64,000 nt of DNA. It comes from an uncultured Prevotella sp. (lineage in GTDB: Bacteria; Bacteroidota; Bacteroidia; Bacteroidales; Bacteroidaceae). The notes beneath the pieces are model-generated. The model worked only from the letters and a program-made list of their open reading frames with translations, did no database searches and was not told the origin of the DNA. Made by a program: the position numbers and the translations under genes. This document shows positions 1 to 64,000 of this stretch, one piece after another. How positions within the stretch are numbered: the stretch's first letter is position 1; each line of letters begins with the position of its first letter. The stretch is taken from NCBI GenBank assembly GCA_905233165.1, contig CAJODL010000001.1, positions 563,927-627,926 of the forward strand, written 5' to 3'.

Positions 1-1
1 G

Positions 2-394
2 CACGGCTCAGGTCATGGGGTAGGGGCTTGTCTGTCAGTTCATGAGGGCCCTCAGTCGATGAGGCAGAGATGGTGCCCTGCTCCCCTGCAAGAGGGTATG
101 ACGCTCACTATAGAGCCAGGCGTCTATCTGGAAGGAAAGTTTGGCGTAAGGGTAGAGAATACGATGCTTGTAAAGAGAGACAATTCTGTTGCTGATGGCG
201 AAAAAAAATGGTTTGCCTTCGAACCGCTTACGCTGTGTCCTATTGATACTGCGCCTATTGAAATGGATATGTTGGAGCAATATGAGAAGGACTATCTTAA
301 TGATTATCATGATCTTGTGAGGGAAAAGCTGCTTCCCTTGCTAAGCAATCCCGATGATAAGGCTTGGTTGGTAGAAAATACTAAAAAAATATAA
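2..394 (+). CDS. Xaa-Pro aminopeptidase (M24 family), C-terminal fragment; 5' end lies outside the window
   Basis: Frame is open from base 2. HGSGHGVGACLSVHEGP and EPGVY..GVRVEN motifs are typical of M24 metallopeptidases. Confidence 0.85.
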   Translation, partial: HGSGHGVGACLSVHEGPQSMRQRWCPAPLQEGMTLTIEPGVYLEGKFGVRVENTMLVKRDNSVADGEKKWFAFEPLTLCPIDTAPIEMDMLEQYEKDYLNDYHDLVREKLLPLLSNPDDKAWLVENTKKI

Positions 395-423
395 AAATAA
401 CGTAGTCGCTTAAATTCGCAACA

Positions 424-1164
424 TTGAATATCAAAAAAAAACATTACCTTTGTGGCGAAGTCACTATGATGGGCATTCTCAATGTCACGCCTGACTCCTT
501 CTATGCTGCTTCTCGAAAGCAGACAGATGAAGAGATTCTTTCGCGTGCCGACGAGATTCTTTCACATGGAGGTGATGGGGCAATAATAGACGTTGGCGGA
601 TGTTCTACCCGTCCTGGCAGCGCTCCTATAAGTGAAGAGGAAGAGATGCGTCGAGTGTGTCATGCGTTGGATTTATTGCAGAGGGAGTTTCCCAATGCGT
701 TGCTAAGTGTTGACACCTTTCGCCCCGAAGTTGCCCAGAAAGTCGTTGAAGACTACGGCGTCAGCATCATCAATGACATCTCTGGCAATGTGGCATGTGC
801 TATGCCGAATGCCAGCTATGTACTTACTTCCAGCGAGGCAGGCATAGATGCTATCATAAGCGATTTCAAGAGGAAGACAGAGAAGATACACTCTTTGCAG
901 CCATCTACAGAGGTGATACTCGATCCAGGCTTCGGCTTTGGAAAAACAAGGCAGCAGGAGTATGAGATACTACTTAACTTGCACAAGATAAAAGAGACAT
1001 TTCCTAACAACAAGCTCCTTGTTGGTGTCAGCAGAAAGCGTATGATATACGAGATACTCGGTACTACACCAGACAGCGATGCAACACTTGCAGGCACAAG
1101 GTTGATTCACCATATTGCGATGCTTCAGGGAGCTGATATAATTAGAACTCACGACTTACAATAA
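424..1164 (+). CDS. folP: dihydropteroate synthase
   Basis: MGILNVTPDSFY, GGCSTRPG and DPGFGFGK motifs. The TTG start at 424 gives a normal-length N-terminus; ATG at 466 is the alternative. Confidence 0.85.
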   Translation: MNIKKKHYLCGEVTMMGILNVTPDSFYAASRKQTDEEILSRADEILSHGGDGAIIDVGGCSTRPGSAPISEEEEMRRVCHALDLLQREFPNALLSVDTFRPEVAQKVVEDYGVSIINDISGNVACAMPNASYVLTSSEAGIDAIISDFKRKTEKIHSLQPSTEVILDPGFGFGKTRQQEYEILLNLHKIKETFPNNKLLVGVSRKRMIYEILGTTPDSDATLAGTRLIHHIAMLQGADIIRTHDLQ

Positions 1165-1170
1165 CGATAG

Positions 1171-1935
1171 ATGTTTTTCACTTTCGGCATAAAGGATGCA
1201 ATTGACATATTGCTGGTAGCAACGGTTCTTTACTACGTCTATCGCTTCATGCGAGAGACGCGAACCCTTAATATGTTCGTCGGCACCCTCACATTCATTG
1301 TGATTTGGCTCTTTGTAAGCCGTGTGCTGGAGATGAAGATGATGGGCGCGTTGTTCGATAAATTCGTCGCAGTAGGTGCTTTGGCGGTTCTTATCATCTT
1401 CCAAAAGGAAATCCGAAAATTCCTTTTCCGTATGGGAGAAAGCCGTAACAGAAGTTCTATTATCGGATGGCTGGTAAGGAAGTCCAACGAAAATGAAGAA
1501 GTGAGTCATGCTAACACAATGCCTATCGTTATGGCATGCATCAATATGGCACGCAACAAGTGCGGAGCATTGATAGTGTTGGAGCGTAACAATCCCCTCA
1601 ACGACATTGTTGAGACAGGCGATAAGATAGATGCTGCTGTCAATCAGCGTCTTATTGAGAATATCTTCTTCAAAAATTCTCCCCTCCATGATGGCGCTAT
1701 GATAATCAGCAATAATCGCATCAAGGCAGCAGGATGTATCCTTCCTGTAAGCCATAATCAGGATATCCCTCGCGAATTAGGCCTGCGCCATCGTTCTGCT
1801 ATGGGTATCTCGCAGCAGTCGGACGCTATAGCGATAGTAGTGTCAGAAGAGACGGGCCGCATAAGTGCTGCGATAAATGGAAACTTCCGCTTGCGCCTGT
1901 CAGCAGAAGAATTGGAAAAGATAATAAATTCATAA
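1171..1935 (+). CDS. cdaA: diadenylate cyclase CdaA (DisA_N/DAC domain, N-terminal TM helices)
   Basis: Hydrophobic N-terminus followed by DGAMII...LGLRHRSAMGISQQSDAIAIVVSEETGRIS, a DAC signature. Confidence 0.85.
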   Translation: MFFTFGIKDAIDILLVATVLYYVYRFMRETRTLNMFVGTLTFIVIWLFVSRVLEMKMMGALFDKFVAVGALAVLIIFQKEIRKFLFRMGESRNRSSIIGWLVRKSNENEEVSHANTMPIVMACINMARNKCGALIVLERNNPLNDIVETGDKIDAAVNQRLIENIFFKNSPLHDGAMIISNNRIKAAGCILPVSHNQDIPRELGLRHRSAMGISQQSDAIAIVVSEETGRISAAINGNFRLRLSAEELEKIINS

Positions 1936-1956
1936 ACAATCAATACAATAATCATT

Positions 1957-2967
1957 ATGAGTCTAATCGAAAAAATCATTGCTCGCGCTAAGGCAAACAA
2001 ACAGCGCATTGTACTTCCTGAGGCAGAAGAAGAACGCACACTATGTGCCGCTGACCAGGTGTTGGCACAGGATATTGCCGACCTTATCCTGATTGGTAAT
2101 CCTGCGAAGGTGCATGCTCTCGCAGAGAAGCATGGCTTAAAGAATATTGACAAGGCAACTCTGATAGACCCAGAGAACTATGAGCGTTCAGAGGAATTGG
2201 CACAGCTGCTCTTTCAGTTGCGTCAGAAGAAGGGCTTAACATTAGAGCAGGCACACGAACTAGTAAAGAATCCTCTCTATCTTGGATGTATGATTATCAA
2301 GACAGAGGGTGCTGACGGCCAGATTTCTGGTGCTCTCTCTACTACTGGTGACACCCTTCGTCCTGCATTGCAGATTATCAAGACAGCTCCTGGCATCACA
2401 TGTGTTTCTGGTGCAATGCTTATGATTACAGATAAGCCAGAGTATGGTGAGGATGGCGTACTTGTCTTTGCTGATGTTGCTGTAACTCCAATGCCAGATG
2501 CACAGCAGTTGGGACAGATTGCAGTTTGTGCTGCTCAGACAGCTAAGAGTGTTGCCGGATTTGCAGAGCCTCGTGTCGCTATGTGTTCTTTCTCTACAAA
2601 GGGAAGTGCCAGCCATGAGGTTGTTGATAAGGTTATAGAGGCTACTGCCGTAGCAAAACAACTCGACCCAACACTCAAGATTGATGGTGAGCTGCAGGCT
2701 GATGCAGCGCTCGTACCAAGTGTCGGCTCTAAGAAGGCTCCTGGTTCAGAGATTGCTGGTAAGGCAAATGTCCTCGTATTCCCTAACCTCGAGGTTGGTA
2801 ATATTGGCTACAAACTGGTTCAGCGTCTTGCTGGTGCTCAGGCCCTCGGCCCAATCCTTCAGGGTATCGCTCGTCCAGTTAACGACCTTTCTCGTGGCTG
2901 CTCAGTAGAGGATATCGTAAACCTCGTCGCTATCACAGCATGCCAGGCAATGGACGCGAAGAAGTAA
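1957..2967 (+). CDS. pta: phosphate acetyltransferase
   Basis: 336 aa with a PTA_PTB-type sequence (IVLPE..EERTL, GPILQG..PVNDLSRG). Sits directly upstream of ackA. Confidence 0.9.
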   Translation: MSLIEKIIARAKANKQRIVLPEAEEERTLCAADQVLAQDIADLILIGNPAKVHALAEKHGLKNIDKATLIDPENYERSEELAQLLFQLRQKKGLTLEQAHELVKNPLYLGCMIIKTEGADGQISGALSTTGDTLRPALQIIKTAPGITCVSGAMLMITDKPEYGEDGVLVFADVAVTPMPDAQQLGQIAVCAAQTAKSVAGFAEPRVAMCSFSTKGSASHEVVDKVIEATAVAKQLDPTLKIDGELQADAALVPSVGSKKAPGSEIAGKANVLVFPNLEVGNIGYKLVQRLAGAQALGPILQGIARPVNDLSRGCSVEDIVNLVAITACQAMDAKK

Positions 2968-3041
2968 AGAGTGAAAGCCCCCCCCTCTAGTTAGAGGGGA
3001 CTTTGAAGGGGACGAAAATATATAATAATTAAACCTGAAAA

Positions 3042-4235
3042 ATGAAAATACTTGTATTAAATTGCGGTTCATCCTCTATTAAGTACGCTTTGTACAACAT
3101 GGATGACAAGAGTGTTATGACCAGTGGTGGTGCTGAGAGAGTTGGCCTTGATGGCGCTTTCGTAAAGGTGAAGCTCCCTAATGGTGAAAAGAAACAGATT
3201 ATGCACGATATTCCTGAGCATACTGAAGGCGTGAAGTTTATCTTCTCTCTCCTTACAGATCCAGAGATTGGCGTTATAAAGTCACTCGACGAGATTAATG
3301 CTGTAGGTCATCGTATGGTGCATGGTGGTGAGAAGTTTACAGAGTCAGTTGTCATCACTCCAGAGGTGATAAAGGCTTTCGAGGCTGTTTCTGACCTTGC
3401 TCCTCTTCACAACCCTGCAAATATGAAGGGTGTAAATGCTGTGTCAGAACTGATGCCAGGCCTTCCACAGGTTGGTGTCTTTGATACTGCTTTCCATCAG
3501 ACAATGCCAGCAAAGGCATATATGTATGCTGTTCCTTACGAGTTGTATGAGAAGTATGGTGTTCGCCGTTATGGCTTCCACGGAACCTCTCATCGCTACG
3601 TTTCAAAGCGTGCCTGTGAGTTCTTGGGTATTCCTCAGCAGGGTTGCAAGATGATTACTGCCCACATTGGTAATGGCGGCTCTCTTGCTGCTGTTGTTGA
3701 TGGCAAGTGTGTTGATACCACTATGGGTCTTACTCCTCTTGAGGGCGTCATGATGGGTACTCGTTCTGGCGATATCGATGGTGGCGCTGTTACCTTCATC
3801 CAGAAGAAGCTCAACCTCGATGCTGACGGCATCAGTAACCTGTTGAATAAAAAGTCAGGCGTTCAGGGCCTTTGTGGCTATTCTGATATGCGTGATGTAG
3901 AGGCTGCTGCAAAGAATGGCGACAAGAAGGCCGAGGTGGCTCAGGCATCTTATTTCTATCGTATCAAGAAGTATATTGGTGCCTATGCTGCTGCTATGGG
4001 TGGCTGCGATGTGCTGGTATTTACTGCTGGTGTTGGTGAGAATCAGACAGGTATGCGTGAGGCAGCCTGCGAGGGTCTCGAGTTTATGGGCATCAAGATT
4101 GACAAAGCTGTCAATGCTTCTGTTCGTGGTAAGGAGGCTGTCATCTCTACTCCTGACTCAAAGGTGAAGGTGGTTGTGATACCTACTGACGAGGAGCTGA
4201 TGATAGCTACAGACACTATGGCTCTTGTGAAGTAA
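3042..4235 (+). CDS. ackA: acetate kinase
   Basis: MKILVLNCGSSSIKY N-terminus, FDTAFHQTMP, RRYGFHGTSH and VFTAGVGEN motifs. Confidence 0.95.
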   Translation: MKILVLNCGSSSIKYALYNMDDKSVMTSGGAERVGLDGAFVKVKLPNGEKKQIMHDIPEHTEGVKFIFSLLTDPEIGVIKSLDEINAVGHRMVHGGEKFTESVVITPEVIKAFEAVSDLAPLHNPANMKGVNAVSELMPGLPQVGVFDTAFHQTMPAKAYMYAVPYELYEKYGVRRYGFHGTSHRYVSKRACEFLGIPQQGCKMITAHIGNGGSLAAVVDGKCVDTTMGLTPLEGVMMGTRSGDIDGGAVTFIQKKLNLDADGISNLLNKKSGVQGLCGYSDMRDVEAAAKNGDKKAEVAQASYFYRIKKYIGAYAAAMGGCDVLVFTAGVGENQTGMREAACEGLEFMGIKIDKAVNASVRGKEAVISTPDSKVKVVVIPTDEELMIATDTMALVK

Positions 4236-4259
4236 AGGTTATACGTATATAAATAATGA

Positions 4260-4290
4260 GAGGAGGCTGCGAGTGCCTCCTCTTTTTTCT
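4260..4290 (+). terminator. rho-independent terminator after ackA
   Basis: Stem gaggaggc (4260-4267) pairs with gcctcctc (4275-4282), followed by a T6 run. Confidence 0.6.
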
Positions 4291-4337
4291 TGTGTTGCAG
4301 TTGCAACGCTAAAAGAGAGTTATTAGTATTTTATCTG

Positions 4338-5249
4338 TTAGTTGATTCTGTTCTGTCTGCGATATTGAGTTGCGGTAATTCCCATTATCTTTTTAAATGT
4401 ACGCGAGAAATATTGTCCTTCTCCGAATCCCATTCGCATAGCAATCTCTATAATACTCTCGTTGGTATTCTTCAGCAACATACAGGCACGCTCTATCTTC
4501 ATCTTGAGGAAGTATCCCTTTGGTGGCATTCCCATCTCTCTTGTGAAGGTATGAGTGAAGTGACTCCGGCTATATCCGCATTTTGTTGCTAAGTCATTTA
4601 TAGATAGAGTTGACTCAACATATTCTGACATATATGAGATAGCTACATTCACGAAATTGTCAGCAGGCTTGCGTCTGTTTGTTGTTGCCAATAGATACAA
4701 ATCCGTAAACGTCAGGGTTGCCAGCAGGTGATGGAAACAAAGACTTGCGTAAGTCATGCGGTCAATGTTGCGTCCGTCGCCCAGCATGAAGTATATCTCC
4801 TCAAACAATTCTATGCGATAATAGGCGTGCGAGTCAACAAAAGAAACAGCCTTTTGCGGCTTGTTGAGGTCTTTGCACATCAGTTGTGCCTTTGTGCCAT
4901 CGAAGTATATCCAATATATCGTCCAAGGGTTTTTGGCGTCAGCTCCATAGGAGTACTCCTCACCACTTGGTATAATGACATATTGGTTTGCCTCAATCTG
5001 CTGTTTGTGTTTGTTGCCAATCTTAATCCATCCTTTGCCCTCTTTGCAAAAGATGAGAACACAACTGCTGATACTCTCTCTGCTGTTGTTCTGATGATAC
5101 TGCGCCTGAGGAAAATATCCTATAGCTGTGATGTAAAGGTCTGAGATTCGTGGGTCAGCAGATGCAGCCTCCAATATCTTGGGTGGTACGATTGTAAACC
5201 GTTCGCCTACGAATCCTGATTTCTTCTTTAGGTTAGAACTTGTAGCCAT
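4338..5249 (-). CDS. AraC family transcriptional regulator (cupin-like N-terminus, C-terminal HTH)
   Basis: C-terminal AraC HTH signature (SINDLATKCGYSRSHFTHTF...GMPPKGY...IIEIAMRMGFGEGQYFSRTFKK). Confidence 0.85.
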   Translation of the reverse strand: MATSSNLKKKSGFVGERFTIVPPKILEAASADPRISDLYITAIGYFPQAQYHQNNSRESISSCVLIFCKEGKGWIKIGNKHKQQIEANQYVIIPSGEEYSYGADAKNPWTIYWIYFDGTKAQLMCKDLNKPQKAVSFVDSHAYYRIELFEEIYFMLGDGRNIDRMTYASLCFHHLLATLTFTDLYLLATTNRRKPADNFVNVAISYMSEYVESTLSINDLATKCGYSRSHFTHTFTREMGMPPKGYFLKMKIERACMLLKNTNESIIEIAMRMGFGEGQYFSRTFKKIMGITATQYRRQNRIN

Positions 5250-5298
5250 TATAGTAGGGTATTTCTTATTGCCATTATTATAGTTTATTCTTTCGATG

Positions 5299-5306
5299 CA
5301 AATTTA
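5299..5306 (-). promoter_or_regulatory. Bacteroidota -7 box (TAaaTTTG on the minus strand) for the AraC gene
   Basis: caaattta on the plus strand, about 50 nt upstream of the start at 5249. Matches the TAnnTTTG consensus. Confidence 0.4.
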
Positions 5307-5795
5307 AGCAAAATTTCTCAAATTCAATAATTTTGTGCAATAAATTTTGCGAAAAAACACGCAAGTCCACAAATTAAGACAATAAATGATATCTCTGTCA
5401 TCCGCAAATGATCAAAATGTGTGTTTGTTTGGTCAAATTGTTTAAAATCCATTGAGAATTTTTATTTTAGGACTATGTAGATTTTCTTTTTCCTCTCGAT
5501 GGATTTTTTCTTCCCCTTAAGGGTATTTTATATCCAATGCCCCAAAACACCTGTCCAAGGGCTGTGGACAGTAGTTTAAGGGCCTTGAACATATGTTTCA
5601 AGCCCTTGAACATAAAATCTCCTTAAGGGAAAATTATTTTCTTCCTCGATGTAAACTGAAGTTTATCGAAAACAAAATAAAAAAAATCTTTTTTTATTTG
5701 TATTTCTCACGACTTAATCGTACCTTTTACCTTCGGTTGAAGGTACTCTCGTTCGGAAAATTGCAAAAATATTTGCATTTTCGCTCACTTAATTG

Positions 5796-5803
5796 TACCT
5801 TTG
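5796..5803 (+). promoter_or_regulatory. Bacteroidota -7 box (TAccTTTG) for the VanZ-like/GT4 operon
   Basis: tacctttg lies 10 nt before ATG 5813, which implies a very short or absent leader. Confidence 0.45.
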
Positions 5804-5812
5804 CACACAGAT

Positions 5813-6184
5813 ATGACGCAATACTTAAAAAGATATCCCTTTTCATGCGCCTTGCTGGTGGCGATATGGGTGGTGTGTCTGATACCTATCCCAGACATTG
5901 AGCCGCTACATGGATTTAACCTCTTGGACAAGTGGACACACTTTGTGATGTATGGGGTTTTCTCGTTTGTGATTTGCTATGAACATAAGCGCATCTCCTG
6001 GCACACCATAGTGCTGCCAATATTGATGGGAGGAATGATAGAACTGGCGCAGGCTTATCTGACAACATGCAGAAGTGGCGAATGGCTCGACTTGCTCGCA
6101 AACTCCATAGGGGTAGTAATCGGAAATACTTTGTATTTCCTTGTCAAAGGTTTAAAGTCCAAAGTCAAAAGTCAAAGGATATGA
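5813..6184 (+). CDS. small polytopic membrane protein, VanZ-like
   Basis: About 4 hydrophobic helices. ATG at 5813 (the track ORF starts at TTG 5801). The stop overlaps the GT4 start (ATGA). Confidence 0.5.
   Translation: MTQYLKRYPFSCALLVAIWVVCLIPIPDIEPLHGFNLLDKWTHFVMYGVFSFVICYEHKRISWHTIVLPILMGGMIELAQAYLTTCRSGEWLDLLANSIGVVIGNTLYFLVKGLKSKVKSQRI
6143..6178. repeat. heptad tract (gtcaaag gtttaaa gtccaaa gtcaaaa gtcaaag) inside the VanZ-like 3' end
   Basis: Five in-register 7-mers. They encode VKGLKSKVKSQ. Confidence 0.85.
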
Positions 6185-7287
6185 AGGTACTTCTACTATC
6201 GACATACGAGAAAACAGGTGGTGCTGCTATTGCTGCCAGCAGGTTGTTGCAGGCGCTCAGGAAGAGAGGTGTGGATGCTACGATGATGTGTCGCAAGAAC
6301 CTGTCGTGGTGGAAGGGAAAGCCCCAATCGTGGAGCTCTATAGCAGAGAGAATGATGCTTGTGGCAGGAAATATCTCGACCTTCGGAAACCTGTGGACAA
6401 TGGATTATGCACAATACGGGCAGGACATTACGAAGACAAAGGAGTTTCAGGAGGCTGATGTGATACATCTGCATTGGGTGAATCAGGGATTCCTGGCATT
6501 CAAGGAGTTGGAGAAGATAGTATATAGCGGCAAGCGCATAGTATGGACAATGCACGATGAGTGGTGCTTTACTGGTGGCTGCCATTACGCAGGCGATTGC
6601 AGACAGTACCAGTTGGGATGTGAAAGCTGCCCTTATGTGAGGGCTTCAGCTCTCAGAAATGCTACCCACAAGGCTTGGGAGAAGAAGCAGCGGCTTTACA
6701 ACAAGCATAACATCACCTTTGTGGCATGCAGCCTTTGGCTAAAACACATTTCTGACAAGAAGGCTCTTGCTGACGGACAGAAGATATTGGCGATACCAAA
6801 CCCAATTGATACCAACATCTACAAACCTCTCGATACACCTTCGACGAACAAGATACTCTTCGTTGCACAAAGGGTGGACGATGAGCGCAAAGGCTTGAAA
6901 TTTCTCGACAAAGCAGTGCAGATTCTCAAGAAGAGAGGAGAAAAAGTGGAAGTTCTGGCCTTAGGAAGGGACATTCCTTATATCTCTGACGAAAAGGAAA
7001 TGGCAGAACTGTATGCAAAGTCAGCATGCTTTGTGACCCCTTCGCTACAGGACAATCTGCCAAATACCATCATGGAGGCGATGGCTTGTGGCACTCCTTG
7101 CGTGGGATTCAATGTCGGAGGAATACCAGAGATGATAGATCATGAGATTAACGGCTATGTGGCCAGATATAAAGATGCGACGGACTTGGCTGATGGCATC
7201 AGCTATGTGTTGAGAAGCAGCCAGAGAAAAAGTATTAGCTACCTACAGCGAAGACTTCGTAGCAAAGAGATATATAAAAGTTTATAG
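6181..7287 (+). CDS. glycosyltransferase family 4 (GT-B fold)
   Basis: MKVLLLSTYEKTGGAAIAA N-terminus and a C-terminal EX7E-type block (NTIMEAMACGTPCVGFNVGGIPEMI). ATG 6181 chosen over the 6067 track start. Confidence 0.8.
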   Translation: MKVLLLSTYEKTGGAAIAASRLLQALRKRGVDATMMCRKNLSWWKGKPQSWSSIAERMMLVAGNISTFGNLWTMDYAQYGQDITKTKEFQEADVIHLHWVNQGFLAFKELEKIVYSGKRIVWTMHDEWCFTGGCHYAGDCRQYQLGCESCPYVRASALRNATHKAWEKKQRLYNKHNITFVACSLWLKHISDKKALADGQKILAIPNPIDTNIYKPLDTPSTNKILFVAQRVDDERKGLKFLDKAVQILKKRGEKVEVLALGRDIPYISDEKEMAELYAKSACFVTPSLQDNLPNTIMEAMACGTPCVGFNVGGIPEMIDHEINGYVARYKDATDLADGISYVLRSSQRKSISYLQRRLRSKEIYKSL

Positions 7288-7310
7288 TTTATAGTTTAAA
7301 GTTTATAGTT
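7279..7310. repeat. heptad tract (agtttat/agtttaa) spanning the GT4 stop codon
   Basis: 4.5 in-register 7-mers. The same words recur at 57921-57948. Confidence 0.85.
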
Positions 7311-7358
7311 CTGTTTTCGTCATTTAAGATAAGGAAAGAAGAGCGCAAGAGTACCTTA

Positions 7359-8711
7359 GTGGCATTCTTGGTTGCCTTGATGCTTAATATTCTCAACATA
7401 GTGCGCTATGCTGGGGAATTGAGCGTGAAGAGTGACGATACCTGGAAACTCTTCGTCAGAACTTGGCACCTGTCAGGCTTTGACCCTATAACATATGCTG
7501 TCATTACGGATTGGAGAGTAGGGTATAACATCTATCGCCATCCTCTGCTGCCATATTTCATGTGGCCTTTCACAAAGATAAACGAGGGGCTGATGTGGCT
7601 GACAGGATATAATTGCGTAATGTTTGTGACAGCAGCATTGCTGATATTCTGTAGTGTTTATTCTTTTGTCTTTCTGAATCGTATTTTTACCGATATCATC
7701 GGCATAAAACGCAAGGAAGGTTACATTCTTTCAGCACTAACATTCTCTTTCGCGTATATCCTGCTTGCTTCCTTCGCACCAGACCATTTCATAATGTCGA
7801 TGTGCTGTCTGCTGGCAACCTTGTATATCTTCGGAAGAGAAAAGGCTATTGTACCAGAGAAACAGAAAAAAGCAACAGTTCTGGATGCCTGCCTGCTGTT
7901 CGTAGTCACTGCTGGAGTGACATTGAGTAATGGTCTGAAGGTGATTGCTGTAGCATTTCTGGCGAAAGGAAAAAAGTTCTTCCCTTATTACTTCATAACA
8001 CTTCTTGCTTTGTCAGGAATGATATGGGGAAGCGCCCGACTGACTTACCATTATCTCGTAAGGCCCACGGAAGTTGCTAACAAGGAAAAGGCTGCCAAGA
8101 AACGAGAGGCGCAACTGGAACGGCTTGTGGCGAAATATGGAGAGGCAAAGCGAGACAGCATTGAGAAAAAACTGAAGGAAAAGAGGACTCGCAGATATAA
8201 GATGAGTGCTTTCTATAAGCATACAGGCAAGCCAATAGCAAAGGGCGAATTCATGGGATGGACAGATGGTACGACAAATCGTTGGGATGTGGCTGTAGAA
8301 TGTCTTTTCGGAGAAGGCATAATGCTGCATGAGGACTATCTGCTGAAAGATGTGTTGGTAAACAGACCTGTCATAGTTCGCTATATCAACTGGTTCAACT
8401 ATATAGTAGAAGGATTGCTGATACTATTGTTTCTCGCAGGAATATGGATGGGACGACATAGCAGATTCCTATGGATATGCCTTGCATGCTTTGCTATCGA
8501 TATGGCTTTGCACATGGGACTTGGCTTTGGCATCAACGAAATAGCAATAATGTCTGCCCACTATCTGTGGGTTCTGCCAATAGCGATGGGCTATCTGCTA
8601 AAATACTCGGAAGAAAACAGAAGAACGATATTTTCATCGATTTTATCGGTTATTACAATATATCTCGTAATATGGAACGTAGTACTCACCATAGAATTTA
8701 TGTATTTCTGA
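7359..8711 (+). CDS. polytopic membrane protein, paralogue A (possible GT-C-like or polymerase-like; function unknown)
   Basis: Many TM segments. Shares the blocks FAY(I/V)LLASF.PDH, AGVTL(S/T)NG.KV, FGEG..LH.D and RPVIV.Y..W.NY with the next gene. GTG start is uncertain. Confidence 0.6.
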   Translation: MAFLVALMLNILNIVRYAGELSVKSDDTWKLFVRTWHLSGFDPITYAVITDWRVGYNIYRHPLLPYFMWPFTKINEGLMWLTGYNCVMFVTAALLIFCSVYSFVFLNRIFTDIIGIKRKEGYILSALTFSFAYILLASFAPDHFIMSMCCLLATLYIFGREKAIVPEKQKKATVLDACLLFVVTAGVTLSNGLKVIAVAFLAKGKKFFPYYFITLLALSGMIWGSARLTYHYLVRPTEVANKEKAAKKREAQLERLVAKYGEAKRDSIEKKLKEKRTRRYKMSAFYKHTGKPIAKGEFMGWTDGTTNRWDVAVECLFGEGIMLHEDYLLKDVLVNRPVIVRYINWFNYIVEGLLILLFLAGIWMGRHSRFLWICLACFAIDMALHMGLGFGINEIAIMSAHYLWVLPIAMGYLLKYSEENRRTIFSSILSVITIYLVIWNVVLTIEFMYF

Positions 8712-10018
8712 TAGCATTATTGGGATTGTGTATCTTTGGCGCTATGAATGGGCTGATGCTGATGCATGGCCCTGAAGCATGGACATCACAAAGATTTGGC
8801 GCTTGGACGGCTTTCCATAAGGATTTTGTGTTTTCTGGCTTTGATCAGTTTACATATATTGTTGTGTCTAAGTGGCGTCCCATATTTGAAATATATCGAC
8901 ACCCAATGCTGGCATTCTTGATATGGCCACTAACGTGGATAAACTCGATTTTGTCGGAGTATTTCCACATGAATTGTGCCATCTATGTGGTAGCTGTAAC
9001 ATATACTTTGGTGAGTACAGCAACATGGTGTCTGCTGTATGCTATCTTCCGCAGAAGGATAGGTCTTTCGAGAACTTCGTCGTTACTTCTGCTGCTGTTC
9101 TATTTTGGCTTTGCTTATGTGCTGCTTGCCAGCTTTGTTCCTGACCATATGATATGGACGCAATTCCTGCTGATACTTACAATATATCTTGCCAGTAGCC
9201 AGAAGGGTATGAAATATTGGCTGGCATTGGCGATATATTTCTTTGCTGCAGGAGTGACATTGACAAATGGCATAAAGGTGTGGCTGATAGATATGATTGC
9301 AGCATATCGTTCTGCTAACTATACAAAGTTGTTTAGACGCAGTTTATTGTACATTGTCCCAACAATATTGTTGGGTTGTGTCTATCTGTGGCAACAGGAG
9401 ATTTACTATGAAGAAGAAGTGTCATATCAAAAATTGATGCGTCAACGTGCAATAGAACGCGATAGTGTTGCTACCATGAAGAAATTTACCAGAGATAGTT
9501 TATTCCTGGCAAAGAGACATGAAAAGCAATCGGTTGACAGCCGTTTCTTTGCTTTTACCGACAATACTGTGGATAGAGGACAATTGGTGTATGAGAACTT
9601 CTTTGGTGAGGGATTTATATTGCATAGAGACCACCTGATGGAGGATGCCAATGCCAGAAAGAATATCCGCCCTGTGATAGTGCATTACTTAGATTGGTGG
9701 AACTATATTGCTGAGGCTGGAATAGTAGTATTGTTCGCAGGAGGAATATGGTGGGGCAGGAGAAAACGCCTGCTGTGGCTTGCTATGATGCCTTTCCTCT
9801 TTGATGTATGCCTGCATATCGGCTTGCGCTTTGCTGCTGCAGATGTGTATATCATGACAGCACATTGGGCTTATGTCATACCGATAGCAATAGGACTCAT
9901 GCTGAAGGAGTGCAAGAAGACTTTTCTGCGGAGTATTGTTATAACGACACTTGTCGCGCTGACTGTATTCCTTTGGTGGCACAACCTAAACTTGCTTGTG
10001 CCTTATATACTCCCATGA
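8672..10018 (+). CDS. polytopic membrane protein, paralogue B
   Basis: Colinear with paralogue A. ATG 8672 chosen (track ORF starts at 8471); overlaps paralogue A by 40 nt. Confidence 0.6.
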   Translation: MERSTHHRIYVFLIALLGLCIFGAMNGLMLMHGPEAWTSQRFGAWTAFHKDFVFSGFDQFTYIVVSKWRPIFEIYRHPMLAFLIWPLTWINSILSEYFHMNCAIYVVAVTYTLVSTATWCLLYAIFRRRIGLSRTSSLLLLLFYFGFAYVLLASFVPDHMIWTQFLLILTIYLASSQKGMKYWLALAIYFFAAGVTLTNGIKVWLIDMIAAYRSANYTKLFRRSLLYIVPTILLGCVYLWQQEIYYEEEVSYQKLMRQRAIERDSVATMKKFTRDSLFLAKRHEKQSVDSRFFAFTDNTVDRGQLVYENFFGEGFILHRDHLMEDANARKNIRPVIVHYLDWWNYIAEAGIVVLFAGGIWWGRRKRLLWLAMMPFLFDVCLHIGLRFAAADVYIMTAHWAYVIPIAIGLMLKECKKTFLRSIVITTLVALTVFLWWHNLNLLVPYILP

Positions 10019-11467
10019 TTGACGTATAATCTTGGCGCCACTAAGATATATTATGCCAAGATATATGATAGCGGCAAGGAATATCCTTACCAGCATGAGG
10101 CAAAGAGAAGTGTAAAATGTGAAATGTGAAGAGTGAAGAATGAAGAGTGATAGGTGGTGAGTTACAACCATAGTGAATGCTGCAATAAAGAAGAATGGCA
10201 GTATATCTTTCAATGCTTGGTACCAGCTGAAGCCTATTTCGCGATTGACGAAGAAATGCCATACAAAAGTCCATGAAATGACTATAATGACATAAGCTAT
10301 TACCATATCTCTTATGCTTCCGCCAAGATAGTGTACTGTCAGTAGTGAGCCCATGATAACACAACCTTGTATGATGACATTCCACATATAGATGGCACTC
10401 TTTCCACGACTGATTATCATATCATAATATAAGGTGGCAAGAGGCAGAAAGGCGCCTGCGATGCATAATAACTGCATCAGGGTTGCTGAAGGTAGCCACT
10501 TCTCTGTAACTGTTATGATAATAAATTCCCGTGCTATTAATGCTAAACCAAGCATTGCAGGGAATGATATGAAGCATGTAAAGCGTAGCATCTTAGAAAA
10601 TGCCCTGCATAAGCGCTCCTTGTCGTCACCAACCTGCACAAAGGTGGGTTGAGCAACACCATGCACCATTCCTGTTATAGTATTGCTTCCCATAACGTTC
10701 CACTTCTGTGCCTGAGAATAGACACCTGCCTCAGTCTTGTTGTACAGACGACCCAGAAGGAGTGAGAAGATGTTGTTGTTGATGTTGTTGAAGATGTATG
10801 TAAACAGCATCTTGCAGGAGAATCCAAGGAGAGGTTTCAGGGGAGTGAATTGTGAAATGTGAAAGGTGAAAGGTTTTGGACGCCACTTTGAGAAATACCA
10901 GCTGAAGATAGTAATGCAAAAATTAAACACAAGTGTTTGGGTTGCTATACCCCAAAAGGCAAAGCCGTTAGCGGCAAGGGTGATGCCAACAGCTCCTGAA
11001 ATTAGGAGTGAAGATAGTGCCATTAAAGCGAGTTCTCGTTGCTGTAATCGACGAAATAGAATGGCTCGTGGCACAATAGAGAAACTGGCAATGAAGAAAC
11101 CTATGAAGAAATATCTTGACAGGGATGTCAGTATAGGTTCATTATAAAACGCTGCTATCCAAGGGGAAACACTGAACAGGATGACATAGGCAATGATGCT
11201 CACCATGATATTAAACCAAAAGACGGCATTGTAGTCATCGTGGGTGGCGTCGCGTTTATTTGTCAAAGCAATTACGAAACCGCTGTCCTGCAAGGCAGTC
11301 GCAACAGTAGAAAAGACAAGTAGCATAGCAATGAGACCATAGTCATCAGGAGAAAGTAGACGAGCCAGTACAATGCCGAAGATAGCATTGAGTACTTGTG
11401 TGGCACCATTATTGACAGCACCCCATACAAGTCCTTTCGCTGCTTTGTCTTTTAGTGTATCGCTCAT
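9986..11467 (-). CDS. polysaccharide flippase (Wzx/MOP superfamily)
   Basis: 493 aa with about 12-14 TM segments. N-terminal KGLVWGAVNNGATQVLNAIFGIVLARLLSPDDYG is typical of Wzx-like exporters. Confidence 0.8.
   Translation of the reverse strand: MSDTLKDKAAKGLVWGAVNNGATQVLNAIFGIVLARLLSPDDYGLIAMLLVFSTVATALQDSGFVIALTNKRDATHDDYNAVFWFNIMVSIIAYVILFSVSPWIAAFYNEPILTSLSRYFFIGFFIASFSIVPRAILFRRLQQRELALMALSSLLISGAVGITLAANGFAFWGIATQTLVFNFCITIFSWYFSKWRPKPFTFHISQFTPLKPLLGFSCKMLFTYIFNNINNNIFSLLLGRLYNKTEAGVYSQAQKWNVMGSNTITGMVHGVAQPTFVQVGDDKERLCRAFSKMLRFTCFISFPAMLGLALIAREFIIITVTEKWLPSATLMQLLCIAGAFLPLATLYYDMIISRGKSAIYMWNVIIQGCVIMGSLLTVHYLGGSIRDMVIAYVIIVISWTFVWHFFVNREIGFSWYQALKDILPFFFIAAFTMVVTHHLSLFILHSSHFTFYTSLCLMLVRIFLAAIIYLGIIYLSGAKIIRQSWEYIRHKQV
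10110..10158. repeat. heptad tract (NNGTGAA x7) inside the wzx 3' coding region
   Basis: gtgtaaa atgtgaa atgtgaa gagtgaa gaatgaa gagtgat aggtggt. Confidence 0.8.
10844..10873. repeat. heptad tract (agtgaat tgtgaaa tgtgaaa ggtgaaa) inside wzx
   Basis: Four in-register 7-mers in the middle of the CDS. Confidence 0.75.
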
Positions 11468-11606
11468 TCTATTGTTTTCTTAATTCGATTTGCTATGCTA
11501 TGCGTGTCTTTCTCTATATCATTGTGATGAAAGCTTCTGGAGCAAGAATTTTTGATGAATGCATGCTGTTTCTGCGAAAAAAAAAAGACACAAGTATTGA
11601 TTCATA

Positions 11607-12530
11607 TTACATGTACTTCGTTTCCCGCCCCCATCTTTCTTGCAGACCGTCCATGAATGCATTGTGAAACAATGATGCCCATGAGATGGAGCGCTTACAA
11701 AGGAGCAAGTATGCCTGGCTGATAATATAATAATATGTAAGGACGCACATCTTACGTATCCATGGCCCGTCTGCTGTTTTCTTGTTATAGGTCTTGTTGC
11801 GACTCATGCAGTACATCTTCCATCTTACGGGCTTGAAATGTCCCAATACTCCAAAACGCACATCGGTATCTTGCATCACAGGATGACAATGCCTTGCCGC
11901 GAATACTCCGTGTGGTGTGAAGCCTGCCTGTCGCATTCGTTGGTCGTAGTTCATTTCGTCGCCATAGATGAACAGTTCGCGCATGGGGAAGCCAACCTTG
12001 TCAACGGCCTTCTTGCTGAAGAGTCCTCCATTGAAGGGATTGCAATATCCTTTGAGCAACTCTTTCCCACCATATGCCTTCTTCAGTTCTTCTGGGTCGT
12101 GGCTCTCGCCTATGGCTCCGTTAAGTCGTTCGGGATGACTGATGTCCATCAGCACGGGCGAGACATATCCATATTCATCTACGTATTTACATAAGGTTTC
12201 TAAGCAGTCAGGCATTGGGAGACCGTCATCGTCGAGCATCCAGAATGCATCATAACCTCCTTCGTTGTATGCTGTCTCCATGCCTACGGAGAATCCCATT
12301 GCTCCTCCACCGTTCTGCTCAAGGTAATTATAGTTGACTGGCACGCCGCACACCTCACGGTCATAGCCCAAGGCGCGGAGGAACTCCGGTGTGCCGTCGC
12401 TGGAATGGTTATCTACAACAAAAATTTTTGTTGGCCGCAGTGTCTGTGTGGCTACAGCCTTGAGGCATTCGGCTAACAGTTCTTTCCGGTTAAAGGTGGG
12501 GATGGCTACTGCTATGTTGAATTCTTTCAT
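11607..12530 (-). CDS. glycosyltransferase family 2
   Basis: AVAIPTFNRKELL...VVDNHSSDGT and LDDDG (DXD-type) motifs. Confidence 0.85.
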   Translation of the reverse strand: MKEFNIAVAIPTFNRKELLAECLKAVATQTLRPTKIFVVDNHSSDGTPEFLRALGYDREVCGVPVNYNYLEQNGGGAMGFSVGMETAYNEGGYDAFWMLDDDGLPMPDCLETLCKYVDEYGYVSPVLMDISHPERLNGAIGESHDPEELKKAYGGKELLKGYCNPFNGGLFSKKAVDKVGFPMRELFIYGDEMNYDQRMRQAGFTPHGVFAARHCHPVMQDTDVRFGVLGHFKPVRWKMYCMSRNKTYNKKTADGPWIRKMCVLTYYYIISQAYLLLCKRSISWASLFHNAFMDGLQERWGRETKYM

Positions 12531-12535
12531 AATGG

Positions 12536-13444
12536 TTAATTTCTGCGAAGATAATCTATCTGTTCTATTAGCTTGCGGCTCTTTTCAGAGGTCAGTTTCC
12601 TTGTAAACATCTTTCCGCTCTTCATGAGTGTGCCTAAGTCCTTCTCCGTCCATATGCTGATAGCACCGTCATAAACAATGAAATGTAGCGGTGTGAGAGC
12701 TATCAGACCAGGGTAGTGGCCTTTGAACAGAATGCATCTGTCCTTCCACCGTGTGGAATTGAATGCGATGGTTTGAATAAGTGTTTCATCTTGACCGAAA
12801 GAATCCTTAAAATAATGGTATATCGTCTTGTCGCCTTGATAGGTGTCATAGATATATTGTGCGAGGCCTTCAGAGATGCTCCACCATGATGCGCCTTTGT
12901 ACAGGTGCATGCCATTGGGCAGGATGAGGCTCTTCCTTATTCCTGTATGGTAAGCTGCTTTCCTGCAGATTATGCTCAGTTGCTGATTGCGTTTGTTGCT
13001 GAGGAATGACCAACTGAAGAAAGGACGCGGCACACGGTATATTATAGTGTTCTCGTCTGGTACACCTTCCGTAGCCATGTCAAAGCCCGAGATATATTCT
13101 TTGTCAGCGTTTTTCTCAAAGAAATCTACAATTTGGCTGTTGCTCCAGAGTGGATAGTCCAGCCCGCTGAGTGTCATTAGACGGTCAAAGTGCATTGGGA
13201 AATCAAGAGCGGCCTTTATCAACTGCATCTGGTATTCTACCTGCAGTATTGTGCCCCATCTTACGTCCACTCTATCAGGGAGAAAATGCACCCTGTTATC
13301 ATCAGCCATTAGCTGCTTGAAAGGGGTGATGTCAGATTTTCTGTCTATATGCACGAAGAAATGCGACTCGTCTGGCAGTGCATTGATGAGCCTCTTTAGT
13401 TGCGGTGCATCTGTGTGGGCAGATATGAGGAATGCTATTTTCAT
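12536..13444 (-). CDS. core-2/I-branching-type glycosyltransferase (GT14-like)
   Basis: MKIAFLISAH.DAPQLKRLINAL....FFVHIDRKSD N-terminal pattern of the Branch family. Confidence 0.7.
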   Translation of the reverse strand: MKIAFLISAHTDAPQLKRLINALPDESHFFVHIDRKSDITPFKQLMADDNRVHFLPDRVDVRWGTILQVEYQMQLIKAALDFPMHFDRLMTLSGLDYPLWSNSQIVDFFEKNADKEYISGFDMATEGVPDENTIIYRVPRPFFSWSFLSNKRNQQLSIICRKAAYHTGIRKSLILPNGMHLYKGASWWSISEGLAQYIYDTYQGDKTIYHYFKDSFGQDETLIQTIAFNSTRWKDRCILFKGHYPGLIALTPLHFIVYDGAISIWTEKDLGTLMKSGKMFTRKLTSEKSRKLIEQIDYLRRN

Positions 13445-13461
13445 AATGTGGTTGCTCTTAC

Positions 13462-14262
13462 TTAGGTTAGTCTCTCTATATAGAATGCTGCATGGACTTT
13501 GCGTTTGTCCTCCGGGGGAAGCTGCATATAGTTGCCGTATAACTCGGTGAGGTAGGCATCGGGATTTGCCGGGCTGCGGAAAGTCTTTCCTGCAAAGGTG
13601 ATGGGCTTAGTGGGGAATATATTCTCCTTTAGATGCATGATGCCGTATCCGCATTGATTGAGTACATTGCTATAATAGTCTTTCTTCCTTGTGGCATTGA
13701 GGAAACGCCATATCATATAAAAGTATGCGCGTTTTGCACCGAACCAGAAGAATTCCCCCACAGCCCGCCAGGAATACGTATGTGGCTTGTGCATTATATC
13801 ATCGGCCTTGCAATATCCCTTGGCTATATGGCGGCATAGCTTGCGTGAGATGTTGGGATAGGATGTCATGGGGAAAATGTCGACGAAGAGCCCCTTCTGG
13901 TAGTCCTTGGTGAAGTCATCGTTAAACTCCACCAACAAGGAGTTCTTATCCCTTATCTTCATCATCGGGTGTGGGAATGTAGGGTCGGTCTCTTTTGTCT
14001 GTAGGAACAGACCATCTGGCAGTTCGCGCTTTGCGGCTTCTGCAAAGCGTGGCAGGTCTTCCTCGCGTATGGCGATGTCAATGTCATCGTCCCATGGTAT
14101 GAAGCCCCCGTGCCTGACAGCACCTAAGCAAGTGCCACCATCGAGCCAATAGTCGATATTGTTTCTCTCACAGATGTCATGTATCGCACACAAAATGGAA
14201 AGTTCTTTCTGCTGTATGGCTGCAAGATGCTCTTGCATATATTTATTGAGGTTCTGGTTCAT
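13462..14262 (-). CDS. LicD family phosphotransferase (phospho-alditol or phosphocholine transfer to glycan)
   Basis: YWLDGGTCLGAVRHGGFIPWDDDIDIAI, the LicD nucleotidyltransferase-fold signature. Confidence 0.8.
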   Translation of the reverse strand: MNQNLNKYMQEHLAAIQQKELSILCAIHDICERNNIDYWLDGGTCLGAVRHGGFIPWDDDIDIAIREEDLPRFAEAAKRELPDGLFLQTKETDPTFPHPMMKIRDKNSLLVEFNDDFTKDYQKGLFVDIFPMTSYPNISRKLCRHIAKGYCKADDIMHKPHTYSWRAVGEFFWFGAKRAYFYMIWRFLNATRKKDYYSNVLNQCGYGIMHLKENIFPTKPITFAGKTFRSPANPDAYLTELYGNYMQLPPEDKRKVHAAFYIERLT

Positions 14263-14279
14263 TATCTCATCGTTACCTG

Positions 14280-15299
14280 TTATTCATTGTTCAATATCTT
14301 AATAGTTCTTAGTATGGCATCGTGCATTTCATACTTAGGTTGAAATCCGATAGCTTTAATACGGTCATTGTTGAGAATAGCTCTCTGTGCCAAAGAATAG
14401 CCTTTGTTTTCTGCGTCTGAGGGTAAGTCGAAAATAACCTTTCGGTTACAAGCTTCTGCACATATTTGTGCAAAATCCTTGAGACGTATGTTTGTCTTAT
14501 TGCTGCTTACATTGTAGGGAACTCCATACTCACCGTTAAGAAGTACAATGAGTAACCCTATGACAGCATCTGCAACATAAGTATATGAGAAATATTGGTT
14601 ACCTTCACTTTTGAGGATGATATCTTCTCCAGCAAGAGCTTTCTTTATGAATTGTGATGAGGCTTTACTGTCACTCATAAGCATTGTTGGACCGAAGATG
14701 CGGCATAGACGGGCAATTTTCACTTTCGTGCCATGCTCTTCTTTGTAACTTTGACACATCGCCTCACAGGTCCTTTTGGACTCATTATAACAAGAACGGG
14801 CATTACAGAGATTTAAAACACCATTACTGTTTTCATAAAAATCTTCGTTGTTTATGGCATTTCCATATACTTCATTAGTGGAAGTCATTACTACTGTAGC
14901 TCCAGTTTTATCGGCAAGATTTAATGCATGTTCACAACCTTTGATGTTTACCATTATGGTTTCAATGGGATATTGTGAATATGCCATAGGGTGTGTGTTG
15001 CTTGCCATTGGAAGAATATAATCTACTTTCAATTTCTCTGAGAAAGGATTACACACATCATGTTCAAGAAAAGAAAATCCAGGAAGTTGTAGCCAACGTT
15101 CTTTTATCTTTTGCCTATCCCTCCCTACAGCAATTATTCTTACTCCCTCTAATGAAAGCAAAGCATCAATTAGCATTGTTCCCACCATGCCAGTACCTCC
15201 AGTTATGAGAAAACTTTTATTCTGTAGGAGTTCAATACCTTTGATGGAGAGAATATTTCGTATGTCTTCTTGATATAGTGGGTGTGTTATTTCAACCAT
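14280..15299 (-). CDS. NAD(P)-dependent SDR (epimerase/dehydratase/reductase fold)
   Basis: ITGGTGMVGTMLIDAL Rossmann motif and an extended SDR length. Overlaps the upstream cytidylyltransferase gene by 13 nt. Confidence 0.75.
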   Translation of the reverse strand: MVEITHPLYQEDIRNILSIKGIELLQNKSFLITGGTGMVGTMLIDALLSLEGVRIIAVGRDRQKIKERWLQLPGFSFLEHDVCNPFSEKLKVDYILPMASNTHPMAYSQYPIETIMVNIKGCEHALNLADKTGATVVMTSTNEVYGNAINNEDFYENSNGVLNLCNARSCYNESKRTCEAMCQSYKEEHGTKVKIARLCRIFGPTMLMSDSKASSQFIKKALAGEDIILKSEGNQYFSYTYVADAVIGLLIVLLNGEYGVPYNVSSNKTNIRLKDFAQICAEACNRKVIFDLPSDAENKGYSLAQRAILNNDRIKAIGFQPKYEMHDAILRTIKILNNE

Positions 15300-16015
15300 T
15301 TGTCCTCTTCTTTTGTCATGTAGCCTTTGAACAATTCTAAATCATCTTTTGTAGTGAGTTTAATGTTCTTGTCAGAACCTTTGGCAAAATAGAGTTTTAT
15401 GCCCAATTCTACCATCATAGTATTTGCATAATGTGAACCATGTATTCCGATGTTCTTTGCATAGGCCTCATGGTATTTCGTGTTGAGTAGATCGTAGCGG
15501 TATGCCTGAGGGGTGGAGACTCTTCGGAGGGTCTCACGGGGAATAAACTGTGTAGTAGTATTTTCGTCATCCTTGTCAACAACAAAGATTTGTTCATTGT
15601 AAGGCATGGATGTCACAGCATTGCCATATTCTTCAGCTTTATTAATAACATCAGTCAAAACACTGTCATCAATCATCGGTCGTATACCATCATGGATAAT
15701 AATGATATCATCGTCATTAACCTTGCCTTCAAGATTGTACACTCCGTTACGGATACTTTCCTGAGCAGAACATCCTCCCTTGGTTATCCATTGCAGTTTG
15801 GAAATATTAAATTGATTGGCATATGCTTGCAATACTTTTTCCCAACCTTCTATACAGACAACTTCTATGGCATCAATCATGGGATGCCGTTGAAAACCTT
15901 CCAACGTATATATTAATACTGGTTTGTCATAGACATTGATGAACTGCTTTGGGATGTCCTGTCCCATGCGGTTTCCGCTACCACCTGCAATTATTATTGC
16001 GATATTCTTGTGCAT
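15287..16015 (-). CDS. IspD/TarI-family cytidylyltransferase (CDP-alditol synthesis candidate)
   Basis: IIAGGSGNRMGQDIPKQF N-terminal signature of the IspD/TarI family. Confidence 0.8.
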   Translation of the reverse strand: MHKNIAIIIAGGSGNRMGQDIPKQFINVYDKPVLIYTLEGFQRHPMIDAIEVVCIEGWEKVLQAYANQFNISKLQWITKGGCSAQESIRNGVYNLEGKVNDDDIIIIHDGIRPMIDDSVLTDVINKAEEYGNAVTSMPYNEQIFVVDKDDENTTTQFIPRETLRRVSTPQAYRYDLLNTKYHEAYAKNIGIHGSHYANTMMVELGIKLYFAKGSDKNIKLTTKDDLELFKGYMTKEEDKWLK

Positions 16016-16040
16016 TATAAAATGTTTTGCAGTTTAGATA

Positions 16041-17009
16041 TTAAAAAACTCTGAAGGAATCAATGACTCCGATTACTTCACCATCCTTATTTGTTACTAC
16101 AAGGGCGTGAATATTGTATTTCCTTAGAATTTTGTCAACTTCGTTAAGCGTAGTCTCTGGGCGAACTGTCTTCGGATTTGGAGTCATAATATCCTTAACT
16201 GTAAGCTCAAACATCTTGTTTTGATATTTTTGTACGGCACGACGTACATCACCGTCAGTAATAATTCCGACGAGTACTCCGTTGCCATTGTTAGAATTGC
16301 TATTATCAATTACAATTGCCAAACCTAGCTTGCCATTGCTGGCTGTGATGATGGCATCAAAGACCTTCGTGTCTGGAGTCACTATAGGCAGATTGTCTTT
16401 TACCATATAATCCCGTGCATGAGAAAGCAGACGTTTGCCGAGTGAGCCTCCAGGATGGAACTGTGCGAAATCATTGGCTTTAAAGTCACGCATTTTTACC
16501 AGTGCGCAAGCTAAAGCATCTCCCATAGCCATCGTCGCCATTGTTGATGATGTTGGGGCAAGGTTTAATGGGTCGGCTTCATGATCAACATGTATATCCA
16601 GATAACATGAAGAATATTGTGCCAACAAGGAGTTCTTATTGCCTGTAATACCGATGATGGGGATATTACGTTCCATCAGTAACGGAATAAAACGTAGTAG
16701 CTCGTCAGTATATCCGCTATAACTAATAGAGATGACAACATCTCCTTCTGATATCATTCCCAAATCACCATGAAAGGCGTCAAGAGGATTCAGAAAAAAT
16801 GATGGAGTTCCTAAAGATGCAAGTGTAGATGCCATCTTCTCACCCACATGTCCGCTCTTACCGACACCTGTTACAATAACTTTTCCTTTGCAGTTGAAAA
16901 TCATTTCTACTGCCTTTGTAAAATTGTCGTCAAGGCGTGGTATGAGATCCAGGATGGCTTGTGCTTCATCTTGGAAACATCGTACGGCATATGATTTTGT
17001 ATCTTGCAT
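16041..17009 (-). CDS. KpsF/GutQ-family arabinose-5-phosphate isomerase (SIS plus tandem CBS domains)
   Basis: VTGVGKSGHVGEKMASTLASLGTPSFF SIS motif and a C-terminal CBS pair. Confidence 0.85.
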   Translation of the reverse strand: MQDTKSYAVRCFQDEAQAILDLIPRLDDNFTKAVEMIFNCKGKVIVTGVGKSGHVGEKMASTLASLGTPSFFLNPLDAFHGDLGMISEGDVVISISYSGYTDELLRFIPLLMERNIPIIGITGNKNSLLAQYSSCYLDIHVDHEADPLNLAPTSSTMATMAMGDALACALVKMRDFKANDFAQFHPGGSLGKRLLSHARDYMVKDNLPIVTPDTKVFDAIITASNGKLGLAIVIDNSNSNNGNGVLVGIITDGDVRRAVQKYQNKMFELTVKDIMTPNPKTVRPETTLNEVDKILRKYNIHALVVTNKDGEVIGVIDSFRVF

Positions 17010-17036
17010 TAGTTTTGAATTGTTATTTTGTTGTAA

Positions 17037-18458
17037 TCATTTATTCGGACCATTTACATTTTTTATTTCTACATCCTCAACATCAATGAATTTAAGCATC
17101 GGACGTCCTTCCGGTTTTTCAACGGAGAAGTTCAGGTTGGTGAGCTTAAGTCCTCGTACATGACGAGCAAAAACGCCATAAGATGGGGTGAAACCAGCAA
17201 ACTTTGGCTCTGGATAATTGGTTCCCTGCTCACGATAATCTTTATCGGCATATTCGGCCTTGCCACCACCAGCATATTGTACTGTGATATTCTTCAAAGA
17301 TATGTTTTCGAGTGGTGTACCAGGCATTCCTGTTATTATGATACCTGCAATAGAATCAGCATGCAGACAGGTTACATTTTTAATAAAGATGTTACGACCT
17401 GTAGAGACGTCTGTGCGTTCTTTGGGACCTCGATTGCGACAACCAGTAGTAATGTAGATAGGATAGTGGTGCGTGTGATTGATAGTGACACCATCAACAT
17501 AGATATTTTCCATCAGCCCTTGGTCAACAGATTCAAAGGCTAATCCACTAGAATATTCGCCTTTGCAATCTTTGATGTATATGTTGCGATAACCTCCATT
17601 GCTTTCTGTTCCAAGTTTTATACGTCCGCAGACCCAGTTAACAGGCTCTGGAACTTTCGTACCATCAAGATATGTACCACATTTATATCCCGTTACTGTA
17701 CAATTCTTTACAGTAACATTTTCGCATGGAACAACTTTTTTCAGGGCATAGGAACTCTTCAGTACAATGGCGTCATCATGTGAAGTGTTGACGATGCTGT
17801 TTTGTATGATAAGATCTTTACAACAATCAATGTCAACACCATCACGGTTAGTGTCAATCGTAACGCCATCAATCAATGTCTTCTTGCAGCCTGTGACAAT
17901 GATTGCGAAGTGACCTCCACGATATATTGTAATATCTTTTATCTTTACATTTTGGCATAGTTTGAAGGCTATGGATTTATCTCCAGTATCCACTCCTCCT
18001 CCTTCAACGATACCGGCTTTCTCTTTATCCTTCTTGGTCAATCCAACTCCATCAATAAATCCCTTGCCTGTAATAGAAATATTCTTCTCTCCATCTGCCC
18101 ATATCAATGAATTGTGAAAGAATGTATGCCCTCCGTCTTGATATTGTGGTCCGTCCCATTGCTCTCGTTGGTCATAGGCTTGATATTTCTCTGGGGCGGC
18201 AATAATCTTGGCACCATCTTCAAAATGAAGTTCGGTATTGCTTTTCATGCGTATTGAACCACAGAGATATTCTCCTGCAGGAACAATGATGCGACCACCT
18301 CCATTGTTGGATGCTGCTTCAAGGGCTTTGTTGAAGGCTTCATTTGTTAATGTCTTGCCATCAGCAACGGCACCATAGTCTTTTACATTATAATCTTTTG
18401 CAGATAGTAATGAAAAAGGAATGAGAAGATAGGCAAGTAGAGATATAGTTAGTTTCAT
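17037..18458 (-). CDS. secreted glycoside hydrolase family 28-like (right-handed beta-helix)
   Basis: Signal peptide. NRDGVDID, SHDDAIVLKS and GRIKLGT resemble the GH28 NTDG/DD/RIK motifs. Confidence 0.75.
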   Translation of the reverse strand: MKLTISLLAYLLIPFSLLSAKDYNVKDYGAVADGKTLTNEAFNKALEAASNNGGGRIIVPAGEYLCGSIRMKSNTELHFEDGAKIIAAPEKYQAYDQREQWDGPQYQDGGHTFFHNSLIWADGEKNISITGKGFIDGVGLTKKDKEKAGIVEGGGVDTGDKSIAFKLCQNVKIKDITIYRGGHFAIIVTGCKKTLIDGVTIDTNRDGVDIDCCKDLIIQNSIVNTSHDDAIVLKSSYALKKVVPCENVTVKNCTVTGYKCGTYLDGTKVPEPVNWVCGRIKLGTESNGGYRNIYIKDCKGEYSSGLAFESVDQGLMENIYVDGVTINHTHHYPIYITTGCRNRGPKERTDVSTGRNIFIKNVTCLHADSIAGIIITGMPGTPLENISLKNITVQYAGGGKAEYADKDYREQGTNYPEPKFAGFTPSYGVFARHVRGLKLTNLNFSVEKPEGRPMLKFIDVEDVEIKNVNGPNK

Positions 18459-19309
18459 TATTGTAGTTTTATATGGTTAACGATAATGTCATTGTGCAGG
18501 AAGTTCTTGCCGATTTCTTTAAAACGTTCCTCTGATTCTGTAGTGTAGTATTGTATTGTTCCTCCTTTGGAACATTTTTTATCCATTTCTGGATGCCGGT
18601 GTAGATAATCTTTCAATGATTCTGCCACATATTCTCCTTGTGATATAAGGTTTATATTCTTTGGAACAGCTTTGTTCAAAGCGTTCTTAAGTAGAGGATA
18701 GTGTGTACATCCAAGTATGATTGTATCGATGAGCGGATCTTTCATAAGCAATTGGTTGATTCTCTTTTTTACAAAATATTCTGCACCTAAACTGTCTGCC
18801 TCTCCTGCTTCAACTATGGCTGCCCATAAAGGACAAGCTTGACCAGTAACAATAATGTCTGGGTAAAGTTTCTCTATTTCAAGATTATAACTTTCAGAAC
18901 GTATTGTTCCTTCTGTTGCCACAATGCCGATATGGCGTGTTTTTGTAAGGTCGCCTATAATCTCTACAGTAGGGCGTATGACTCCTAAGACTCTGTATCC
19001 CTGCTCCTCTAATGTCATTGTATCATCGCTCGATGGCAGGTGATATTTTTTCTTCAGATCTTCTTGCTGTATTGTGCGCAATGCTTTGGCTGAGGCTGTA
19101 TTACATGCTAAAATCACGAGATGACAACCAAGAGAGAATAGTTTCATAACGGCCTGTCTCGTAAATTCATATACTACATCAAATGACCTAGGACCATATG
19201 GTGCCCTAGCATTATCGCCGAGATATATGAAATCATACTCGGGAAGGGTCTCTCGCAATTGTTTTAGGATAGTAAGACCTCCGTAACCAGAGTCAAAAAC
19301 GCCAATCAT
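18458..19309 (-). CDS. murI: glutamate racemase
   Basis: IGVFDSGYGGLT, ACNTASA and LGCTHYPLL motifs. Confidence 0.9.
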   Translation of the reverse strand: MIGVFDSGYGGLTILKQLRETLPEYDFIYLGDNARAPYGPRSFDVVYEFTRQAVMKLFSLGCHLVILACNTASAKALRTIQQEDLKKKYHLPSSDDTMTLEEQGYRVLGVIRPTVEIIGDLTKTRHIGIVATEGTIRSESYNLEIEKLYPDIIVTGQACPLWAAIVEAGEADSLGAEYFVKKRINQLLMKDPLIDTIILGCTHYPLLKNALNKAVPKNINLISQGEYVAESLKDYLHRHPEMDKKCSKGGTIQYYTTESEERFKEIGKNFLHNDIIVNHIKLQ

Positions 19310-19312
19310 ATA

Positions 19313-19852
19313 TTAACGAAGTTCTGCTGATGGAGTTTGCTGTTGTGGGTTAGACAAAATAGAGGATATCTTCTCTGTAAGATCCTCTGAGTAGTTAGGA
19401 TTTATGTAGGGACATGTTTCGCTATCACTATTCACAATGATAAGGTACTCTCCTTGTTCAGCAACTTTCTGTATAGCTTCAGATATCCGTATCTTAGCTG
19501 CAGAAATAGCTTCTTCTTCAGACTTCTTGATAAGTTGCTGTGTTTCCTTCCTGAAGTTCTCAGTACGCTCAAGAAGAGCCTGCAAGTCGCTTTGCCTTTT
19601 TGCACGTATTGATTTGGCAAGGTCACCTTGCTGCTCAAGGAATAGCTCATATTTCTCCTTGAAATCCTGTTCAGCTATCCTTTGCTCATTAGCATATTGC
19701 TGTTTCAGGACTTGAGCATTGGCAATTGCTTCCTGATATTTAACATCAGTATTAAGCAAGTCTTGCATAGAGAAAAAACCAATCTTCGCTTGTTGTGCCA
19801 TGATTGTGGAACAACAAGCGAAGCATAGCGCCATTATTATGAATTTCCTCAT
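19313..19852 (-). CDS. OmpH/Skp-family periplasmic chaperone (third paralogue)
   Basis: Signal peptide plus a coiled-coil-rich Skp-like sequence, directly downstream of two other ompH genes. Confidence 0.7.
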   Translation of the reverse strand: MRKFIIMALCFACCSTIMAQQAKIGFFSMQDLLNTDVKYQEAIANAQVLKQQYANEQRIAEQDFKEKYELFLEQQGDLAKSIRAKRQSDLQALLERTENFRKETQQLIKKSEEEAISAAKIRISEAIQKVAEQGEYLIIVNSDSETCPYINPNYSEDLTEKISSILSNPQQQTPSAELR

Positions 19853-20352
19853 TATTTAATCTTATTAATTTCAGCCTTGACTGCTGCAGTAACATCTGTA
19901 GAAGTAGCACCAATGTAAGGGAAAGAACCTGCTGGTACGATATAGGTGTAGTTACCAGCCTTGCCAACGTTCTCAATAGCCTTCATAATCTTTTGGTTGA
20001 TTGGAGCCATCAGTTCTTCTTGCTTCTTCTGGATATTCTGCTGGTTTTGCTGATATGTCTCTTGCAGTTTGTTGTAAAGAGTATGCAACTCCTGCTCAGC
20101 AGCCTGTTGGTCTGTGGCATTCATTGTTGACTTCTTCTTGTCAAACTCGTCTGCCTTACGCTGAATTTCTTCTTGCATAGTCTTCAATTCATTCTCATAC
20201 TGCTGTGCTGTAGCCTGAAGTTCACCATTAGCTTTAGTTACTTCTGGGAGACTCTGCATTATAGACTGAGTATCAACATGTCCGAATTTCTGTGCGTTAG
20301 CATTTACTGCTACACCAAGCACTGCGATGAGTGCGATAATAATCTTTTTCAT
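19852..20352 (-). CDS. OmpH/Skp-family periplasmic chaperone
   Basis: Signal peptide, KFGHVDTQSIMQ start and Q/E/K-rich helices. Confidence 0.8.
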   Translation of the reverse strand: MKKIIIALIAVLGVAVNANAQKFGHVDTQSIMQSLPEVTKANGELQATAQQYENELKTMQEEIQRKADEFDKKKSTMNATDQQAAEQELHTLYNKLQETYQQNQQNIQKKQEELMAPINQKIMKAIENVGKAGNYTYIVPAGSFPYIGATSTDVTAAVKAEINKIK

Positions 20353-20398
20353 TTACAATTTTTACTTTATTATTTTATACTATAGTTTATTTATCAAT

Positions 20399-20908
20399 TT
20401 AATAGCCAAGTTTTTGTAGGACCTCGTTAGAAATGTCTATTCTAGGGGAAGCAAATATTATACCTGCTCCATCTGAAGCTCTGTCAAGAACCATTTGGTA
20501 TCCACGAAGTTCTGCCACCTCTTTTACGGAATTGTATATCTCATCCTGTATCGGAGCCATCAGGGATTCGCGTTTTTTGAATAATTCTCCGTCAGGACCG
20601 AAATACTTCTTCTTCAAATCTGCAGCCTCTTTTTCTTTCTGCATGATAGCTTCCTGCTTTTTCTGTTTCTGATCTTGAGAAAGGAATACGACCTCGTTCT
20701 GATAATTTTTATACATGGTAGAGGCCTCTGTGTTTAGTGCTTCTACTTCTGCTTGCCATCGCTTGCTAACCTGATTAAGCTGTTCATTAGCGCGCTCGTA
20801 GGCTGGTATGTTTTTAAGAATGTATTCCATGTCTATGAGAGCATACTTTTGCGCCATTGCACATGTTGCGAACAACATAAACGAGAAAAATACGAGAATC
20901 TTTTTCAT
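20399..20908 (-). CDS. OmpH/Skp-family periplasmic chaperone
   Basis: Signal peptide, KYALIDMEYILKN start. Lies downstream of bamA. Confidence 0.8.
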   Translation of the reverse strand: MKKILVFFSFMLFATCAMAQKYALIDMEYILKNIPAYERANEQLNQVSKRWQAEVEALNTEASTMYKNYQNEVVFLSQDQKQKKQEAIMQKEKEAADLKKKYFGPDGELFKKRESLMAPIQDEIYNSVKEVAELRGYQMVLDRASDGAGIIFASPRIDISNEVLQKLGY

Positions 20909-20928
20909 AGTGATTTCTGTTTTGTGGT

Positions 20929-23556
20929 TTAAAATTCTTGTCCAAGTATGAAGTGGAAGTTGCTACCTCCCTTTTTGCCAAATACATTGTCGAAACCATA
21001 AGCCCAGTCAATACCCATAAGTCCCACCATCGGAAGGAAGATACGGACACCTGCACCAGCAGAGCGTTTCATGTCAAATGGATTGAAGTCTCTAGTGTTT
21101 GCCCATGCATTACCAGCTTCAAGGAATGTCAATCCGTATATTGTGGTATTTCCAAGTAAGAACGGATAACGCAATTCTACTGAGAAACGGTCATATGCAT
21201 AGCCAGAGTATCCAGATGGGGTGAGAGAACCATTCTCGTAACCACGCAAGCCAATAGTCTCTGTAGCATAGCTACTTGAATAGCCTGACATACCATCACC
21301 ACCCATGTAATATGTTTCGAATGGTGACTTCTTATGCTTGTTATAGTATCCTAAGATACCAAATTCTGCACGCGTCATGAGAACGAAACATTTCTGTCCG
21401 CTTGTGAGTGCTGTGTATGTACGACTCTTAAACTTCCATTTGTGATACTCAATCCAACGATGCTTCTCTTGCAGTTGGCTTTGATAGCGCGAGTCAAGAG
21501 GGTTGTTGGCAAGTTTTGAATAGTCTTTACCATCAAAAACGCTCCATGGTGGAGTAGCGGTAACGGTAAGTTCAAAGTCTGAGCCATGACGTGGGAATAA
21601 CTGATTGTCTGTAGATGTACGTGCCAGAGTTATTCCAAAGTTTATGTTGTTACAATTACCATTTGTGACAAGGAAGTAATTCCAGTTCTTCAGCATGTAG
21701 CGTGTATAGCCAATGTTCAAAGAAAGATGGAAATAATCGTCAGGCCAGCGCAAACGCTTTCCCCAACCAATCGAACCACCTAACAACTGTACATACTTAT
21801 CTGGGTCGTAGTAATTTTCATAGTTATTATAAGTAGAGTAGTTTCCTATTCCTCCAATGTAGTTATAATAAGAATTCTGCCAGTTGGAGTTATAGTAACT
21901 GCTACTTACATCTGTCTGTTTAGAGTAGAAGACACCAACATTGAACATAATAGGACGTTTGCCACCAAACCAAGATGTTCCGTATGATATGTTGTATGCC
22001 TGATAGTAACGACCATTCGTTTGGGCACCAAGAGACAGTGTCTCACCATCTCCAACAGGTAGTATGCCACGATGCTCCTTTTTTCTGTTGAAGAGGTTTG
22101 CCATAGAGAAGTTGTTCAATTTCAATCCTATGCGTCCGATGACACCTGTCTGTCCCCAACCCAAAGAGAATTCGACTTGGTCATTAGACTTCTGTTCCAA
22201 ATCCCAGTTGATATCAACAGTTCCATCTTCGTAGTTAGGACGTACATCTGGATTTACTTTTTCTTGATCGAAATGTCCCATAGATGCTATTTCACGTGCA
22301 GAACGCATCAAAGCATCTTTAGAGAACAGGTCGCCAGGCTTGGTGCGTAGTTCACGACGCACAACTTTCTCGTACAGGCGATTGTTACCTGTTATACGAA
22401 CATGAGAGATATGTGCTTGCGGACCTTCTTGTATACGCATTTCAAGGTCTATGGAATCGCCTACAATGTTTATCTCGGTAGGGTCAAGTTTATAGAACAG
22501 GTAACCATTATTCCAATAAAGGTTTCCTACCGCATCGTCATCATCTTTCAGACGTTTGTTCATAAGTTTTTGGTTATAGACATCGCCTTTTTTCATTCCA
22601 AAAACTGTCTGCAGGTAATCAGTCTTATAGACAGTATTGCCTACCCATGTAACATTGCGGAGATAATATTTCCGTCCTTCGTAAATGCTAAAGTGTATGT
22701 CAACATGCCTATCATCGTATGTGGAAATGCTGTCTTTTACTAATTTCGCATCACGATAACCATACTCGTTATAATAATCAATAAGGTTATTCTTATCCTC
22801 TTCGTATTTCTCTGGCTTGAATTTTTTGGACTTCAGGAAACCACGAAGAGTATTGACCTCATGAAGCTTCTTCAGAGCTCCACCACCAAAGAGTTTACCT
22901 TTTAACTTTTTTGTTTTTATTTGTTCGTTGCCATCAATGTAGATGCGATGAATCTTTGTCTTTAGTTTCCTGTCTATCTCAACATCAAGAATGACATGAT
23001 TCTTTTCTGCCACATCATCGCGTTGACGTATTGTTACTTCACAATTCTTGAAGCCTTTATCTGCATAATATCTTTCTGCAAGGTACTTAGCTCTGGATAT
23101 CATATTTGGGGTTATCTGAGACCCTTTCAGAAGTCCAAGCTTTGCTTCCATGTCTTCTCGCTCGCTTTTCTTCTTAATACCGATATAGTTTATCGTACTA
23201 ACGCGAGGGCGCGTGCGCAGATAAAAATGTAAGTATATGGAATCTAAAACAATAGAATCGGCAGCGATTTTAACTTCTGAGAATAATCCGTGTTTCCAGT
23301 AGTGCTTTACTGCTTCTGTTATTTCGTTTCCTGGCACGCTAATCTCCTGACCAACCGAAAGGCCGGATATACCTGTGAGCATAAAATCTTCATATTCATC
23401 AACACCACTGACAGCTATGTGGGCTATCGTGTATTTCTTTACGGAGCCGACATAGGAAATGTCAGGATTGATTATCTTTTCCTGGCCAATTATGGCTAAG
23501 GATGAAATAAAGAGATATATGAATGTGAAGAAAAATCTGTTTCTAAACACGGACAC
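20929..23556 (-). CDS. bamA: outer membrane protein assembly factor BamA
   Basis: 875 aa with POTRA-like repeats and an Omp85 barrel ending ...FHFILGQEF. Lies in the uppS-bamA-skp synteny. Confidence 0.9.
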   Translation of the reverse strand: MSVFRNRFFFTFIYLFISSLAIIGQEKIINPDISYVGSVKKYTIAHIAVSGVDEYEDFMLTGISGLSVGQEISVPGNEITEAVKHYWKHGLFSEVKIAADSIVLDSIYLHFYLRTRPRVSTINYIGIKKKSEREDMEAKLGLLKGSQITPNMISRAKYLAERYYADKGFKNCEVTIRQRDDVAEKNHVILDVEIDRKLKTKIHRIYIDGNEQIKTKKLKGKLFGGGALKKLHEVNTLRGFLKSKKFKPEKYEEDKNNLIDYYNEYGYRDAKLVKDSISTYDDRHVDIHFSIYEGRKYYLRNVTWVGNTVYKTDYLQTVFGMKKGDVYNQKLMNKRLKDDDDAVGNLYWNNGYLFYKLDPTEINIVGDSIDLEMRIQEGPQAHISHVRITGNNRLYEKVVRRELRTKPGDLFSKDALMRSAREIASMGHFDQEKVNPDVRPNYEDGTVDINWDLEQKSNDQVEFSLGWGQTGVIGRIGLKLNNFSMANLFNRKKEHRGILPVGDGETLSLGAQTNGRYYQAYNISYGTSWFGGKRPIMFNVGVFYSKQTDVSSSYYNSNWQNSYYNYIGGIGNYSTYNNYENYYDPDKYVQLLGGSIGWGKRLRWPDDYFHLSLNIGYTRYMLKNWNYFLVTNGNCNNINFGITLARTSTDNQLFPRHGSDFELTVTATPPWSVFDGKDYSKLANNPLDSRYQSQLQEKHRWIEYHKWKFKSRTYTALTSGQKCFVLMTRAEFGILGYYNKHKKSPFETYYMGGDGMSGYSSSYATETIGLRGYENGSLTPSGYSGYAYDRFSVELRYPFLLGNTTIYGLTFLEAGNAWANTRDFNPFDMKRSAGAGVRIFLPMVGLMGIDWAYGFDNVFGKKGGSNFHFILGQEF

Positions 23557-23582
23557 TAATTATTAACTATTGTATATTGATG

Positions 23583-24320
23583 CTATAGACCTTTCTCTAC
23601 CTGTTCTTCAGTCTTGCCGAAACGACGTTGCTTGGTGTTGAAATATTCTATGGCTTTATGAAGTTCGTCTTCGTTGAAATCAGGCCAATATATTGGCGTG
23701 AAGTATAATTCGGAATATGCTATCTGCCAAAGCATGTAGTTTGAGATACGAATATCGCCTCCTGTTCTTATCAAGAGGTCAGGGTCTGGCTGATAGCCAC
23801 TATTCATATTATCTACGATTGTCTGCTCTGTGATATCGCTGGCTTTTAAAGTGCCTGCTTCTACTTGAGCAGCTATTTTCTGCATGCAGTCAGTCAATTC
23901 CCAGCGTGAAGAATAGCTGAGGGCTACAGTAATCGTCATCCTCTTATATTCTTTCGTACGCTCTTCAAGACCCGAAAGGGTGTCTTGTACGTCCTTTGGA
24001 AGGCGCTTCCTGTCACCTATGCAGCGGAATCGTATATCATTATCATCGAAGAGGGAATTATCTAATGACGAAATAACCAGTTCCATCAATAGTCTTACCT
24101 CTTCTGGTGGACGATTCCAGTTCTCTGTAGAGAAAGCATATACTGTGAGATATTTTACTCCTATTCGAGCACATTCGGCGGTTATCTTACGTAGGGAATC
24201 AACGCCAGCAGAATGACCATAATTGCGTGGCTTCCCATGCTGCTCGGCCCATCTGCCATTACCATCCATGATAATAGCTATATGCTCAGGTATATTCATT
24301 CTTTGTGACATGTTCTGCAT
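23583..24320 (-). CDS. uppS: isoprenyl transferase (undecaprenyl diphosphate synthase)
   Basis: HIAIIMDGNGRWA and YAFSTENWNRP motifs. Confidence 0.95.
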   Translation of the reverse strand: MQNMSQRMNIPEHIAIIMDGNGRWAEQHGKPRNYGHSAGVDSLRKITAECARIGVKYLTVYAFSTENWNRPPEEVRLLMELVISSLDNSLFDDNDIRFRCIGDRKRLPKDVQDTLSGLEERTKEYKRMTITVALSYSSRWELTDCMQKIAAQVEAGTLKASDITEQTIVDNMNSGYQPDPDLLIRTGGDIRISNYMLWQIAYSELYFTPIYWPDFNEDELHKAIEYFNTKQRRFGKTEEQVEKGL

Positions 24321-24988
24321 CTTTCGAAAAATGAGTAAGTAAAAGCAAGTGTTAAGGTACTGTAGCAGTCGGTGTTCTTAAACAATCCCTTGCTGCTGAT
24401 ACCATATGGGTCTTTTATACCATCGAGTTCATCAGACAAGGAGAAATGCATCTGCCAATCCAATGAAAAGTTGTATCTGTCTTTATAGCGATATTTCACA
24501 CCTACGCCAATAGGCACGTTGGCTGTGAAAATATTCTTTTTTTCGATTTTCATCGCCTCGTCAGCCTTAATTTTTGCGAGTGTTGCGCCTATGCCGATAG
24601 AGATAAATGGTGTCAGACGCTTAGCACCTCGATAGTCCTTTCCTGTTCCATAAGGCCAGAAATTGTATTCATATGTAGCACTAAGGTCTGCAAGAGTGTT
24701 ATTGAATGTATAGGTGTTTACATTCGGATAATAGGTCTTGCTTGGTTCGTATGAACCTTTTATCTTTGTGTACATAGCGGAAAGCCTTATAGCCATATGT
24801 GGATTTAAGACATCACGAAAGACGATGGCACCCGCAGGCTGAATGTTTTTGGTGGGTGAGGCGTTGAAATCACCATAATATGTTGTCGCTCCCACACCTG
24901 CGCCAATATCCATACGATATTCAACATCTTCTTGGGCAAAGACGGTGAATGGTAATAACATTGTTATAAAAAGGATATATATGCGCAT
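24296..24988 (-). CDS. outer-membrane beta-barrel protein (DUF6089-like, from recall)
   Basis: Signal peptide MRIYILFITMLLPFTVFAQ and alternating beta-strand pattern ending in F. ATG 24988 preferred over 25027. Confidence 0.55.
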   Translation of the reverse strand: MRIYILFITMLLPFTVFAQEDVEYRMDIGAGVGATTYYGDFNASPTKNIQPAGAIVFRDVLNPHMAIRLSAMYTKIKGSYEPSKTYYPNVNTYTFNNTLADLSATYEYNFWPYGTGKDYRGAKRLTPFISIGIGATLAKIKADEAMKIEKKNIFTANVPIGVGVKYRYKDRYNFSLDWQMHFSLSDELDGIKDPYGISSKGLFKNTDCYSTLTLAFTYSFFERCRTCHKE

Positions 24989-25002
24989 CTTTATTCTTGT
25001 TT

Positions 25003-26409
25003 TTAATAAATCTTCTGACCTCTCCAAACTTCTCCTGTCTCACCTCCTATAAGGTATATATAGGTGTAGTCGGCTCCAATTGCCACTTGATCAGTGCTTT
25101 GAAGTCCTGATGGAATATTTATAGAACTTTTTGTTACCCAAGTGGTTCCCCAATCATTAGAGTAGTAGAGCTTTCGAACGTTTGGTTTACCTCCTGTGGC
25201 AATTATTCCGTCTGCATATGATGTGGCAGACAGATATGGCATACGAGGCAATACTTTATAGTGATTGTTCCATGCAGGAGTCATGAGACACCAGTCCTGC
25301 GGGACATCATCTATGATTTTACTCCATATTACAGCCTTATCAACGTTTGGAGCTTTGATGTTTGTTGCATCATTCTGCTTGTTTGCCAATATGATGGCAC
25401 GACCCATTGATGGATCTGTAAGCAGGTTTGTTGCAATGAAGTTATAGTCGTTATAAGGGAGACTGTCACCAACAACATATTGCATCTCTTCCATATCGTC
25501 TGGAATAAATGATGCTGTCATAGGGTCTCCTCCTGTTGCTACTTCTATCTTCTTTTGGTCATTCACTCCATAGAAATAGTCCAGAAAACCTCCAAGGATG
25601 GCTCTCAGGTTGCAAGGTTTTTGGGTGGTCCAATCATCAGAACAAATCAACATACCGTCATGAAGCAGATATAGTTTATTCCTATAAACTGCCATCGTAG
25701 GTATCTTATACTGCTCAAATGGTACAGTAATCTTTTTTGGTGCAGGGTTATATTCTATGCTCCAGGTATTTCCGTCTGTTGTCTTTAATACCTGTACTCC
25801 GCAATATATATCAGTAGCTACACCAGTAATATCTGCTGCCAGGACATAGAACGCATCATCGCAGGAAAGTGCTTTCAGAGTAATTAGCTTCTTTCCTTTT
25901 ATGGCATTGCAATCACTCAGACGAGTCCATTTCAGGGAATCAACACCAACCTTATGTATTCTTATATCAATTGTGTAATCCTTCGAATGTGCTTTGTCGG
26001 ATGATGTTACTCTTATCTTACGTGGCTTGGAGAAATCAAGCGTGTCTGTAGCGTAATATGTTCTCGCAAAAGAGTCCTTTTTCTCCAATGTCTCAAGAAC
26101 TCCAGTGGAGTTGTTCTTGAAAGACAGGTTAAGAAGTATCTTGGACGGAATTGTACGTACTGGCAATGAGTCCGGATTGTATATCTCGCCCTTTATGTGG
26201 TCTATGAAGATAGGGTAGGTCGCTGATGAAGGCACAAAGGTAGAATACGAATTACCTGTAGTATTCTGCCTGCGAAGTGATCCAAATGTAGCAGCTGTGA
26301 TACCTACCTGGTCACTTGGCGTTATACCTTCGTCACTTGACTTACACGATGCTGTCAGCAGCATCAGCGCTGCTGACAACATTATGGTTATGTTTTTAAA
26401 TCTGTACAA
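25003..26409 (-). CDS. hypothetical lipoprotein
   Basis: Lipobox LLTASC after a signal peptide. 468 aa with no recognised catalytic motif. Confidence 0.6.
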   Translation of the reverse strand: MYRFKNITIMLSAALMLLTASCKSSDEGITPSDQVGITAATFGSLRRQNTTGNSYSTFVPSSATYPIFIDHIKGEIYNPDSLPVRTIPSKILLNLSFKNNSTGVLETLEKKDSFARTYYATDTLDFSKPRKIRVTSSDKAHSKDYTIDIRIHKVGVDSLKWTRLSDCNAIKGKKLITLKALSCDDAFYVLAADITGVATDIYCGVQVLKTTDGNTWSIEYNPAPKKITVPFEQYKIPTMAVYRNKLYLLHDGMLICSDDWTTQKPCNLRAILGGFLDYFYGVNDQKKIEVATGGDPMTASFIPDDMEEMQYVVGDSLPYNDYNFIATNLLTDPSMGRAIILANKQNDATNIKAPNVDKAVIWSKIIDDVPQDWCLMTPAWNNHYKVLPRMPYLSATSYADGIIATGGKPNVRKLYYSNDWGTTWVTKSSINIPSGLQSTDQVAIGADYTYIYLIGGETGEVWRGQKIY

Positions 26410-26434
26410 AAGAATTGTAAATTAAGATTTGTTT

Positions 26435-27244
26435 TTAAGATGGCTGCTTTCCGATGTATGCAAGGATACCGCCATCAACATATAATACGTGTCCATTCAC
26501 TGCATCAGAAGCATGAGATGCGAGGAATACTGCTGGTCCACCCAACTCTGATGGGTCGAGCCAACGTCCTGCTGGAGTCTTTGCACAGATGAAGCTGTCA
26601 AAAGGATGACGGCTGCCGTCTGGCTGTCTCTCACGCAGTGGTGCTGTCTGTGGAGTAGCGATGTAACCAGGGCCAATGCCGTTGCACTGGATGTTGTACT
26701 CGCCATACTCTGAGCAGATGTTTCGTGTGAGCATCTTCAGACCACCCTTGGCAGCTGCATAGGCAGATACTGTCTCACGACCCAGTTCTGACATCATAGA
26801 GCAGATATTGATGATTTTTCCTTCCTTACGCTCCATCATTTCAGGCAATACTGCTGCAGAACAGATGTATGGCGCAACAAGGTCAATGTCTATAACCTGC
26901 TGGAACTCTGCACGCTTCATTTCGTGCATAGGAATACGCTTGATGATACCTGCATTGTTTACGAGGATGTCAATCTGACCAACTTCCTTGTGGATGGTAT
27001 CTACAAGTTTCTTTATACCTTCTTCGTCAGTAACGTCACAAACATAACCCTTTACATTTGTTATGCCTGCTTCCTTATAGTTGTCAAGTCCACGCTGTAG
27101 TGCTGCCTCATTGATGTCGTTGAAAACAATCATGTTAGCACCAGCGGCAACAAATGCCTTAGCGATGTTGAAACCAATTCCGTACGATGCGCCTGTAATC
27201 CAAGCGTTTTTCCCTTCGAGGGAGAAATTTGATAAGTTTGCCAT
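26435..27244 (-). CDS. SDR-family oxidoreductase (gluconate 5-dehydrogenase-like)
   Basis: TGASYGIG cofactor motif and YAAAKGG catalytic YxxxK. Confidence 0.8.
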   Translation of the reverse strand: MANLSNFSLEGKNAWITGASYGIGFNIAKAFVAAGANMIVFNDINEAALQRGLDNYKEAGITNVKGYVCDVTDEEGIKKLVDTIHKEVGQIDILVNNAGIIKRIPMHEMKRAEFQQVIDIDLVAPYICSAAVLPEMMERKEGKIINICSMMSELGRETVSAYAAAKGGLKMLTRNICSEYGEYNIQCNGIGPGYIATPQTAPLRERQPDGSRHPFDSFICAKTPAGRWLDPSELGGPAVFLASHASDAVNGHVLYVDGGILAYIGKQPS

Positions 27245-27265
27245 AGTAGTAATAAATTTTGGTAG

Positions 27266-28771
27266 TTATTCTTTGATATATTCAGAGAAATCTGTCAGAT
27301 GCATATCACCTTTTCTGCGGAGTGTGTCATGCATAGCAAAAGCACATGGCAGGTTGTGGTGTGTCTGTCCACCAGTTGCTATCTTAACGTATTCACGCAG
27401 GATAGGACGATAGTCGGGATGTGCGCAGTTCTCTATTATCAACTGGGCGCGTTCTATTGGAGCCTTGCCACGTAAGTCTGCAATACCCTGCTCTGTGATG
27501 ATGACATTAACATCATGCTCAGAGTGATCCTGATGGCTTACCATAGGCACGATAGATGATATCAAACCGCCCTTTGCTGTAGAAGCGCAGGTGAAAATAG
27601 AGATATATGCATTGCGTTCGAAGTCGCCTGAACCGCCAATACCGTTCATCATCTTTGTACCGCTGATATGTGTGGAGTTTGCATTGCCATATATATCAAC
27701 TTCGATAGCAGTGTTGATGGCAATGACACCAAGTCGGCGTATTACCTCTGGAGAGTTGCTTATCTCTGACTGACGGATTACGAGATGCTTTGAGAACAGG
27801 TCGAGATTGTCATATACCTTCATCAGACATTCGTTGTCAACGGTAAGAGAACATGTTGATGCGTCCTTCACACGTCCTGACAGCATCATGTCAACGATGG
27901 CGTTCTGGAATACTTCTGTATAGATATTGAAGTCTGGTACGCTCTTGTCCTTGCCGAGAGCTGCGAGAATAGCGTTGGCTGTTGAACCTACACCACTTTG
28001 CAATGGCAGAAACTCTGGAGGGATAATGCCACGCTTCATGTCACCTAACAGGAAATGTGCTACGTTAGCACCAATCTGGTCTGTGATAGGGTCTGTTCCC
28101 TTGAAGGCACGTGCCTCATCAGGTATGTTACACTCTATGACGCCGACAACCTTAGACTTCGGAATAGACAGATATGGCTTTCCTATCCTGTCTCTAACCG
28201 ATGTAATCATATATGGCTGACGGTAAGGGGGATTCTGTGGCTCGAAAATGTCGTGTAGCTGTCCAGCACCTTCGTTGTGGAAACTGTTGAGCTCTAAAAT
28301 GATTTTTTCTGCCATCATTGCAACAGTAGGGGAGATACCTCCTGCAGCAGTGAGGGAAACATTGTATTTGTCCCCGGCGTCTTCAATCTTACAAACCTCT
28401 ATGATACCCCAGTTCAGCGGACCATAGAAACCATAGCGCAGCTCCTGTGCCATGTGGCTGAGGTGCAGGTCGTTGTAACGGATTTCGTTTTTGTTTACAG
28501 AGGCACGGAAGTCTGGATTCGTGGTGTAAGGGGCACGGAAGTCGATAGCGTTGGCCAATGCCAAGTCACCATCAGTACTCTGTCCTGTTGATGCTCCTGT
28601 GAACAGGTTGATTTTGAAAGGATTGCCCTTCTCGTGTTCAGCTTGGGCAAGCTTTGCTAACTCCTTTGTTGTTGCCTTTGGCGCTCCTGCAGGGGTAAAT
28701 CCTGACAGGCCTATTGAGTCGCCATTCTTGATAAGTGAAGCCGCTTCTGCGGCAGTGATAGTTGTGTACAT
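27266..28771 (-). CDS. acetyl-CoA hydrolase/transferase family protein (succinyl-CoA:acetate CoA-transferase-like)
   Basis: 501 aa with family-typical blocks (GLSGFTPAG, LQSGVGSTANA, MNGIGGSGDF). Confidence 0.85.
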   Translation of the reverse strand: MYTTITAAEAASLIKNGDSIGLSGFTPAGAPKATTKELAKLAQAEHEKGNPFKINLFTGASTGQSTDGDLALANAIDFRAPYTTNPDFRASVNKNEIRYNDLHLSHMAQELRYGFYGPLNWGIIEVCKIEDAGDKYNVSLTAAGGISPTVAMMAEKIILELNSFHNEGAGQLHDIFEPQNPPYRQPYMITSVRDRIGKPYLSIPKSKVVGVIECNIPDEARAFKGTDPITDQIGANVAHFLLGDMKRGIIPPEFLPLQSGVGSTANAILAALGKDKSVPDFNIYTEVFQNAIVDMMLSGRVKDASTCSLTVDNECLMKVYDNLDLFSKHLVIRQSEISNSPEVIRRLGVIAINTAIEVDIYGNANSTHISGTKMMNGIGGSGDFERNAYISIFTCASTAKGGLISSIVPMVSHQDHSEHDVNVIITEQGIADLRGKAPIERAQLIIENCAHPDYRPILREYVKIATGGQTHHNLPCAFAMHDTLRRKGDMHLTDFSEYIKE

Positions 28772-28802
28772 ATGTCTTACGCGTAAATATTCAAATCGTG
28801 TG

Positions 28803-28810
28803 CAAAGATA
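28803..28810 (-). promoter_or_regulatory. -7 box (TAtcTTTG, minus strand) for the CoA-transferase operon
   Basis: caaagata on the plus strand, about 32 nt upstream of the start at 28771. Confidence 0.4.
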
Positions 28811-28914
28811 TAAAAAAAAGGTGAGAGCAAGATAGGAAGCCTTCCTTTTTCGTGTTTTTTTACTAAAAAAATATAAAAATTAACGATAATATGGGACATA
28901 ATAAGAACTTTTTA

Positions 28915-28922
28915 TACCTTTG
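28915..28922 (+). promoter_or_regulatory. -7 box (TAccTTTG) for greA
   Basis: tacctttg lies 80 nt upstream of ATG 29002. Confidence 0.45.
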
Positions 28923-29001
28923 TACCGAAATTTTAATGAAAGTATATGCGACTCTGAGCTTACTCGGGGTTGTTGTTTTTTTGTATAAATACAGATAAAA
29001 T

Positions 29002-29466
29002 ATGGCTTACATGTCAAAAGAGGGCTACGAAAATATGGTAGCCGAACTTCACCGTCTTGAGGCGGTAGAGATGCCTAAGGCAAGTGCTGCTATTGCAGAA
29101 GCGCGTGACAAGGGCGATTTGTCGGAGAATTCAGAGTATGATGCTGCTAAAGAGGCACAGGCTAATCTGGCTATCAGAATAAATGCGTTGAAAACTCAGA
29201 TAGCAGATGCTAAGATTGTGGATAAGAGTCGTCTTTCTACTGATGCTGTGCAGCTGCTCAGCAAGGTCGAAATGACAAACCTTGGTAATAAGGCAAAGAT
29301 GTCTTATACTATAGTAAGTGCTAATGAGGCTAATCTTCGAGAGGGAAAGATCTCTATCGAAACACCTATCGCACAGGCATTGCTCAACCACAAAGTAGGT
29401 GACGAAGTAGAAGTAAAAGTACCAAACGGTATTCTGAAACTTAAAATTGAGAATATTAGTTATTGA
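29002..29466 (+). CDS. greA: transcription elongation factor GreA
   Basis: GDLSENSEYDAAKEAQ motif and a C-terminal FKBP-like domain. Confidence 0.95.
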   Translation: MAYMSKEGYENMVAELHRLEAVEMPKASAAIAEARDKGDLSENSEYDAAKEAQANLAIRINALKTQIADAKIVDKSRLSTDAVQLLSKVEMTNLGNKAKMSYTIVSANEANLREGKISIETPIAQALLNHKVGDEVEVKVPNGILKLKIENISY

Positions 29467-29467
29467 C

Positions 29468-29526
29468 CCTTAACGGTTATCGGTTAAAGACCTTTAAACT
29501 CTAAACTCTAAACTCTAAACTAAAAC
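29468..29526. repeat. heptad-built greA-HIT spacer (cggttat cggttaa ... taaactc x3)
   Basis: Period 7 is continuous from the greA stop to the HIT ATG (29528). Confidence 0.85.
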
Positions 29527-29527
29527 A

Positions 29528-29926
29528 ATGGATATTTTCTCAAAAATTGCTGCTGGTGAGATTCCCAGTTATAAGTGTGCAGAGAATGAAGAATTCTACG
29601 CGTTTCTTGATATTAGTCCTGTAGTAAAGGCTCATGTCCTCGTAATCCCACGTCGAGAGGTTGATTATCTCTTTGATATGGAAGATGATGAGATAGCCCG
29701 TTATTTCGTGTTCGCCAAGAAGGTGGCAAAGGCTATCAAGGAGGCGTTCCCTTGTAAGAAGGTTGGCATGAGTGTCTTTGGCTTGGAAGTAGCACATGCT
29801 CATATCCACCTGATGCCAATGGACACAGAGGGTGATATGGATTTCCGCAGGGAAAAGCTGTCATTGCCAGCAAACGAGATGGAAGAGATAGCAAATAAAA
29901 TTTTTACAGCTTTCCAAAACCTTTGA
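29528..29926 (+). CDS. HIT family protein
   Basis: Histidine triad HAHIHLMP. Confidence 0.9.
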   Translation: MDIFSKIAAGEIPSYKCAENEEFYAFLDISPVVKAHVLVIPRREVDYLFDMEDDEIARYFVFAKKVAKAIKEAFPCKKVGMSVFGLEVAHAHIHLMPMDTEGDMDFRREKLSLPANEMEEIANKIFTAFQNL

Positions 29927-29982
29927 CCTTTGACCTTAGACCTTTGACCTTTGGCCTTAGACCTTAGACCTTTGACCTTTGA
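29920..29982. repeat. heptad tract (cctttga/ccttaga x9) from the HIT stop toward rbfA
   Basis: Nine in-register 7-mers. Confidence 0.9.
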
Positions 29983-29994
29983 CTTTTTATAATT

Positions 29995-30330
29995 ATGCAA
30001 GAAACACGACAAAACAGAATATGTAGGCTCCTGCAGAAAGAGTTGAGCCTTATCTTCCAAAGCCAGACACGTGCCATGAAGGGCGTGATGGTTAGTGTTA
30101 CTCGTGTGAGGGTCTCCCCAGACTTAAGCATCTGTACGGCATATCTGTCCATCTTCCCTTCTGAGAAGAGTGAGGAATTGCTGCAGAATATCCAACGAAA
30201 CACTTCACAAGTACGCTATGAGTTGGGAACAAGGGTTCGTAACCAGTTGCGTATAATTCCTGAATTACGCTTCTTCATTGATGATAGTCTTGATTATATC
30301 GAACGTATAGACGAGTTGTTGCAGAAGTAA
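29995..30330 (+). CDS. rbfA: ribosome-binding factor A
   Basis: 111 aa. VSVTRVRVSPDLS..AYLSIF and IPELRFFIDDS are typical of RbfA. Confidence 0.9.
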   Translation: MQETRQNRICRLLQKELSLIFQSQTRAMKGVMVSVTRVRVSPDLSICTAYLSIFPSEKSEELLQNIQRNTSQVRYELGTRVRNQLRIIPELRFFIDDSLDYIERIDELLQK

Positions 30331-30339
30331 AGAAACACC

Positions 30340-31578
30340 ATGCGCCAGTCAACCTCTTCACTACACACATCATTATATATAGCTCTCCGATATCTGTTCT
30401 CTAAGAAGAGCACAAACGTGATAAATGTGATATCGGCTATCAGTGTAGTGGGCGTTATGGTAGCAACAACGGCACTTGTGGTCGTATTAAGTGTCTTCAA
30501 TGGCTTCTCTGATTTAGTAGCTACCTTTTTTACCAGTTTTGACCCACAGCTGAAGATTGTTCCTGCTATGGGCAAGACGTGTTCTGCTGACAATCCGAAA
30601 CTTGTTGAGATAAAAAGTCTCGATGAGGTGGCCGTTGCTACTGAATGTGTCGAAGAACAGGCTCTGGCACTCTATGGTGACCAGCAGGCTATGGTGTATA
30701 TAAAGGGTGTGGATGATTCCTTCACCAAGCTGACGCATATTAATGATATCTGCTATGGTGACGGAAACTTTGCCCTTCATGCTGCTGACTTGGAATATGG
30801 CACTCCTGGCTTGCGCCTCGCTCAGACCTTACACATGCCGGCTCGCTATCAGGGGTTCCTTTATATCTATGCTCCAAATAGGGTGGGGCAGTTGGATTTG
30901 ATGAATCCCCTCGATGGCTTTGTCGTCGATTCCTTGATATCCCCTGGTGTGGTATTCTGCGTGCAGCAGGCTCGATATGACAAAAACTATATCGTTACCT
31001 CCCTGCGCTTTGCCAGGATGTTGTTCCAGTGCGATGGCGAGATAACGTCATTGGAACTGAAGCTGAAGCCCGATTTGTATATTCCTGACGTGAAAAAGAG
31101 GATTGAGGGAATATGTGGCAAGGACTTCAAGGTGTTGGACAGGTATGAGCAGCAGTCAGAAACGTTTAATATTATGAAGGTGGAGAAATTGATTGCCTAC
31201 ATCTTCCTCACCTTTATTCTTATTGTTGCTTGCTTTAATATCATTGGTTCTTTGTCGATGCTCATCATCGATAAGAGGGCCGATGCCCAGACGCTGCGTG
31301 CCTTAGGAGCACGTGAGAGTCTCATAAGGAATGTTTTCCTCTTCGAGGGATGGGCAATAAGCATCCTTGGTGCTATCCTTGGTGTGATATTGGGCTTGCT
31401 CCTGTGCTTGTTGCAACAGCAATATGGCATAGTGAGTCTTGGCGATGCCGATGGCTCTTTCATCGTTGATGCCTATCCTGTCAGCGTACATTATACAGAT
31501 GTATTGGGCGTCTTCGTGACAGTCGTTATAATCGGATTCATTAGTTCTTTGGTAACCCTACATATTCGAAAAGTTTGA
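30340..31578 (+). CDS. FtsX-like ABC permease (LolC/E-like)
   Basis: MacB-type topology: N-terminal TM, a large periplasmic domain and a C-terminal FtsX 3-TM bundle. Confidence 0.8.
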   Translation: MRQSTSSLHTSLYIALRYLFSKKSTNVINVISAISVVGVMVATTALVVVLSVFNGFSDLVATFFTSFDPQLKIVPAMGKTCSADNPKLVEIKSLDEVAVATECVEEQALALYGDQQAMVYIKGVDDSFTKLTHINDICYGDGNFALHAADLEYGTPGLRLAQTLHMPARYQGFLYIYAPNRVGQLDLMNPLDGFVVDSLISPGVVFCVQQARYDKNYIVTSLRFARMLFQCDGEITSLELKLKPDLYIPDVKKRIEGICGKDFKVLDRYEQQSETFNIMKVEKLIAYIFLTFILIVACFNIIGSLSMLIIDKRADAQTLRALGARESLIRNVFLFEGWAISILGAILGVILGLLLCLLQQQYGIVSLGDADGSFIVDAYPVSVHYTDVLGVFVTVVIIGFISSLVTLHIRKV

Positions 31579-31607
31579 TTAAGTGAGAAGAAAAGGAATG
31601 TATTTCT

Positions 31608-34600
31608 TTGCTCGAACGTGAAAATTTTATCAAAAACATGGTTAATATTGATGTTTTTACCCTTTGCCCCAGCAGCCCTGGGATTGTCTCTTCAGAACAG
31701 ATGGCTGCAATAGCGGAGCAGATAAAGACTGAGTTTGTACTGTTGTCACTAAAACCTACTCCCTATGTCCTTGGTCAGAATGCCTTGGCTCGCATGCAGC
31801 GTGTTATGCGTGAGACAGCATCTGTGCTTGTCTATGCCGACAGATACCAGGAGGTAACTATCGATGGCAAGAAAGAAATCCGCAAGTGTCCTGCTATTGA
31901 TTATCAGGAGGGCTCTATTCGCGATGACTTCGACTTCGGACAGTTGGTGCTGGTACGCTCCAGCCTGCTGCGTTCTTTCATGAAACAGCAAAAGCAGCAG
32001 TATGCCTATGCTGCATGGTATGCCTTCCGCCTGTTCCTGCAGCGTAGTGGCGAACTCTTCCACCTGAATGAATTCCTTTATACGGAGCAGGAGCGTGATA
32101 CGCGTGCCAGTGGGGCAAAACAATTTGACTATGTGAATCCTCAGAATCGCAGCCTGCAGATCGAGATGGAACAGGCTGCAACGATACATCTTACTACCAT
32201 AGGCGCTAAGGTGGATACTACGAAACTGCTGGAGGTTGACTTCAACGAGCAGGATTTTGAATATGAGGCATCTGTCATCATCCCTGTCTTCAATCGTGAG
32301 AAGACCATTGCCGATGCAGTGAAGAGTGCCCTCTCTCAGGAGACGAAGTTTCCTTACAATGTCATCGTTGTTGACAACCATTCTACAGACCAGACACCAT
32401 TTATCCTTGGTAGCATAAGCGACAAGCGTCTGATACATATCATCCCAGAGCGTACCGACCTTGGTATTGGTGGCTGTTGGAATGAAGCCATCCACTCCGA
32501 TTACTGCGGACGTTTCGCTGTTCAGCTGGATAGTGATGACCTCTATTCCAGCCCAAAGACCCTCCAGCGTATAGTGGATGCTTTCTATCGTCAGAAGGCT
32601 GCCATGATGATAGGTTCCTATCGCATCTGCGACTTTAATCTCGAAACACTTCCCCCTGGCCTCATAGACCATAAGGAGTGGACAGATGAAAATGGTCCTA
32701 ATAATGCTTTGCGTATCAATGGCCTGGGTGCTCCACGCGCCTTCTTTACTCCGCTGATACGTCATATCGGTTTCCCTAATACCAGCTATGGTGAAGACTA
32801 TGCTATAGGGCTTGCCTTCTCACGTTTCTTCAGGATTGGACGTATCTTTGAAGAGCTCTATCTGTGTCGCCGATGGAGTGGTAACAGCGATGCTGCCCTC
32901 AGCATCGAGAAGGTAAATGCCAATAACCTTTATAAGGATCGCCTGCGCACAATAGAGATAAAGGCCCGTCAGCAGGTTAATGAGGGGCTGCTGAAGGTTA
33001 ATGTGGGCGATGCCCTGCAGCGTTTCCATAATCGTCAGTTAGAGGTGTGGGATGCTACCCGTAAGCGTTATGAAGAGTTGGCAAATGTGAAGGTGAAGGA
33101 GTTGGACGAACTGAAGGCGCAGTTTAACCCTGCACGCATCGTCTCTACTGGCGCAAATATCGAGAAGTCGGCACTGATGAAACGCCGTTGCTTCCTGTGT
33201 AAGGAGAATCGTCCTGAGGAACAGTTCTCAAAGCAGATAAAGATTGATAATGATGCCACATACGAGCTTCTCGTCAATCCGTTCCCTATCTTGCCGGAAC
33301 ACTTCACCATACCTCTGGTGTCGCATGAGCCACAGTCGATATACAAGCATTTTGGCACTATCCGTCAGCTGCTGCGTCGCTATTCTCGCATCATGGTGTT
33401 CTATAATGGTCCTCTCTGTGGGGCCTCTGCTCCTGACCACATGCATTTCCAGGCTGGCACATCAGGCATCGTGCCTATACAGACAGCGTGGAAGCGCCTG
33501 AAGAATACCATGCAGGTGATTCTCGATAATGATGAAGGCGAGAAACTGGCTCTTATTACTGACTATGTATGTCCTGTCTTTGCTATTATTACAAATAATG
33601 CCAAGACAGAAGAGACCTTCTTCCATCGACTCTATCGTGCTATGGACACTGGTAAGGGCGAACCGATGATGAATATCATTGCATGGAAGCAGGACAGTGA
33701 ATATATCACCCTCGTCTTCCCACGCAGCAACCATCGTCCTGCTGCATATCCTAATCCTATGGTGTCACCAGGGGCCCTCGATATGGCGGGACTGATAATC
33801 ACACCTCGTGAGGAGGACTTTAATGCTATGACGACAGAGCAGGCAACAGCCATCCTGCAGGAGGTGAGCGTCACGATGCGTACAGCCGAGGATATCGCTG
33901 AGAGAATAAAAAAGGATGTGCATACACCTACCCAAGCACCTCTGCCTGCTACGTCCATTACCCGTATGGCACATCAGCCAAATGTGAAGGTGGGCATAGT
34001 ACGCGCCATAGAGATACACTTCACCCTTTATGGCGATTATATCGCTAAGGGACAGACCGTAACAGGTCAGCAGACAGCAGAGTATGTTGATGGAGCTATC
34101 CGATGGAATGGCACATTATATAAGGAATTGACCTTCACGCCTGCAGAAAATAATAGTGGTGCTGGTGATGCTACTACTGCTGGTGACCCAGGCACCTTCT
34201 CCTTGGAGAATGTGATGATAGGCATCGGCTTCCATTGGGAGCGTCAGCAGACGCAGACCTTTGTGGGTACCCTGCATTTCGTGGTGGAGAAGGATGGCGT
34301 GACAGCCATCAATGAGCTGCCGGTAGAGAAGTATATTGAGAGTGTTATCACCTCCGAGATGTCTGCTACGTCGTCCCTCGAACTCCTTAAGGCTCATGCC
34401 ATTATCTCGCGTTCGTGGCTGATGGCGACATCACGTCCTGCAACACATGAGTTGTATGATGTGTGTGCCGATGACCATTGTCAGAGGTATCAGGGCATCA
34501 CGTCGTTTGTCAATCCTACTGTCGCACAGGCAGTGCGTGAGACGTGTGGTCAGGTGTTGGCCTATCAGGGGGAGATATGCGATACACGCTATTCTAAGTG

Positions 34601-35243
34601 TTGTGGCGGTATTACGGAGGAATTCCAATACTGCTGGGAGAATATCAAGAAGCCATATCTGCGTTCTATTCATGACCCATACTGTAATACCCAGGATAAG
34701 AAGATACTCTCTGAGGTACTCAGGGATTATGATCAGGAGACGTTAGACTTCCATGACTGGCTCGTCACCTATACACAGGAAGAGTTGGCATCCATACTGC
34801 AGGACAATCTCGGTATCGACTTTGGCCACATCCTCAGTCTTGAGGCTCTGGAGCGTGGTAAGAGTGGTCGTATCTCCTCACTGCGCATTGTGGGTGATAA
34901 GGCAGAGAAGACCATTGGTAAGGAGCTCGCCATCCGCAAGGCCCTGTCACGTTCGTGTCTCTATAGTTCCGCCTTCACTGTTGCGACGACAAATAAGAGT
35001 GACACTCTGTTGGGACAGCTCTCCGCCCTCATTCCACATCCATCATCCATCATCCATAATCCATCATCCAACAGCCATCAGCCAACAACTTGGCCGGCCC
35101 ACTTTATTTTGAATGGCAAAGGCTGGGGTCATGGAGTAGGGTTGTGTCAGATAGGCGCTGCCGTCATGGGCGCCAAGGGAATACCATACGACGATATCCT
35201 GAAGTTCTATTATCAGGGCACCGAAATCGAAAAAGCGTGGTAG
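31608..35243 (+). CDS. tri-domain fusion protein: N-terminal unknown region, GT2 glycosyltransferase, DUF4922/HIT-like nucleotide-sugar phosphorylase-like domain and SpoIID/LytB domain
   Basis: GT2: [10 protein letters not shown]...[10 protein letters not shown] (about 32.27 kb). HIT-like: CFLC..N.PEEQ and [10 protein letters not shown] (33438-33452). SpoIID: [27 protein letters not shown]. Start is TTG 31608 or ATG 31638. Confidence 0.8.
35044..35099. repeat. heptad tract (ccacatc catcatc x2 cataatc catcatc caacagc catcagc caacaac) inside the SpoIID-domain coding region
   Basis: Eight in-register 7-mers. Translated as a non-repetitive [19 protein letters not shown]. Confidence 0.85.
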
Positions 35244-35246
35244 CGT

Positions 35247-35322
35247 TACCGCTTGCCCCAATTTTAAAGCCCCAATTTTAAAGCCCCAAAAATAAACGTA
35301 GGCTGCAAATGTGCAGCCTACG
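35247..35322. repeat. left copy of the 76-bp perfect inverted repeat (two 14-bp tandem units plus a terminator hairpin)
   Basis: taccgcttgccccaattttaaagccccaattttaaagccccaaaaataaacgtaggctgcaaatgtgcagcctacg is the exact reverse complement of 47996-48071. Confidence 0.95.
35297..35322. terminator. bidirectional terminator hairpin inside the left IR
   Basis: 11-bp stem cgtaggctgca/tgcagcctacg with a 4-nt loop. A T-rich run follows on both strands. Confidence 0.65.
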
Positions 35323-35385
35323 AACTTTTATCTTTTAATTTTTGACTCTCCACTCACAACTGACTCTAAACTCTTAACTTTGAAA
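35323..35385. repeat. heptad tract (aactttt atctttt aattttt gactctc cactcac aactgac tctaaac tcttaac tttgaaa)
   Basis: Nine in-register 7-mers between the left IR and the 3' end of the small minus-strand gene. Confidence 0.8.
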
Positions 35386-35562
35386 ATCATCCTTGATTTT
35401 CTTAATGTAGTAGTCCAGTCCGAATATAGAACCTGCGAGTAGGAAAGCTTGCGCTACATACATGAGTAGTCCGTTAGCCACGTCAGCTATGGTAAGTACT
35501 TGGTACGCCACCATCATTATTGAAGCGCAAGCATATTGTACTATGGAAAAACTCTTTCTCAT
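35374..35562 (-). CDS. small membrane protein (62 aa)
   Basis: MRKSFSIVQYACASIMMVAYQVL...; two hydrophobic helices. ATG 35562 preferred over the 35610 track start. Confidence 0.4.
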   Translation of the reverse strand: MRKSFSIVQYACASIMMVAYQVLTIADVANGLLMYVAQAFLLAGSIFGLDYYIKKIKDDFQS

Positions 35563-35657
35563 TACAACTGAGCACCCCCGATACCACCAGCGAGACCAGC
35601 AAGGATGCAATACGCTATACGAATAAGTATCGATTTAAAAGAACCATTTATTTTCAT
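35562..35657 (-). CDS. candidate 31-aa hydrophobic peptide (below the ORF-track cutoff)
   Basis: ATG at 35657 encodes MKINGSFKSILIRIAYCILAGLAGGIGGAQL. Its stop overlaps the next start (TAATG). Confidence 0.25.
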   Translation of the reverse strand: MKINGSFKSILIRIAYCILAGLAGGIGGAQL

Positions 35658-35659
35658 AA

Positions 35660-35729
35660 CTTTAAACTTTCTACTTTAAACTTTTAACTGCCTATAAACT
35701 TTACACTTTAAACTCTACACTCTACACTA
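35660..35729. repeat. heptad tract (ctttaaa ctttcta ... tacactc tacacta)
   Basis: Ten in-register 7-mers downstream of the HU-like gene. Confidence 0.85.
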
Positions 35730-35778
35730 TTTCCCACAACTCAATCCCCCCGAAGGGGGAAAGAGTTAGGGAAATCGT

Positions 35779-36390
35779 TTATCCCTCTTCCCAACCGTCG
35801 CCGGTGTTACCACCGCCGCCGTTGTTGCCGCCAGTGCTTGGTTCAGGGTCGGAGGGCTCATTCTGAGTATTCTGATTACTCTGATTACTCTGATTATTCT
35901 GAGTATTCTGAGAGCCCTCTGAGCCCTCCTCTGGGTCTTCCACCTCGCCAGCGTCAGAAGTGACACGCTTGATGATGTTGCCGTCCTTGTCGTAACAAGT
36001 GATGTTGATAGAAGTCTGCTTGAGTTCCTGCTTCAGGTCCACAGAAGGAGTGAACACGATACGACGAGAAGTGATGAGCTTTGATGCCACATCGTTTACA
36101 TCAGCGACGCTTTCAGAACGGAGTCCGAAACGCATGGTACCGAGTCCAGGGATTGCCACAGAGTGACCTTCAGTAGCCCATGCCTTGATTACCTCACCTG
36201 CTGCATCCCAACAAGCAGACATTACACCCTTAGAGACACCGCTACGCAGAGCAGCCTCTGAAATAACCTTGCTTTCGGAAAGTTTGCTGTAGAGCTCAGG
36301 CTTCAGCACATAGCGATAGCCAAGTGACTTCCCTTCCTTGTCGGAAAAATGACTGAGATCAGTCTCGATTGCTTTAACTTTAATAGACAT
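35779..36390 (-). CDS. Bacteroidota HU-related (histone-like) DNA-binding protein with a low-complexity C-terminal tail
   Basis: Core ...VISEAALRSGVSKGVM...VAIPGLGTMRFGL... resembles HU_rel proteins. The tail is QNTQNNQSNQSNQNTQNE...GGNNGGGGN. Confidence 0.7.
   Translation of the reverse strand: MSIKVKAIETDLSHFSDKEGKSLGYRYVLKPELYSKLSESKVISEAALRSGVSKGVMSACWDAAGEVIKAWATEGHSVAIPGLGTMRFGLRSESVADVNDVASKLITSRRIVFTPSVDLKQELKQTSINITCYDKDGNIIKRVTSDAGEVEDPEEGSEGSQNTQNNQSNQSNQNTQNEPSDPEPSTGGNNGGGGNTGDGWEEG
35860..35913. repeat. 9-bp-period tract (attctgagt/attctgatt/actctgatt) encoding the HU-like tail
   Basis: Six nonamers, in frame (Q-N-T/S repeats on the minus strand). Confidence 0.85.
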
Positions 36391-36453
36391 GATTTTGAAA
36401 ATTTTGAATTTTGATTGATTAATAATTTAACATTTCTCATGGCATCCTTCTTC

Positions 36454-36462
36454 TTATCCACA
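36454..36462 (+). promoter_or_regulatory. perfect DnaA-box 9-mer (TTATCCACA)
   Basis: Exact consensus 9-mer about 180 bp from the iteron-like arrays. A single occurrence could be chance. Confidence 0.3.
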
Positions 36463-36483
36463 ATCTTCAATCTTCAGTCTTCA
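36456..36483. repeat. heptad tract (atccaca atcttca atcttca gtcttca)
   Basis: Four 7-mers that overlap the DnaA-box-like 9-mer. Confidence 0.7.
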
Positions 36484-36557
36484 AAATTTTCTATGCGCAT
36501 GAAAATATTTTTTATGCTCTTGAAACGAAATAGCTGCGCGCTTGCTGATTTCTGATG

Positions 36558-36565
36558 CAAAGGTA
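36558..36565 (-). promoter_or_regulatory. -7 box (TAccTTTG, minus strand) for the HU-like gene
   Basis: caaaggta on the plus strand, about 170 nt upstream of the start at 36390. Confidence 0.4.
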
Positions 36566-36640
36566 CGACATATTTTTCTCTCACGAAAAATTAGCGTGGA
36601 TTTTAACATTTAGTCTTTTTGTGGTGGCTTCTGAGGTACG

Positions 36641-36676
36641 GTCGTAAAAGTCGTAAAAGTCGTTTTTGTCGTTTTA
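36641..36676 (+). repeat. array of four 9-bp iteron-like units (GTCGTAAAA x2, GTCGTTTTT, GTCGTTTTA)
   Basis: Read directly. Units 2-4 recur exactly at 46736-46762, and the array recurs in inverted form at 36846-36881. Confidence 0.9.
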
Positions 36677-36732
36677 GGGTTGCGGGCACGCATACGCATA
36701 TATATATATTATTAAATCTATTACTCACCCCC

Positions 36733-36752
36733 ATATAATATTAATATTATAT
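36733..36752. repeat. 20-bp perfect AT-only palindrome (atataatattaatattatat)
   Basis: Self-complementary. Lies between the two inverted 9-mer arrays, next to a (ta)n run at about 36699-36709. Confidence 0.9.
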
Positions 36753-36845
36753 CTCCCCCCTCTCTCTTCCTTTGCTTTTTACATTAGCATGTTATGTTTT
36801 TATCAAATCCAAAAGATGAAATAACAACAGGTTGCCAGAAAATGT

Positions 36846-36881
36846 AAAAACGACAAAAACGACAAAAACGACCAAAACGAC
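36846..36881 (-). repeat. array of four 9-bp units in inverted orientation (AAAAACGAC x3, CAAAACGAC)
   Basis: Reverse complement is GTCGTTTTG, then GTCGTTTTT x3. The 17-bp core gtcgtttttgtcgtttt is shared with the left array. Confidence 0.9.
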
Positions 36882-36893
36882 TGTTGATAAAAA

Positions 36894-36914
36894 CTTTAAA
36901 CTCTAAACTAAAAA
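36894..36914. repeat. heptad tract (ctttaaa ctctaaa ctaaaaa)
   Basis: Three 7-mers just after the right 9-mer array. Confidence 0.7.
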
Positions 36915-36951
36915 AACGAAGTGATTTTTTGCAGATATGGGGAAAAAGTAG

Positions 36952-36959
36952 TAAATTTG
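36952..36959 (+). promoter_or_regulatory. -7 box (TAaaTTTG) upstream of the RM-like pair
   Basis: taaatttg lies about 320 nt upstream of ATG 37279, which implies a long leader. Confidence 0.35.
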
Positions 36960-37278
36960 CAACCGCATCACACGATTACGATTGTGTGTTGAAGAGTGTG
37001 TAAGCGTACATTACTCGCAAATCTTAAGGGTTAAAATTAAAGACATTAGCAGTTATTAGGAGAACATAGAAACCTGAGAAATTTCTAAAATCCAAGCGAC
37101 CGATAGTTGTGAATGCCTGCGCTTATAGCGTGGACGTCACTTATCAGTTTGGTGGGCAATCTCAGGGCCTCTATGTTCGATAAGGAGCGGACACGCTTTT
37201 ATCGTGTATAGAGGTCTTGACGTTTTCAAGTCCCAAAGAATTCCGATAAGTGCTTTTGCCATTAGTTATAAGCACATT

Positions 37279-38331
37279 ATGTCCTCAAAGACCAAAGAGC
37301 CGTTGAATGTTGACGGCAAACTTCCCTATGTTGACATTCGGGAAGATGATCTGCGTAATATTTCGGAGGATGTATTAGAAGCACTTCTTCGAGACCATAC
37401 TACGCAGAAGAATATATTTTGGGCTACTCATGATTATGAGGAGTTAGGTGAAGGATATGAATACCATTCACCAATATTACCAAACCTAATCACTAAAGAA
37501 AATGGCTTGGTAATAAGACCTCGTGTGTTGAAAACAAAGGAAGAGCAAACAGCTCGTGCAAAGGGTAAAGCAGAAGTCTTTACTCCTTCGTGGGTTTGTA
37601 ATGCCCAGAACAATCTGGTTGATGAAGCATGGTTTGGAAGAAAGAATGTTTTCAATACAGAAAATTCTGCTAATCATACTTGGAGAGTAAACCATAACAA
37701 AATAGAGTTTCCAGAAGGTAAGACTTGGAGAGACTATGTGAAGGCTACTCGCATGGAGATAACTTGCGGTGAAGCTCCTTATCTTGTCAGTCGTTATGAT
37801 ACAACTACAGGCGAACCAATACCACTTGAAAGACGCATTGGTATTTTAGATAGAAAACTTCGTGTTGTAAGCGAAAATACTACCACTACCACACAATGGC
37901 TACAATGGGCCAGAGAGGCTTATAAAAGCACTTATGGATATGAGTGGCAAGGAGATAATCTCTTGCTTGCCAGAGAGGCTCTTTTGTGGAGTTTCTATGA
38001 GTATTATTATGCAAAGTTTGGCAAGAAACCACAAACCAAGTCAATGAAGTTTATTGCCTATATTGTTTCGTGGAATATATGGCAGATGGATGGCTTAAGG
38101 TGTGTGGTTCCTGATTCGTGCAAACATGGAGTAATAGAGAAGATACAAACCCTCTTTGGTGAAGAAGAAACCAAAGTAACTTGTCCTGGTTGTAATGAAG
38201 ATGATATTCATAAACACAATGGTATTTACTGCCTCATAAGAGATTGGGGAGTAAAGGACTTATGGACGAGAGAGAATAACAGAAAGATACGTTTTGTTGA
38301 CCTAATAACAGAAGAAGATGGCGACATTTGA
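37279..38331 (+). CDS. 350-aa partner protein of the helicase-methyltransferase fusion; MTase-like motif remnants plus a C-terminal Cys/His cluster; function unknown
   Basis: AEVFTPSWVCNAQNNL (motif X-like), EITCGEAPYL (degenerate motif I/IV-like, 37768-37782), C..H...CPGC..H.H...C. ATG 37279 preferred over GTG 37204. The 3' end overlaps the next gene by 14 nt. Confidence 0.65.
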   Translation: MSSKTKEPLNVDGKLPYVDIREDDLRNISEDVLEALLRDHTTQKNIFWATHDYEELGEGYEYHSPILPNLITKENGLVIRPRVLKTKEEQTARAKGKAEVFTPSWVCNAQNNLVDEAWFGRKNVFNTENSANHTWRVNHNKIEFPEGKTWRDYVKATRMEITCGEAPYLVSRYDTTTGEPIPLERRIGILDRKLRVVSENTTTTTQWLQWAREAYKSTYGYEWQGDNLLLAREALLWSFYEYYYAKFGKKPQTKSMKFIAYIVSWNIWQMDGLRCVVPDSCKHGVIEKIQTLFGEEETKVTCPGCNEDDIHKHNGIYCLIRDWGVKDLWTRENNRKIRFVDLITEEDGDI

Positions 38332-41300
38332 ATCATCATTAAAATCAAAACTGATTTATGTTTTTGCAATCCCAGATGAACGTCACAAGGATTGCCTAAA
38401 AATTGGAGAAACCACCATTGATGAAGATGATGGCAGTAATCTCTTTAATAATTCAGAAGTTCTACAGGAAGCAGCCCATCGTCGTATACGCCAATATACC
38501 AAGACGGCAGGCATAGCGTACCAGTTGCTATATACTGAGATAAGTATCTTCATGCATAGTGGCATGATAATGTCTTTTAATGACAAACAGGTGCATCATG
38601 TCTTGGAACGCTCTGGTATCAAGAAGAAGGAGTTTGACAACGTCAAAGGAGCCGATGAGTGGTATTGTTGCGACTTGGAAACTGTCAAGAAAGCAATACA
38701 AGCCATAAAACATGGCGAGACAAGCCTAAAGCCTTCAGATGTAACACAAGGACTTACCCCAATAATCTTCCGTCCAGAACAAAGAGAAGCTATAGACAAA
38801 ACACGCAAGCGCTTCAAAAAAGGCAACAATATGCTTTGGAATGCCAAGATGCGTTTTGGCAAGACTCTTTCTGCATTGCAACTTGTTAAGGAGGAGGAGT
38901 TTACAAGGACTCTTATATTGACCCATCGTCCTGTAGTCGATGAAGGTTGGTTTGAAGACTTCAATAAAATATTCTATGATCGTGATGACTATAAATATGG
39001 TTCACGGAATAAAGGCGAAGACTTCAACAAGTTAGAAAAACATTGTCCCAAGCAAAAGTACGTTTATTTTGCTTCTATGCAAGACCTGAGAGGCTCCGAA
39101 CAAGTAGGCGGCAAGTTTGATAAGAACGATAAAATCTTCTCCACTCCTTGGGATTTTATAATAATAGATGAAGCTCACGAAGGTACAAAGACAGAATTAG
39201 GGCAAAACGTAATAACAGAACTTATAAAGCCAACCACAAAAGTATTGCAGCTGTCAGGTACTCCATTTAACCTATTTGATGATTACACTGAGAACGAAAT
39301 CTTCACTTGGGATTATGTAATGGAGCAGAAAGCAAAACAGACTTGGGCAGTAGATAATCCATATGAGCCTAATCCATATGTTTCTTTGCCAGCAATAAAT
39401 ATATATACATACGACCTTGGAAACCTCATGTCTGAATATGCAGAGGATGAAAAGGCATTTAACTTCAAAGAATTTTTCAGGACAAGAGATGATGGTTCGT
39501 TTATCCATGATAATGATATAGACCGTTTTCTTGTGTTACTATGCAAGGAAGACAAAGACAGCCTCTATCCATATAGCAACGAAACATTCCGCAGGACATT
39601 CCGCCACACACTTTGGCTTGTGCCAGGAGTGAAATCAGCAAGGGCTTTGAGTGCAAAGCTTCAGTCACATCCTGTTTTTGGTAACTTCAAGATTGTCAAT
39701 GTTGCAGGAAATGGTGATGAAGATGAAGAGAATGACGAGGCATTACAGATGGTTAACAAGGCTATAGGTAGTGACCCAAGTCAGACCTATACCATTACAT
39801 TAAGTTGTGGAAGACTTACAACTGGTGTCAGCATCAAGCCTTGGACAGCAGTATTTATGATGGCAGGTTCTTTCAGTACTTCTGCAGCACAATATATGCA
39901 AACAATCTTCCGTGTCCAGACTCCTTTTGAATGTAATGGAAGGATGAAGGAACAATGTTATGCTTTCGACTTTGCTCCAGATAGGACGTTGAGAGTACTT
40001 GCAGAAGCAGCAAAGGTTTCAACCAAAGCAGGCAAACAATCGGATGAAGACCGAAGAATACTTGGCGATTTTCTGAACTTCTGTCCTATAATCTCCATCG
40101 ATGGCTCTCAGATGAAGCCATACGATGTGAACAAGATGATGAGCCAACTGAAAAAGGCTCAAATAGAACGTGTAGTACAAGGAGGTTTTGAAGATGTTGC
40201 CCTATATAATGATGAACTGCTGAAGCTAACAGATGTAGATTTAAAAGAATTTGCCAATCTGAAGAAGATAATCGGCTCTACGAAGGCTATGGCAAAGACT
40301 GCCGACATAGATGTAAATAATCAAGGCTTTACGAATGAGGAATACGAAGAGAAGGAACGCCTAGAGAAGAAACCAAAGAAGCAGCTTACACCTGAGGAAT
40401 TGGAACGTCTGAGAGAACTCAAGGAGAAGAATAATGAGCGGAAGAACGCTATCAGTATCCTTCGTGGAATTTCTATTCGAATGCCATTGCTTATCTATGG
40501 AGCAGAATTAAAGAATGAGGAAGACGAAATAACAATAGATAATTTTGCAACACTTGTTGATGACCAGTCATGGGAAGAATTTATGCCCAAAGGTGTTGAT
40601 AAGAAATACTTTGAAAAGTTCAAAAAATACTATGACCCAGACATATTCCGAGAGTCAGGAAAGCGAATTCGCGAAATGGCTCGTACAGCTGACAAGTTTA
40701 CTATTGAAGAGCGCATAGAACGTATTTCAGCCATCTTCAACACTTTCCGTAATCCAGACAAAGAAACCGTTTTAACTCCTTGGAGAGTAGTTAATATGCA
40801 TATGAGTGATTGCCTTGGAGGCTGGTGTTTCTATGATAAGAATTTTGAACATACTTTGGATGTTCCAAGATATGTAAATCAAGGCAAGGTGACGAAAGAC
40901 GTATTCCGTCCAGACAGCCATATTTTGGAAATAAATTCAAAGAGTGGTCTTTATCCGCTTTATGTTGCTTATAACATTTATCGCAGCAGAGTCGAGGCAG
41001 CAAAGGAGAAATACGGAGATGTTAGTCACGGCTTTGCTATGCAGCTATGGGATGCAACAATAGAGGAGAATGTCCTTGTGGTATGTAAAACCCCTATGGC
41101 GAAAAGTATAACCAAGCGCACCCTTGCAGGATTCCGTAATACAAGGGTGAATGCACAATATTATCCTAACCTTATAGAAAACATTTCAGAGAAGCCTGAA
41201 CTAGTAATCAATACCCTTCGTGATGGCAAACGCTTCTGGAAAATAAATCAAGATGAAACAATGAAAATAGACGCAATAGTAGGAAATCCGCCGTATCAGG

Positions 41301-42232
41301 TAAATGTGGGAATAAAAAAAGATAACTATGGAGTTCTAATTTTTGATAAATTTGTTCAGCTCTCAAAAAAAATGACTCCAAACTATATTTCAATGATTAT
41401 GCCATCTCGCTGGTTTACAGGAGGTAGAGGATTGGATACCTTCCGAGATGAAATGCTGAATGATAGAAGAATTTCTTTTATCAAAGATTTTGTTGATTCT
41501 AAAGAATGTTTCCCTGGAGTCGATATAGCTGGTGGTATTTGCTACTTTTTATGGGATAAGAAACACAATAGTGATTGTACTTTTGTTAGCCGAATAAGAG
41601 GAAAAGATACTAAAACTGTGAGAAAACTCAATGAATATGAATTATTCCCTCGTTATAATGAGGCTCTTTCTATTATAAGAAAAGTCACGGAGAAAAAAGA
41701 AAAAAACTTTTCTACTACAGTGGGACCTCAAACAGCATTTGGTTTTATTACGACATTTAGAAGCACTACAGAATACTTTGATGATGCTATTGCTTTATAT
41801 ACAAGTGGAGGCATAAATTATGTTAAAAGGGAGGAGGTCAAAAAAGCACAAGAGTGGATTGATTTATATAAAGTTATATTTTCAACAGCAACTGCTGAAC
41901 ATGCAGGTACACCAGATAAGAGTGGAAAATATAGAGTACTTTCATCCTTACGAATAATAAAACCTAAGGAAATATGTTCTCAAAGTTATTTTGTTGGGAA
42001 CGTTTTTAAAACACATGACGAGGCTGTTAATTGTATGGAATACTTGAAGACAAAATTTGTTAGATTCCTTTTACAACAATTAATAACAGGACAACATTTA
42101 AGTGCTGATAAATTTAGATTCGTCCCACTTCAGGATTTTACCCATTCTTGGACAGACGAAATGTTATACAAGAAATACAAATTTAATGAAGAAGAAATAT
42201 TGTTCATTGAATCCATGATAAAACCAATGTAA
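38318..42232 (+). CDS. 1304-aa fusion: T5orf172 (GIY-YIG superfamily) domain, SF2/ResIII DEAH helicase, coiled-coil linker and gamma-class N6-adenine DNA methyltransferase (Eco57I/TaqI-like) with a C-terminal TRD-like region
   Basis: LIYVFAI..LKIGETT..RRIRQY..DEWY; FGKT (GKT at 38858-38866); IIIDEAHEG (DEAH at 39167-39178); LSGTPF; TPWRVVNMH, ILEINSKSGLY, DAIVGNPPYQ (NPPY at 41285-41296). Confidence 0.85.
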   Translation: MATFESSLKSKLIYVFAIPDERHKDCLKIGETTIDEDDGSNLFNNSEVLQEAAHRRIRQYTKTAGIAYQLLYTEISIFMHSGMIMSFNDKQVHHVLERSGIKKKEFDNVKGADEWYCCDLETVKKAIQAIKHGETSLKPSDVTQGLTPIIFRPEQREAIDKTRKRFKKGNNMLWNAKMRFGKTLSALQLVKEEEFTRTLILTHRPVVDEGWFEDFNKIFYDRDDYKYGSRNKGEDFNKLEKHCPKQKYVYFASMQDLRGSEQVGGKFDKNDKIFSTPWDFIIIDEAHEGTKTELGQNVITELIKPTTKVLQLSGTPFNLFDDYTENEIFTWDYVMEQKAKQTWAVDNPYEPNPYVSLPAINIYTYDLGNLMSEYAEDEKAFNFKEFFRTRDDGSFIHDNDIDRFLVLLCKEDKDSLYPYSNETFRRTFRHTLWLVPGVKSARALSAKLQSHPVFGNFKIVNVAGNGDEDEENDEALQMVNKAIGSDPSQTYTITLSCGRLTTGVSIKPWTAVFMMAGSFSTSAAQYMQTIFRVQTPFECNGRMKEQCYAFDFAPDRTLRVLAEAAKVSTKAGKQSDEDRRILGDFLNFCPIISIDGSQMKPYDVNKMMSQLKKAQIERVVQGGFEDVALYNDELLKLTDVDLKEFANLKKIIGSTKAMAKTADIDVNNQGFTNEEYEEKERLEKKPKKQLTPEELERLRELKEKNNERKNAISILRGISIRMPLLIYGAELKNEEDEITIDNFATLVDDQSWEEFMPKGVDKKYFEKFKKYYDPDIFRESGKRIREMARTADKFTIEERIERISAIFNTFRNPDKETVLTPWRVVNMHMSDCLGGWCFYDKNFEHTLDVPRYVNQGKVTKDVFRPDSHILEINSKSGLYPLYVAYNIYRSRVEAAKEKYGDVSHGFAMQLWDATIEENVLVVCKTPMAKSITKRTLAGFRNTRVNAQYYPNLIENISEKPELVINTLRDGKRFWKINQDETMKIDAIVGNPPYQVNVGIKKDNYGVLIFDKFVQLSKKMTPNYISMIMPSRWFTGGRGLDTFRDEMLNDRRISFIKDFVDSKECFPGVDIAGGICYFLWDKKHNSDCTFVSRIRGKDTKTVRKLNEYELFPRYNEALSIIRKVTEKKEKNFSTTVGPQTAFGFITTFRSTTEYFDDAIALYTSGGINYVKREEVKKAQEWIDLYKVIFSTATAEHAGTPDKSGKYRVLSSLRIIKPKEICSQSYFVGNVFKTHDEAVNCMEYLKTKFVRFLLQQLITGQHLSADKFRFVPLQDFTHSWTDEMLYKKYKFNEEEILFIESMIKPM

Positions 42233-42341
42233 AATTGAAAAAAAAATATTGTCTCTACAATAATTTGCAGAGTCAAATGTTAAAATGTATCAAAAAAACC
42301 TCTGGTAAGAGGATGGGTTATTTTTGTAAATAATTTTTTTG

Positions 42342-42349
42342 TAACTTTG
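42342..42349 (+). promoter_or_regulatory. -7 box (TAacTTTG) for the 42373 gene
   Basis: taactttg lies 24 nt upstream of ATG 42373. Confidence 0.45.
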
Positions 42350-42372
42350 CACGAGGCAAAAAAAATAAAGAA

Positions 42373-42885
42373 ATGACTCAGAAAGAAGCATTGGAACAGG
42401 CTCTTAAAGATTTAGGTGGACGCGCTCCGCTAAAAGATATCTATCCTATAGCATTAAAGTATTGTACACATAAAGAGGGCAGTAAAATAAAGGAAGCATT
42501 AAGATCATGTATACATAGGGATCGAAGTAAATTCATCCCTTCACCAGGCAAACCTGTTGGCTGGTGGGAGTTAACATCATTTCAGGAAGATGTTGCCCAA
42601 ATGAAGACTCACATCCAAGAGTTAGAAGAGGAAAATGAAAGATTGAGAAAAGTTCCTACGGAAGATGATTTCGTAGAGAGATTTATAAAGCAAGTGAAGA
42701 CTTTTCTAAAACGTGATAAGAAGTCAGTTGACGAGATAAGGAAGATATTAGTGGCATTAAATCGTGCAGATGCTGCAAAAGATCTTGATAACTGGATAGA
42801 AGAGAATGATACTCCTTTGCTGTCTATCGGTTCAGCAAGTGACATCATAGAGAGAGGTGGAAAGAAAATAGTTAATAACAGATAG
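42373..42885 (+). CDS. winged-helix (Mrr_N/HARE-HTH-like) plus coiled-coil protein
   Basis: N-terminal QKEALEQALKDLGGRAPLKDIYPIAL... resembles restriction-system N-terminal wHTH domains. Central region is heptad-rich (QELEEENERLRK). Confidence 0.55.
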   Translation: MTQKEALEQALKDLGGRAPLKDIYPIALKYCTHKEGSKIKEALRSCIHRDRSKFIPSPGKPVGWWELTSFQEDVAQMKTHIQELEEENERLRKVPTEDDFVERFIKQVKTFLKRDKKSVDEIRKILVALNRADAAKDLDNWIEENDTPLLSIGSASDIIERGGKKIVNNR

Positions 42886-42894
42886 AGAAAGACA

Positions 42895-43311
42895 ATGTCT
42901 ATATACATAAGAGGTAATGTGATCGGCGACGTCATAGAAGCTGGGGCAGTGAAGAATGAGACTCACTACCACTATGAGGGTGAGCAGAAAGCGGAGGAAA
43001 AACAAGGCAATATCAACAACGTAAATGAATTGCCTAAAGAACTTCTGACGGATGAGGCCCAGGTGTTGTGGCAAAGTCTAAGAGATAATGGATTTATTGT
43101 TGCTGATGGTTATGATTTGGCTAAAGGTGTGTCAAGCAACCAAGCGACTTACATAGCTGATTGTATGGCTGAAAGGCTGGATATCCAAAACAAATGGAAG
43201 GTGTTTGAACAGTTATGGGGTATTAAACATATGGCTCAGATGGCTGGATCTTGGAAACAAACAGGCAAGGAACCATCCCGCGCAAATGAAATTCGAGAGC
43301 TTTTAGAATAG
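42895..43311 (+). CDS. hypothetical protein (138 aa)
   Basis: ORF lies 10 nt after the previous stop. No recognised motif. Confidence 0.5.
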   Translation: MSIYIRGNVIGDVIEAGAVKNETHYHYEGEQKAEEKQGNINNVNELPKELLTDEAQVLWQSLRDNGFIVADGYDLAKGVSSNQATYIADCMAERLDIQNKWKVFEQLWGIKHMAQMAGSWKQTGKEPSRANEIRELLE

Positions 43312-43353
43312 GTTGAATATCAACCGATTAGGGTCTTATATAAGTCTTATGGT

Positions 43354-43379
43354 AGGTCTTATATAAGACCTTTTTTTTT
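43354..43379 (+). terminator. rho-independent terminator
   Basis: Palindrome aggtcttatataagacct followed by a T9 run. Confidence 0.6.
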
Positions 43380-43390
43380 GTCCCTTTATT

Positions 43391-43398
43391 TACCTTTG
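43391..43398 (+). promoter_or_regulatory. -7 box (TAccTTTG) for the replication-module genes
   Basis: tacctttg lies 75 nt upstream of ATG 43473. Confidence 0.45.
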
Positions 43399-43472
43399 CA
43401 CTCAGAAATCCAGAACAATTCTGGTCGTGCAAGGGAATAGTTCCATGTGCGTACATATTTAATAACAAAATT

Positions 43473-43757
43473 ATGGAAACAAAGATTTTAAAAGTGGTAC
43501 GTCAGGGCGAGGCCTTCAATGTACCGAGTAAGACGACTGAATCGGGAGAGATTCAGAAATGTAACATTGTGTTGAAAGAGCTTGGAAGCTCGAAGTACGA
43601 GAATGAGTATTCATGTGTCATGCTGGGCAACCTGGCCGGATGCAAATTTGCAGAGGGGAGCATCGTGGCAGCTACTCTGAAGTTCTCAACTCACGAAAAC
43701 AACGGTGCGACCTATCAGGACATCCTGGCAACGGACATTGTGACGGTTAAGGGTTAA
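43473..43757 (+). CDS. small OB-fold-like protein (DUF3127-like, from recall)
   Basis: 94 aa. The length and pattern (MExKILKVV....G......VLKE...... F.EG..V...L.F...E.NG..YQDI.A..I) resemble DUF3127. Confidence 0.45.
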   Translation: METKILKVVRQGEAFNVPSKTTESGEIQKCNIVLKELGSSKYENEYSCVMLGNLAGCKFAEGSIVAATLKFSTHENNGATYQDILATDIVTVKG

Positions 43758-43807
43758 AGGTTAACGGTTAAAGGTCTAAAACTTAATTTTCAATTTTCAA
43801 TTAACTT
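43745..43807. repeat. heptad tract (ggttaag ggttaaa ggttaac ggttaaa ggtctaa aacttaa ttttcaa ttttcaa ttaactt)
   Basis: Nine in-register 7-mers that start within the last codons of the 43473 gene. Confidence 0.85.
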
Positions 43808-43890
43808 GAGTTGAAGGGGAGGAGTCTTCACGTGATTAAAGATGGCCATCGGATTTCCGAAACTTCTCTCGCTAAAAACAACTCAAAGAA

Positions 43891-44235
43891 ATGATTAAAA
43901 AGATTTTTATAAAAAACGAAAAGCAAGTTATGAACGTCCTGAAGAAAGGACAAGTGGTGGAAGGTCGTTTGAGAATAGAAAGGGCAGATGATGGCAGAAT
44001 ATGCATATGCTTCAAGGCATGGGAACGTACTGCTCCGAAATGCGGACATCGTGACAGAGGCAAGATAATAATGAGGACTGAACATGGATGGGTGAAGGAA
44101 TCGAAGGAAAGGATTAAAACCTATGAGAGCGTGCCGAAAGACCTTGGCAAGCAGAAGGTCGTGGCAATACTGGATAGGGATACGTATGAGGCGTGTGACT
44201 TCCTTATGTCTTACTCGGAAACTAATAACTTTTAA
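43891..44235 (+). CDS. hypothetical basic protein (114 aa)
   Basis: ORF immediately upstream of the primase-helicase gene (8-nt gap). Confidence 0.45.
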   Translation: MIKKIFIKNEKQVMNVLKKGQVVEGRLRIERADDGRICICFKAWERTAPKCGHRDRGKIIMRTEHGWVKESKERIKTYESVPKDLGKQKVVAILDRDTYEACDFLMSYSETNNF

Positions 44236-44243
44236 TACCGAAT

Positions 44244-46742
44244 ATGGAAAGAGTATATAGTTATATAGACGGTGTGACGGATACGAAACCCAAGCCGTTG
44301 ACAAGGGAGAAATTCCATGAACTCTGCAAAGCACCACGCACAAGGAAACTTGTGCGTGACTTCCAACAGGGTAACGGGGAGGCAAAGAAAAAACTGCCTG
44401 CTGCCATGTTTCTCGGATTTCAAACACAGGGTGACCGCATACAGGAACATATGGAGCCTACGCAACTTTACCTAATTGATATCGACCATATCAGTAACAA
44501 GAACGAGGACATGACCCCTGAAATGGTATGGGAGAAGATAAGACAGGAGATGGAGGTGGCGCAATATGACTTCATGGTAAGACTTGTTCACAAGACTCCA
44601 AGTGGTGATGGGCTGAGAATTGTGCTACATGCTACGGAGAACTTCGAGACTCTGGAAGAACATGCCGAATGGTTGAGAAAGGAACTCGACCTGGACAGAT
44701 ATGGAAAATTTGACTGCCTGAAAAATCTCGACAGGGTGTCGTTCATAATTCCTGAAGAATACATCCTCCTTGAAAGTCCATGTCTGTGGGATGAGACAGA
44801 AGAAGGTGGACCGATAAAGAAGAAAACGAAGGATGAAGGACGAAAGACGAAGGACGATAACCATAACGTTAACGAAAACAACTCTCAACTGTCAACTTTC
44901 AACTCTAAACTGAACGATGACGGGGAACCTATCTTGTGGGAGGGGTATGACATTCAGAAGATTATCGATGACCGATACAGAAGGGGGGTGCCTGGGGCAG
45001 GAAACATATCGAGGCATGATCAGAGCTTGAAACTGGCACGTGACCTTCTTATTATGTTCGACCGCGATAAGAGCCTTGTTCTCAGAATATTGCTTAGGCA
45101 GAGCTGGATAAAGGACATAATTAAGGAACGCAACGAACCTGTTGAAAAAACGATTGAAGCGGCTCTGACTTATGCTAACGGCAAGGATGGTGGAAAGTAT
45201 GCCCTGACATACAGGTATCTGACGCCTGCAACGCAAAACTCTATACTGCATGTAACGGGAAATACATGGAAAGAATGGATAGCAGAACTTGATGCGAAGT
45301 TTGAAGAAACTCTGGAAGAAAGAAACGATAACGAAAACGAAAACCAGGACGAAAACTATGACGAAGACGATGACGAAGAAGATGCTGTTGCGACTATGCC
45401 GCCTGCACCACCTGTGATAAGGGAACTGATATCTATTGCTCCAAAGGATTTCGTGATACCTGCCATCAATGCTCTGATGCCAATACTGGGTACGTTGACA
45501 TCATACGTAAGGGCTGAGGACAAGCAGGATGCGAAAACGATATCTACAACATTCTTCTCCATAATCTATGCTCCGCCATCATCGGGTAAAAGCTTCGTTG
45601 ATAGGTATATCAACTACCTCATGCGTGACCTCTACAGACGAGACGAACTGAATGATGCAAGGGATGAAGTTTATGCAAGGGCTGACCAACAGAAAGGTCA
45701 GAACGTGCATGGAGAGCCACTGCCACTGACTACGATACGCATAATGGAGGCAAAGAGCTCTGAAACAGAGTTTCTGCAGAAACAGAGAAACAACAAGGGG
45801 CATCATATGTTTACGTACTGTTCGGAGATAGACCAGTGGCGCAAAGGTGTAAAGGCTGCAGGTGGTAATAAGGACGACATGATACGCATAGCATGGGACA
45901 ATGGACGATATGGACAGAAATACAAATCAACCATGTCCTTTAAGGGTAAGGTGTTCCTGTACTGGAATGTGCTCATAGCAGGTACCGACGATCAGTTACG
46001 GGCGTATTTTAAGAATGTGACGAACGGACTGGTGACGAGATGCTGCTTTCAGGAGATAAAGAACCAGGAATTTCAGGAAGTCCCCCCAGAATGGAAGACC
46101 TTGAACAAGAAGGAACGGAAGGTTATAGACAATTTTATAGAAAAGTGTGACCGGATGACCTATACAGAGCCTCTTACCTACGACGTGGAGCAATGCTATA
46201 GCGTGGCCGACAAAGACTTTGACGCAGAGGTGCCATGGCGGATGGACTTCAAACCCCTGATAACTGTTAATATCGATTGGATAATGCCCACAATAGCACG
46301 GTTCAACAGAGAGCATTGCAGAAAGGCGATGATGGACAATGATAGAGCTCATGACACTTTTCGCAGACGAGTAGGAACAAGAGCTAAGAGACTGGCATTG
46401 TTATGTACCCAGTTGTATGAAAAATCCATGACACAGGCTGACAAAAAAGCTTGCGCAAAGTGGATAGCATGGTGGATGGAACAGGATATAAAAGGTATAA
46501 TGAGACCATTCGCAAACAAATACAGAAAAGCTATAGAAGAAGATACTCCTGACAATACTCCACGAAAGACTCTGTTTGAACGACTGCCTGAAGAATTTTC
46601 GAAAGAAGACGTAAGAAGAATGGCTGATATCTTGGGATATAAGACGAGTGTTAGAGAAATTACTTTCAGGTGGAAGAAAATAAATATTATAGAGAAAATG
46701 ACAAATGATACTTGGAGGAAAATTACAGAGAAAAAGTCGTAA
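44244..46742 (+). CDS. primase-helicase: VirE_N/BT4734-like N-terminal primase domain plus DUF3987-type P-loop helicase domain
   Basis: N-terminal KKLPAAMFLG.....R....PTQLYLIDIDH pattern. Low-complexity linker. Walker A PPSSGKSF (GKS at 45585-45593). Confidence 0.75.
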   Translation: MERVYSYIDGVTDTKPKPLTREKFHELCKAPRTRKLVRDFQQGNGEAKKKLPAAMFLGFQTQGDRIQEHMEPTQLYLIDIDHISNKNEDMTPEMVWEKIRQEMEVAQYDFMVRLVHKTPSGDGLRIVLHATENFETLEEHAEWLRKELDLDRYGKFDCLKNLDRVSFIIPEEYILLESPCLWDETEEGGPIKKKTKDEGRKTKDDNHNVNENNSQLSTFNSKLNDDGEPILWEGYDIQKIIDDRYRRGVPGAGNISRHDQSLKLARDLLIMFDRDKSLVLRILLRQSWIKDIIKERNEPVEKTIEAALTYANGKDGGKYALTYRYLTPATQNSILHVTGNTWKEWIAELDAKFEETLEERNDNENENQDENYDEDDDEEDAVATMPPAPPVIRELISIAPKDFVIPAINALMPILGTLTSYVRAEDKQDAKTISTTFFSIIYAPPSSGKSFVDRYINYLMRDLYRRDELNDARDEVYARADQQKGQNVHGEPLPLTTIRIMEAKSSETEFLQKQRNNKGHHMFTYCSEIDQWRKGVKAAGGNKDDMIRIAWDNGRYGQKYKSTMSFKGKVFLYWNVLIAGTDDQLRAYFKNVTNGLVTRCCFQEIKNQEFQEVPPEWKTLNKKERKVIDNFIEKCDRMTYTEPLTYDVEQCYSVADKDFDAEVPWRMDFKPLITVNIDWIMPTIARFNREHCRKAMMDNDRAHDTFRRRVGTRAKRLALLCTQLYEKSMTQADKKACAKWIAWWMEQDIKGIMRPFANKYRKAIEEDTPDNTPRKTLFERLPEEFSKEDVRRMADILGYKTSVREITFRWKKINIIEKMTNDTWRKITEKKS
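44826..44916. repeat. 13-heptad tract inside the primase-helicase CDS (acgaagg-type words switching to ctNtcaa-type words)
   Basis: acgaagg atgaagg acgaaag acgaagg acgataa ccataac gttaacg aaaacaa ctctcaa ctgtcaa ctttcaa ctctaaa ctgaacg. Confidence 0.85.
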
Positions 46743-46762
46743 AAGTCGTTTTTGTCGTTTTA
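46736..46762 (+). repeat. third copy of the 9-mer array (GTCGTAAAA, GTCGTTTTT, GTCGTTTTA)
   Basis: 27 bp identical to 36650-36676. Overlaps the primase-helicase stop codon (46740-46742). Confidence 0.9.
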
Positions 46763-46796
46763 TCAAAAATTGTTTTACATTAAATAATAAGTAAAG

Positions 46797-47288
46797 ATGG
46801 GAATACAAAAGAGCAGATATGCAAGTTATAAAGAAACGCCAGCCTATCGTAACAGGAATCCGTTGAACATACGATGGTCGGCAAAGAATAAGTGGCAGGG
46901 CCAGACAGGATGTGACACAAGAGGTTTTGCCAAGTTTGAGAGCCTGAGCTACGGCTATCGTGCAGCAGTGAAGATACTGCATCGGTACAAGACAAACGGA
47001 TGGAAGACCATAGCGGAGGTGATACGCCATTGGGCACCATCTACAGAGAATTCCACCGAGAGTTATATAAAAACCGTGTGTAACCTGATGGCACAACGGC
47101 AGAGTGAGTTGGGAACAATAACCCCACAGACACAGGTGGACTTGAGAAACAGAAATCTTGTGATAAACCTTCTCTTAATGATGACCAAGGTGGAGACGGG
47201 ATGGAGTACAACGGCAGTATTGTCAATGAGGGAGTATATCGGGATGGGTTACGACCTCGCCGCAACAAGTCCGGAGTTTTTTAAATAA
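46797..47288 (+). CDS. phage-associated conserved hypothetical protein (163 aa)
   Basis: NPLNIRWS..NKWQG....GFAKFESLSYGYRAAVKIL..Y...GWKTIAEVIRHWAPSTENSTESYIKTV. The pattern is recalled from phage proteins, but function is not established. Confidence 0.5.
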   Translation: MGIQKSRYASYKETPAYRNRNPLNIRWSAKNKWQGQTGCDTRGFAKFESLSYGYRAAVKILHRYKTNGWKTIAEVIRHWAPSTENSTESYIKTVCNLMAQRQSELGTITPQTQVDLRNRNLVINLLLMMTKVETGWSTTAVLSMREYIGMGYDLAATSPEFFK

Positions 47289-47296
47289 CAAAACAG

Positions 47297-47330
47297 AGGC
47301 TGCATTTGGTTGCAGCCTTTGATTTATTTA
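47297..47330 (+). terminator. rho-independent terminator
   Basis: Stem aggctgca (47297-47304) pairs with tgcagcct (47311-47318), then a T-rich tail. The stem core is the same as in the IR hairpins. Confidence 0.55.
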
Positions 47331-47364
47331 ATTGTAAAAGATAAAAGTTAATAGTTTTTAGTTT

Positions 47365-47484
47365 ATGAACGATAAGAAAAATATTTGGCAGGTGTTGGCG
47401 AAGGTGATAGTAGCCGCACTGACAGCAGCGCTCACAGCTGTTACAACAACGTCATGTATGGGATTTGGACCTATGTTAAGTTGA
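47365..47484 (+). CDS. 39-aa small membrane/lipoprotein-like peptide ('smalltalk'-like, from recall); below the ORF-track cutoff
   Basis: ATG 47365 encodes MNDKKNIWQVLAKVIVAALTAALTAVTTTSCMGFGPMLS, then a stop. Confidence 0.5.
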   Translation: MNDKKNIWQVLAKVIVAALTAALTAVTTTSCMGFGPMLS

Positions 47485-47530
47485 GAGTTTAGAGTTTAGA
47501 GTTGAGAGTCAGTTTAAAAGTTTATAGTTT
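47479..47530. repeat. heptad tract (gagttta/gagttga/gtttata) filling the spacer before the DUF5675 gene
   Basis: About 7 in-register 7-mers. Confidence 0.8.
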
Positions 47531-47992
47531 ATGGAACTAATTTTAAAAAGAATAGCAAAACGTAAAGGTTATACAATAGGAATACTCTACCTCTCCCCCT
47601 TGGGGGAGTCGGAGAGGGGTTATCTTTGCGACACTCTTGAGCCGCCGTGTATTGAGATGAAGGTGGACAGGACAGTTGAGGAGGTGCTGAATGATAAGAG
47701 TCTCCTGAAGTCTATCAAGCCGTGTGCGATACCGGAAGGGGAATACAGGGTCAGTATGACATACAGCCCAAGGTATAAAACGCAGCTGCCGTTGATAACG
47801 GGTGACAGCCGCTTTAACAGCCTCTGGCAAGGCATCCGCATCCACGCCGGCAACACCGCAAAGGATACACAAGGTTGCATCCTGGTAGGAGAAAACCAAA
47901 TCGTAGGAATGGTGATAAATTCGCGTATCACCTTGAAGACCCTCCTGACTTTCCTTAAAGGGAGGGATGTAAAGTTGAGAGTGAAAAGTTAA
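47531..47992 (+). CDS. DUF5675-family protein
   Basis: GYLCDTLEP...IPEGEY.V.....SPRY...LPLI......GIRIHAGNTAKDTQGCILVGEN matches the recalled DUF5675 pattern. Confidence 0.65.
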   Translation: MELILKRIAKRKGYTIGILYLSPLGESERGYLCDTLEPPCIEMKVDRTVEEVLNDKSLLKSIKPCAIPEGEYRVSMTYSPRYKTQLPLITGDSRFNSLWQGIRIHAGNTAKDTQGCILVGENQIVGMVINSRITLKTLLTFLKGRDVKLRVKS

Positions 47993-47995
47993 TTG

Positions 47996-48033
47996 CGTAG
48001 GCTGCACATTTGCAGCCTACGTTTATTTTTGGG
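47996..48033 (+). terminator. rho-independent terminator after the DUF5675 gene (inside the right IR)
   Basis: 11-bp stem, 4-nt loop, then tttattttt. Confidence 0.7.
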
Positions 48034-48071
48034 GCTTTAAAATTGGGGCTTTAAAATTGGGGCAAGCGGTA
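47996..48071. repeat. right copy of the 76-bp perfect inverted repeat
   Basis: Exact reverse complement of 35247-35322. Confidence 0.95.
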
Positions 48072-48134
48072 GCTTTGCGAAAATAGCTTATATATAAAAT
48101 AAAAAAGGTCAGCATATTTTGCTGGCCTTTTATG

Positions 48135-48205
48135 TTGTCCTAGGCGGATTCGAACCACCACAAACAGAACCAAAACCTGTTGTGCTACCATTACACCATA
48201 GGACA
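48135..48205 (-). tRNA. tRNA-Gln (anticodon UUG)
   Basis: Folded by hand: acceptor TGTCCTA/TAGGACA, D arm GTGT/GCAC, anticodon stem ACAGG/TCTGT with loop TTTTGGT, T arm GGTGG-TTCGAAT-CCGCC. 71 nt; CCA is not encoded. Confidence 0.9.
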
Positions 48206-48237
48206 ATCCAAAATAGACAATTTTTGAAATTGCGCTG

Positions 48238-48245
48238 CAAAGGTA
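48238..48245 (-). promoter_or_regulatory. -7 box (TAccTTTG, minus strand) for tRNA-Gln
   Basis: caaaggta on the plus strand, 33 nt upstream of the tRNA 5' end. Confidence 0.4.
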
Positions 48246-48317
48246 CGAAAAAAAAACGAAAACCAAAACGAAAACGAAAACTTTTTTTATTTTTGTTCGT
48301 TTTTCGACCTTTAACCG

Positions 48318-50078
48318 TTACTTCTTTCCTCCGAATCGGTATGTCATACCTACTGTGAGGGCGCGGTTGTTGTATGTCTCAAACATTTGTGCTCTACTCA
48401 TTGTTGGCATGCCTGCGAGGTCATGGAAGTCGGCAAAGACATTGATGTGGCGACCAAAGTCTTTGTTTACCTTTATTGAAGAATAGAGGTGTGGATGTAT
48501 GTCATAGAGCTTCTGACGACTGGTATAGAGCAGTACAGAAGATACTCTGAATCCCTTGCCTAACAGGAGTGTTGGTGCGAATTTCAGGGTATAGTAGTTT
48601 TGGGTATGGCTACTTTCTGTTGGGGTAGAGTTGATGTGGAGATGGTAGTAGTTGACACCTGCTGTGAGTCTCAATGGTCCCTTGTTCCATGTAGCGGATG
48701 TCCTGATGCCTGTTGTCTGCTCACTTGGTCCGGGCAGGTCGTTCATCCATGTGTGGAGTACGTTGCCAAAGAATACGAAATTCTTGTTCTGGTACGTATA
48801 ACGTGCTTCTGTACGCCAAACGAGGTTTGTCTTGTAGCTGGTGTTATATACTCCCTTGCCATTTACGATGTCTCCAAAGAAGTCAGACTCTACGATAGGG
48901 ATGAAGTGGTCACGGTCGAAGGCTGCCTGTATGAAGTGTCCGTTGGTCTTATAGCCTGCAGATGCTACGAATCCGTGGTTGTTACGATTGTGGGACCACA
49001 GGCCGTTGTCTGTAGGAATAGCCAGACGGTTCCAGTAGTTCATGTGTCTGAAACGGTCACCCAGAGTGAATATCCATGGACCATGAGAGTAGTCGAACTG
49101 CAGGTATATGTTGTTGAGCATGAACTGCTCACGTCCAGCGCCTCTGTACCATGTGTTGTCGTAGTCAATCTCCCAACCCAGCATTATCCAGAGGTCGTTA
49201 TTAAGGACAGGGTAGTTAATCTCAGTGAAGAAATAAGGGTCAGTCTCTCTGGTAGCATTTGTATTGCTGCCGAAAATTTTATCAATGTTAGAGCTGGTAC
49301 TTAGGTAGTCTGCTCCACCTTCAACTATCCACAATGCTCCGTTTTCGTTGACAGTGCGCTCGTATGTTATAACCATGTCGCCGTAACGGTTTATCATAGG
49401 AGAGACCAAAGTGGTGTTCGTGATTTCTGATACTTTCTCCTTGTAGTCGGTAAACTGCTGATAGAGCTTAATCTTGAGGTTGTCGTTTTTGCTTATGTTC
49501 CAGTCAATGAGAAGGTGTGCTGCCTCTGAAGTGCTGCGTGATTTGAAAGTGCCGCCATCAGTAGGATATCCTTTTGTATATTGCTGATTGGTCATGGCAT
49601 ATCCTGTCAGGGTAAGGTTTGGTGACACTTTTGACGTGATGTCTGTATAGAGTTTGCCGTTACCGTATGTGCTGCCCTCAACTGCCACCTTGCCCGAGGT
49701 GCCCTCCTGTGGCTTGTAGTAGATATCGATGACGCCACCGCCGCCATTGACACCCTTTGCTGCAGAGGTCCAGTTACAAATCTGCACATACTTCAGCTCG
49801 CTCGCCTTGATGTTTTCAAGGGCGGTTTCCCAGTCAACGGAAAGGTGGGTGTTGTTGATACGCAGTCTGTAGCCGTTGGTGATGTTCTTACCATCATAGG
49901 AAATTAACTCCGGACAGAGATGCAGAACATCCAATAAGGTCATCTCGCTGTCAGGATTGAGGGCTTCTACGTGGATAACGTAACGATCGCCTCTGTGTTC
50001 AATAATGTCGTCTGCCGAAACGGTCAGATTGCCCAATAAGAATAGGGCGCTAAAAAATGCTAATTTTAATGTTTTCAT
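48318..50078 (-). CDS. outer-membrane beta-barrel protein (small TonB-dependent-receptor-like, plug plus barrel)
   Basis: Signal peptide, plug-like LLDVLHLCPEL...GGGGVIDIYYK, then a long beta-rich region ending ...LTVGMTYRFGGKK. Confidence 0.7.
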   Translation of the reverse strand: MKTLKLAFFSALFLLGNLTVSADDIIEHRGDRYVIHVEALNPDSEMTLLDVLHLCPELISYDGKNITNGYRLRINNTHLSVDWETALENIKASELKYVQICNWTSAAKGVNGGGGVIDIYYKPQEGTSGKVAVEGSTYGNGKLYTDITSKVSPNLTLTGYAMTNQQYTKGYPTDGGTFKSRSTSEAAHLLIDWNISKNDNLKIKLYQQFTDYKEKVSEITNTTLVSPMINRYGDMVITYERTVNENGALWIVEGGADYLSTSSNIDKIFGSNTNATRETDPYFFTEINYPVLNNDLWIMLGWEIDYDNTWYRGAGREQFMLNNIYLQFDYSHGPWIFTLGDRFRHMNYWNRLAIPTDNGLWSHNRNNHGFVASAGYKTNGHFIQAAFDRDHFIPIVESDFFGDIVNGKGVYNTSYKTNLVWRTEARYTYQNKNFVFFGNVLHTWMNDLPGPSEQTTGIRTSATWNKGPLRLTAGVNYYHLHINSTPTESSHTQNYYTLKFAPTLLLGKGFRVSSVLLYTSRQKLYDIHPHLYSSIKVNKDFGRHINVFADFHDLAGMPTMSRAQMFETYNNRALTVGMTYRFGGKK

Positions 50079-50100
50079 AATAAATTTGGTAAATGTGGCG

Positions 50101-50108
50101 CAAAATTA
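50101..50108 (-). promoter_or_regulatory. -7 box (TAatTTTG, minus strand) for the OMP gene
   Basis: caaaatta on the plus strand, 23 nt upstream of the start at 50078. Confidence 0.4.
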
Positions 50109-50121
50109 CAAAAAAATTATG

Positions 50122-50129
50122 TAAATTTG
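50122..50129 (+). promoter_or_regulatory. -7 box (TAaaTTTG) for nhaC
   Basis: taaatttg lies 20 nt upstream of ATG 50149. Back-to-back with the divergent OMP promoter. Confidence 0.45.
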
Positions 50130-50148
50130 CGCACAAATTGTGTAAAAA

Positions 50149-51597
50149 ATGGAAAATAAAGAGAAAAAAGCGCCAAATCCGCTGATTTCGGCCCTGCCGT
50201 TATTGACACTTATCTCATTAATTGTACTTATTCTGGTTTATTTGCCAGACGATGCCCTTAGTGGTGCCAGTCAGTTGGCATTGATATTTGCAACAGCTGT
50301 CTGTGTGGGTATCTCTATGATAGTATATAAGGTATCGTGGTCATCCTTTGAGATGTCTATTCAGGCCACTGTCGGTGATGCTGCCGTCTCTGTCATTATC
50401 CTTTTGATGATAGGCATGATGTCGAGTACCTGGATGATAAGCGGTGTTGTCCCCACCTTAATATATTATGGTGTGCAGCTAATGTCTCCTGCTGTCTTCC
50501 TGCCTTGTGCCTGTATCATTTCGTCACTTATCTCTGTAATGACGGGCACCTCATGGACCACCATCGCCACGATAGGTATTGCCCTGCTCGGTATCGGCGA
50601 TGCCCTCGGCGTACCTTCTGCCCTTAGTGCCGGTGCCATAATCTCCGGTGCATATTTCGGTGATAAGATGTCCCCGATGTCTGATACCACAGTCTTGGCA
50701 TCGTCAATGGCGAAGGCCGACCTGTTCTCGCACATCCGATATATGATGTACACCACAGTGCCGAGTATCACTATTTCGTTGATAATATACCTCATTATCG
50801 GACTGCAGTTTGGTGGTAAGGATGTGGAGATAACACAATATACCACAGCCCTTGACGGCACTTTTGATATCTCGCTGTGGACGATGTTAGTGCCAGTATT
50901 TACGGGCTTCCTAATTTACAAAAAAGTGCCATCACTTATTACCCTTGTCCTGTCATCATTTGCTGCATGTCTCTGTGCAGTGATTCTTCAGACAGAGGTG
51001 GTGTCAGGCATAGGTAGCGAGGGCGCTGTAACAGCAGCAAGCATCATGCAGGGTATCATGAAGGTATGCTTTACCTCGACCCATGTAGATACTGGTTATG
51101 ACTCTATCAACAGCCTTGTTGCCACACGCGGTATGGCGGGTATGATGGATACTATATGGCTCATACTGTGTGCCTTCTGCTTTGGTGCCTGTATGGTGGT
51201 CAGCAGAATGCTCGAAAGCCTGACGACAATATTGCTGCGTGCTGTTCACAATACTGTGAGTCTCGTTTCCGCTACAGTTGTTTCTGGCGTACTGCTCAAT
51301 ATGATAATGGGTGACCAGTTCCTCTCTATCATCATGAATGCCTCCATCTTCCGAAAGGAATACGAGAATCGTGGCTATCGACCAGAGCTGCTAAGCCGCA
51401 GTACAGAAGATTCCTCTACTGTGACATCGGTCCTCGTACCTTGGACAGCATGTGGTATGACACAAAGTACGGTGCTGGGCATTCCGACAATAGTATATCT
51501 GCCTTTCTGCTTTTTCAACATCATAAGTCCTATTATGAGTTGTTTAGTGGCAGCTTTGGGCTTCGTTCCTACCCCAAAACAACAAAAAGAAGAATAG
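50149..51597 (+). CDS. nhaC: Na+/H+ antiporter NhaC family
   Basis: 482 aa, about 12 TM, with family-typical blocks (GAYFGDKMSPMSDTT, VPWTACG). Confidence 0.8.
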   Translation: MENKEKKAPNPLISALPLLTLISLIVLILVYLPDDALSGASQLALIFATAVCVGISMIVYKVSWSSFEMSIQATVGDAAVSVIILLMIGMMSSTWMISGVVPTLIYYGVQLMSPAVFLPCACIISSLISVMTGTSWTTIATIGIALLGIGDALGVPSALSAGAIISGAYFGDKMSPMSDTTVLASSMAKADLFSHIRYMMYTTVPSITISLIIYLIIGLQFGGKDVEITQYTTALDGTFDISLWTMLVPVFTGFLIYKKVPSLITLVLSSFAACLCAVILQTEVVSGIGSEGAVTAASIMQGIMKVCFTSTHVDTGYDSINSLVATRGMAGMMDTIWLILCAFCFGACMVVSRMLESLTTILLRAVHNTVSLVSATVVSGVLLNMIMGDQFLSIIMNASIFRKEYENRGYRPELLSRSTEDSSTVTSVLVPWTACGMTQSTVLGIPTIVYLPFCFFNIISPIMSCLVAALGFVPTPKQQKEE

Positions 51598-51634
51598 AAT
51601 TTCCAGCCTTTTTGCATAAATAGAAAATTTTTTG

Positions 51635-51642
51635 TATATTTG
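51635..51642 (+). promoter_or_regulatory. -7 box (TAtaTTTG) for rsfS-ftsH
   Basis: tatatttg lies 25 nt upstream of ATG 51667. Confidence 0.45.
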
Positions 51643-51666
51643 CAGCCAAAAAATATATAATAGCAA

Positions 51667-52029
51667 ATGACAGAACAGATACAGAAACTAACAGAAACAG
51701 CCGTAAAGGCCATAAAGGATAAGAAGGGTAAAGGCATCAGAGTCATCGACATGCAGGGCATGGATGGTGTCATCTGTCAGGCCTTCGTAATATGTCAGGG
51801 TGGTTCGCCTACCCAGATATCAGCCATTGCCGACAATGTAGAAGAGGTGATGCGCAAGGAACAGGGTGAGAAGCCCCTCAAAATCGCTGGTATGGAGAAT
51901 TGCTACTGGGTAGCAATGGATTATGTTGACATCATCGTACATATCTTCCTTCCAGAGGCACACGACTTCTATGACATCGAGTCACTATGGCAAGATGCGA
52001 AAGTAACGGAAATCCCAGACGAAGAGTAA
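51667..52029 (+). CDS. rsfS: ribosome silencing factor RsfS
   Basis: 120 aa. The pattern ..KKG..I.VIDM......C..FVIC.G.S..Q..AIADNV and WVAMDY.DIIVHIF is typical of RsfS/Iojap. Confidence 0.9.
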   Translation: MTEQIQKLTETAVKAIKDKKGKGIRVIDMQGMDGVICQAFVICQGGSPTQISAIADNVEEVMRKEQGEKPLKIAGMENCYWVAMDYVDIIVHIFLPEAHDFYDIESLWQDAKVTEIPDEE

Positions 52030-52030
52030 A

Positions 52031-52107
52031 GGTCAAAGGTCAAAGGTCAAAGGCTGATTTTCTTAACTCTTAATTCTTAATTCTTAACTCTTAACTCTTA
52101 ACTACAA
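52031..52107. repeat. heptad-built rsfS-ftsH spacer (ggtcaaa x3, ggctgat, tttctta, then actctta/attctta x6, actacaa)
   Basis: Eleven in-register 7-mers occupy essentially the whole spacer (stop at 52027-52029, ATG at 52111). Confidence 0.9.
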
Positions 52108-52110
52108 TAA

Positions 52111-54126
52111 ATGCCTTCAAATGCTTCAATGAGTGGTAACAGACCACCTCGGATGCCAAAATTCAACATGAGTTGGATTTATCTTGTTATCATCATAACA
52201 CTTGGCGTCATATTTTTCACAGATGGAGATCAGTCGATAGGCCAGAGTGCCGTTCGTCGTGCATCATATTCTAACTTCAAGGCATACGTCGATCGTGGCT
52301 ATGCCAAGAGTGTTGTTGTCAACAAACAGGAATCAAAACTCCGCATGTATGTTCGTGCTGAAAATGTCAGGGACTTGTTCCATCAAGGCAAGGACCAGAC
52401 AGGCGATGCCCCATATGTGGAGGTGTTCTATGGTAGCGTTGACCAGGTAGAGGCTTTCCTTGAGGCAGAGCGTACCAAGGGTAAGTTCAAAGGAGAACTG
52501 GTGTATGAAGACCCTTCGCGCAATGGTATTCTCGACTTCCTTATCAGCCTTGCTCCATGGATTTTGTTTATCTTCATCTGGTTCTTCCTAATGAATCGCT
52601 TCAGCGGTGGCGGAGGCGGCGGCATCGGAGGCATCTTCTCCGTAGGACGCTCTAAGGCACAGATGATAGAGAAGGGTAATACCCTTGGTATCACTTTCAA
52701 GGATGTAGCCGGTCAGGCAGGAGCAAAGCAGGAGGTGCAGGAGATTGTGGACTTCCTCAAGCAACCACAGAAATATACCGAACTGGGTGGTAAGATACCA
52801 AAGGGCGCCCTCTTGGTAGGCCCTCCAGGAACTGGTAAGACATTGCTGGCAAAGGCCGTGGCAGGAGAGGCTGGCGTACCATTCCTCTCGATGTCGGGCT
52901 CTGACTTTGTGGAGATGTTCGTAGGTGTTGGCGCTTCTCGTGTTCGTGATACATTTGCTCAGGCAAAGGCAAAGGCACCAAGTATCATCTTTATCGATGA
53001 AATCGATGCTATTGGTCGTGCTCGAAGCAAGAATCCAGGCTATGGCGGCAATGATGAACGTGAGAATACCCTGAATGCCTTGCTGACAGAGATGGATGGC
53101 TTTGGCACTAACTCTGGTGTCATCATTATGGCAGCAACAAACCGTGTCGATATGCTCGATAAGGCATTGCTGCGTGCAGGACGTTTCGATCGTGAGATAC
53201 ATGTGGACCTCCCAGACCTTACAGAGAGAAAGGAGATTTTTCAGGTGCATCTGCGTCCTATAAAGGCTGACGAAAACCTCGATATAGACCTTCTGGCTCG
53301 TCAGACACCAGGCTTCTCTGGCGCTGATATTGCTAATGTATGTAATGAGGCAGCCCTGATAGCGGCCCGTCATAACTCAAAACTCGTTACCAAACAGGAT
53401 TTCCTCGATGCTGTCGATCGTATCATTGGTGGTTTGGAGAAGAAGACCAAGGTGATGACGAATGACGAAAAGCGTGCCGTTGCCCTTCATGAGGCAGGAC
53501 ATGCTACCTGTTCATGGTTCTGTCAGCATGCCAATCCTTTGGTGAAGGTGAGCATCGTACCTCGTGGAAGAGCACTTGGCGCTGCATGGTATCTGCCAGA
53601 AGAGCGTCAGCTGACTACAAAGGAACAGTTGCTTGACGAGATGTGCTCACTGCTTGGTGGACGTGCTGCAGAAGAACTATTTACAGGTCATATCTCAACA
53701 GGTGCTATGAACGACCTTGAGCGTTCTACGAAGATGGCACAAAGCATGATTGCTATCTATGGTATGAGTGACACCCTGCCAAATATCTGTTATTATGACA
53801 ATAATGACTATAACTTCACAAAGCCATATTCAGAAGAAACAGCGAAGGTTATTGATTCCGAGGTGCTGAAGATGGTCAATGAGCAGTATGCCCGCGCTAA
53901 GGCTCTGTTAAAGGAACATAGTGAGGGACATAATGAGTTGGCAGAACTCCTGATACAGCGTGAGGTGATATTTGCAGAAGATGTAGAACGCATCTTTGGT
54001 AAACGCCCATGGGCTTCTCGTGCAGAGGAGATAATAAACGAAAACGATAACGCTAACGATAACGCTAACGATAACGCTAACGATAACGCTAACGATAACG
54101 CTAACGCTAACGATATCAATAAATAG
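52111..54126 (+). CDS. ftsH: ATP-dependent zinc metalloprotease FtsH, with a repeat-encoded C-terminal (N-D/A)n tail
   Basis: [30 protein letters not shown] region and HEAGHA zinc site. The tail is [29 protein letters not shown]. Confidence 0.95.
54037..54114. repeat. 13 x AACGNN hexamer tract encoding the FtsH C-terminal tail
   Basis: aacgaa aacgat, then (aacgct aacgat) x4, then aacgct aacgct aacgat. In frame. Confidence 0.9.
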
Positions 54127-54158
54127 AAACTAAAAACTAGAAACTTGAAACTAAGATA
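54124..54158. repeat. heptad tract (tagaaac taaaaac tagaaac ttgaaac taagata) between ftsH and cdsA
   Basis: Five in-register 7-mers. Confidence 0.8.
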
Positions 54159-54161
54159 ACC

Positions 54162-55031
54162 ATGTCTAATTTCATAACTAGAACCATAACAGGAGTACTC
54201 TTCGTACTCGTTATCTTGACCTGCTTCCTTCGTCCTACGTCGATGGCATTTCTCTTTGCCCTCGTCACAGGACTATCAGTATGGGAGTTTACAGGTCTGG
54301 TAAATCAACGTGAAGATGTAAATGTCAACCGTTTTATATGCACAGCGGCAGGAGTATTCCTGTTCATCGCTATGGTTGGCTTTTGCAGTGGTATGACACC
54401 ATCATCGGTGTTCATCCCTTATCTGCTGACAGTGATATATCTGTTCTGCAGCGGATTGTTCACACGCAATCCTGACCCTATACACGATTGGGCTTATGCC
54501 ATGATGTCGCAGATGTATATCGCCCTGCCATTCTCATGCCTTGCCATCCTCGCCTTCAGGGGATATGCAGACTCTGGATTGGTGATGTATAACATGCTGC
54601 TACCTGTCAGCGTCTTTATCTTCCTTTGGATGAATGATACTGGTGCCTATTGCACTGGCTCACTTTTGGGCCGTCATAAACTCTTTCCTCGTGTCAGCCC
54701 AGGCAAATCGTGGGAAGGCTCTGTAGGTGGTGCTGTAATAGTGCTTTTAGTGGCTTACTTGATATCATATATCGATGAAAATGACCTTCTCTCATCCTTG
54801 GGCGCTATGCCAACAGGACTAAGCACCATAGAGTGGTTGGGACTCGGACTTACCGTTGTTGTCTTCGGAACCCTTGGTGACTTGGTAGAGTCACTGTTCA
54901 AGCGCACCCTTGGCATCAAGGATAGCGGCAATATCCTCCCAGGACACGGTGGAATGCTCGATCGCTTCGACTCATCCCTAATGGCAATACCAGCAGCAGT
55001 GGTGTATATATATACCTTGACGGTGGTCTAA
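54162..55031 (+). CDS. cdsA: phosphatidate cytidylyltransferase
   Basis: C-terminal SLFKRTLGIKDSGNILPGHGGMLDRFDS signature. Confidence 0.9.
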   Translation: MSNFITRTITGVLFVLVILTCFLRPTSMAFLFALVTGLSVWEFTGLVNQREDVNVNRFICTAAGVFLFIAMVGFCSGMTPSSVFIPYLLTVIYLFCSGLFTRNPDPIHDWAYAMMSQMYIALPFSCLAILAFRGYADSGLVMYNMLLPVSVFIFLWMNDTGAYCTGSLLGRHKLFPRVSPGKSWEGSVGGAVIVLLVAYLISYIDENDLLSSLGAMPTGLSTIEWLGLGLTVVVFGTLGDLVESLFKRTLGIKDSGNILPGHGGMLDRFDSSLMAIPAAVVYIYTLTVV

Positions 55032-55199
55032 GGTCAAAGGTCTAAGGTCAAAAGTCAAAGGAAGAAAGGTGATGGTTTAATACCAACTCTACAAACAAAC
55101 CTTCACCCATAAACCTTCACCCATAAACCTTCATCCTTCATCCATAAACCTTCACCAAAATAACAATGTTCAATTTTCAATGTTCAATTTTCAATATAC
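55025..55199. repeat. 25 consecutive in-register heptads filling the cdsA-GH127 spacer
   Basis: Counted base by base: ggtctaa ggtcaaa ggtctaa ggtcaaa agtcaaa ggaagaa aggtgat ggtttaa taccaac tctacaa acaaacc ttcaccc ataaacc ttcaccc ataaacc ttcatcc ttcatcc ataaacc ttcacca aaataac aatgttc aattttc aatgttc aattttc aatatac. Confidence 0.95.
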
Positions 55200-55203
55200 T
55201 GAA

Positions 55204-57264
55204 ATGAAAAAGTTTCTATTTACTCTAAGTCTTATTTTTATGTCTGCTGTGCCATCAGTAGCGCAGTATCCTATCAACCCAGTACCCTTTACGTCTGTAA
55301 AGGTTAGTGATGCTTTTTGGTCTCCACGTCTGAAGGCGTCTCGTGATGTTACTGTTCCTCTGGCTTTCGATAAGTGTGAGGAGACAGGTCGTTACACCAA
55401 TTTCACCAATGCCGCAAGGTGTATGGCAAATCCGGCACAGGAATATCCTGATACCTCTTGGACCTTCACTTTCGACGATACAGACCCTTACAAGACCATC
55501 GAGGGTGCCAGCTATTTGCTGCAGACCTATCCGAAGGCCCTCTATCATGGCCGTCCTCTCGATAAGTATGTTGACAGCGTCATTGCTGTTATAGCAAGTG
55601 GTCAGGAGCCAGACGGCTACCTCTATACTCCTCGTACCAAGGCACCTCATAAGCCTCATTCTTGGGCTGGTGATAAGCGTTGGGAAAAGGTAGAGATAGT
55701 TTCTCATGAGCTGTATAACCTTGGCCACCTTCTTGAGGCAGCCTGTGCACACTATCAGGCAACAGGAAAGCGTAGCCTACTCGATATCGGCATCAAATAT
55801 GCTGATTGCGTTTGTCGTGAGGTGGGTCCTAATGAGGGACAGGCTCATGTGGTGCCAGGTCATCAGATAGCAGAGATGGGACTCTGTAAGTTGTATGTCC
55901 TCACCAAAGACAAGAAATACCTCGACGAAGCAAAATACTTCCTCGATATGCGTGGTAAGACACAGCGTCGCGATGCATACTCACAGGCCCACAAACCAGT
56001 TGTAGAGCAGGATGAGGCTGTAGGACATGCTGTTCGTGCAGAATATATGTATAGTGGTATGGCGGATGTGGCTGCCCTGACAGGTGATACGGCATATATC
56101 AGCGCTATAGACCGCATCTGGCAGAATATCGTAGAGAAGAAATATTATATCACTGGTGGAGTAGGGGCACGCCATGACGGTGAGTCATTCGGTGCAAACT
56201 ATGAACTCCCTAATGCCTCTGCTTATTGCGAGACATGCGCGCAGATAGGTAATGTCTATACCAACTATCGTCTGTTCCTGCTTCATGGTGAGTCAAAATA
56301 CTATGATGTCCTCGAACGCTCTCTGTATAATGGTGTTCTCTCAGGTGTTTCTATTCAGGGCGATGGATTCTTCTATCCAAATCCTCTCTCTTGTACAGCA
56401 GAGCAGCAGTATGCCCGCAAACCTTGGTTTGGCTGTGCCTGCTGTCCAAGTAACATCTGTCGCTTCATACCGTCTGTACCAGGCTATGTATATGCTGTGA
56501 AGGATAATTCTGTTTATGTAAACCTCTTTATGGGAAATACCGCAACTCTGAATGTCGGTGGAAAGAAAATCACCCTCAAGCAGGAGACTCTCTATCCAAA
56601 TAATGGCGATATAAAAATGACCATCGTAAAGGGTGGTGGCGAATTCACCATGAAGATACGCATCCCTGGATGGGTTCGTGGCGATGTAGTACCAAGCGAC
56701 CTGTATACTTATGTTGATGGCAAGAAACTGGGATATTCCATAAATGTTAATGGTACCCAGCTTACGGGCGAAGGAATGAAACTCCTTAACCTCGATAACG
56801 GCTATGCTACAATAACGGCAAAGTGGAAGAAGGGTGATGTGATAGACATCCATTTTGATATGGAGCCACGTCTGGTGAAGGCAAATGATAAGGTAGCGGC
56901 AGACCGTAACCGCCTCGCAGTAGAACGTGGACCACTCGTTTATTGTGCTGAATGGCCAGACAACAGTGCTGATGTATCAACATATCTTCTCAATGCCCGC
57001 CCACAGCTGGCAATGGGAGAGAATATTAAGATAACCCCTGACCATGAGGTGAAGAGTATCACAACAGAGGCACAGGTGCTCTCTATCGGTACTGATGGCA
57101 AGCTGAAGACTGCAGACAGCAAACTCACCCTTATCCCATACTATGCGTGGGACCATCGTGGTCAGAAGGGCGGCATGGATGTATGGCTCCCAGCAGGAGT
57201 GCAGGCAGCATCCGCAACACATGTAACAGCAGAAAAACAAAAAGATAACGGATTCTTTAAATGA
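55204..57264 (+). CDS. glycoside hydrolase family 127 (beta-L-arabinofuranosidase-like, DUF1680)
   Basis: Signal peptide from ATG 55204. CETCAQ and FGCACCPSN Cys motifs are typical of GH127. Confidence 0.8.
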
Positions 57265-57920
57265 TTAATGTAGAAGGCATTACAAAGAGCTTTGGCTCTA
57301 TACAAGTACTGAAGGGTATCGACCTCCATATCTCCAAAGGAGAAGTCGTCAGCATCGTAGGGCCCTCTGGAGCAGGTAAGACAACCTTGCTGCAGATTAT
57401 GGGAACCCTCGACAAAGCTGATAGCGGCAGCGTCGTCATCAATGGCGTCGATACCACATCTCTCTCAAAAAACAAACTGGCAGACTTCCGTAATCAAAAT
57501 ATCGGCTTTGTCTTCCAGTTCCATCAGCTGCTACCAGAGTTTACGGCAGAGGAGAATATCCTCCTGCCATCCCTCATAGCAGGTGCCAAGCGTAGCGAAG
57601 CAACAGCACGTTGTGCAGAGCTGCTGAAATTCCTCGGAATGAGTGACAGGGCAACCCACAAGCCGACACAGCTGTCGGGTGGTGAGAAACAACGCATCGC
57701 TGTAGCCAGAGCCCTCATCAATAACCCTGCCGTAGTATTTGCCGACGAACCATCTGGTTCCCTCGATACTACCAACAAGGCAGAACTGCATCAGCTCTTC
57801 TTCGACCTCCGCAATCAGTACGGCCAGACCTTCGTCATCGTAACCCATGATGAGGGACTCTCAAAAATCACAGACCGCACCATACATCTCAGGGATGGTT
57901 TGATAGAACAGACCTTATAA
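57261..57920 (+). CDS. ABC transporter ATP-binding protein (LolD-like)
   Basis: Walker [10 protein letters not shown], signature LSGGEKQR and Walker B VVFADEP. The start overlaps the GH127 stop (ATGA). Confidence 0.85.
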
Positions 57921-57983
57921 AGTTTATAGTTTAAAGTTTATAGTTTATAGGCAGTGGTAAGTGTATAGTTGAGAGTTGAAAAG
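57921..57983. repeat. heptad tract (agtttat agtttaa agtttat agtttat aggcagt ggtaagt gtatagt tgagagt tgaaaag) after the lolD-like gene
   Basis: Nine in-register 7-mers starting right after the stop codon. Confidence 0.85.
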
Positions 57984-58064
57984 ATGGTTTTTCTTGGTTT
58001 TTGTAAAAATAAAAAATAATTCGTGTAAATTCGTATAATTAGTGGTCTAAAATAATATAAAAAA

Positions 58065-58703
58065 GTGGAACAGCTAAAGTTGGGACGTACCAATCGCTTG
58101 AAGGCGGTATGGAAAGTTGACTTCGGAATGTATCTTAAGGCAGAAGGATATGAAGAAAAAATCCTTCTTCCTAAGCGCTATGTACCCACCTACCTCGAAG
58201 TGGGTGATGAGATTGATGTATTCCTATATCTCGACAACGAGGAACGTCTCATTGCCACTACCCAGACCCCAAAGGTGCAAGTGGGCGAATATGCTACCCT
58301 CGAATGCGTCGATGTCAATAAGTATGGCGCCTTCCTCGACTGGGGCCTTATGAAGCAGCTCTTCTGTCCCTTCCGTGAGCAGAAACAACGCATGGAGGTG
58401 GGGAAGAAATACCTCATCTATTGTCTCATCGACGAACAGTCCTATCGCATCATGGCATCCTCGAAAGTCGAGAAATGGCGTAAGCCGGAAGATGCCCGTC
58501 GCATGGTGACAAATTTCTCAGATACCCTCCTGCGTTATCTCCAAACACAAGGTGGCAGATGTCATCTCAATGACAAAAGCAGTCCTGAAGATATCGAAGC
58601 CCAGTTTGGCGTCTCCAAACGCATCTATAAACAGGCCATCGGAGACCTCTACAAACGCCGTCTTATCACCATAACTGATAATGGCATAGAATTAGCGAAC
58701 TAA
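58065..58703 (+). CDS. S1-like RNA-binding protein (CvfB/YitL family)
   Basis: Two S1-like segments (GMYL....ILLPKRYVP; YGAFLDWGL.KQLFCPF) and a C-terminal wHTH-like KRIYKQAIGDLYKRRLI. GTG start. Confidence 0.7.
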   Translation: MEQLKLGRTNRLKAVWKVDFGMYLKAEGYEEKILLPKRYVPTYLEVGDEIDVFLYLDNEERLIATTQTPKVQVGEYATLECVDVNKYGAFLDWGLMKQLFCPFREQKQRMEVGKKYLIYCLIDEQSYRIMASSKVEKWRKPEDARRMVTNFSDTLLRYLQTQGGRCHLNDKSSPEDIEAQFGVSKRIYKQAIGDLYKRRLITITDNGIELAN

Positions 58704-58716
58704 AATAAAAAGTGCA

Positions 58717-59928
58717 ATGACGGTGATGAAATCCCTTTCTGTAGCGGTCCTCGCTTTATTGACCGCTGTAATAACAAGTTGCACAGAAGATCCTATCATT
58801 AAATATGCAGATAATGGGATACCTGATGCTGAGAGCAATATAGTAACTGTGACCACTACCGTTAGTCTTGATGGTGGTACTCGTGCATTGGATACAAATG
58901 GTAAGAGAACCTTCGCAGCAGGCGACGATGTCGCTGTAGTCTATAAGAATATCTATGGCAAGAATGTTAAGGCCGTTAGCGGAGTACTGACTCCTGACAA
59001 TATCACTGACGGAGGCAAATCGGCTACATTCACCCTTGTCCTTATCAACCCTGACAGTACGCAGAATGTGACATATATCTATCCTGCAACGATGGCAAAT
59101 TCCGATGGTACAGTGAACTATGAAGCCCTTAATGCGCAGGATGGTACATTGGCTACTCTTTCTGCAAAACTCGACTACTGCAGCGGTCCGGGAGAGTGGG
59201 TGGATAATAACAAGTTGCCAAAGGCAGACCTTGAGAGCAATCTCGCCATCGGCCTCTTTGCATTGAAAAATAGCGATGGCAGTAGCACCATTACCAGCGA
59301 AATGAAGACAGTGATTATCTGCGACGACACCAATGCCTACACCGTGAAACCCAATGGTGATACCTTCGGCAGCGATGTCATATATGTTGCCATGAAACCT
59401 GTGACGAATGGTGCACCACTCAATATCATCGCCTCTGATGGTACAAACTATTACTGTCAGAACACCACAAGTCGTGCCTACCCGGCAGGAGGCTTCCTTG
59501 AACTCCCCATGGAGATGGCAGATGCAACGAGAGAAACTATTAAGACGACGGTGGAAGAAGATACTACAGATCCTGTCTTTGAAGGCACTAATATTACTGT
59601 CAGAGGTAAATTTGCTGAGGCTGGTTCTGGAACATACATAAATTGGAATCCTAATGGTGATAATCATAATATGATGTATATCTCCTCAAAGAATGGAGAG
59701 AAAATCCAAAAAGTTGACATCCACTTTCATGGTAATTCAAAATTCTTTGCAGGACTAACACACAGCACCTATGGTATAGTTAAATGTGCTAATTTAAATG
59801 AGAATGGTTATATATTAAATGTAAATTCAAGAGAATTGACGATAACCAGTAATCCGGACCTTTCCAGTAACGACGAAAAGGTGACAATTGATCGTGTCGA
59901 TGTATATTACATCAATGCCCCACAGTAA
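58717..59928 (+). CDS. hypothetical lipoprotein
   Basis: Signal peptide with lipobox VITSC. No recognised catalytic motif. Confidence 0.6.
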   Translation: MTVMKSLSVAVLALLTAVITSCTEDPIIKYADNGIPDAESNIVTVTTTVSLDGGTRALDTNGKRTFAAGDDVAVVYKNIYGKNVKAVSGVLTPDNITDGGKSATFTLVLINPDSTQNVTYIYPATMANSDGTVNYEALNAQDGTLATLSAKLDYCSGPGEWVDNNKLPKADLESNLAIGLFALKNSDGSSTITSEMKTVIICDDTNAYTVKPNGDTFGSDVIYVAMKPVTNGAPLNIIASDGTNYYCQNTTSRAYPAGGFLELPMEMADATRETIKTTVEEDTTDPVFEGTNITVRGKFAEAGSGTYINWNPNGDNHNMMYISSKNGEKIQKVDIHFHGNSKFFAGLTHSTYGIVKCANLNENGYILNVNSRELTITSNPDLSSNDEKVTIDRVDVYYINAPQ

Positions 59929-59935
59929 TCATTAA

Positions 59936-59980
59936 CCTTTCATCCTTCATCCATCATCCATCATCCTTCATCCATCATCC
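59936..59980. repeat. heptad tract (cctttca tccttca tccatca x2 tccttca tccatca) ending at the acetyltransferase ATG
   Basis: 6.5 in-register 7-mers. The ATG is at 59981. Confidence 0.9.
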
Positions 59981-60538
59981 ATGTTCGAAGTAATCGACGC
60001 CACTGGTTCTGGCAATAAGAAAGACCCTCGCATGCGTGCCATAGAGGGAGAGATGATACGCAGTCATGCCCTATGCCTGCAAATATCATCCAAGAAGCCT
60101 ACAGACCCCGACTATAAAGGCCTTCTGGAAGAACTCTTTCAATGCCAGGTGGATGATAGTACTGTTATTGTTTCTCCATTCTATTGCGATTGTGGCTGTA
60201 GGATGAAGATTGGGAAGAATGTTACCATCAACAAGGGTGCCACTATTATCTCTCCTGGGAAGGTGGAGATAGAAGATAATGTTCTTATAGCCCCAGAGGT
60301 GAAGATAGCCACTGTAAATCATGACCCTTATGACAGGCACAACCTCATGCATTTTGGAAAGGTTACTATTAAGGAAAATGCCTGGATAGGTATGGGAGCC
60401 ATTATCTGTCCTGGAGTAACGATAGGCCGTAATGCTATTGTCGGAGCAGGCGCCGTTGTTACAAAAGACGTACCAGACAATGTCGTCGTCGGAGGCAATC
60501 CTGCTCGCATAATACGCCATTTAACCACTAATCCATAA
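59981..60538 (+). CDS. sugar O-acetyltransferase (hexapeptide-repeat, maltose/galactoside acetyltransferase-like)
   Basis: Left-handed beta-helix repeats: IGKNVTINKGATII..., ENAWIGMGAIICPGVTIGRNAIVGAGAVVTKDVPDNVVVGGNPA. Confidence 0.85.
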   Translation: MFEVIDATGSGNKKDPRMRAIEGEMIRSHALCLQISSKKPTDPDYKGLLEELFQCQVDDSTVIVSPFYCDCGCRMKIGKNVTINKGATIISPGKVEIEDNVLIAPEVKIATVNHDPYDRHNLMHFGKVTIKENAWIGMGAIICPGVTIGRNAIVGAGAVVTKDVPDNVVVGGNPARIIRHLTTNP

Positions 60539-60540
60539 AA

Positions 60541-60675
60541 AAGCCAGTGAGAAGACCGACCAGCAAGGTAAGAAGGTAAAAGATGGTAAATACTGCGTAA
60601 AAGTAGAAGCAACACTATATCAGGCAAGCACTGCCCACTCGCAAAAAATCCATGTAAAAACAATACCTTCAGCAT
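60541..60675. pseudogene. mosaic ghost copy: two fragments of the DUF2271 gene 3' part joined to the first 15 codons of the downstream esterase gene
   Basis: 60541-60562 equals 63001-63022. 60563-60631 equals 63098-63166. 60632-60645 equals 63987-64000. The minus-strand reading MLKVLFLHGFFASGQC matches the missing N-terminus of the esterase at the window end. Confidence 0.7.
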
Positions 60676-60772
60676 ACGCTTCGCATTTCCACCGCGAAGG
60701 TACGAAAAATTTTGATTAAGTTATCAAAAATAAAAAAAATAGAGTAATTTTTGTAGTTATTGGATTTTTTTA

Positions 60773-60780
60773 TACCTTTG
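60773..60780 (+). promoter_or_regulatory. -7 box (TAccTTTG) for the 60814 gene
   Basis: tacctttg lies 34 nt upstream of the ATG. Confidence 0.45.
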
Positions 60781-60813
60781 CTGCTGTGTATTTATAACTA
60801 AACTATAATCATT

Positions 60814-61350
60814 ATGAAGAAGAGTATTTTCTATTCAGTATTTATTTTTGTGCTTCTGATGGCATTTTCTCAGTCGTCAGCAGCCCAGTCATTCACATTG
60901 GCAAACGGCAAGTTAGGACCGGTTCAGGTCGGAAAAGCAATCGGCAAGCTGCCACCACGTGTTGCAGGATTGTACGATAAGTACTCTTTCAAAAAAGAGG
61001 AACACGAGGATATGGACGGCGCTTGGACCGAAGAATTCTATCAATTCGTAAAAGCTGGTAAAACCATATTTAAGGTTTACCTCGAAGAGGGTAAGGTGTC
61101 TGCTATATCATTACTTCCAGGCTCATCATTTATCAAGACTCCAGATGGTTTCTATGTAGGCTATCCGGCCCAGAAGCTATATCAGCAAAAGAAGATGCAG
61201 TGGGAGTACTATTTGTCAGAACCGGAAGCCTATGCCACAAGCGGCCATTATACATACGGCGTAGCCGCTACGGATGCAAAGACAAATAGCATGGACCAAC
61301 TGATAGGTTTCAAACCCAATGCTAAAGTCTCAATAATAACATATAGGTAA
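60814..61350 (+). CDS. hypothetical secreted protein (178 aa)
   Basis: Signal peptide ...FSQSSAAQ. No recognised motif. Confidence 0.55.
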   Translation: MKKSIFYSVFIFVLLMAFSQSSAAQSFTLANGKLGPVQVGKAIGKLPPRVAGLYDKYSFKKEEHEDMDGAWTEEFYQFVKAGKTIFKVYLEEGKVSAISLLPGSSFIKTPDGFYVGYPAQKLYQQKKMQWEYYLSEPEAYATSGHYTYGVAATDAKTNSMDQLIGFKPNAKVSIITYR

Positions 61351-61356
61351 AACAAC

Positions 61357-61394
61357 CAGGCCTGCAGTCAGTCAACGACTACAGGCCTGTTTTA
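61357..61394 (+). terminator. terminator hairpin between convergent genes
   Basis: caggcctgcagt (61357-61368) pairs with actacaggcctg (61378-61389) with 1 mismatch, followed by tttt. Confidence 0.5.
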
Positions 61395-61450
61395 CTTTCA
61401 CTCAACGCTAACCAATAAACTCTAACCTCTAACCGTTAACCATTCATCAC
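61395..61450. repeat. heptad tract (taaccaa taaactc taacctc taaccgt taaccat ...) at the GH43 3' end
   Basis: Eight in-register 7-mers. Confidence 0.8.
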
Positions 61451-62532
61451 TTCCCTCTAATAACCGGCTTTCCATCCTGGAATTCTATTGGTAGCCAGAT
61501 ATAGCGTGCATCGCTCGGATGTCTTGGACGCCAAATGTCTGCCATGAAGATGTATCCATCCTGATAGGGTAGGATAAAGGTGCTTTGTCCACCAAATGTA
61601 ATCTCCGCCTTAGGTCCGACGCACGGATTCGGATGCTGCGTCCAAGGTCCCCAGATGCTGGTAGCAGAGAACATACGGGCCTCATTGGGCTTCCACCCCG
61701 TACAGCCAGAGGTAATCATCCAGTACGTACCGTCTTTCTTGAATATAGCGGGAGCCTCATTGTGCCCTGCAGGAGCAATGCGCGTATAGCGACCCGAATG
61801 GTGAAGATAGTCATCGGTCAATTCTGCGACGTGCAGAGTAAGGTTTTCTTCAGACGAGAAGATATGATAAGCCTTGCCGTCATCATCTACATACAGAGTC
61901 ATATCGCGCGACATCTGTCCTGACTTAAAGTCACGTTTTATGAAGAGCCCCTTTTTGACAGCCTCCAACCATTCAGGCGTCCATGACTCCTTGTAGTCAG
62001 AAGGATTAAGGGCATTGAGGGCAGCAATCTCTGCTTCGCCAAATTCTATGGGAAATTTACCGGCATTAGCCCGTTGTGAATACAAAAAAGAGTAGGGGCC
62101 TTCTGGCTTGTCGCTGACGGCAACACCATAGCGGGCAGCATTATATCCCTTGCCCTTGAGCTCAAGGTGGAACCACATGCAGAATTTCCCTGTCATCTTG
62201 TTATATATCACCTTCGGACGTTCCAGGATGCAGCCACGTTCTATGTCGTGCCCCTTCTCGTCAACCACCGATAGTGCAACGCCGCAGTTACGCCAGTTAC
62301 GAAGGTCCTTCGAAGCATAGCACATAACCCCCACCAACGCATCAGAGGTATGGTCAGACTTATGCTCACCAAACCAGTAGTAAGTATCGTTATACTTTAG
62401 GATTCCCCCACCATGAGCGTTGATATGATTCCCGTCAGTATCCGGCCATATCTCACCATAATGATAAATACTATCCTCTCCCCACGTCACCATTGACGTC
62501 ACAGTCATCAACAGAAAAAGAAGCAATCGCAT
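61447..62532 (-). CDS. glycoside hydrolase family 43
   Basis: Signal peptide. Five-bladed-propeller-type blocks (INAHGGGIL..N.TYYWFGE, RPKVIYN, YHIFSSEEN, EAPAIFK.DGTYWMITSGCTGW). Confidence 0.8.
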   Translation of the reverse strand: MRLLLFLLMTVTSMVTWGEDSIYHYGEIWPDTDGNHINAHGGGILKYNDTYYWFGEHKSDHTSDALVGVMCYASKDLRNWRNCGVALSVVDEKGHDIERGCILERPKVIYNKMTGKFCMWFHLELKGKGYNAARYGVAVSDKPEGPYSFLYSQRANAGKFPIEFGEAEIAALNALNPSDYKESWTPEWLEAVKKGLFIKRDFKSGQMSRDMTLYVDDDGKAYHIFSSEENLTLHVAELTDDYLHHSGRYTRIAPAGHNEAPAIFKKDGTYWMITSGCTGWKPNEARMFSATSIWGPWTQHPNPCVGPKAEITFGGQSTFILPYQDGYIFMADIWRPRHPSDARYIWLPIEFQDGKPVIRGK

Positions 62533-62569
62533 AATGTAAACGGTATAAATAGTAAATAACTTCAGTGCA

Positions 62570-62577
62570 CAAAGATA
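62570..62577 (-). promoter_or_regulatory. -7 box (TAtcTTTG, minus strand) for GH43
   Basis: caaagata on the plus strand, 38 nt upstream of the start at 62532. Confidence 0.4.
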
Positions 62578-62651
62578 GGTATTTCTATTAAGGTACTAAA
62601 AAATAATTGTGAATATTTTTCGTTTTCGTTTTGGTTTTCGGATATTTTTAC

Positions 62652-62659
62652 TATTTTTG
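62652..62659 (+). promoter_or_regulatory. -7 box (TAttTTTG) for the DUF2271 gene
   Basis: tatttttg lies 41 nt upstream of ATG 62700. Confidence 0.4.
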
Positions 62660-62699
62660 CGGCAGAAAGTGTAACACAACCCAAACAAAAGTAAACAAA

Positions 62700-63293
62700 A
62701 TGAAACAGAAGAATTATCTTATTTCTGTACTCACAGCCATATTGCTGATGGTACCCACAATGGTTCAGGCACAATCAAAGGGCAATGCAAAGACCCTCGA
62801 AGTATCGTTCGACTACCAGAAGCAACCAGGTCCTGGTTCTAACCAGTATGCTGTATGGATAGAAAATGAGAAAGGTGACGTTGTAAAAACACTTTTCGTC
62901 ACATCCTATACCACAAAGGGACGAGTACGTGGAAATGAACAACCTATGCGCGGCTATGTCAAGCGCCCTAACTGCGTGCCTACATGGGTAAAAGCCTCAA
63001 AAGCCAGTGAGAAGACCGACCAAGAACTTGATGCCGTAACAGGAGCAACACCACAGGCAGGAGGAAAGCAGACATTTTCTTGGGACTTTACCGACCAGCA
63101 AGGTAAGAAGGTAAAAGATGGTAAATACTGCGTAAAAGTAGAAGCAACACTATATCAGGCAAGCACCATCCTCTATACAGGTAACTTCTCAACAAAAGAC
63201 AAGGCTGGCAACATCCCCCTCACATCAACACTCACAGAACCAGCCGAAAACCATAAAGACATGATTACAGCAGTACAAGCAGTACTGAAGTAA
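62700..63293 (+). CDS. DUF2271-like secreted protein
   Basis: Signal peptide from ATG 62700. YAVWIENEKGDVVKTLFV...DAVTGATPQAG...WDFTDQQGKKVKDGKY pattern recalled from DUF2271. Confidence 0.6.
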   Translation: MKQKNYLISVLTAILLMVPTMVQAQSKGNAKTLEVSFDYQKQPGPGSNQYAVWIENEKGDVVKTLFVTSYTTKGRVRGNEQPMRGYVKRPNCVPTWVKASKASEKTDQELDAVTGATPQAGGKQTFSWDFTDQQGKKVKDGKYCVKVEATLYQASTILYTGNFSTKDKAGNIPLTSTLTEPAENHKDMITAVQAVLK

Positions 63294-63296
63294 AAG

Positions 63297-63357
63297 GCTT
63301 AGTAGCTTAATAGCTTACGGCTTACAGCTTACGGCTTAAGAGTTCAAAGTTCAATGG
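63297..63357. repeat. 7/8-bp-period tract (gcttagta gcttaata gcttacg gcttaca gcttacg gcttaag agttcaa agttcaa)
   Basis: Read directly; lies after the DUF2271 gene stop. Confidence 0.8.
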
Positions 63358-63380
63358 CGTGGGATGTTTTTCATCCTGCG

Positions 63381-63471
63381 CCATTACTCTACACTCTACA
63401 CTCTACACTTTTAAAACTTACCCTTCACCATTAACCATTCACCATTCACCTCTCACCTCTAACCACCAACG
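63381..63471. repeat. 13-heptad tract (tctacac x3 ... attcacc x2 tctcacc tctaacc) at and into the esterase 3' end
   Basis: In-register 7-mers. The last about 26 bp lie inside the CDS. Confidence 0.85.
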
Positions 63472-64000
63472 GCACATACCATTCCTTCACCTCCTCTGCT
63501 GTTGGCGTATGTCCTCCCGGGAAGTGGAACGAATGGCTGTAGTATTTCAGGAACAGCGGTTCAAAGTGGGCTAAGGTATCCTTCTCCCCAAAAATCCCCC
63601 AGATGAGGTCACGCATTTCCGGTCTCCATGCATCGAACTGTATCGCCTCCAGTTTCTCAAATTCCTTTATCAACGCCTCGTCGATGACAAAGTTCTGGTT
63701 CCCGTTCTTTCGTGGCGACTTATACTGATGCTCCCCGATGCGCTCCTTCAGGAACTCCGTCATCCGGAAGTGCGGATTCCCTAATAGCGCCGGCATTCCC
63801 AGCTCCGATGCCACCATCTGTGCATAAAACGAACCGCAGCTGTTCCCCACAAGAATATCAGGTTTCTCATCAGAGATAATCTGTTTTATCATCACTAACG
63901 CCTCCTTCGGATGCAGTGGCAAGTCTGGAGACAACACCACAGCCCTCCCATCCAACGCATCGCGCAACGCATTAGCAGGCACACACTGCCCACTCGCAAA
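63446..64000 (-). CDS. YqiA/UPF0227-like alpha/beta-hydrolase esterase; N-terminal ~16 codons lie beyond the window end
   Basis: The reading frame runs off the window (…FASGQCVPANAL…). GNSCGSFYA nucleophile-elbow-like motif. The missing N-terminus is visible in the ghost copy at 60631-60675. Confidence 0.7.
   Translation of the reverse strand, partial: FASGQCVPANALRDALDGRAVVLSPDLPLHPKEALVMIKQIISDEKPDILVGNSCGSFYAQMVASELGMPALLGNPHFRMTEFLKERIGEHQYKSPRKNGNQNFVIDEALIKEFEKLEAIQFDAWRPEMRDLIWGIFGEKDTLAHFEPLFLKYYSHSFHFPGGHTPTAEEVKEWYVPLVVRGER

Follow-up and report, generated by a model that had tools for sequence, protein, structure and literature searches.

Chromosomal defence hotspots without mobility genes are known in Pseudomonas, as core defence hotspots, and in Vibrio, as variable defence elements. 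P4-like elements and PICIs, satellites with defence hotspots (Rousset et al. 2022, PMC9122126), are 10–15 kb long, adjoin a tRNA gene, carry a replication module of iterons and a primase-helicase, and swap unrelated anti-phage systems in a defined slot between conserved backbones. A cluster of genes for an HU-family protein, smalltalk (NF033879), cell-wall hydrolases of the Amidase_2 type and a VirE/BT4734-type primase has been interpreted as a locus that may act in crosstalk (Sberro et al., bioRxiv 10.1101/494179). At a smaller scale, the BOX elements of Streptococcus pneumoniae and the REP/BIME elements of enterobacteria are short (~40–105 nt), have many intergenic copies and a conserved hairpin, often lie between convergent genes and can terminate transcription; BOX is built of boxA-(boxB)n-boxC tandem sub-units. 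Here we describe a 12.8-kb segment of an uncultured Prevotella sp., lying at 35247–48071 of the 64-kb stretch that was analysed (the window), which shares features with all of these systems. Our reading, to which we assign a probability of about 0.72, is that dispersed terminator repeats flank a real, recombinase-less mosaic island with swappable cargo.

As in the chromosomal defence hotspots, one pair of core genes, a GT2-DUF4922-SpoIID fusion gene and tRNA-Gln(ttg) (48134..48205, minus strand, the right border), can hold nothing, a toxin gene, a Type I restriction-modification (RM) system or the island. In the relative L034 synteny is fully conserved and the site is empty, with one terminator hairpin and no copy of the repeat between the SpoIID-type stop codon and tRNA-Gln. 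At the same site L035 carries a YoeB-like toxin gene, L031 the repeat with an S24 peptidase and a Type I RM system, and L014 the left end of the island with an additional gene inside the repeat. The segment is thus not invariant among relatives, and the preliminary description was right to read it as an island; sequence comparison gives good support to a real insertion in a variable hotspot. Homologous recombination in the flanking sequence is the simplest explanation for the turnover of occupants. Unlike the Pseudomonas and Vibrio hotspots, this one holds an island whose conserved, replicon-like backbone recurs beside other neighbours.

The ends of the segment had been described as a perfect 76-bp inverted repeat abutting the stop codon of a 1211-aa gene on the left and lying close to the 3′ end of tRNA-Gln on the right, and both statements hold. 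The left copy (35247..35322, plus strand) is the exact reverse complement of the right copy (47996..48071, minus strand; 76/76), and with its inward extension the match covers 81 nt at 98%. The left copy begins 3 nt past the TAG stop (35241–35243) of the 1211-aa SpoIID-fusion gene; the right copy lies 62 nt from the 3′ end of tRNA-Gln, which retains its own terminator hairpin (~48104–48131) in between. Each copy consists of TACCGCTTG, two 14-nt CCCCAATTTTAAAG units, the variant unit CCCCAAAAATAAA and a hairpin, CGTAGGCTGCA-AATG-TGCAGCCTACG, with an 11-bp stem on the inner side, a motif that appeared in 0 of 100 shuffled sequences. On the left TACCGCTTG is a truncated outer module; on the right a full, diverged outer module runs on to ~48103. 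The window holds just these two copies.

Beyond the window, the repeat recurs in relatives. In GTDB and metagenome scans together, its core is nearly unchanged in ~13 other chromosomal contexts of related Prevotellaceae, a near-identity that arises partly by construction because the collection scans were exact-match; the match nevertheless runs past the searched pattern at L019 (100% over 73 nt) and L021 (100% over 96 nt). A 20-mer scan of GTDB genomes retrieved full copies on 4 contigs of one Prevotellaceae MAG and another beside tRNA-Gln in UBA7017, a 24-mer metagenome scan retrieved 13 further loci, and one related Prevotellaceae MAG has at least five copies. The layout is modular: an optional outer module, zero to three CCCCAATTTTAAAG units as counted, CCCCAAAAATAAA and the hairpin. 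A unit-like variant often precedes the run of CCCCAATTTTAAAG units. These comparisons support the conclusion that the two arms of the 76-bp inverted repeat are both copies of one short intergenic element, modular in build and dispersed in this Prevotellaceae lineage. The perfect identity of the two copies is a property of the repeat family rather than a sign of an island-specific duplication. The repeat shares with BOX and REP/BIME the features listed above, including for BOX the modular build; it is unrelated to them in sequence, is lineage-restricted, having been seen in a few Prevotellaceae MAGs and metagenome contigs only, and, unlike them, is strongly polar.

This polarity suggests what the repeat does. 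In nearly all copies core genes lie on the unit side and island-type genes (HU/2-TM ORF, DUF5675, primase, S24) on the hairpin side, and the repeat nearly always sits at the 3′ end of a gene running into the hairpin and TTTATTTTT; in ~12 of 13 scorable copies the hairpin-side gene points toward the hairpin. The hairpin is also the top terminator-like site of the region in a terminator scan. From sequence and gene orientation, we infer that the hairpin with TTTATTTTT would be the intrinsic terminator of the hairpin-side gene. In the window the right copy offers these elements to the 3′ end of the DUF5675 gene, and the left copy appears terminator-like in both directions, for the SpoIID-fusion gene (plus strand) and for the operon of the HU gene and the 2-TM ORF (minus strand). 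Both end operons of the island face outward, HU-HIG with the 2-TM ORF leftward and DUF5675 rightward, and each ends in a copy of the repeat; the copies are therefore inverted, with hairpins inward. The last of three options in the preliminary description was that a dispersed repeat containing a terminator flanks the segment by chance. Many unrelated loci in relatives carry the same element, and this option is supported, with one refinement: the position of the repeat is no pure accident, since its copies normally form the 3′ end of the two modules that make up the island's outward-facing ends.

The same observations bear on the possibility that the inverted repeats act as the functional ends of a non-autonomous mobile element, served in trans by a Y1/HUH recombinase guided by the hairpin or by a serine recombinase that would insert whole modules at the hairpin base. 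The empty site in L034 has neither copy; both therefore arrived together with the inserted DNA, which fits a terminal role too, as does the polarity of nearly all copies. Four loci keep the unit-side flank and diverge from the first base after the hairpin, as a site-specific joint would also predict; L010 and L030 have a flipped hairpin loop; and a small serine recombinase is encoded in L021, a related island. However, no target-site duplication is present at the island ends (flanks ...TAGCGT and GCTTTG...), profile searches found no recombinase in the island, and single copies lie between ordinary convergent genes (C10 peptidase/MatE). The terminal repeat is also absent from L042, the one relative in which both ends can be seen, and the backbone of L044 ends at another terminator, without the repeat. 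We regard this possibility as quite unlikely, and the earlier suggestion of a repeat marking element ends, as in a transposon, finds no support given the lack of a target-site duplication and transposase and the single copies elsewhere.

Perfect inverted homology of 76–81 nt is long enough for homologous recombination, and the repeat could in principle drive inversion of the 12.7-kb segment, by RecA or an invertase, so that both orientations would coexist in the population. At another locus with the repeat, L010 and L024 differ in an inversion-like way, and metagenome contigs break close to the left end of the island. The breaks are accounted for by a multi-copy ~350-nt small-ORF module (35255–35607), however, and the island contains no invertase gene. 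Every contig crossing the right junction (L001, L002, L005) has the same orientation, while no same-species contig spans the left junction. Inversion would moreover alter nothing obvious, because both ends bear the same bidirectional terminator, and we consider it very improbable.

Between the dispersed repeats, four parts make up the mosaic island: a left arm, an iteron control region, a replaceable cargo slot and a conserved replication/lysis backbone. The left arm encodes a 203-aa HU-HIG family DNA-binding protein (35779..36390, minus strand; PF18291 49.5 bits, with a weak TIGR01201 match) and, downstream of it, a conserved 62-aa ORF with two predicted TM segments (35374..35562, minus strand). 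The latter was absent from the earlier gene list and has copies at 75–95% aa identity in L010, L014, L024, L025, L027 and L030 (tblastn). The control region (36391..36943), conserved at 91% identity in L044, contains 9-nt iterons in direct (36637–36676) and inverted (36847–36885) orientation around an AT-rich 170 nt, and is by sequence a candidate origin or operator. A third iteron block (46732..46762, plus strand), an exact 31-nt repeat of 36646–36676, overlaps the primase stop codon; it is kept in L044 and L045, and L044 keeps the whole iteron triple.

The cargo slot (36944..43451, plus strand; GC 37–38%) starts ~8 nt upstream of a TAnnTTTG −7 box, TAAATTTG, at 36952–36959. On the plus strand it encodes a Type II MTase (37279–38331; PADLOC MTase_II 1e-126), a 1304-aa ResIII-helicase/Eco57I-MTase fusion (38318–42232; Pfam ResIII and Eco57I, with a PADLOC IIG match at the C-terminus), and proteins of 170 aa (42373–42885) and 138 aa (42895–43311), followed by a terminator (43354–43371).

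The backbone operon, on the plus strand throughout, begins with an SSB/PriB-like OB-fold protein of 94 aa (43473..43757) whose family has at least 2466 clusters; its AF2 model (pLDDT 75) matches PriB and SSB in Foldseek (E ~1e-3, TM 0.55–0.68). It is followed by a 114-aa protein (43891..44235), upstream of the primase in L038, L041, L042 and L044 as well and without a match in family profile searches, and by an 832-aa primase-helicase (44244..46742) with a BT4734-like AEP N-terminal domain and a DUF3987 ATPase (PF08800 23.3 bits; PF13148 23.8 bits, below its cutoff; phrog_18375), homologues of which are common in Prevotella. Next come a 163-aa endolysin-like (lysozyme-like) protein (46797..47288; phrog_873, 1e-33), which follows the primase in the same four relatives, and a terminator hairpin (47294–47321) with compensatory changes in L044. 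The conserved backbone ends at 47348. After it lies an add-on of smalltalk (39 aa, DUF6486; 47365..47484, plus strand; NF033879 27.2 bits against a cutoff of 24.7, PF20096 in gene calls) and a 153-aa DUF5675 protein (47531..47992, plus strand; PF18925 85 bits; phrog_1501), the latter a candidate C82-like cell-wall peptidase (preprint 10.64898/2026.04.11.717860) and a module that occurs alone with the repeat in L011. Profiles and structure thus bear out the HU-like, RM, OB-like, primase-helicase and lysis-like genes of the preliminary description but not the wHTH that it had assigned to the 170-aa protein. Its statement that all parts are AT-richer than the flanks (~46% GC) applies to the cargo and control region (35–38%) but not to the HU, primase and lysis parts, which are flank-like at 42–45%.

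Evidence of exchange comes from L044, which matches the window at 91% over 36329–36943 and at 92–96% over 43452–47348; homology stops exactly at 36943/36944 and restarts at 43452. Its cargo is unrelated (a DUF1016 nuclease and an MmeI-like IIG RM) and its right-hand neighbours differ. The order OB protein, 114-aa protein, primase is common to L038, L041, L042, L021 and L026, in most with the lysozyme-like gene next, and upstream of it lie Type I RM, MTases, S24, Bro/ANT or nuclease genes; no integrase was found in these islands. The proposed cargo slot with a defence module is borne out by this combination of one backbone with other cargo in L044, L038, L021, L026 and L042, while the suggestion that the element is decayed is unlikely, given the very high conservation of the backbone proteins, which spans thousands of clusters.

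Could the island be a genuine PICI/P4-type phage satellite, which excises, replicates and is packaged by a helper phage? The replication module of OB protein, primase-helicase and iterons, the lysis-like genes, the variable defence slot, the S24 repressor-like and Bro-N/ANT genes of relatives and a backbone 96% identical beside other right-hand neighbours are all consistent with this idea. Against it, searches of the 10 island ORFs against Pfam, PHROGs, NCBIfam and PADLOC agree with the preliminary description in finding no integrase, transposase, capsid or terminase family; excisionase, terS and other packaging or capsid-remodelling genes are likewise absent. The island ends have no partial tRNA copy, direct repeats or att duplication, and the insertion is not in the tRNA itself; its lysis-like genes also set the island apart from P4-like elements and PICIs. 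Neither the primase nor the OB protein has a relative among 2.9 M IMG/VR contigs, and 50,697 records of a phage collection gave just one weak match. We therefore consider a true satellite unlikely, and retain "phage-satellite-like" as an analogy that covers the replication module and lysis-like genes.

A further alternative is that the backbone is a domesticated chromosomal system rather than mobile DNA, with HU, smalltalk, the cell-wall hydrolases and the VirE-type primase acting jointly in cell-cell crosstalk or abortive-infection defence. The HU, small TM protein, amidase and VirE neighbourhood is recurrent in gut Bacteroidetes (bioRxiv 10.1101/494179), BT4734-type primases occur in defence contexts (PMC11724360; PADLOC matches), and the strong conservation and host-like GC of the backbone would suit such a role. 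The report on that neighbourhood does not describe the insertion hotspot, OB-fold protein, iterons or swappable RM slot, however, and the hydrolases here are phrog_873-like and DUF5675 rather than Amidase_2. Presence varies at the locus and neighbours differ among relatives, 96% nucleotide identity despite other right-hand neighbours argues for recent movement, and iterons with an SSB-like protein and a primase-helicase are a replicon signature. This alternative appears improbable to us.

We favor the model of a mosaic island flanked by dispersed terminator repeats, in which RM activity, termination and iteron replication are read from the sequence. The island would be integrase-less and replicon-derived, with the primase-helicase and OB protein acting on the iterons. 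Its cargo slot, placed between two Bacteroidetes-type promoters, would be exchanged by recombination, and the island itself would be gained and lost through homologous recombination in flanking core genes or repeats rather than by a recombinase of its own.

Altogether, comparison with related genomes indicates that the 12.8-kb segment at 35247-48071 is a real insertion at a hotspot between a conserved core gene and tRNA-Gln. The core gene (31608-35243, forward strand) encodes a fusion of a GT2 glycosyltransferase, a DUF4922 domain and a SpoIID domain and is kept in all relatives examined. Syntenic contigs were reached through homologues of a 586-aa protein in the right flank and supplied the presence/absence and empty-site comparison that the preliminary description had asked for. 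In L034, a relative whose flank protein is 84% identical, about 55 nt with one bidirectional terminator lie between the SpoIID-type gene and tRNA-Gln, and this site carries no trace of the repeat that ends the island. The corresponding slot in the contigs L035 and L036 is about 560 nt long and contains a YoeB-family toxin gene. In L031, a UBA7017-like contig, the slot opens with the same repeat beside tRNA-Gln and its next 9.5 kb or more contain an S24 peptidase and a Type I RM system, and in the uncultured Prevotellaceae MAG CAMJIL01 the SpoIID side holds the repeat and then a small-ORF module as in the window. With an empty site in L034 and varying occupants elsewhere, the segment is not syntenic and invariant in all relatives.

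From sequence comparison we conclude that the island belongs to a widespread, uncharacterised and recombinase-less family in which a replicon-like backbone is joined to a swappable defence slot. The closest comparison comes from an 81.6-kb scaffold, L044, which matches the window in two blocks. The first (window 36329-36943, 91%) covers the iteron region together with the 5' end of HU; the second (43452-47348, 92-96%) covers the OB protein, the 114-aa protein, the primase and the lysozyme-like gene with its terminator at 47294-47321, whose stem is preserved in L044 via compensatory changes. Between the blocks L044 carries cargo unrelated to the window's (genes for a DUF1016 nuclease and an MmeI-like Type IIG enzyme, plus two unknowns), an exchange of RM and nuclease genes that bears out the defence cargo slot proposed earlier. 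The right-hand neighbours of L044 differ from the window's as well. A TAnnTTTG promoter box follows closely on the left edge of the slot, the right edge falls about 20 nt before the start codon of the OB gene, and the junctions at 36943/36944 and 43451/43452 provide defined points for mining cargo. The order OB protein, 114-aa protein and primase is kept in the more distant relatives L038, L041, L042, L021 and L026, in most of which the lysozyme-like gene comes next after the primase. Their upstream genes encode Type I RM, methyltransferase, S24, Bro-N/ANT or nuclease proteins, and no integrases were found in their islands. L042, bounded by HU-HIG on one side and by the lysozyme-like gene on the other, is without a terminal inverted repeat (IR), and we therefore rejected the IR as a family trait.

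In the window's own slot, the first 140 aa or so of a 1304-aa protein (38318-42232, forward strand) are unassigned; the protein further comprises a ResIII/SNF2-like helicase and an Eco57I-type methyltransferase whose C-terminus is Type IIG-like, and translational coupling links it to a separate Type II methyltransferase (37279-38331). As judged from its predicted domains, this pair is an unusual RM architecture; a PDB sequence search with the 1304-aa protein returned no relative. The island's contents had been described as AT-rich throughout, which is true of the cargo and control region, whereas the backbone equals the host in GC. Elsewhere in the window, a second low-GC stretch lies at 15000-26000, where GC is about 40% compared with 44-46% on either side, and may likewise have been acquired.

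The backbone carries a predicted replication module made up of a 94-aa SSB/PriB-like protein and an AEP-DUF3987 primase-helicase. The 94-aa protein, first noted as OB-like, does have a predicted OB domain with PriB and SSB as the nearest solved structures, and is represented by at least 2466 clusters. Replication modules of mobile elements are known to include BT4734-type primases and DUF3987 ATPases (PMC5862659; PMC11724360). Two blocks of 9-nt iterons (AAAAGTCGT...), arranged as an inverted pair at 36646-36676 and 36847-36885, flank an AT-rich stretch upstream of the cargo, and an exact 31-nt copy of the first block (46732-46762) overlaps the primase stop codon. From their layout, the iteron blocks are candidates for an origin or an autoregulatory operator. 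The triple arrangement is kept in L044 and in a further relative, L045. Only these two share it; elsewhere among the relatives the primase stop is followed by short tandem arrays of a different kind, with no second copy within reach, and the idea that an iteron block after the primase is typical of the family was therefore discarded.

A primase-helicase and an origin, all predicted only, are what a phage satellite of the PICI or P4 type would bring, and the preliminary description had suggested that the island may be phage-satellite-like. The replication part of that comparison stands, based on the AEP N-terminal domain with DUF3987, the SSB/PriB-like OB protein and the conserved iterons. The rest does not: no integrase or excision genes and no packaging or capsid-redirecting genes were detected, and neither the primase nor an alignment of the OB protein found relatives in IMG/VR. 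Among island ORFs of at least 94 aa, scans against Pfam, PHROGs, NCBIfam and PADLOC gave no integrase, transposase, capsid or terminase family, as had been stated from the sequence. The primase had no match in a plasmid collection, a single weak match (23%) to an unannotated 5.5-kb fecal contig in a phage collection, and no relative in a PDB sequence search.

The island does overlap with a gene neighbourhood of HU, small TM protein, amidase and VirE noted by Sberro et al. (bioRxiv 10.1101/494179). All four gene types co-occur here: an HU-type protein matching PF18291, a smalltalk protein (NF033879, above cutoff), a VirE-type primase (PF08800, above cutoff) and cell-wall hydrolases, which in this case are phrog_873 and PF18925 instead of Amidase_2. 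The latter, DUF5675, has been proposed elsewhere as a C82-like lysin (10.64898/2026.04.11.717860). Literature searches gave no account of the repeat or of the island family, the closest being the note on this neighbourhood.

The IR that brackets the island is perfect over 76 bp, as first reported: 35247-35322 is the reverse complement of 47996-48071 at 76/76 positions, and with its inward extension the match covers 81 nt at 98%. The layout described earlier also holds, each copy running from outside to inside through TACCGCTTG, two units of CCCCAATTTTAAAG, the variant unit CCCCAAAAATAAA and the hairpin CGTAGGCTGCA-AATG-TGCAGCCTACG, with the hairpins facing inward. Its outer ends are likewise almost exactly where they had been placed: the left copy starts 3 nt past the stop codon of the 1211-aa fusion gene, and 62 nt separate the right copy from the 3' end of tRNA-Gln, whose own terminator hairpin is retained. 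The outer module is truncated in the left copy and full but diverged in the right. The hairpin motif arose in 0/100 shuffled sequences, and thus the IR is not a product of chance. An 8-bp stem core, AGGCTGCA/TGCAGCCT, is common to the repeat hairpin and the terminator at 47294-47321 after the lysozyme-like gene.

Short tandem arrays of period 7 (or 14/21) are frequent in the 64-kb window, with about 40 in all and a different heptamer in each; examples lie at 7279-7310, 29495-29521, 29919-29987, 52028-52103, 55025-55195, 59940-59982 and 63386-63465. As far as inspected they occupy mostly intergenic spacers adjoining gene starts or ends, and at least two (35033-35084 and 44826-44911) lie within coding sequence. 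Related loci share the habit, and the 14-nt units of the IR are consistent with it. The window also holds an exact 77-nt direct repeat (60555-60631 and 63090-63166, 2.5 kb apart) with a third partial copy at its end.

Three readings of the IR had been offered: that it marks element ends, that it mediates inversion, or that it is a dispersed, terminator-containing repeat that happens to flank the island. The first, in the sense of transposon ends, is not supported by the junctions, where the flanks TAGCGT| and |GCTTTG show no target-site duplication and no direct repeat brackets the island, and by the lack of any transposase family match among island ORFs, which together led us to reject a TIR transposon or MITE. 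Classic tRNA-att integration was rejected too: we found no integrase and no att repeats with a partial tRNA 3' end, the tRNA 3' 24-mer occurs once at up to 3 mismatches, and the insertion sits beyond the terminator of tRNA-Gln. As for an invertible segment of the Hin/Gin or shufflon kind, the island has no resolvase or invertase, such a gene being seen only in L021, a relative; every contig that crosses the right junction agrees in orientation, and the left is spanned by no independent contig, exact-protein look-ups with the FtsX and RbfA flank genes having given at most a 2.6-kb contig. An integron cassette with attC was set aside since there is no integrase, the stem is perfect, the sequence is nearly invariant and the cargo carries its own promoter.

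The third reading is the one that copies elsewhere favor. Public collections were scanned with short exact sub-patterns of the repeat, which recover near-identical copies only, and the repeat family may be larger and more diverse than the counts that follow. Across GTDB, sampled at one genome for each species, 8 loci carry the unit junction CCCCAATTTTAAAGCCCCAA. It is present on four contigs of MAG CAMJIL01, with the full element on three; the fourth (L014, CAMJIL010000026.1) has units and, 1.9 kb off, a separate copy of variant unit and hairpin, bringing this MAG to at least 5 copies. The MAG UBA7017 has the full element adjoining its own tRNA-Gln, and a metagenome scan with CCCCAAAAATAAAYGTAGGCTGCA added 13 further loci. 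After orthologous loci were merged, about 13 distinct and unrelated chromosomal contexts remained among relatives, a spread over intergenic loci like that of REP, BIME or BOX repeats. Copies are modular: 0-3 units were counted, often with a unit-like variant ahead of them, and the outer module comes in at least three alternative forms. Identity outruns the searched pattern, reaching 100% over 73 nt in L019 and over 96 nt in L021 against the window, and thus the similarity between the two copies in the window is no greater than that of copies from other organisms. A 53-mer and a 24-mer of the repeat had no match in IMG/VR, and Rfam reported only tRNA across the whole window. In L014 a 542-aa gene with a weak FISUMP-like C-terminus interrupts the repeat after its second unit and ahead of the variant unit (about 200-2310) and is bracketed by a GCCYCAAAAAT direct repeat that resembles a target-site duplication.

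The hairpin has the form of an intrinsic terminator, a GC-rich stem of 11-12 bp with 7 GC pairs followed by TTTATTTTT in the hairpin-to-units direction, downstream of a gene reading in. It is the top terminator-like site of the region in a terminator scan, and RNA fold z-scores are -2.95 for the right copy and -4.21 and -4.04 for the two strands of the left. In about 12 of the 13 copies with a visible hairpin-side gene, that gene is transcribed toward the hairpin; among these genes are a primase, a MatE transporter, DUF5675 and HU-HIG with a small ORF. Downstream of the SpoIID-fusion gene, the left copy is the sole terminator-like structure. The end units of the island face outward, with HU-HIG and a conserved 62-aa 2-TM ORF (reverse strand) leftmost and DUF5675 (forward strand) rightmost, and since each of these operons finishes in a repeat copy, the copies must be inverted with their hairpins inward, which is sufficient alone to account for the IR. 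The IR is thus best read, on its sequence and setting, as one portable terminator that closes a mosaic island at each of its outward-facing ends, and as neither transposon ends nor an inversion switch. Two uses of one such terminator can be enough to surround an island with a long perfect IR, and the IR itself would be ordinary. Turnover of the island would probably rest on homologous recombination, via either the core flanks or the repeats.

We also considered a more active role, in which the hairpin repeat would be the cis-acting joint of an undescribed cassette-like system that moves island modules, and judge it improbable. At four loci (tRNA-Gln, a SpoIIE-like gene, a C10 peptidase gene and a GldJ-like gene) the unit-side flank is conserved and the hairpin side diverges from the first base past the hairpin; because the unit flank is constant and the break falls exactly at the hairpin base, the repeat could be a recombination joint. 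Its unit side usually points toward core genes, and the same hairpin closes several island modules (HU with the 2-TM ORF, DUF5675, S24 units and the primase backbone). Modules would in that case be moved and shuffled by a recombinase encoded elsewhere or by repeat-guided homologous recombination. Two further observations concern rearrangement near the repeat. L010 (1-3112) and L024 (1-417) both join the 3' end of the C10-peptidase gene and the repeat to the small-ORF/HU module, but the relative orientation of the two parts is reversed between these contigs, a difference that resembles an inversion with breakpoints in heptamer arrays. At about 3040 in L010 and about 7500 in L030 the hairpin loop is flipped (CATTT for AAATG) with the stem unchanged, the expected outcome of recombination between inverted copies inside a palindromic stem. 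Were the repeat such a joint, the SSB/primase/HU backbone would be an integrase-less replicative island spreading RM cargo across Prevotellaceae, and perhaps Bacteroidales-wide.

With the island read as a mosaic ending in portable terminators, a very common and so far roleless neighbourhood of gut Bacteroidetes (HU, smalltalk, cell-wall hydrolase and VirE-type primase) gains a testable structure: an SSB/PriB-like protein with iterons, no recombinase, and a sharply bounded slot that exchanges RM and nuclease systems. If this is true, the family would point to a large store of anti-phage genes in Prevotella that is still unexplored, and to a way in which they may spread.

What the first reader, a model, noticed from the sequence alone, without database searches (positions are those of the whole stretch)
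36391..36914. Iteron-like inverted 9-mer arrays around an AT palindrome, with a third array at the end of the primase-helicase gene (ori/crr-like layout)
Seen in sequence:
- Four tandem 9-mers GTCGT(A/T)4 lie at 36641-36676. Four more in the opposite orientation lie at 36846-36881.
- They enclose 169 bp containing a (TA)n run, a 20-bp perfect AT palindrome (36733-36752) and C-rich tracts.
- A perfect DnaA-box 9-mer TTATCCACA sits at 36454-36462.
- A 27-bp exact copy of three of the 9-mers (46736-46762) overlaps the stop codon of the 832-aa primase-helicase gene, 10 kb away.

Established knowledge: satellite phage P4 replicates from iterons in ori plus a second distant iteron cluster (crr). Both are bound by its primase-helicase alpha protein.

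Inference: these arrays may be the replication origin and a cis-acting partner site for the island-encoded primase-helicase.

Caveats: short-period repeats are abundant throughout this window, so the arrays could belong to that background. A single DnaA box is expected by chance roughly once per ~130 kb of duplex DNA.
Basis: partly seen in the sequence, partly recalled or inferred. Interest (0 to 1): 0.65.

Follow-up and report, generated by a model that had tools for sequence, protein, structure and literature searches.

The report
Iteron-flanked origin-like module in Prevotella cassette
The 9-base repeat arrays are real and form part of a conserved layout found next to related primase-helicase genes in many rumen Prevotella genomes, which looks like a private replication origin for a gene cassette that carries restriction-modification systems; no replication has been shown.

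Summary
Four GTCGTWWWW units lie at 36641-36676 (+). Four inverted units lie at 36846-36881. A 31-bp exact copy of the first array (46732-46762) overlaps the stop codon of the 832-aa primase-helicase gene.

This is not background repeat noise. About 19 independent Prevotella loci that encode relatives of this protein (33-98% identity) show the same layout. Two inverted arrays of a locus-specific 7-9-mer bracket a 108-177-bp spacer. The spacer holds an alternating purine-pyrimidine element, a pure A/T tract and C5 boxes. In at least 12 loci the same unit recurs downstream of the primase-helicase gene or of the lysozyme-like gene after it (A3). It often recurs again beyond the HU genes (A0). Array orientation always alternates.

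The protein has a PrimPol-type N-terminus, an MCM/SF3-like ATPase and a C-terminal winged helix. Three almost identical proteins differ only in that winged helix and in the adjoining array.

Best reading: iterons plus an unwinding element, meaning an origin for a self-loading primase-helicase, with accessory boundary arrays. Replication itself is untested, and depth data are inconclusive. The single DnaA box is not conserved. The slot after the second array holds a different restriction-modification (R-M) system in each relative.

The parts
36641..36676 (+). A1: array of four 9-mers GTCGT(A/T)4, the left iteron set
   Evidence: Run X12 has a contig with one extra GTCGTAAAA copy here.
36677..36845 (.). 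Origin-like spacer, 169 bp, 67% A+T. It holds an alternating purine-pyrimidine and (TA)n tract at about 36686-36712, C-tract / 20-bp AT palindrome / C-tract at 36726-36760, and then a CT-rich stretch.
   Evidence: The same order of elements appears in spacers of about 20 related loci.
36846..36881 (-). A2: inverted array of four 9-mers (GTCGTTTTG, GTCGTTTTT x3 on the - strand), the right iteron set
   Evidence: I2/I3. In run X12 the sequence diverges right after 36880.
46732..46762 (+). A3: third array (three units; 31-bp exact copy of 36646-36676) overlapping the stop codon of the primase-helicase gene
   Evidence: D4. The position is conserved in relatives with other units.
44244..46742 (+). 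832-aa PrimPol (BT4734-like N) / DUF3987 ATPase / C-terminal winged-helix protein. The winged helix spans residues about 784-826 (DNA 46593-46721).
   Evidence: weak family hits; invariant D79, D81, H82, G448, K449; models and Foldseek.
35779..36390 (-). HU-HIG DNA-binding protein gene, transcribed away from A1
   Evidence: HU-HIG genes sit in the same position in L008, L009, L010, L028, L106, L108 and L109.
36558..36565 (-). Bacteroidetes-type -7 promoter box (TACCTTTG on the - strand) for the HU gene, about 75 bp left of A1
   Evidence: Read. The consensus TAnnTTTG is from my own knowledge. The same GTACCTTTGCA precedes genes in L002, L008 and L031.
36928..36959 (+). Likely promoter of the rightward operon (TTTG, 20 nt, TAAATTTG), 47 bp right of A2
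   Evidence: Read; inference from the Bacteroidetes consensus.
37204..42232 (+). Cargo: methyltransferase plus a 1304-aa helicase/Eco57I-type methylase (Type IIG-like R-M)
   Evidence: Relatives carry other R-M systems in this slot.
43891..44235 (+). Conserved 114-aa gene directly upstream of the primase-helicase gene
   Evidence: tblastn hits in L001, L002, L009, L012, L021, L025 and L028; no family hit.
35247..35322 (+). Left copy of a 76-bp perfect inverted repeat (14-mer x2.5 plus hairpin terminator) at the outer left edge of the cassette
47996..48071 (-). Right copy of the 76-bp perfect inverted repeat, just before tRNA-Gln (48134-48205, - strand)

Best explanation
The three arrays are iterons. 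They are repeated binding sites for the C-terminal winged-helix domain of the cassette's own PrimPol-helicase.

Proposed mechanism:
- A1 and A2 face each other across an easily melted A/T tract. Together they form an origin where two helicase rings would load head to head.
- The PrimPol domain then primes.
- A3 is an accessory cis site. In relatives it usually sits at the right edge of the cassette, with a fourth array A0 at the left edge. It may act as a P4-crr-like partner that loops to the origin, or as an oriented barrier that confines forks to the cassette.

What is shown: the arrays, their conserved alternating layout with locus-specific units, the spacer anatomy and the protein's domain make-up.

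What is inferred: which protein binds, melting, helicase loading, and any replication at all.
For: 1. The layout is conserved while the repeat unit changes. Inverted arrays around an AT-rich spacer occur upstream of the homologous gene in 18 loci besides the window. L099 and the partial pair at the start of L002 add to these.

2. Specificity of the signature. All the AT-type inverted pairs in the annotated loci scanned lie upstream of the gene. One unrelated, non-tandem pair exists in the rest of the window.

3. The same unit recurs at A3, and often at A0, with alternating strand:
- L008 GCACTTTT, L031 GTAAACATG, L002 AATGGTGCC
- L106 CGGTTTCA, L108 YGCCAAA, L109 AAGTAACAA
- L009, L010, L054, L098, L099

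4. The spacer has origin anatomy. It holds an alternating purine-pyrimidine element, a 19-53-nt pure A/T run and C5 boxes.

5. The protein looks like a replication initiator.
- The acidic/His motif and the Walker A motif are invariant.
- The model has a C-terminal winged helix.
- Foldseek hits are weak (E >= 0.003) but coherent: MCM, SCCmec Cch, AAV Rep68 and PrimPol for the full model. The C-terminal model's top hit is the MCM8 WH domain, rmsd 1.2 A over 47 columns, E 0.12.

6. Divergence is localised to the winged helix.
- L002, L004 and L025 are about 100% identical over some 450 residues. They differ only in the winged-helix helices and the adjoining array unit.
- The window protein and L012 are 85% identical overall but about 50% identical in the last 40 residues. 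Their units are GTCGTAAAA and GTTTCAAAA.

7. Precedent.
- SaPI and Gram-negative PICI origins are two iteron sets flanking an AT-rich region, read by the C-terminal domain of Rep (PMC7581432, PMC6092414).
- P4 alpha binds origin repeats through a winged helix (PMC4234260).
Against: - No direct evidence of replication. Contig depth over the cassette is 113-134 against 101-106 in the flanks in run X1, but flat in X2. Strain mixtures could explain the difference.
- No integrase, no plasmid relative and only one weak phage match. The IMG/VR scan and the plasmid search found nothing; the one weak hit was in the GenBank phage collection. So it is unclear when a chromosomal origin would fire.
- The link between recognition helix and unit is not a simple code. 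L009 and L109 share AGTAACAAA but have different helices.
- The winged-helix coding region and A3 are physically adjacent in the window's clade. Their joint swapping could be hitch-hiking.
- The spacing is 9 bp rather than one helical turn.
- Short tandem repeats are common in these genomes, and some heptamer arrays also recur within a locus.
Confidence: 0.58

Rival explanations
1. The arrays are operators. A sequence-specific DNA-binding protein sits on A1 and A2 between the two divergent promoters, and on A3 or A0 at operon ends. This could be the winged helix of the primase-helicase acting as an autorepressor, or another cassette protein. It would control transcription or form a repression loop, with no origin function. 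This is compatible with, and could coexist with, the origin model.
For: - A1-A2 lies between the HU promoter box (36558-36565) and the rightward promoter (36928-36959).
- A3 and A0 lie next to terminator hairpins in L008 and L109.
- Iteron-binding initiators commonly autoregulate (general knowledge).
- L108 and L109 carry separate S24 repressor-like genes.
Against: - A pure operator needs no conserved A/T tract, purine-pyrimidine element or C5 boxes between the arrays.
- The promoters lie outside the arrays, 47-75 bp away.
- The associated conserved protein is a primase-helicase rather than a dedicated regulator.
Confidence: 0.17
2. The arrays are recombination sites. Inverted neighbours would allow inversion of the spacer or of the whole operon. 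The direct pair A1/A3 would allow excision of a 10,086-bp circle carrying spacer, R-M cargo and primase-helicase. Cargo exchange would happen at these sites.
For: - The asymmetric spacer occurs in both orientations relative to the gene: 16 loci one way and 5 flipped (L002, L008, L051, L079, L084).
- Cargo differs among close relatives. In run X12 homology breaks exactly at the outer end of A2.
- L109 and L110 differ in the left flank near A0.
Against: - No recombinase gene in or beside the cassette in the window or the relatives checked.
- The right edge of the variable cargo (43452) is not at an array.
- All close relatives of the window have the spacer in the same orientation.
- A flipped spacer can arise from rare homologous exchange between inverted arrays.
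- No inversion or 10,086-bp-deletion joint was listed. However, the contigs break at the 31-bp repeat, so this was not really testable.
Confidence: 0.12
3. The arrays are part of the genome's general load of slippage-generated short tandem repeats. They are kept similar by gene conversion and have no specific function.
For: - 89 tandem-repeat rows in 64 kb.
- Heptamer arrays also recur within loci.
- Array copy number varies between strains.
Against: - The background arrays are heptamers from families shared between genomes, and they lie directly upstream of start codons.
- The cassette arrays are 8-9-mers unique to each locus. They have a fixed four-position, alternating-strand layout and a conserved spacer across proteins only 33-55% identical.
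- Gene conversion over 4-12 kb between 30-bp tracts, maintained in a dozen lineages, needs selection.
Confidence: 0.05

Closest known systems
SaPI / PICI pri-rep-ori replicons (Staphylococcus and Gram-negative phage-inducible chromosomal islands)
   Same: - Two sets of short iterons flank an AT-rich melting region.
- Origin specificity lies in the C-terminal domain of the island's own helicase, which is thought to bind as two hexamers.
- The element is chromosomal and carries accessory genes.
(PMC7581432, PMC6092414)
   Different: - There the origin lies directly downstream of rep. Here the iteron pair is 7.4 kb upstream of the gene (4-9 kb in relatives), and only a single array sits at the gene or cassette end.
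- The cassette has no integrase, att sites or packaging genes.
- Primase and helicase are fused, and the primase is of the AEP type.
- Extra boundary arrays A0 and A3 occur in alternating orientation.
Satellite phage P4 ori / crr with alpha protein
   Same: - A primase-helicase with a C-terminal winged helix binds repeats at the origin (PMC4234260).
- A second, distant repeat cluster acts in cis (my own knowledge: Ziegelin and Lanka 1995).
- P4-like elements carry defence-gene hotspots (my own knowledge).
   Different: - The alpha primase is Toprim-type, whereas this one is PrimPol/AEP.
- No sequence homology was detected.
- The iterons here are tight tandem 9-mers in two inverted sets.
- No phage-like late genes or integrase.
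pRN1 ORF904 and SCCmec Cch/Cch2-CCPol replication modules
   Same: - Prim-pol, AAA+/SF3-type helicase and C-terminal winged helix in one protein (pRN1; PMC4234260).
- An MCM-like self-loading helicase binds direct repeats next to its gene in a chromosomal cassette (SCCmec; PMC7581432).
- Foldseek lists Cch 5dgk among weak hits.
   Different: - The pRN1 origin is a stem-loop without iterons.
- SCCmec has Ccr recombinases and only three repeats.
- Neither has the inverted-pair plus boundary-array layout.
Viral origins with inverted initiator sites around an A/T tract (SV40 large T, papillomavirus E1, HSV oriS/UL9)
   Same: Inverted binding sites for a helicase-initiator bracket an A/T-rich element, leading to head-to-head double hexamers (my own knowledge; touched on in PMC7581432).
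   Different: Eukaryotic viruses whose DNA-binding domains sit at the N-terminal side of the helicase (SV40 large T, papillomavirus E1; PMC7581432). The resemblance is in architecture only.

Membership tests
Iteron origin served by a self-loading initiator-helicase (SaPI/PICI type) | Two sets of short repeats flanking an AT-rich melting region | tested here: met
   A1 36641-36676, spacer of 169 bp (67% A+T, 20-nt pure A/T runs), A2 36846-36881. The same layout occurs in about 19 related loci.
Iteron origin served by a self-loading initiator-helicase (SaPI/PICI type) | Helicase with a C-terminal domain that recognises its own origin | tested here: inconclusive
   A winged helix is predicted at residues 784-826. 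Divergence is localised there among near-identical proteins with different units. There is no simple helix-to-unit code and no binding data.
Iteron origin served by a self-loading initiator-helicase (SaPI/PICI type) | Origin immediately downstream of the rep gene | tested here: not met
   The iteron pair is 7.4 kb upstream of the gene. Only the single array A3 is at the stop codon.
Iteron origin served by a self-loading initiator-helicase (SaPI/PICI type) | Integrase, att sites and helper-phage-dependent induction and packaging | tested here: not met
   No integrase or packaging family appears among the cassette ORFs. S24 repressor-like and Bro/ANT genes occur only in some relatives. Induction is not testable here.
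Iteron origin served by a self-loading initiator-helicase (SaPI/PICI type) | Autonomous replication from the origin when the protein is supplied | not testable with these tools
   Only assembled contigs were available. Depth is 1.1-1.3x the flanks in X1 and flat in X2.
P4 ori/crr-alpha system | Alpha-type protein: Toprim primase + D5/SF3 helicase + winged helix | tested here: not met
   The N-terminus matches BT4734-like / PrimPol models, not Toprim. No PDB sequence match.
P4 ori/crr-alpha system | Same iteron in the origin and in a second, distant cis-acting cluster | tested here: met
   31-bp identity between A1 and A3, 10,086 bp apart. The same relation holds in at least 12 relatives. The cis requirement itself was not tested.
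Bacteroidales invertible promoter (recombinase-flipped segment between inverted repeats) | Promoter inside the flanked segment and a site-specific recombinase that flips it | tested here: not met
   Promoter boxes lie outside the arrays. No recombinase gene is nearby. Both spacer orientations exist among distant loci, but close relatives of the window all share one orientation.
DnaA-dependent origin (oriC type) | Cluster of DnaA boxes next to an unwinding element | tested here: not met
   One perfect box lies 187 bp from A1, in the HU leader. It recurs only in the 98% relative L021; the one-mismatch hits in L010 lie inside that locus's own repeat units.

The most novel reading that the evidence does not exclude
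The cassette may be a new kind of resident, integrase-less replicative island of Bacteroidales.
- Its origin would fire in place, perhaps on DNA damage or phage attack, given the S24 repressor and antirepressor genes in relatives.
- The oriented boundary arrays A0 and A3 would stop the forks.
- Only the cassette and its restriction-modification cargo would then be amplified, giving a programmed local boost in gene dosage.
- Alternatively, A1 x A3 exchange would release a 10-kb self-replicating circle.
Probability: 0.15. Interest if true: 0.85.

Novelty: new variant of a known kind. Interest (0 to 1): 0.68.

Why it matters
HU / DUF3987 primase-helicase cassettes are common in Bacteroidales genomes, and I found no assigned role for them. 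That statement rests on my own knowledge and on the near-empty literature searches.

If each cassette carries its own origin and initiator, two things follow:
- These bacteria hold many private replicons inside the chromosome.
- The slot next to the origin is a hotspot for defence genes, with five different R-M types seen here.

Nature has also supplied near-isogenic proteins (L002, L004, L025) that differ only in the winged helix and the repeat unit. This makes the question of how initiator specificity evolves directly testable.

Tried and rejected
- **DnaA box as part of the origin:** rejected. It is not conserved.
- **Rfam scan of the window:** only tRNA-Gln matched, so no known RNA explains the region.
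- **Phage, viral-contig and plasmid searches for the protein:** one weak phage hit and nothing else. The cassette is not a known plasmid or phage replicase.
- **PDB sequence searches:** no hit.
- **Read-level tests for inversion, excision and over-replication:** only Logan contigs (k=31) were on offer. They break exactly at the 31-bp repeat, so joints could not be read. Depth is equivocal.
- **A one-to-one code between recognition helix and repeat unit:** not upheld. L009 and L109 share a unit but not the helix. L054 and L099 share both.
- **The 114-aa upstream protein as the array binder:** its few differences between the window and L012 show no comparable cluster.
- **Target-site duplication outside the 76-bp inverted repeats:** none seen.
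- **Empty-site search through the neighbouring 586-aa gene:** it returned only the same strain.
Full report
**1. The observation**

- The window reads GTCGTAAAA GTCGTAAAA GTCGTTTTT GTCGTTTTA at 36641-36676.
- On the opposite strand it reads GTCGTTTTG GTCGTTTTT GTCGTTTTT GTCGTTTTT at 36881-36846.
- The 169 bp between them hold, in order:
  - an alternating purine-pyrimidine stretch that runs into (TA)n, at about 36686-36712;
  - a C-tract;
  - a perfect 20-bp AT palindrome at 36733-36752;
  - a second C-tract;
  - a CT-rich stretch.
- A 31-bp exact copy of 36646-36676 lies at 46732-46762 and covers the TAA stop of the 832-aa ORF 44244-46742.
- GTCGTWWWW occurs 17 times against 5.4 expected, and 11 of those are in the three arrays.
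- TTATCCACA is present at 36454-36462.

So the description is accurate. The distant copy is 31 bp rather than 27, and one unit of the minus array ends in G.

**2. Setting**

The window comes from a rumen-type Prevotella. The best relatives of the 832-aa protein are Prevotella MAGs from deer, sheep and cattle.

The gene order around the finding is as follows:

| Position | Feature |
|---|---|
| 35247-35322 | left copy of a 76-bp perfect inverted repeat |
| to 35779 | small membrane ORFs |
| 35779-36390 (-) | HU-HIG DNA-binding protein |
| 36391-37203 | 813-bp intergenic region with the arrays |
| 37204-42232 | methyltransferase and 1304-aa helicase/Eco57I-type methylase (Type IIG-like R-M) |
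| 42373-44235 | four small ORFs |
| 44244-46742 | the 832-aa protein |
| 46797-47288 | 163-aa lysozyme-like protein |
| 47365-47484 | DUF6486 'smalltalk' peptide |
| 47531-47992 | DUF5675 |
| 47996-48071 | right copy of the 76-bp repeat |
| 48134-48205 (-) | tRNA-Gln |

- The 76-bp repeat is perfect and occurs only at these two places in the window.
- Bacteroidetes-type promoter boxes lie outside the arrays. TACCTTTG on the minus strand at 36558-36565 serves the HU gene.
- TTTG-N20-TAAATTTG at 36928-36959 serves the rightward operon. This is read, with the consensus from my own knowledge.

**3. The protein**

- Family hits are weak but agree. They are BT4734-like N-terminal domain, CRISPR-associated PrimPol and DUF3987, and a phage 'DNA primase/helicase' family.
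- In an alignment of 26 relatives, D79, D81, H82 and the Walker A residues G448 and K449 are invariant.
- An AlphaFold model (mean pLDDT 72.5) ends in strand-helix-helix-hairpin at residues 784-826.
- Foldseek hits are all above E = 0.001 but coherent. They include MCM subunits, the SCCmec Cch helicase, AAV Rep68, PrimPol of CAPP and the LigD polymerase domain.
- A separate model of the last 130 residues (pLDDT 81) has the WH domain of MCM8 as its top hit (rmsd 1.2 A over 47 columns, E 0.12). Other DNA-binding winged helices follow.
- I read this as PrimPol + AAA+/SF3-like helicase + C-terminal winged helix. pRN1 ORF904 has the same domain order, and P4 alpha is functionally alike (PMC4234260).

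**4. Comparison: the decisive evidence**

I collected about 100 loci encoding relatives.

First, the gene end.
- In the window's clade the gene ends in a four-copy 9-mer array of a different sequence in each lineage:
  - AATGGTGCC (L002)
  - AAGTCGCCA (L004, L011, L032)
  - AAGTCGTCA (L025)
  - AAAGTATCA (L007, L026)
  - AAGTTTCAA (L012)
  - AAGGTGAAC (L039)
- In several lineages the array is translated, as (NGA)4, (KSP)4, (KVS)4 or (KVN)3.
- The peptide changes freely while the DNA periodicity stays. Selection therefore acts on the DNA.

Second, the inverted pair.
- A search for inverted arms of at least 16 nt, 90-230 bp apart, around a spacer with a nearly pure 24-nt A/T window found hits in 18 distinct loci besides the window.
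- In the annotated loci scanned, every hit lay upstream of the homologous gene.
- The rest of the 64-kb window has a single unrelated, non-tandem case.
- The arms are tandem 7-9-mers. Each locus has its own unit.

Third, the spacers share an order of elements.
- Next to one array comes a GC-rich alternating purine-pyrimidine element, such as GCACGCATACGCA, CACGTGCGTACG or CGCGCGCG.
- Then comes a 19-53-nt run of only A and T.
- Then come two C4-7 boxes 14-40 bp apart.
- In the window, L028, L106 and L109 these boxes bracket an AT palindrome.

Fourth, the pair's unit recurs elsewhere in the same locus.
- It recurs downstream of the primase-helicase gene or of the lysozyme-like gene (A3).
- It often recurs beyond the HU genes (A0).
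- The strand always alternates: A0(-) A1(+) A2(-) A3(+).
- Examples:

| Locus | Array positions and strand | Unit |
|---|---|---|
| L008 | 6512-, 8058+, 8205-, 12355+ | GCACTTTT |
| L031 | 1015-, 1369+, 1539-, 5890+ | GTAAACATG |
| L009 | 2677-, 3723+, 3940-, 13311+ | AGTWACAAA |
| L054 | 2648-, 6222+, 6364-, 10852+ | TGTTCATT |
| L098 | 5471-, 8907+, 9052-, 13575+ | GTTCCYTC |
| L106 | 6927+, 7126-, 13494+ | CGGTTTCA |
| L010 | 1108+, 1319-, 12288+ | TTGTCCACA |
| L109 | four alternating arrays | AAGTAACAA |

- The window fits this scheme with A1, A2 and A3. It has no GTCGT-type A0. Its outer edges instead carry the 76-bp repeat, which has its own 14-mer array.

**5. Is this only the repeat background?**

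- The background arrays differ in kind.
  - They are heptamers such as AGTTTAR, ACCTTTG and TAATTGA.
  - They sit directly upstream of start codons.
  - They belong to families shared between unrelated genomes.
- The cassette arrays are 8-9-mers private to each locus. They sit in four fixed positions with fixed relative strand, across proteins that are only 33-55% identical.

**6. Who binds?**

- L002, L004 and L025 encode proteins about 100% identical over some 450 residues.
  - They differ only in helices 2-3 of the winged helix: KYQARNVIT, NTPTTKIIS and NYKPREIIY.
  - They also differ in the array unit that follows.
- The window protein and L012 are 85% identical overall and about 50% identical in the last 40 residues. 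Their units are GTCGTAAAA and GTTTCAAAA.
- L054 and L099 are 55% identical overall, yet they share an xRRIxF helix and a GTTCAT unit.
- Against a simple code, L009 and L109 share a unit but not the helix.
- In the window's clade the winged-helix coding region abuts A3, so joint replacement could be hitch-hiking.
- The match of A3 to A1/A2 4-12 kb away cannot be explained by linkage.

**7. Other tests**

- The DnaA box recurs at the matching position only in the 98% relative L021. The only other matches are one-mismatch hits inside L010's own repeat units.
- No Rfam family matches the region.
- The plasmid search found no relative, and the phage collections gave one weak match.
- Only assembled contigs (k=31) were available for public runs, and they break exactly at the 31-bp repeat.
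- Depth in X1 is 122-134 over 36.2-43.8 kb and 112-113 over the primase-helicase gene, against 101-106 in the flanks. In X2 depth is flat. In X7 the flanks are present without this cargo, which shows strain mixtures.
- I treat over-replication as untested.
- Array copy number varies between strains. L021 has an extra unit in A3, and X12 has an extra unit at A1.

**8. Cargo and mobility**

- Homology between the window and its 98% relative L021 runs from the HU gene to 36943, and again from 43452 to 47348. The stretch between is unrelated.
- That slot holds a different R-M system in each relative:
  - Type IIG-like in the window
  - Type I in L012
  - C5-methylase plus an MvaI/BcnI enzyme in L021
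  - an MjaI enzyme in L009
  - D12 methylases in L010 and L108
- L108 and L109 also carry Peptidase_S24 repressor-like genes, and L108 carries Bro-N/ANT.
- Closely related cassettes sit in different neighbourhoods: the window against L021, and L109 against L110.
- No recombinase was found.

**9. Interpretation**

- The best-supported reading is an iteron origin. Two inverted iteron sets around an unwinding element would be read by the winged helix of a self-loading PrimPol-helicase.
- This matches the logic of SaPI/PICI origins (PMC7581432, PMC6092414) and of P4 alpha (PMC4234260).
- A3 and A0 are accessory sites. They could be a crr-like looping partner or oriented fork barriers. The fixed alternating strand means both forks leaving the origin would meet the outer arrays in the same relative orientation. 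That last step is inference.
- Rivals:
  - pure transcriptional operators, which are compatible with the origin model and could coexist with it;
  - recombination sites, since the spacer is flipped in 5 of 21 loci, although no recombinase is present;
  - neutral repeats.
- It is not a member of the P4 or PICI families. The primase type, the origin position and the lack of an integrase all fail those tests. It is a new variant of the iteron-origin / initiator-helicase kind.

Noticed in passing
window 35247-35322 and 47996-48071: A 76-bp perfect inverted repeat brackets the whole 12.8-kb HU-to-DUF5675 cassette. Each copy is a hairpin terminator plus 2.5 copies of the 14-mer GGGGCTTTAAAATT. The repeat occurs nowhere else in the window, and no target-site duplication was seen.
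   Followed up: partly
window 29495-29521, 29919-29987, 35658-35728, 47479-47509, 52028-52103, 55025-55195 and others: Tandem heptamer arrays (TAAACTC, ACCTTTG, AACTTTA, AGTTGAG, AAAGGTC and others) lie directly upstream of start codons throughout the window. The same heptamer families recur in unrelated Prevotella contigs (L033, L035, L040, L060, L105, L108). This is a genome-wide feature of unknown role.
   Followed up: partly
window 36944-43451; L012 442-7539; L021 1251-5259; L009 4867-5463; L010 1848-2921; L108 2349-5844: The slot between the second array and the conserved small genes before the primase-helicase holds a different restriction-modification system in each relative: Type IIG-like, Type I, C5-MTase + MvaI/BcnI, MjaI, and D12 MTases. 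This is a defence-gene hotspot.
   Followed up: partly
L002 12461-12496, L004 1503-1538, L007 8779-8814, L039 2701-2729: In relatives the third array lies inside the reading frame and is translated as tripeptide repeats: (NGA)4, (KSP)4, (KVS)4 and (KVN)3. In the window the stop codon falls inside the first unit.
   Followed up: yes
window 35860-35912: The HU-HIG gene has an in-frame 9-bp repeat (ATTCTGAGT x5.9). Run X1 holds a variant lacking one 9-bp unit at high depth.
   Followed up: no
L108 6761-8633; L109 8463-9296: Some related cassettes carry a Peptidase_S24 (LexA/CI-like) repressor gene, and L108 also carries a Bro-N/ANT antirepressor-like gene. This hints at damage-inducible control.
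   Followed up: no
L109 3805-3893 vs L110 3797-3903: Two 99.8% identical cassettes share the right flank but have unrelated left flanks. The break lies about 50 bp inside the outer array A0, which only L109 has.
   Followed up: partly
window 36726-36760; L028, L106, L109 spacers: A C-tract / AT-palindrome / C-tract motif (CACCCCC-ATATAATATTAATATTATAT-CTCCCCCC) recurs in the spacers. More distant loci keep two C5 boxes 14-18 bp apart without the palindrome. It may be a priming site or a host-factor site.
   Followed up: partly
window 48237-48247 and 36556-36566: The same GTACCTTTGCA promoter box precedes tRNA-Gln and the HU gene on the minus strand. It also precedes operons in L002, L008, L012 and L031.
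   Followed up: no

Follow-up and report, generated by a model that had tools for sequence, protein, structure and literature searches.

What is the function of two overlapping genes, the first specifying a methylase-like protein which lacks a catalytic motif and the second a very large fusion of nuclease-type, helicase and methylase domains? The pair lies within a 64,000-nucleotide stretch of DNA from an uncultured Prevotella sp., analysed as a whole and referred to here as the window, in a region in which the GC content is 0.37-0.40 (36-44 kb) versus roughly 0.43-0.49 in the flanking DNA.

A conserved gene pair

The two genes and their junction are located as follows:

37279..38331, + strand: ORF1 (module H1), predicted 350-aa half-methyltransferase
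38318..38331, + strand: 14-nt overlap in which ORF2 starts and ORF1 stops (operon junction)
38318..42232, + strand: ORF2, 1304-aa fusion in the order N-Hel-H2-C

The ATG of ORF2 (38318) is situated 14 nt within ORF1, the stop codon of which occupies 38329-38331. These two ORFs and their overlap had been described in an earlier note made from the sequence alone, and a check of the sequence agreed with it; all of the motifs which it quoted were found in the translations. The mechanical start of ORF1 is a GTG at 37204, but since its homologues begin at the position of the ATG at 37279 we have taken the latter as the biological start, giving a protein of 350 aa. At other loci, with few exceptions, the two genes overlap by up to 4 nt or lie up to about 20 nt apart.

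Homologues of ORF1 and of ORF2 each amount to at least 8000 clusters at 90% identity, with approximately 600 hits in species-representative genomes, and a full-length partner is found directly downstream in about 65 of the 80 loci sampled. Because of the number of homologues and the conservation of the pair we consider both to be real genes rather than chance ORFs. The tie between the methylase-like protein and the large gene, which had been suggested previously, extends across phyla and is seen in fused forms as well. Comparison of the neighbourhoods of the sampled loci revealed, besides the pair itself, no gene family common to more than ten of them; ORF1-ORF2 is an autonomous cassette.

Among the organisms carrying the cassette are Bacteroides fragilis, B. 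uniformis, Parabacteroides, Alistipes and Prevotella; plasmids of Enterococcus and Lactobacillales and gut phages have related forms. The pair adjoins DUF262 on conjugative Enterococcus plasmids, and in a temperate gut phage the system sits between AAA_13 and EVE-McrB genes. Other neighbours include integrases, relaxase, Fic, YhcG, AAA_21 and Schlafen-like genes, and many copies, that of the window among them, are found in chromosomal islands without transfer genes. The setting of the cassette is one of mobile elements and defence islands, and it is transferred horizontally. To judge from its sequence, it represents a widespread and putative restriction-modification-like cassette of gut Bacteroidota.

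ORF1, a predicted half-methylase

Motifs X and I-III are present in ORF1, together with strand beta4 and a Cys/His insert of the Zn type; the protein ends before motif IV:

37570..37617, + strand: motif X (AEVFTPSWVCNAQNNL, residues 98-113); E99 and T102 invariant across the diverse family
37756..37785, + strand: motif I variant EITCGEAPYL (residues 160-169), strand beta1 of the model
38068..38094, + strand: motif III-like stretch SWNIWQMDG, aligning with IVCGNAL of a phage half-methylase
38119..38232, + strand: Cys/His cluster (C281, C302, C305, H313, C318), two beta-hairpins, a lineage-specific insert
38284..38307, + strand: terminal strand KIRFVDLI, equal to the strand before NPPY in complete enzymes

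The motif I variant aligns with the canonical LEPACGDGNFL of a phage homologue, and its residues E160, C163, G164, E165 and P167 are invariant in the alignment of the diverse family, as are W265, N266, Q269, M270 and D271 of the motif III-like stretch. The residues of the Cys/His cluster (C281, C302-x2-C305, H313 and C318) are invariant among the close homologues. A 282-aa Enterococcus homologue aligns over only 268 columns, versus 313-324 for other members, and may have lost this insert.

A scan of ORF1 for NPPY, DPPY and NPPF found none, that is, the motif IV of a gamma-class methylase is lacking. The chain stops after strand beta4 and has no C-terminal half of the Rossmann fold. The earlier note was correct both in this respect and in its identification of the Cys/His cluster. 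ORF1 is nevertheless matched by the PADLOC MTase_II model PDLC03390 (1e-126), and AF2 gives it a compact fold (pLDDT 90.9, pTM 0.90) with which the top Foldseek matches, though weak, are in every case gamma-class methylases. The phage homologue with the canonical motif I shows a match to Pfam MmeI_Mtase (positions 17-120 of 259) which is weak and below the cut-off (4.4e-5). In fused homologues of 650-669 aa the ORF1-like domain runs directly into FDFVIGNPPYQ and then a TRD. Sequence and model together suggest that ORF1 is the N-terminal, cofactor-binding half of a methylase, ending exactly where NPPY should come.

It had been proposed that ORF1 carries degenerate copies of the motifs of ORF2 and represents a dead, methylase-like paralogue acting as its partner. 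The methylase-like character and the absence of motif IV are upheld. When the profile of the ORF1 family was compared with that of residues 790-988 of ORF2, however, the match was not significant (E 0.3), which lends no support to a copy derived from ORF2; ORF1 is instead a member of a distinct lineage of methylase N-terminal halves. No co-variation of ORF1 with the TRD was seen, and its role is therefore not in specificity.

ORF2 and its specificity region

The following features were recognized in ORF2:

38339..38722, + strand: module N, T5orf172/GIY-YIG-type domain, putative nuclease (conserved residues; Pfam T5orf172 in homologues)
38753..40237, + strand: module Hel, SF2 helicase-like ATPase (Pfam ResIII 1.8e-15; phrog_16 1.5e-27)
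40238..40477, + strand: K/E-rich helical linker (32% K+E)
40748..41269, + strand: module H2, ORF2's own methylase N-terminal half (motif X TPWRVVNMH 820-828; motif I ILEINSKSGLY 869-879)
41270..42229, + strand: module C, NPPY catalytic half plus TRD (PADLOC MTase_II PDLC03375 and C-terminus of the IIG model)
41285..41296, + strand: NPPY (motif IV) within DAIVGNPPYQ 985-994, also the recombination and fission breakpoint
41558..42037, + strand: hypervariable core of the TRD (residues 1081-1240), mean identity 24-27%, mosaic relative to the backbone

Invariance was scored over an alignment of 46 homologues, in which Y14/K28/G30/R56/E114, Walker A (G181-K182), the DEAH box, motif VI and NPPY are invariant or nearly so. 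Module N displays the motifs LIYVFAI (12-18), LKIGETT (27-33), RRIRQY (55-60) and DEWY (113-116), with K28, G30 and E114 invariant and Y14 and R56 nearly invariant. Pfam analysis of this part of ORF2 itself produced only MUG113, below significance (E 0.071). Homologues, on the other hand, match Pfam T5orf172 (2.3e-10, 2.3e-9), and these same proteins align with the N-terminus of ORF2 at an hhalign probability of 97-98%; the hhalign probability recorded for module N is 77-99%. We took as members of the T5orf172/GIY-YIG clan those domains which combine a match to PF10544 or PF13455 with equivalents of GIY, (Y/K)IG, Arg and Glu; ORF2 has these equivalents, and its family match is that of its homologues. 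The YIG tyrosine is replaced by lysine in ORF2, and since T5orf172 also falls below Pfam significance here nuclease competence is not assured. T5orf172 domains can be genuine nucleases, as in ICP1 Gp88/Odn (PMC8263062).

The helicase motifs are FGKT (180-183), IIIDEAHEG (281-289) and LSGTPF (312-317). G181, K182, D284, E285, H287, S313-G314-T315, Q528, R532 and Q534 are invariant in the 46 homologues, and Foldseek matched the module with RadD, SauUSI and SNF2. AF2 modelled ORF2 with mediocre confidence (pLDDT 66.5), the second RecA lobe scoring <50.

Conservation within ORF2 is highest in H2 (0.86), where T820, P821, K875 and G877 are invariant. Module C is related to all of the forms (hhalign 1e-64 to 1e-81), and its Foldseek matches include CamA, TaqI, BrxX and LlaBIII. 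The methylase, with a Pfam Eco57I match of 1.4e-29 and an invariant NPPY, is a complete N6-adenine methyltransferase of the gamma class and has its TRD at the C-terminus. The earlier note had assigned to this protein, in order, a T5orf172/GIY-YIG-type N-terminus, an SF2/ResIII helicase, a gamma-class adenine methyltransferase and, in the last 300 or so residues, a possible TRD. The helicase and methyltransferase assignments hold, ResIII with Walker A and DEAH invariant and the methyltransferase complete; the N-terminal one is borne out through the Pfam and hhalign matches of the homologues, and the last segment behaves as a hypervariable, exchangeable TRD.

Mean identity in the TRD is 24-27% versus 64-86% in the rest of ORF2 upstream. 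Proteins with backbones 97-99% identical may have TRDs only 25% identical, and the converse was also found. DNA homology to one other locus (L092) stops at about 41298, that is, at NPPY. In four related loci the C cassette is invertible, the inverted repeats being positioned on the NPPY codons and measuring up to 38 nt at 100% complementarity, and in three of these loci a gene for a 267-278-aa tyrosine recombinase lies alongside; the window has no invertible C cassette. We suggest that NPPY plus the TRD represents an exchangeable specificity cassette, the breakpoint of which lies at NPPY.

The five modules H1, H2, C, N and Hel recur in three permuted architectures (Forms A, B and C). The NPPY+TRD module is joined to either half, there being two front halves per one catalytic half, and an orphan half is present in every architecture (H1 in Forms A and C, H2 in Form B). 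In Form B the C-terminus of the helicase resembles complete Eco57I methylases over their N-terminal half (BLAST 1e-18 to 1e-21, hhalign 99.2%) and stops just before NPPY. One might speculate, although we regard it as rather unlikely, that the methyltransferase active site is built from interchangeable parts, with H1 and H2 alternating on, or sandwiching, a single catalytic module. In the course of evolution the catalytic half has been joined covalently to either front half, broken and rejoined exactly at NPPY; in some strains a recombinase uses this same junction to flip in spare specificity cassettes. If the parts were indeed interchangeable, a methylase assembled in trans, or switchable, could choose between methylation and motor-driven cleavage, for example by sensing S-adenosylmethionine or whether the target is modified.

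Proposed function and known systems

Based upon these data ORF1 and ORF2 probably constitute a two-subunit ATP-dependent restriction-modification enzyme which resembles those of Type ISP and includes a non-catalytic half-methylase subunit. The C-terminal TRD of ORF2 would recognize a short DNA target, and m6A methylation by the gamma-class methyltransferase (H2+C) would protect the DNA of the host. Where DNA is unmodified the SF2 motor, presumably translocating at the expense of ATP, would bring the N-terminal T5orf172/GIY-YIG-type nuclease to bear for nicking or cleavage, giving the pair a restriction or defence activity. ORF1, as an S-adenosylmethionine-binding half, would be physically associated with the H2+C core as its stoichiometric partner in a pseudo-dimer, and might couple the state of cofactor or target to the activities of motor and nuclease. 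Specificity would be diversified through exchange of NPPY+TRD, which may be homologous or, in some relatives, a recombinase-driven inversion.

Alternatively, the system may be a methylation-based one which does not cleave or is epigenetic, BREX-like or a phasevarion. A variable motif would then be methylated by ORF2, the motor and T5orf172 domain would survey sites or bind DNA instead of cutting it, and the system would act mainly by interfering with replication or by regulating genes. BrxX/PglX and the orphan regulator CamA are among the best structural matches to the methylase, invertible specificity cassettes are typical of phasevarions, DnmA acts as an orphan regulator in B. subtilis, and DNA-binding functions have also been predicted for T5orf172 (PMC9973331 for the last two). 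We nonetheless consider a system without cleavage unlikely, for the GIY-YIG-type Arg and Glu and the ATPase motifs of the helicase are invariant across divergent lineages, which is hard to explain without catalysis. The residence of a horizontally moving cassette in mobile elements and defence islands also speaks against it, as do the absence of any BREX component nearby and of a match to a PglX model in PADLOC.

Phage P1 DarB combines a methylase with a helicase. The main alternative put forward in the earlier note was a DarB-like anti-restriction role, whereby DNA of the incoming element would be methylated to escape host restriction. ORF2 pairs the same two activities, and copies exist on conjugative plasmids and in a temperate phage. 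Only ten records in 50,697 phage genomes, however, matched ORF2 at E<1e-5, none of them P1-like, and the domain order is the reverse of that in DarB. Furthermore, many copies lie in chromosomal islands without transfer genes, narrow hypervariable specificity and silent spare cassettes fit restriction-modification rather than broad protective methylation, and the conserved nuclease-type domain would be left without a role. The suggestion thus receives no support and we find it improbable. Still harder to credit is the possibility that ORF1 is a functionless relic of a fission or rearrangement, with ORF2 acting by itself as a single-chain Type ISP-like enzyme. ORF2 does hold every module that Type ISP needs, its own methylase N-terminal half included. 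Against this, ORF1 is 57-78% identical across orders of Bacteroidota, has 27 invariant residues in the family alignment (55 members), is kept intact next to its partner in nearly all of the 80 loci and folds compactly in the AF2 model, and an orphan half is kept in all three architectures.

If the two-subunit restriction-modification enzyme is indeed active, it would stand in the way of phage therapy, conjugation and genetic manipulation of the organisms which carry it, and would be a source of unexplained m6A motifs. The cassette is among the commoner unexplored restriction-modification-type modules of Bacteroidota. A helicase motor driving a GIY-YIG-type nuclease, an obligatory half-methylase subunit, and a specificity cassette which takes in part of the catalytic domain and whose exchange or inversion occurs at the NPPY codons would all be new to restriction-modification enzymology, and the NPPY junction offers a natural site for engineering new specificities.

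As in Type III systems, a methylase-like gene comes first in a two-gene operon with the SF2 ATPase and nuclease on the second, and each complex likely holds more than one methylase-type module (cf. Mod2Res). Mod, however, is a complete beta-class methylase carrying the TRD whereas ORF1 is catalytically incomplete, and Res has a C-terminal PD-ExK nuclease and no methylase. Type III was ruled out on the X-I-IV-TRD order of the gamma class, the location of the TRD on the helicase protein, and the N-terminal GIY-YIG-type domain. True Type IIG enzymes, which have nuclease and methylase in one chain and cleave independently of NTP hydrolysis, are not known to possess an ATPase motor, and with a complete SF2 ATPase (invariant Walker A and DEAH) between nuclease and methylase ORF2 was likewise not assigned to that type. 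The REBASE-derived PADLOC labels are 'MTase_II' for ORF1 and, for a sister branch of ORF2, 'REase_MTase_IIG' (PDLC03626, 1359 positions), a putative Type IIG; this label comes solely from a REBASE-derived HMM and is a database prediction rather than a characterised enzyme. The branch has the same architecture and is paired with an ORF1 homologue. The model matches two loci (L049, L061) at 1234-1267 bits and the C-terminal part of ORF2 at 2.4e-50, but from about residue 151 onward the branch and ORF2 share only 24-32% identity. BREX PglX/BrxX was rejected, the neighbours being unrelated and the likeness confined to the methylase core structure; a DarB-like protein was rejected too, ORF2 lacking the order of N-terminal methylase and C-terminal helicase and having no P1-like phage among its ten matches in the phage genomes. 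The earlier note recognized no named system here. The family is nevertheless represented in databases, where REBASE-derived PADLOC models cover relatives, and the combination of methylase, SF2 helicase and GIY-YIG protein was noted in 2009 (PMC2731913).

The inverted silent specificity cassettes in the four related loci, three with a small tyrosine recombinase alongside, recall Type I hsdS shufflons and epigenetic invertons (cf. PMC7672463, PMC7394358), except that in these loci it is not hsdS that inverts but part of a helicase-methylase fusion, namely its catalytic C-half together with the TRD, and that the crossover falls on the NPPY codons.

In common with Type ISP enzymes (LlaGI, LlaBIII), ORF2 arranges nuclease, SF2 motor, gamma-class N6A methylase and C-terminal TRD in a single chain. 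Its model is aligned by Foldseek with LlaBIII over 1460 columns (E 3e-10), its near-identical backbones with differing TRDs parallel LlaGI versus LlaBIII (PMC3553950), and both are plasmid- or island-borne. PDB sequence searches detected no similarity to LlaGI/LlaBIII, and no PD-(D/E)xK family was found in ORF2, the nuclease being of the Mrr/PD-(D/E)xK kind in Type ISP but of the T5orf172/GIY-YIG type here. Type ISP enzymes, which translocate by means of ATP, cleave in a collision-dependent manner and methylate one strand, moreover act as single polypeptides, whereas on genomic evidence ORF1 is linked in almost all loci.

It was proposed in 2009 that clustered genes for an MmeI-like methylase, a helicase and a GIY-YIG protein form a restriction-modification system (PMC2731913), and T5orf172 is the candidate nuclease of the DnmA-YeeB-YeeC cluster (PMC9973331). 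In B. subtilis the latter conferred neither restriction nor phage protection (PMC9973331); a cluster of this type is reported, in work cited there, to protect Vibrio crassostreae against some phages. The present pair differs in that its methylase matches Pfam Eco57I and not the MmeI_* models, no MmeI-family methylase without PD-ExK being found, in the fusion of T5orf172, placed N-terminally, to the SF2 helicase within ORF2, and in its extra half-methylase module. By their descriptions, however, the two share the same three activities (methylase, SF2 helicase and T5orf172/GIY-YIG), encoded in one operon on horizontally acquired islands, and we would regard DnmA(YeeA)-YeeB-YeeC as the nearest described analogue of ORF1-ORF2.

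The gene pair and its surroundings

ORF1 and ORF2 are real, common and linked genes. The sizes of the two reading frames and the 14-nt overlap between them, as described in the earlier note, were confirmed by ORF listing and translation, and the motifs which it cited for both were all found at the expected positions.

Features of the window cassette and its flanks
35779-36390: HU-HIG gene, one flank
37279-38331, + strand: ORF1, ATG 37279 to stop 38331, 350 aa; the mechanical ORF runs from GTG 37204
38318-42232, + strand: ORF2, 1304 aa; its ATG lies 14 nt inside ORF1
43891-48205: DUF3987 cassette up to tRNA-Gln, the other flank

When clustered at 90% identity, each gene is represented in the protein collection by no fewer than 8000 clusters, from sources including Prevotella, Bacteroidaceae, B. 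fragilis, B. uniformis and Parabacteroides; the NCBI name of the homologues is [quoted passage not shown] or “restriction endonuclease subunit M.” When one genome per species was scanned for two peptides of ORF1, at least 595 confirmed ORF1 matches (57-78% identity) were obtained, those listed ranging over Bacteroidales, Flavobacteriales, Cytophagales, Sphingobacteriales and Saprospiraceae. Eighty loci were retained, and in approximately 65 of these a full-length ORF2 homolog (46-77% identity) follows immediately 3' on the same strand, the two genes overlapping by up to 14 nt or lying up to about 20 nt apart. No other gene family was common to more than 10 of the 80 loci. The recurring neighbors are tyrosine integrases, relaxase, excisionase-like HTH, Fic/RhuM, YhcG-PDDEXK, AAA_21/AAA_15, Schlafen-AlbA2 and DUF3408 genes.

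In the window the GC content is 0.37-0.40 over 36-44 kb versus about 0.43-0.49 in the flanking DNA. The segment 43891-48205 contains an 832-aa BT4734-like_N/DUF3987 protein, a 163-aa amidase/endolysin-like ORF, DUF6486, DUF5675 and the tRNA-Gln. The flanking gene set is recurrent in Bacteroidales, and the insertion site is also used in four close relatives (L012, L014, L021 and L024). A 170-aa ORF (42373-42885) was rejected as a third gene of the system, since it occurs in only 5 of the 80 loci, all of them close relatives with a common insertion site.

The 888-nt intergenic region 5' of ORF1 carries an imperfect inverted repeat (36638-36884) with arms at 36638-36675 and 36847-36884 (38 nt, 76% complementary, spacing 171 nt). 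Both arms consist of 9-nt periodic AAAACGACA units, and the element could be a set of iterons or invertible-promoter-like. Elsewhere in the window a 1211-aa ORF (31608-35243), which combines glycosyltransferase family 2, DUF4922, an ATP adenylyltransferase-like stretch and SpoIID, is an unusual multi-domain envelope protein. Upstream of greA some 19 co-directional ORFs run without interruption on the minus strand (9986-28771), a layout suggestive of a locus for the biosynthesis of a polysaccharide or similar product.

Domains of ORF1 and ORF2

Over its full length ORF1 matches the PADLOC model “MTase_II” (PDLC03390, 1e-126). An exhaustive HMMER search over representatives identified 1807 relatives, and about one fifth of the best 150 of these are 590-720 aa long. 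In the longer relatives the ORF1-like domain is continuous with “FDFVIGNPPYQV” and then with a C-terminal part which aligns with ORF2 979-1301; Pfam Eco57I matches them only from about model position 50 onwards. The C-terminal KIRFVDLI of ORF1 is the equivalent of the strand just before NPPY. The AF2 model of ORF1 is confident (pLDDT 90.9, pTM 0.90) and displays the following elements.

Elements of the AF2 model of ORF1
Strand 158-161, then the CGEAP loop: motif I
Strand 218-222, EWQGD: motif II
Strand 267-269, WQMD: motif III
Two hairpins: bear the Cys/His residues
334-338: last strand

A 260-aa phage homolog matches Pfam MmeI_Mtase positions 17-120 of 259, and its LEPACGDGNFL, YGVDI and IVCGNAL align with EITCGEAPYL, YGYEW and IWQMDGL of ORF1. 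From the fused relatives, the modeled strands and this alignment it follows that ORF1 is the front half of a methylase, putatively binding S-adenosylmethionine, without the catalytic loop or back half. In agreement with the earlier note it contains no NPPY-like motif, and the Cys/His cluster described there (C281, C302, C305, H313, C318) is present and invariant in close homologs. None of the Foldseek matches to the ORF1 model reached significance (best E 0.53); those ranked highest, all gamma-class methylases, were BrxX, PglX, LlaGI, BsaXI, DrdV, MmeI and LlaBIII.

Two other views of ORF1 were considered. The earlier note had suggested that it carries degenerate copies of the methylase motifs in ORF2 itself, an idea dropped after the ORF1 family and ORF2 790-988 gave no significant hhalign match (E 0.3); ORF1 is not demonstrably a paralog of the H2-type front half within ORF2. 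The NCBI label “restriction endonuclease” on plasmid homologs prompted the idea that residues 1-95 are a PD-(D/E)xK nuclease, which was rejected. AF2 renders this region mostly as coil with short helices; the alpha-beta-beta-beta-alpha-beta core is missing, and neither an invariant acidic/lysine triad nor a family match was found. No nuclease features were found in ORF1.

The helicase and adenine methyltransferase previously recognized in ORF2 were both borne out by Pfam, as ResIII (151-317, 1.8e-15) and Eco57I (917-1065, 1.4e-29), and residues 143-786 match a DNA helicase family in PHROGs. Invariance across 46 homologs, including one branch with an identity of just about 25%, is complete or almost complete at Walker A G181-K182, D284-E285-x-H287, S313-G314-T315, Q528, R532 and Q534 in the helicase, and at T820-P821 of motif X, K875 and G877 of motif I, and G989-N990-P991-P992-Y993 in the methylase. 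Residues 978-1303 resemble the C-terminus of the 1359-position “REase_MTase_IIG” model of PADLOC, whose restriction-modification models are REBASE-derived, and also match its 348-aa “MTase_II” model.

The proposed T5orf172 identity of the N-terminus is marginal for ORF2 alone (GIY-YIG clan, MUG113 0.071) and is established through its homologs, which do score for this family. An Alloprevotella protein 29% identical over ORF2 23-727 matches T5orf172 (2.3e-10) and MUG113 (2.4e-11), a gut-phage homolog matches T5orf172 at 2.3e-9 and the Firmicutes partners at about 1e-3; hhalign of an ORF2 1-145 profile against the N-termini of these homologs gave probabilities of 77-99%. Within this domain K28, G30 and E114 are invariant, and Y14 and R56 nearly so, among the 46 homologs. 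The divergent partners in L025, L049, L061, L066 and L068 were considered as carriers of another nuclease class, which was rejected since they retain a T5orf172-like motif order (HIYAF, LKVGDT, R..VRL.EW, D.SVH, S.EFF), a motif-level similarity only (hhalign E 0.03-0.5). T5orf172 domains may be active nucleases, an example being ICP1 Gp88/Odn (PMC8263062).

The AF2 model of ORF2 105-1304 is of moderate quality (pLDDT 66.5) and good over the methylase and target-recognition domain (TRD). Foldseek matched it to CamA (2e-11), LlaBIII (3e-10 across 1460 columns), BrxX/PglX, BpuSI, MmeI, DrdV and M.TaqI (target-normalized TM-score about 0.54), and its motor to RadD, SauUSI and SNF2. When ORF1, ORF2 and the 46-member ORF2 profile were compared with PDB sequences, nothing useful was returned, the best match being RadD (0.007, DEAH region only).

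Module arrangements and the specificity region

Designating the ORF1-type half H1, the “KSGLY” half within ORF2 H2, the NPPY motif plus TRD C, the T5orf172/GIY-YIG-type domain N and the SF2 helicase Hel, three arrangements can be distinguished. Form A, [H1][N-Hel-H2-C], is that of the window, most Bacteroidota and conjugative Enterococcus faecium plasmids. Form B, [H1-C][N-Hel-H2], was found in metagenome and MAG contigs, with spore-germination and serine-recombinase genes among the neighbors, as well as in Bifidobacterium longum. Form C, [H1][H2-C]...[N-Hel], is present in an Alloprevotella MAG and a temperate gut phage.

Identity between the Form B helicase proteins (1113-1124 aa) and ORF2 12-624 is 32%. 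The final 160 or so residues of these proteins resemble the N-terminal half found in complete Eco57I methylases (BLAST 1e-18 to 1e-21, hhalign 99.2%), with IFTPKKVV, DLYMKSGLY and YGLAPTE in common; they end in “KVDEVFE,” at which point the methylases have “KFDVIIGNPPYQ.” Form B was compared with Form C directly, sequence against sequence, by BLAST and hhalign; with the ORF2 H2 profile hhalign missed even bona fide H2 halves of Form C methylases.

In all three forms a single catalytic half is accompanied by two front halves, with the break just before NPPY, which argues that H1, H2 and C act jointly in one putative complex. Two single metagenomic sequences, P0309 (1125 aa, H1-N-Hel) and P0299 (933 aa, H1-H2-C), could be Rosetta-stone fusions that reflect a physical association, or else assembly or frameshift artefacts.

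Several individual loci deserve description. On the B. longum plasmid NZ_CP065398.1 (L091:6914-13729) the H1-C gene of a Form B pair is interrupted by IS256, which is why the record lists “restriction endonuclease subunit M” as an entry of its own beside a truncated Eco57I-domain protein. The temperate phage PV036449.1 from human feces (L089:1833-13398) has a defense-island-like block including the Form C genes: an AAA_13 ATPase, a 260-aa half-methylase with canonical motif I, a 506-aa Eco57I methylase, a 974-aa T5orf172-helicase and a 952-aa EVE+AAA_5 (McrB-like) protein. The unfused version from Alloprevotella has a 218-aa ORF (L026:3170-3826) between the methylase and T5orf172-helicase genes; this ORF shows a coiled-coil tail and a sub-threshold match to the 23S rRNA intervening-sequence protein family.

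Along ORF2, identity to 57 full-length homologs is 64-86% over residues 1-960, 54% over 961-1000, 41-46% over 1001-1080, 24-27% over 1081-1240 and 45-57% over the last 64. P0017 and P0019 are 94-99% identical at 1-1000 yet 25% at 1081-1240, while P0012, P0014 and P0021 have a TRD 82-84% identical on a backbone of 70-81%. This divergence and mosaicism bear out the suggestion that the C-terminal residues form a TRD. DNA identity to L092 is 90% from 37033 to about 41298 and ends at the NPPY codons; the ORF1 partners remain 89-95% identical. From the mosaic pattern and the break in identity to L092 it follows that the TRD is diversified through the exchange of cassettes, a route shared with Type I, Type IIG and Type ISP enzymes (PMC3553950, PMC2853133). 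The specificity factor is not ORF1.

Four of approximately 82 loci carry one or two extra, promoterless, inverted C modules just past the ORF2 homolog, with inverted repeats which coincide exactly with the NPPY-coding stretch.

Silent-cassette segments and their inverted repeats
L028:6926-9866: 44 nt, 84%
L033:13826-17985 (Prevotella corporis DSM 18810): 28 nt at 96% and 160 nt at 73%
L034:3002-7012 (Capnocytophaga bilenii): 37 nt, 97%
L056:13936-15948: 38 nt, 100% complementary

A 267-278-aa tyrosine recombinase (Pfam Phage_integrase, 1e-24 to 1e-26) adjoins the silent cassette in three of the four. The layout is that of hsdS shufflons, here on a helicase-methylase fusion, and in these relatives it looks like a specificity shufflon. 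The window has only one C module; neither a second one nor a second NPPY repeat was found there.

Proposed mechanism and comparison with known systems

The most economical reading, all functional parts of which we infer, is that ORF1 and ORF2 would constitute an ATP-dependent restriction-modification enzyme of Type ISP-like build, with the T5orf172/GIY-YIG-type domain as its presumed nuclease and ORF1 as a non-catalytic half-methylase subunit. The conserved residues and Foldseek matches of ORF2 thus describe the Type ISP domain order with a different class of nuclease. Because of that nuclease class and the presence of a partner the system is not Type ISP, and because it has a motor it is not Type IIG. 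Nor does it belong to Type III or with phage P1 DarB, the latter having been the alternative raised by the earlier note.

The same note recognized no named system. A literature search likewise found no described GIY-YIG Type ISP enzyme, Bacteroides example or “split methyltransferase” restriction-modification system; the family is nevertheless already catalogued, since REBASE-derived models list a sister branch of ORF2 as putative Type IIG, and is uncharacterized. Its nearest described analog is the DnmA(YeeA)-YeeB-YeeC cluster, which was proposed as a restriction-modification system in 2009 (PMC2731913), has no activity in B. subtilis and is reportedly protective in Vibrio crassostreae (PMC9973331). 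The novelty lies in three features: a half-methylase subunit, a catalytic cassette permuted from one subunit to the other, and exchange and inversion centered on NPPY.
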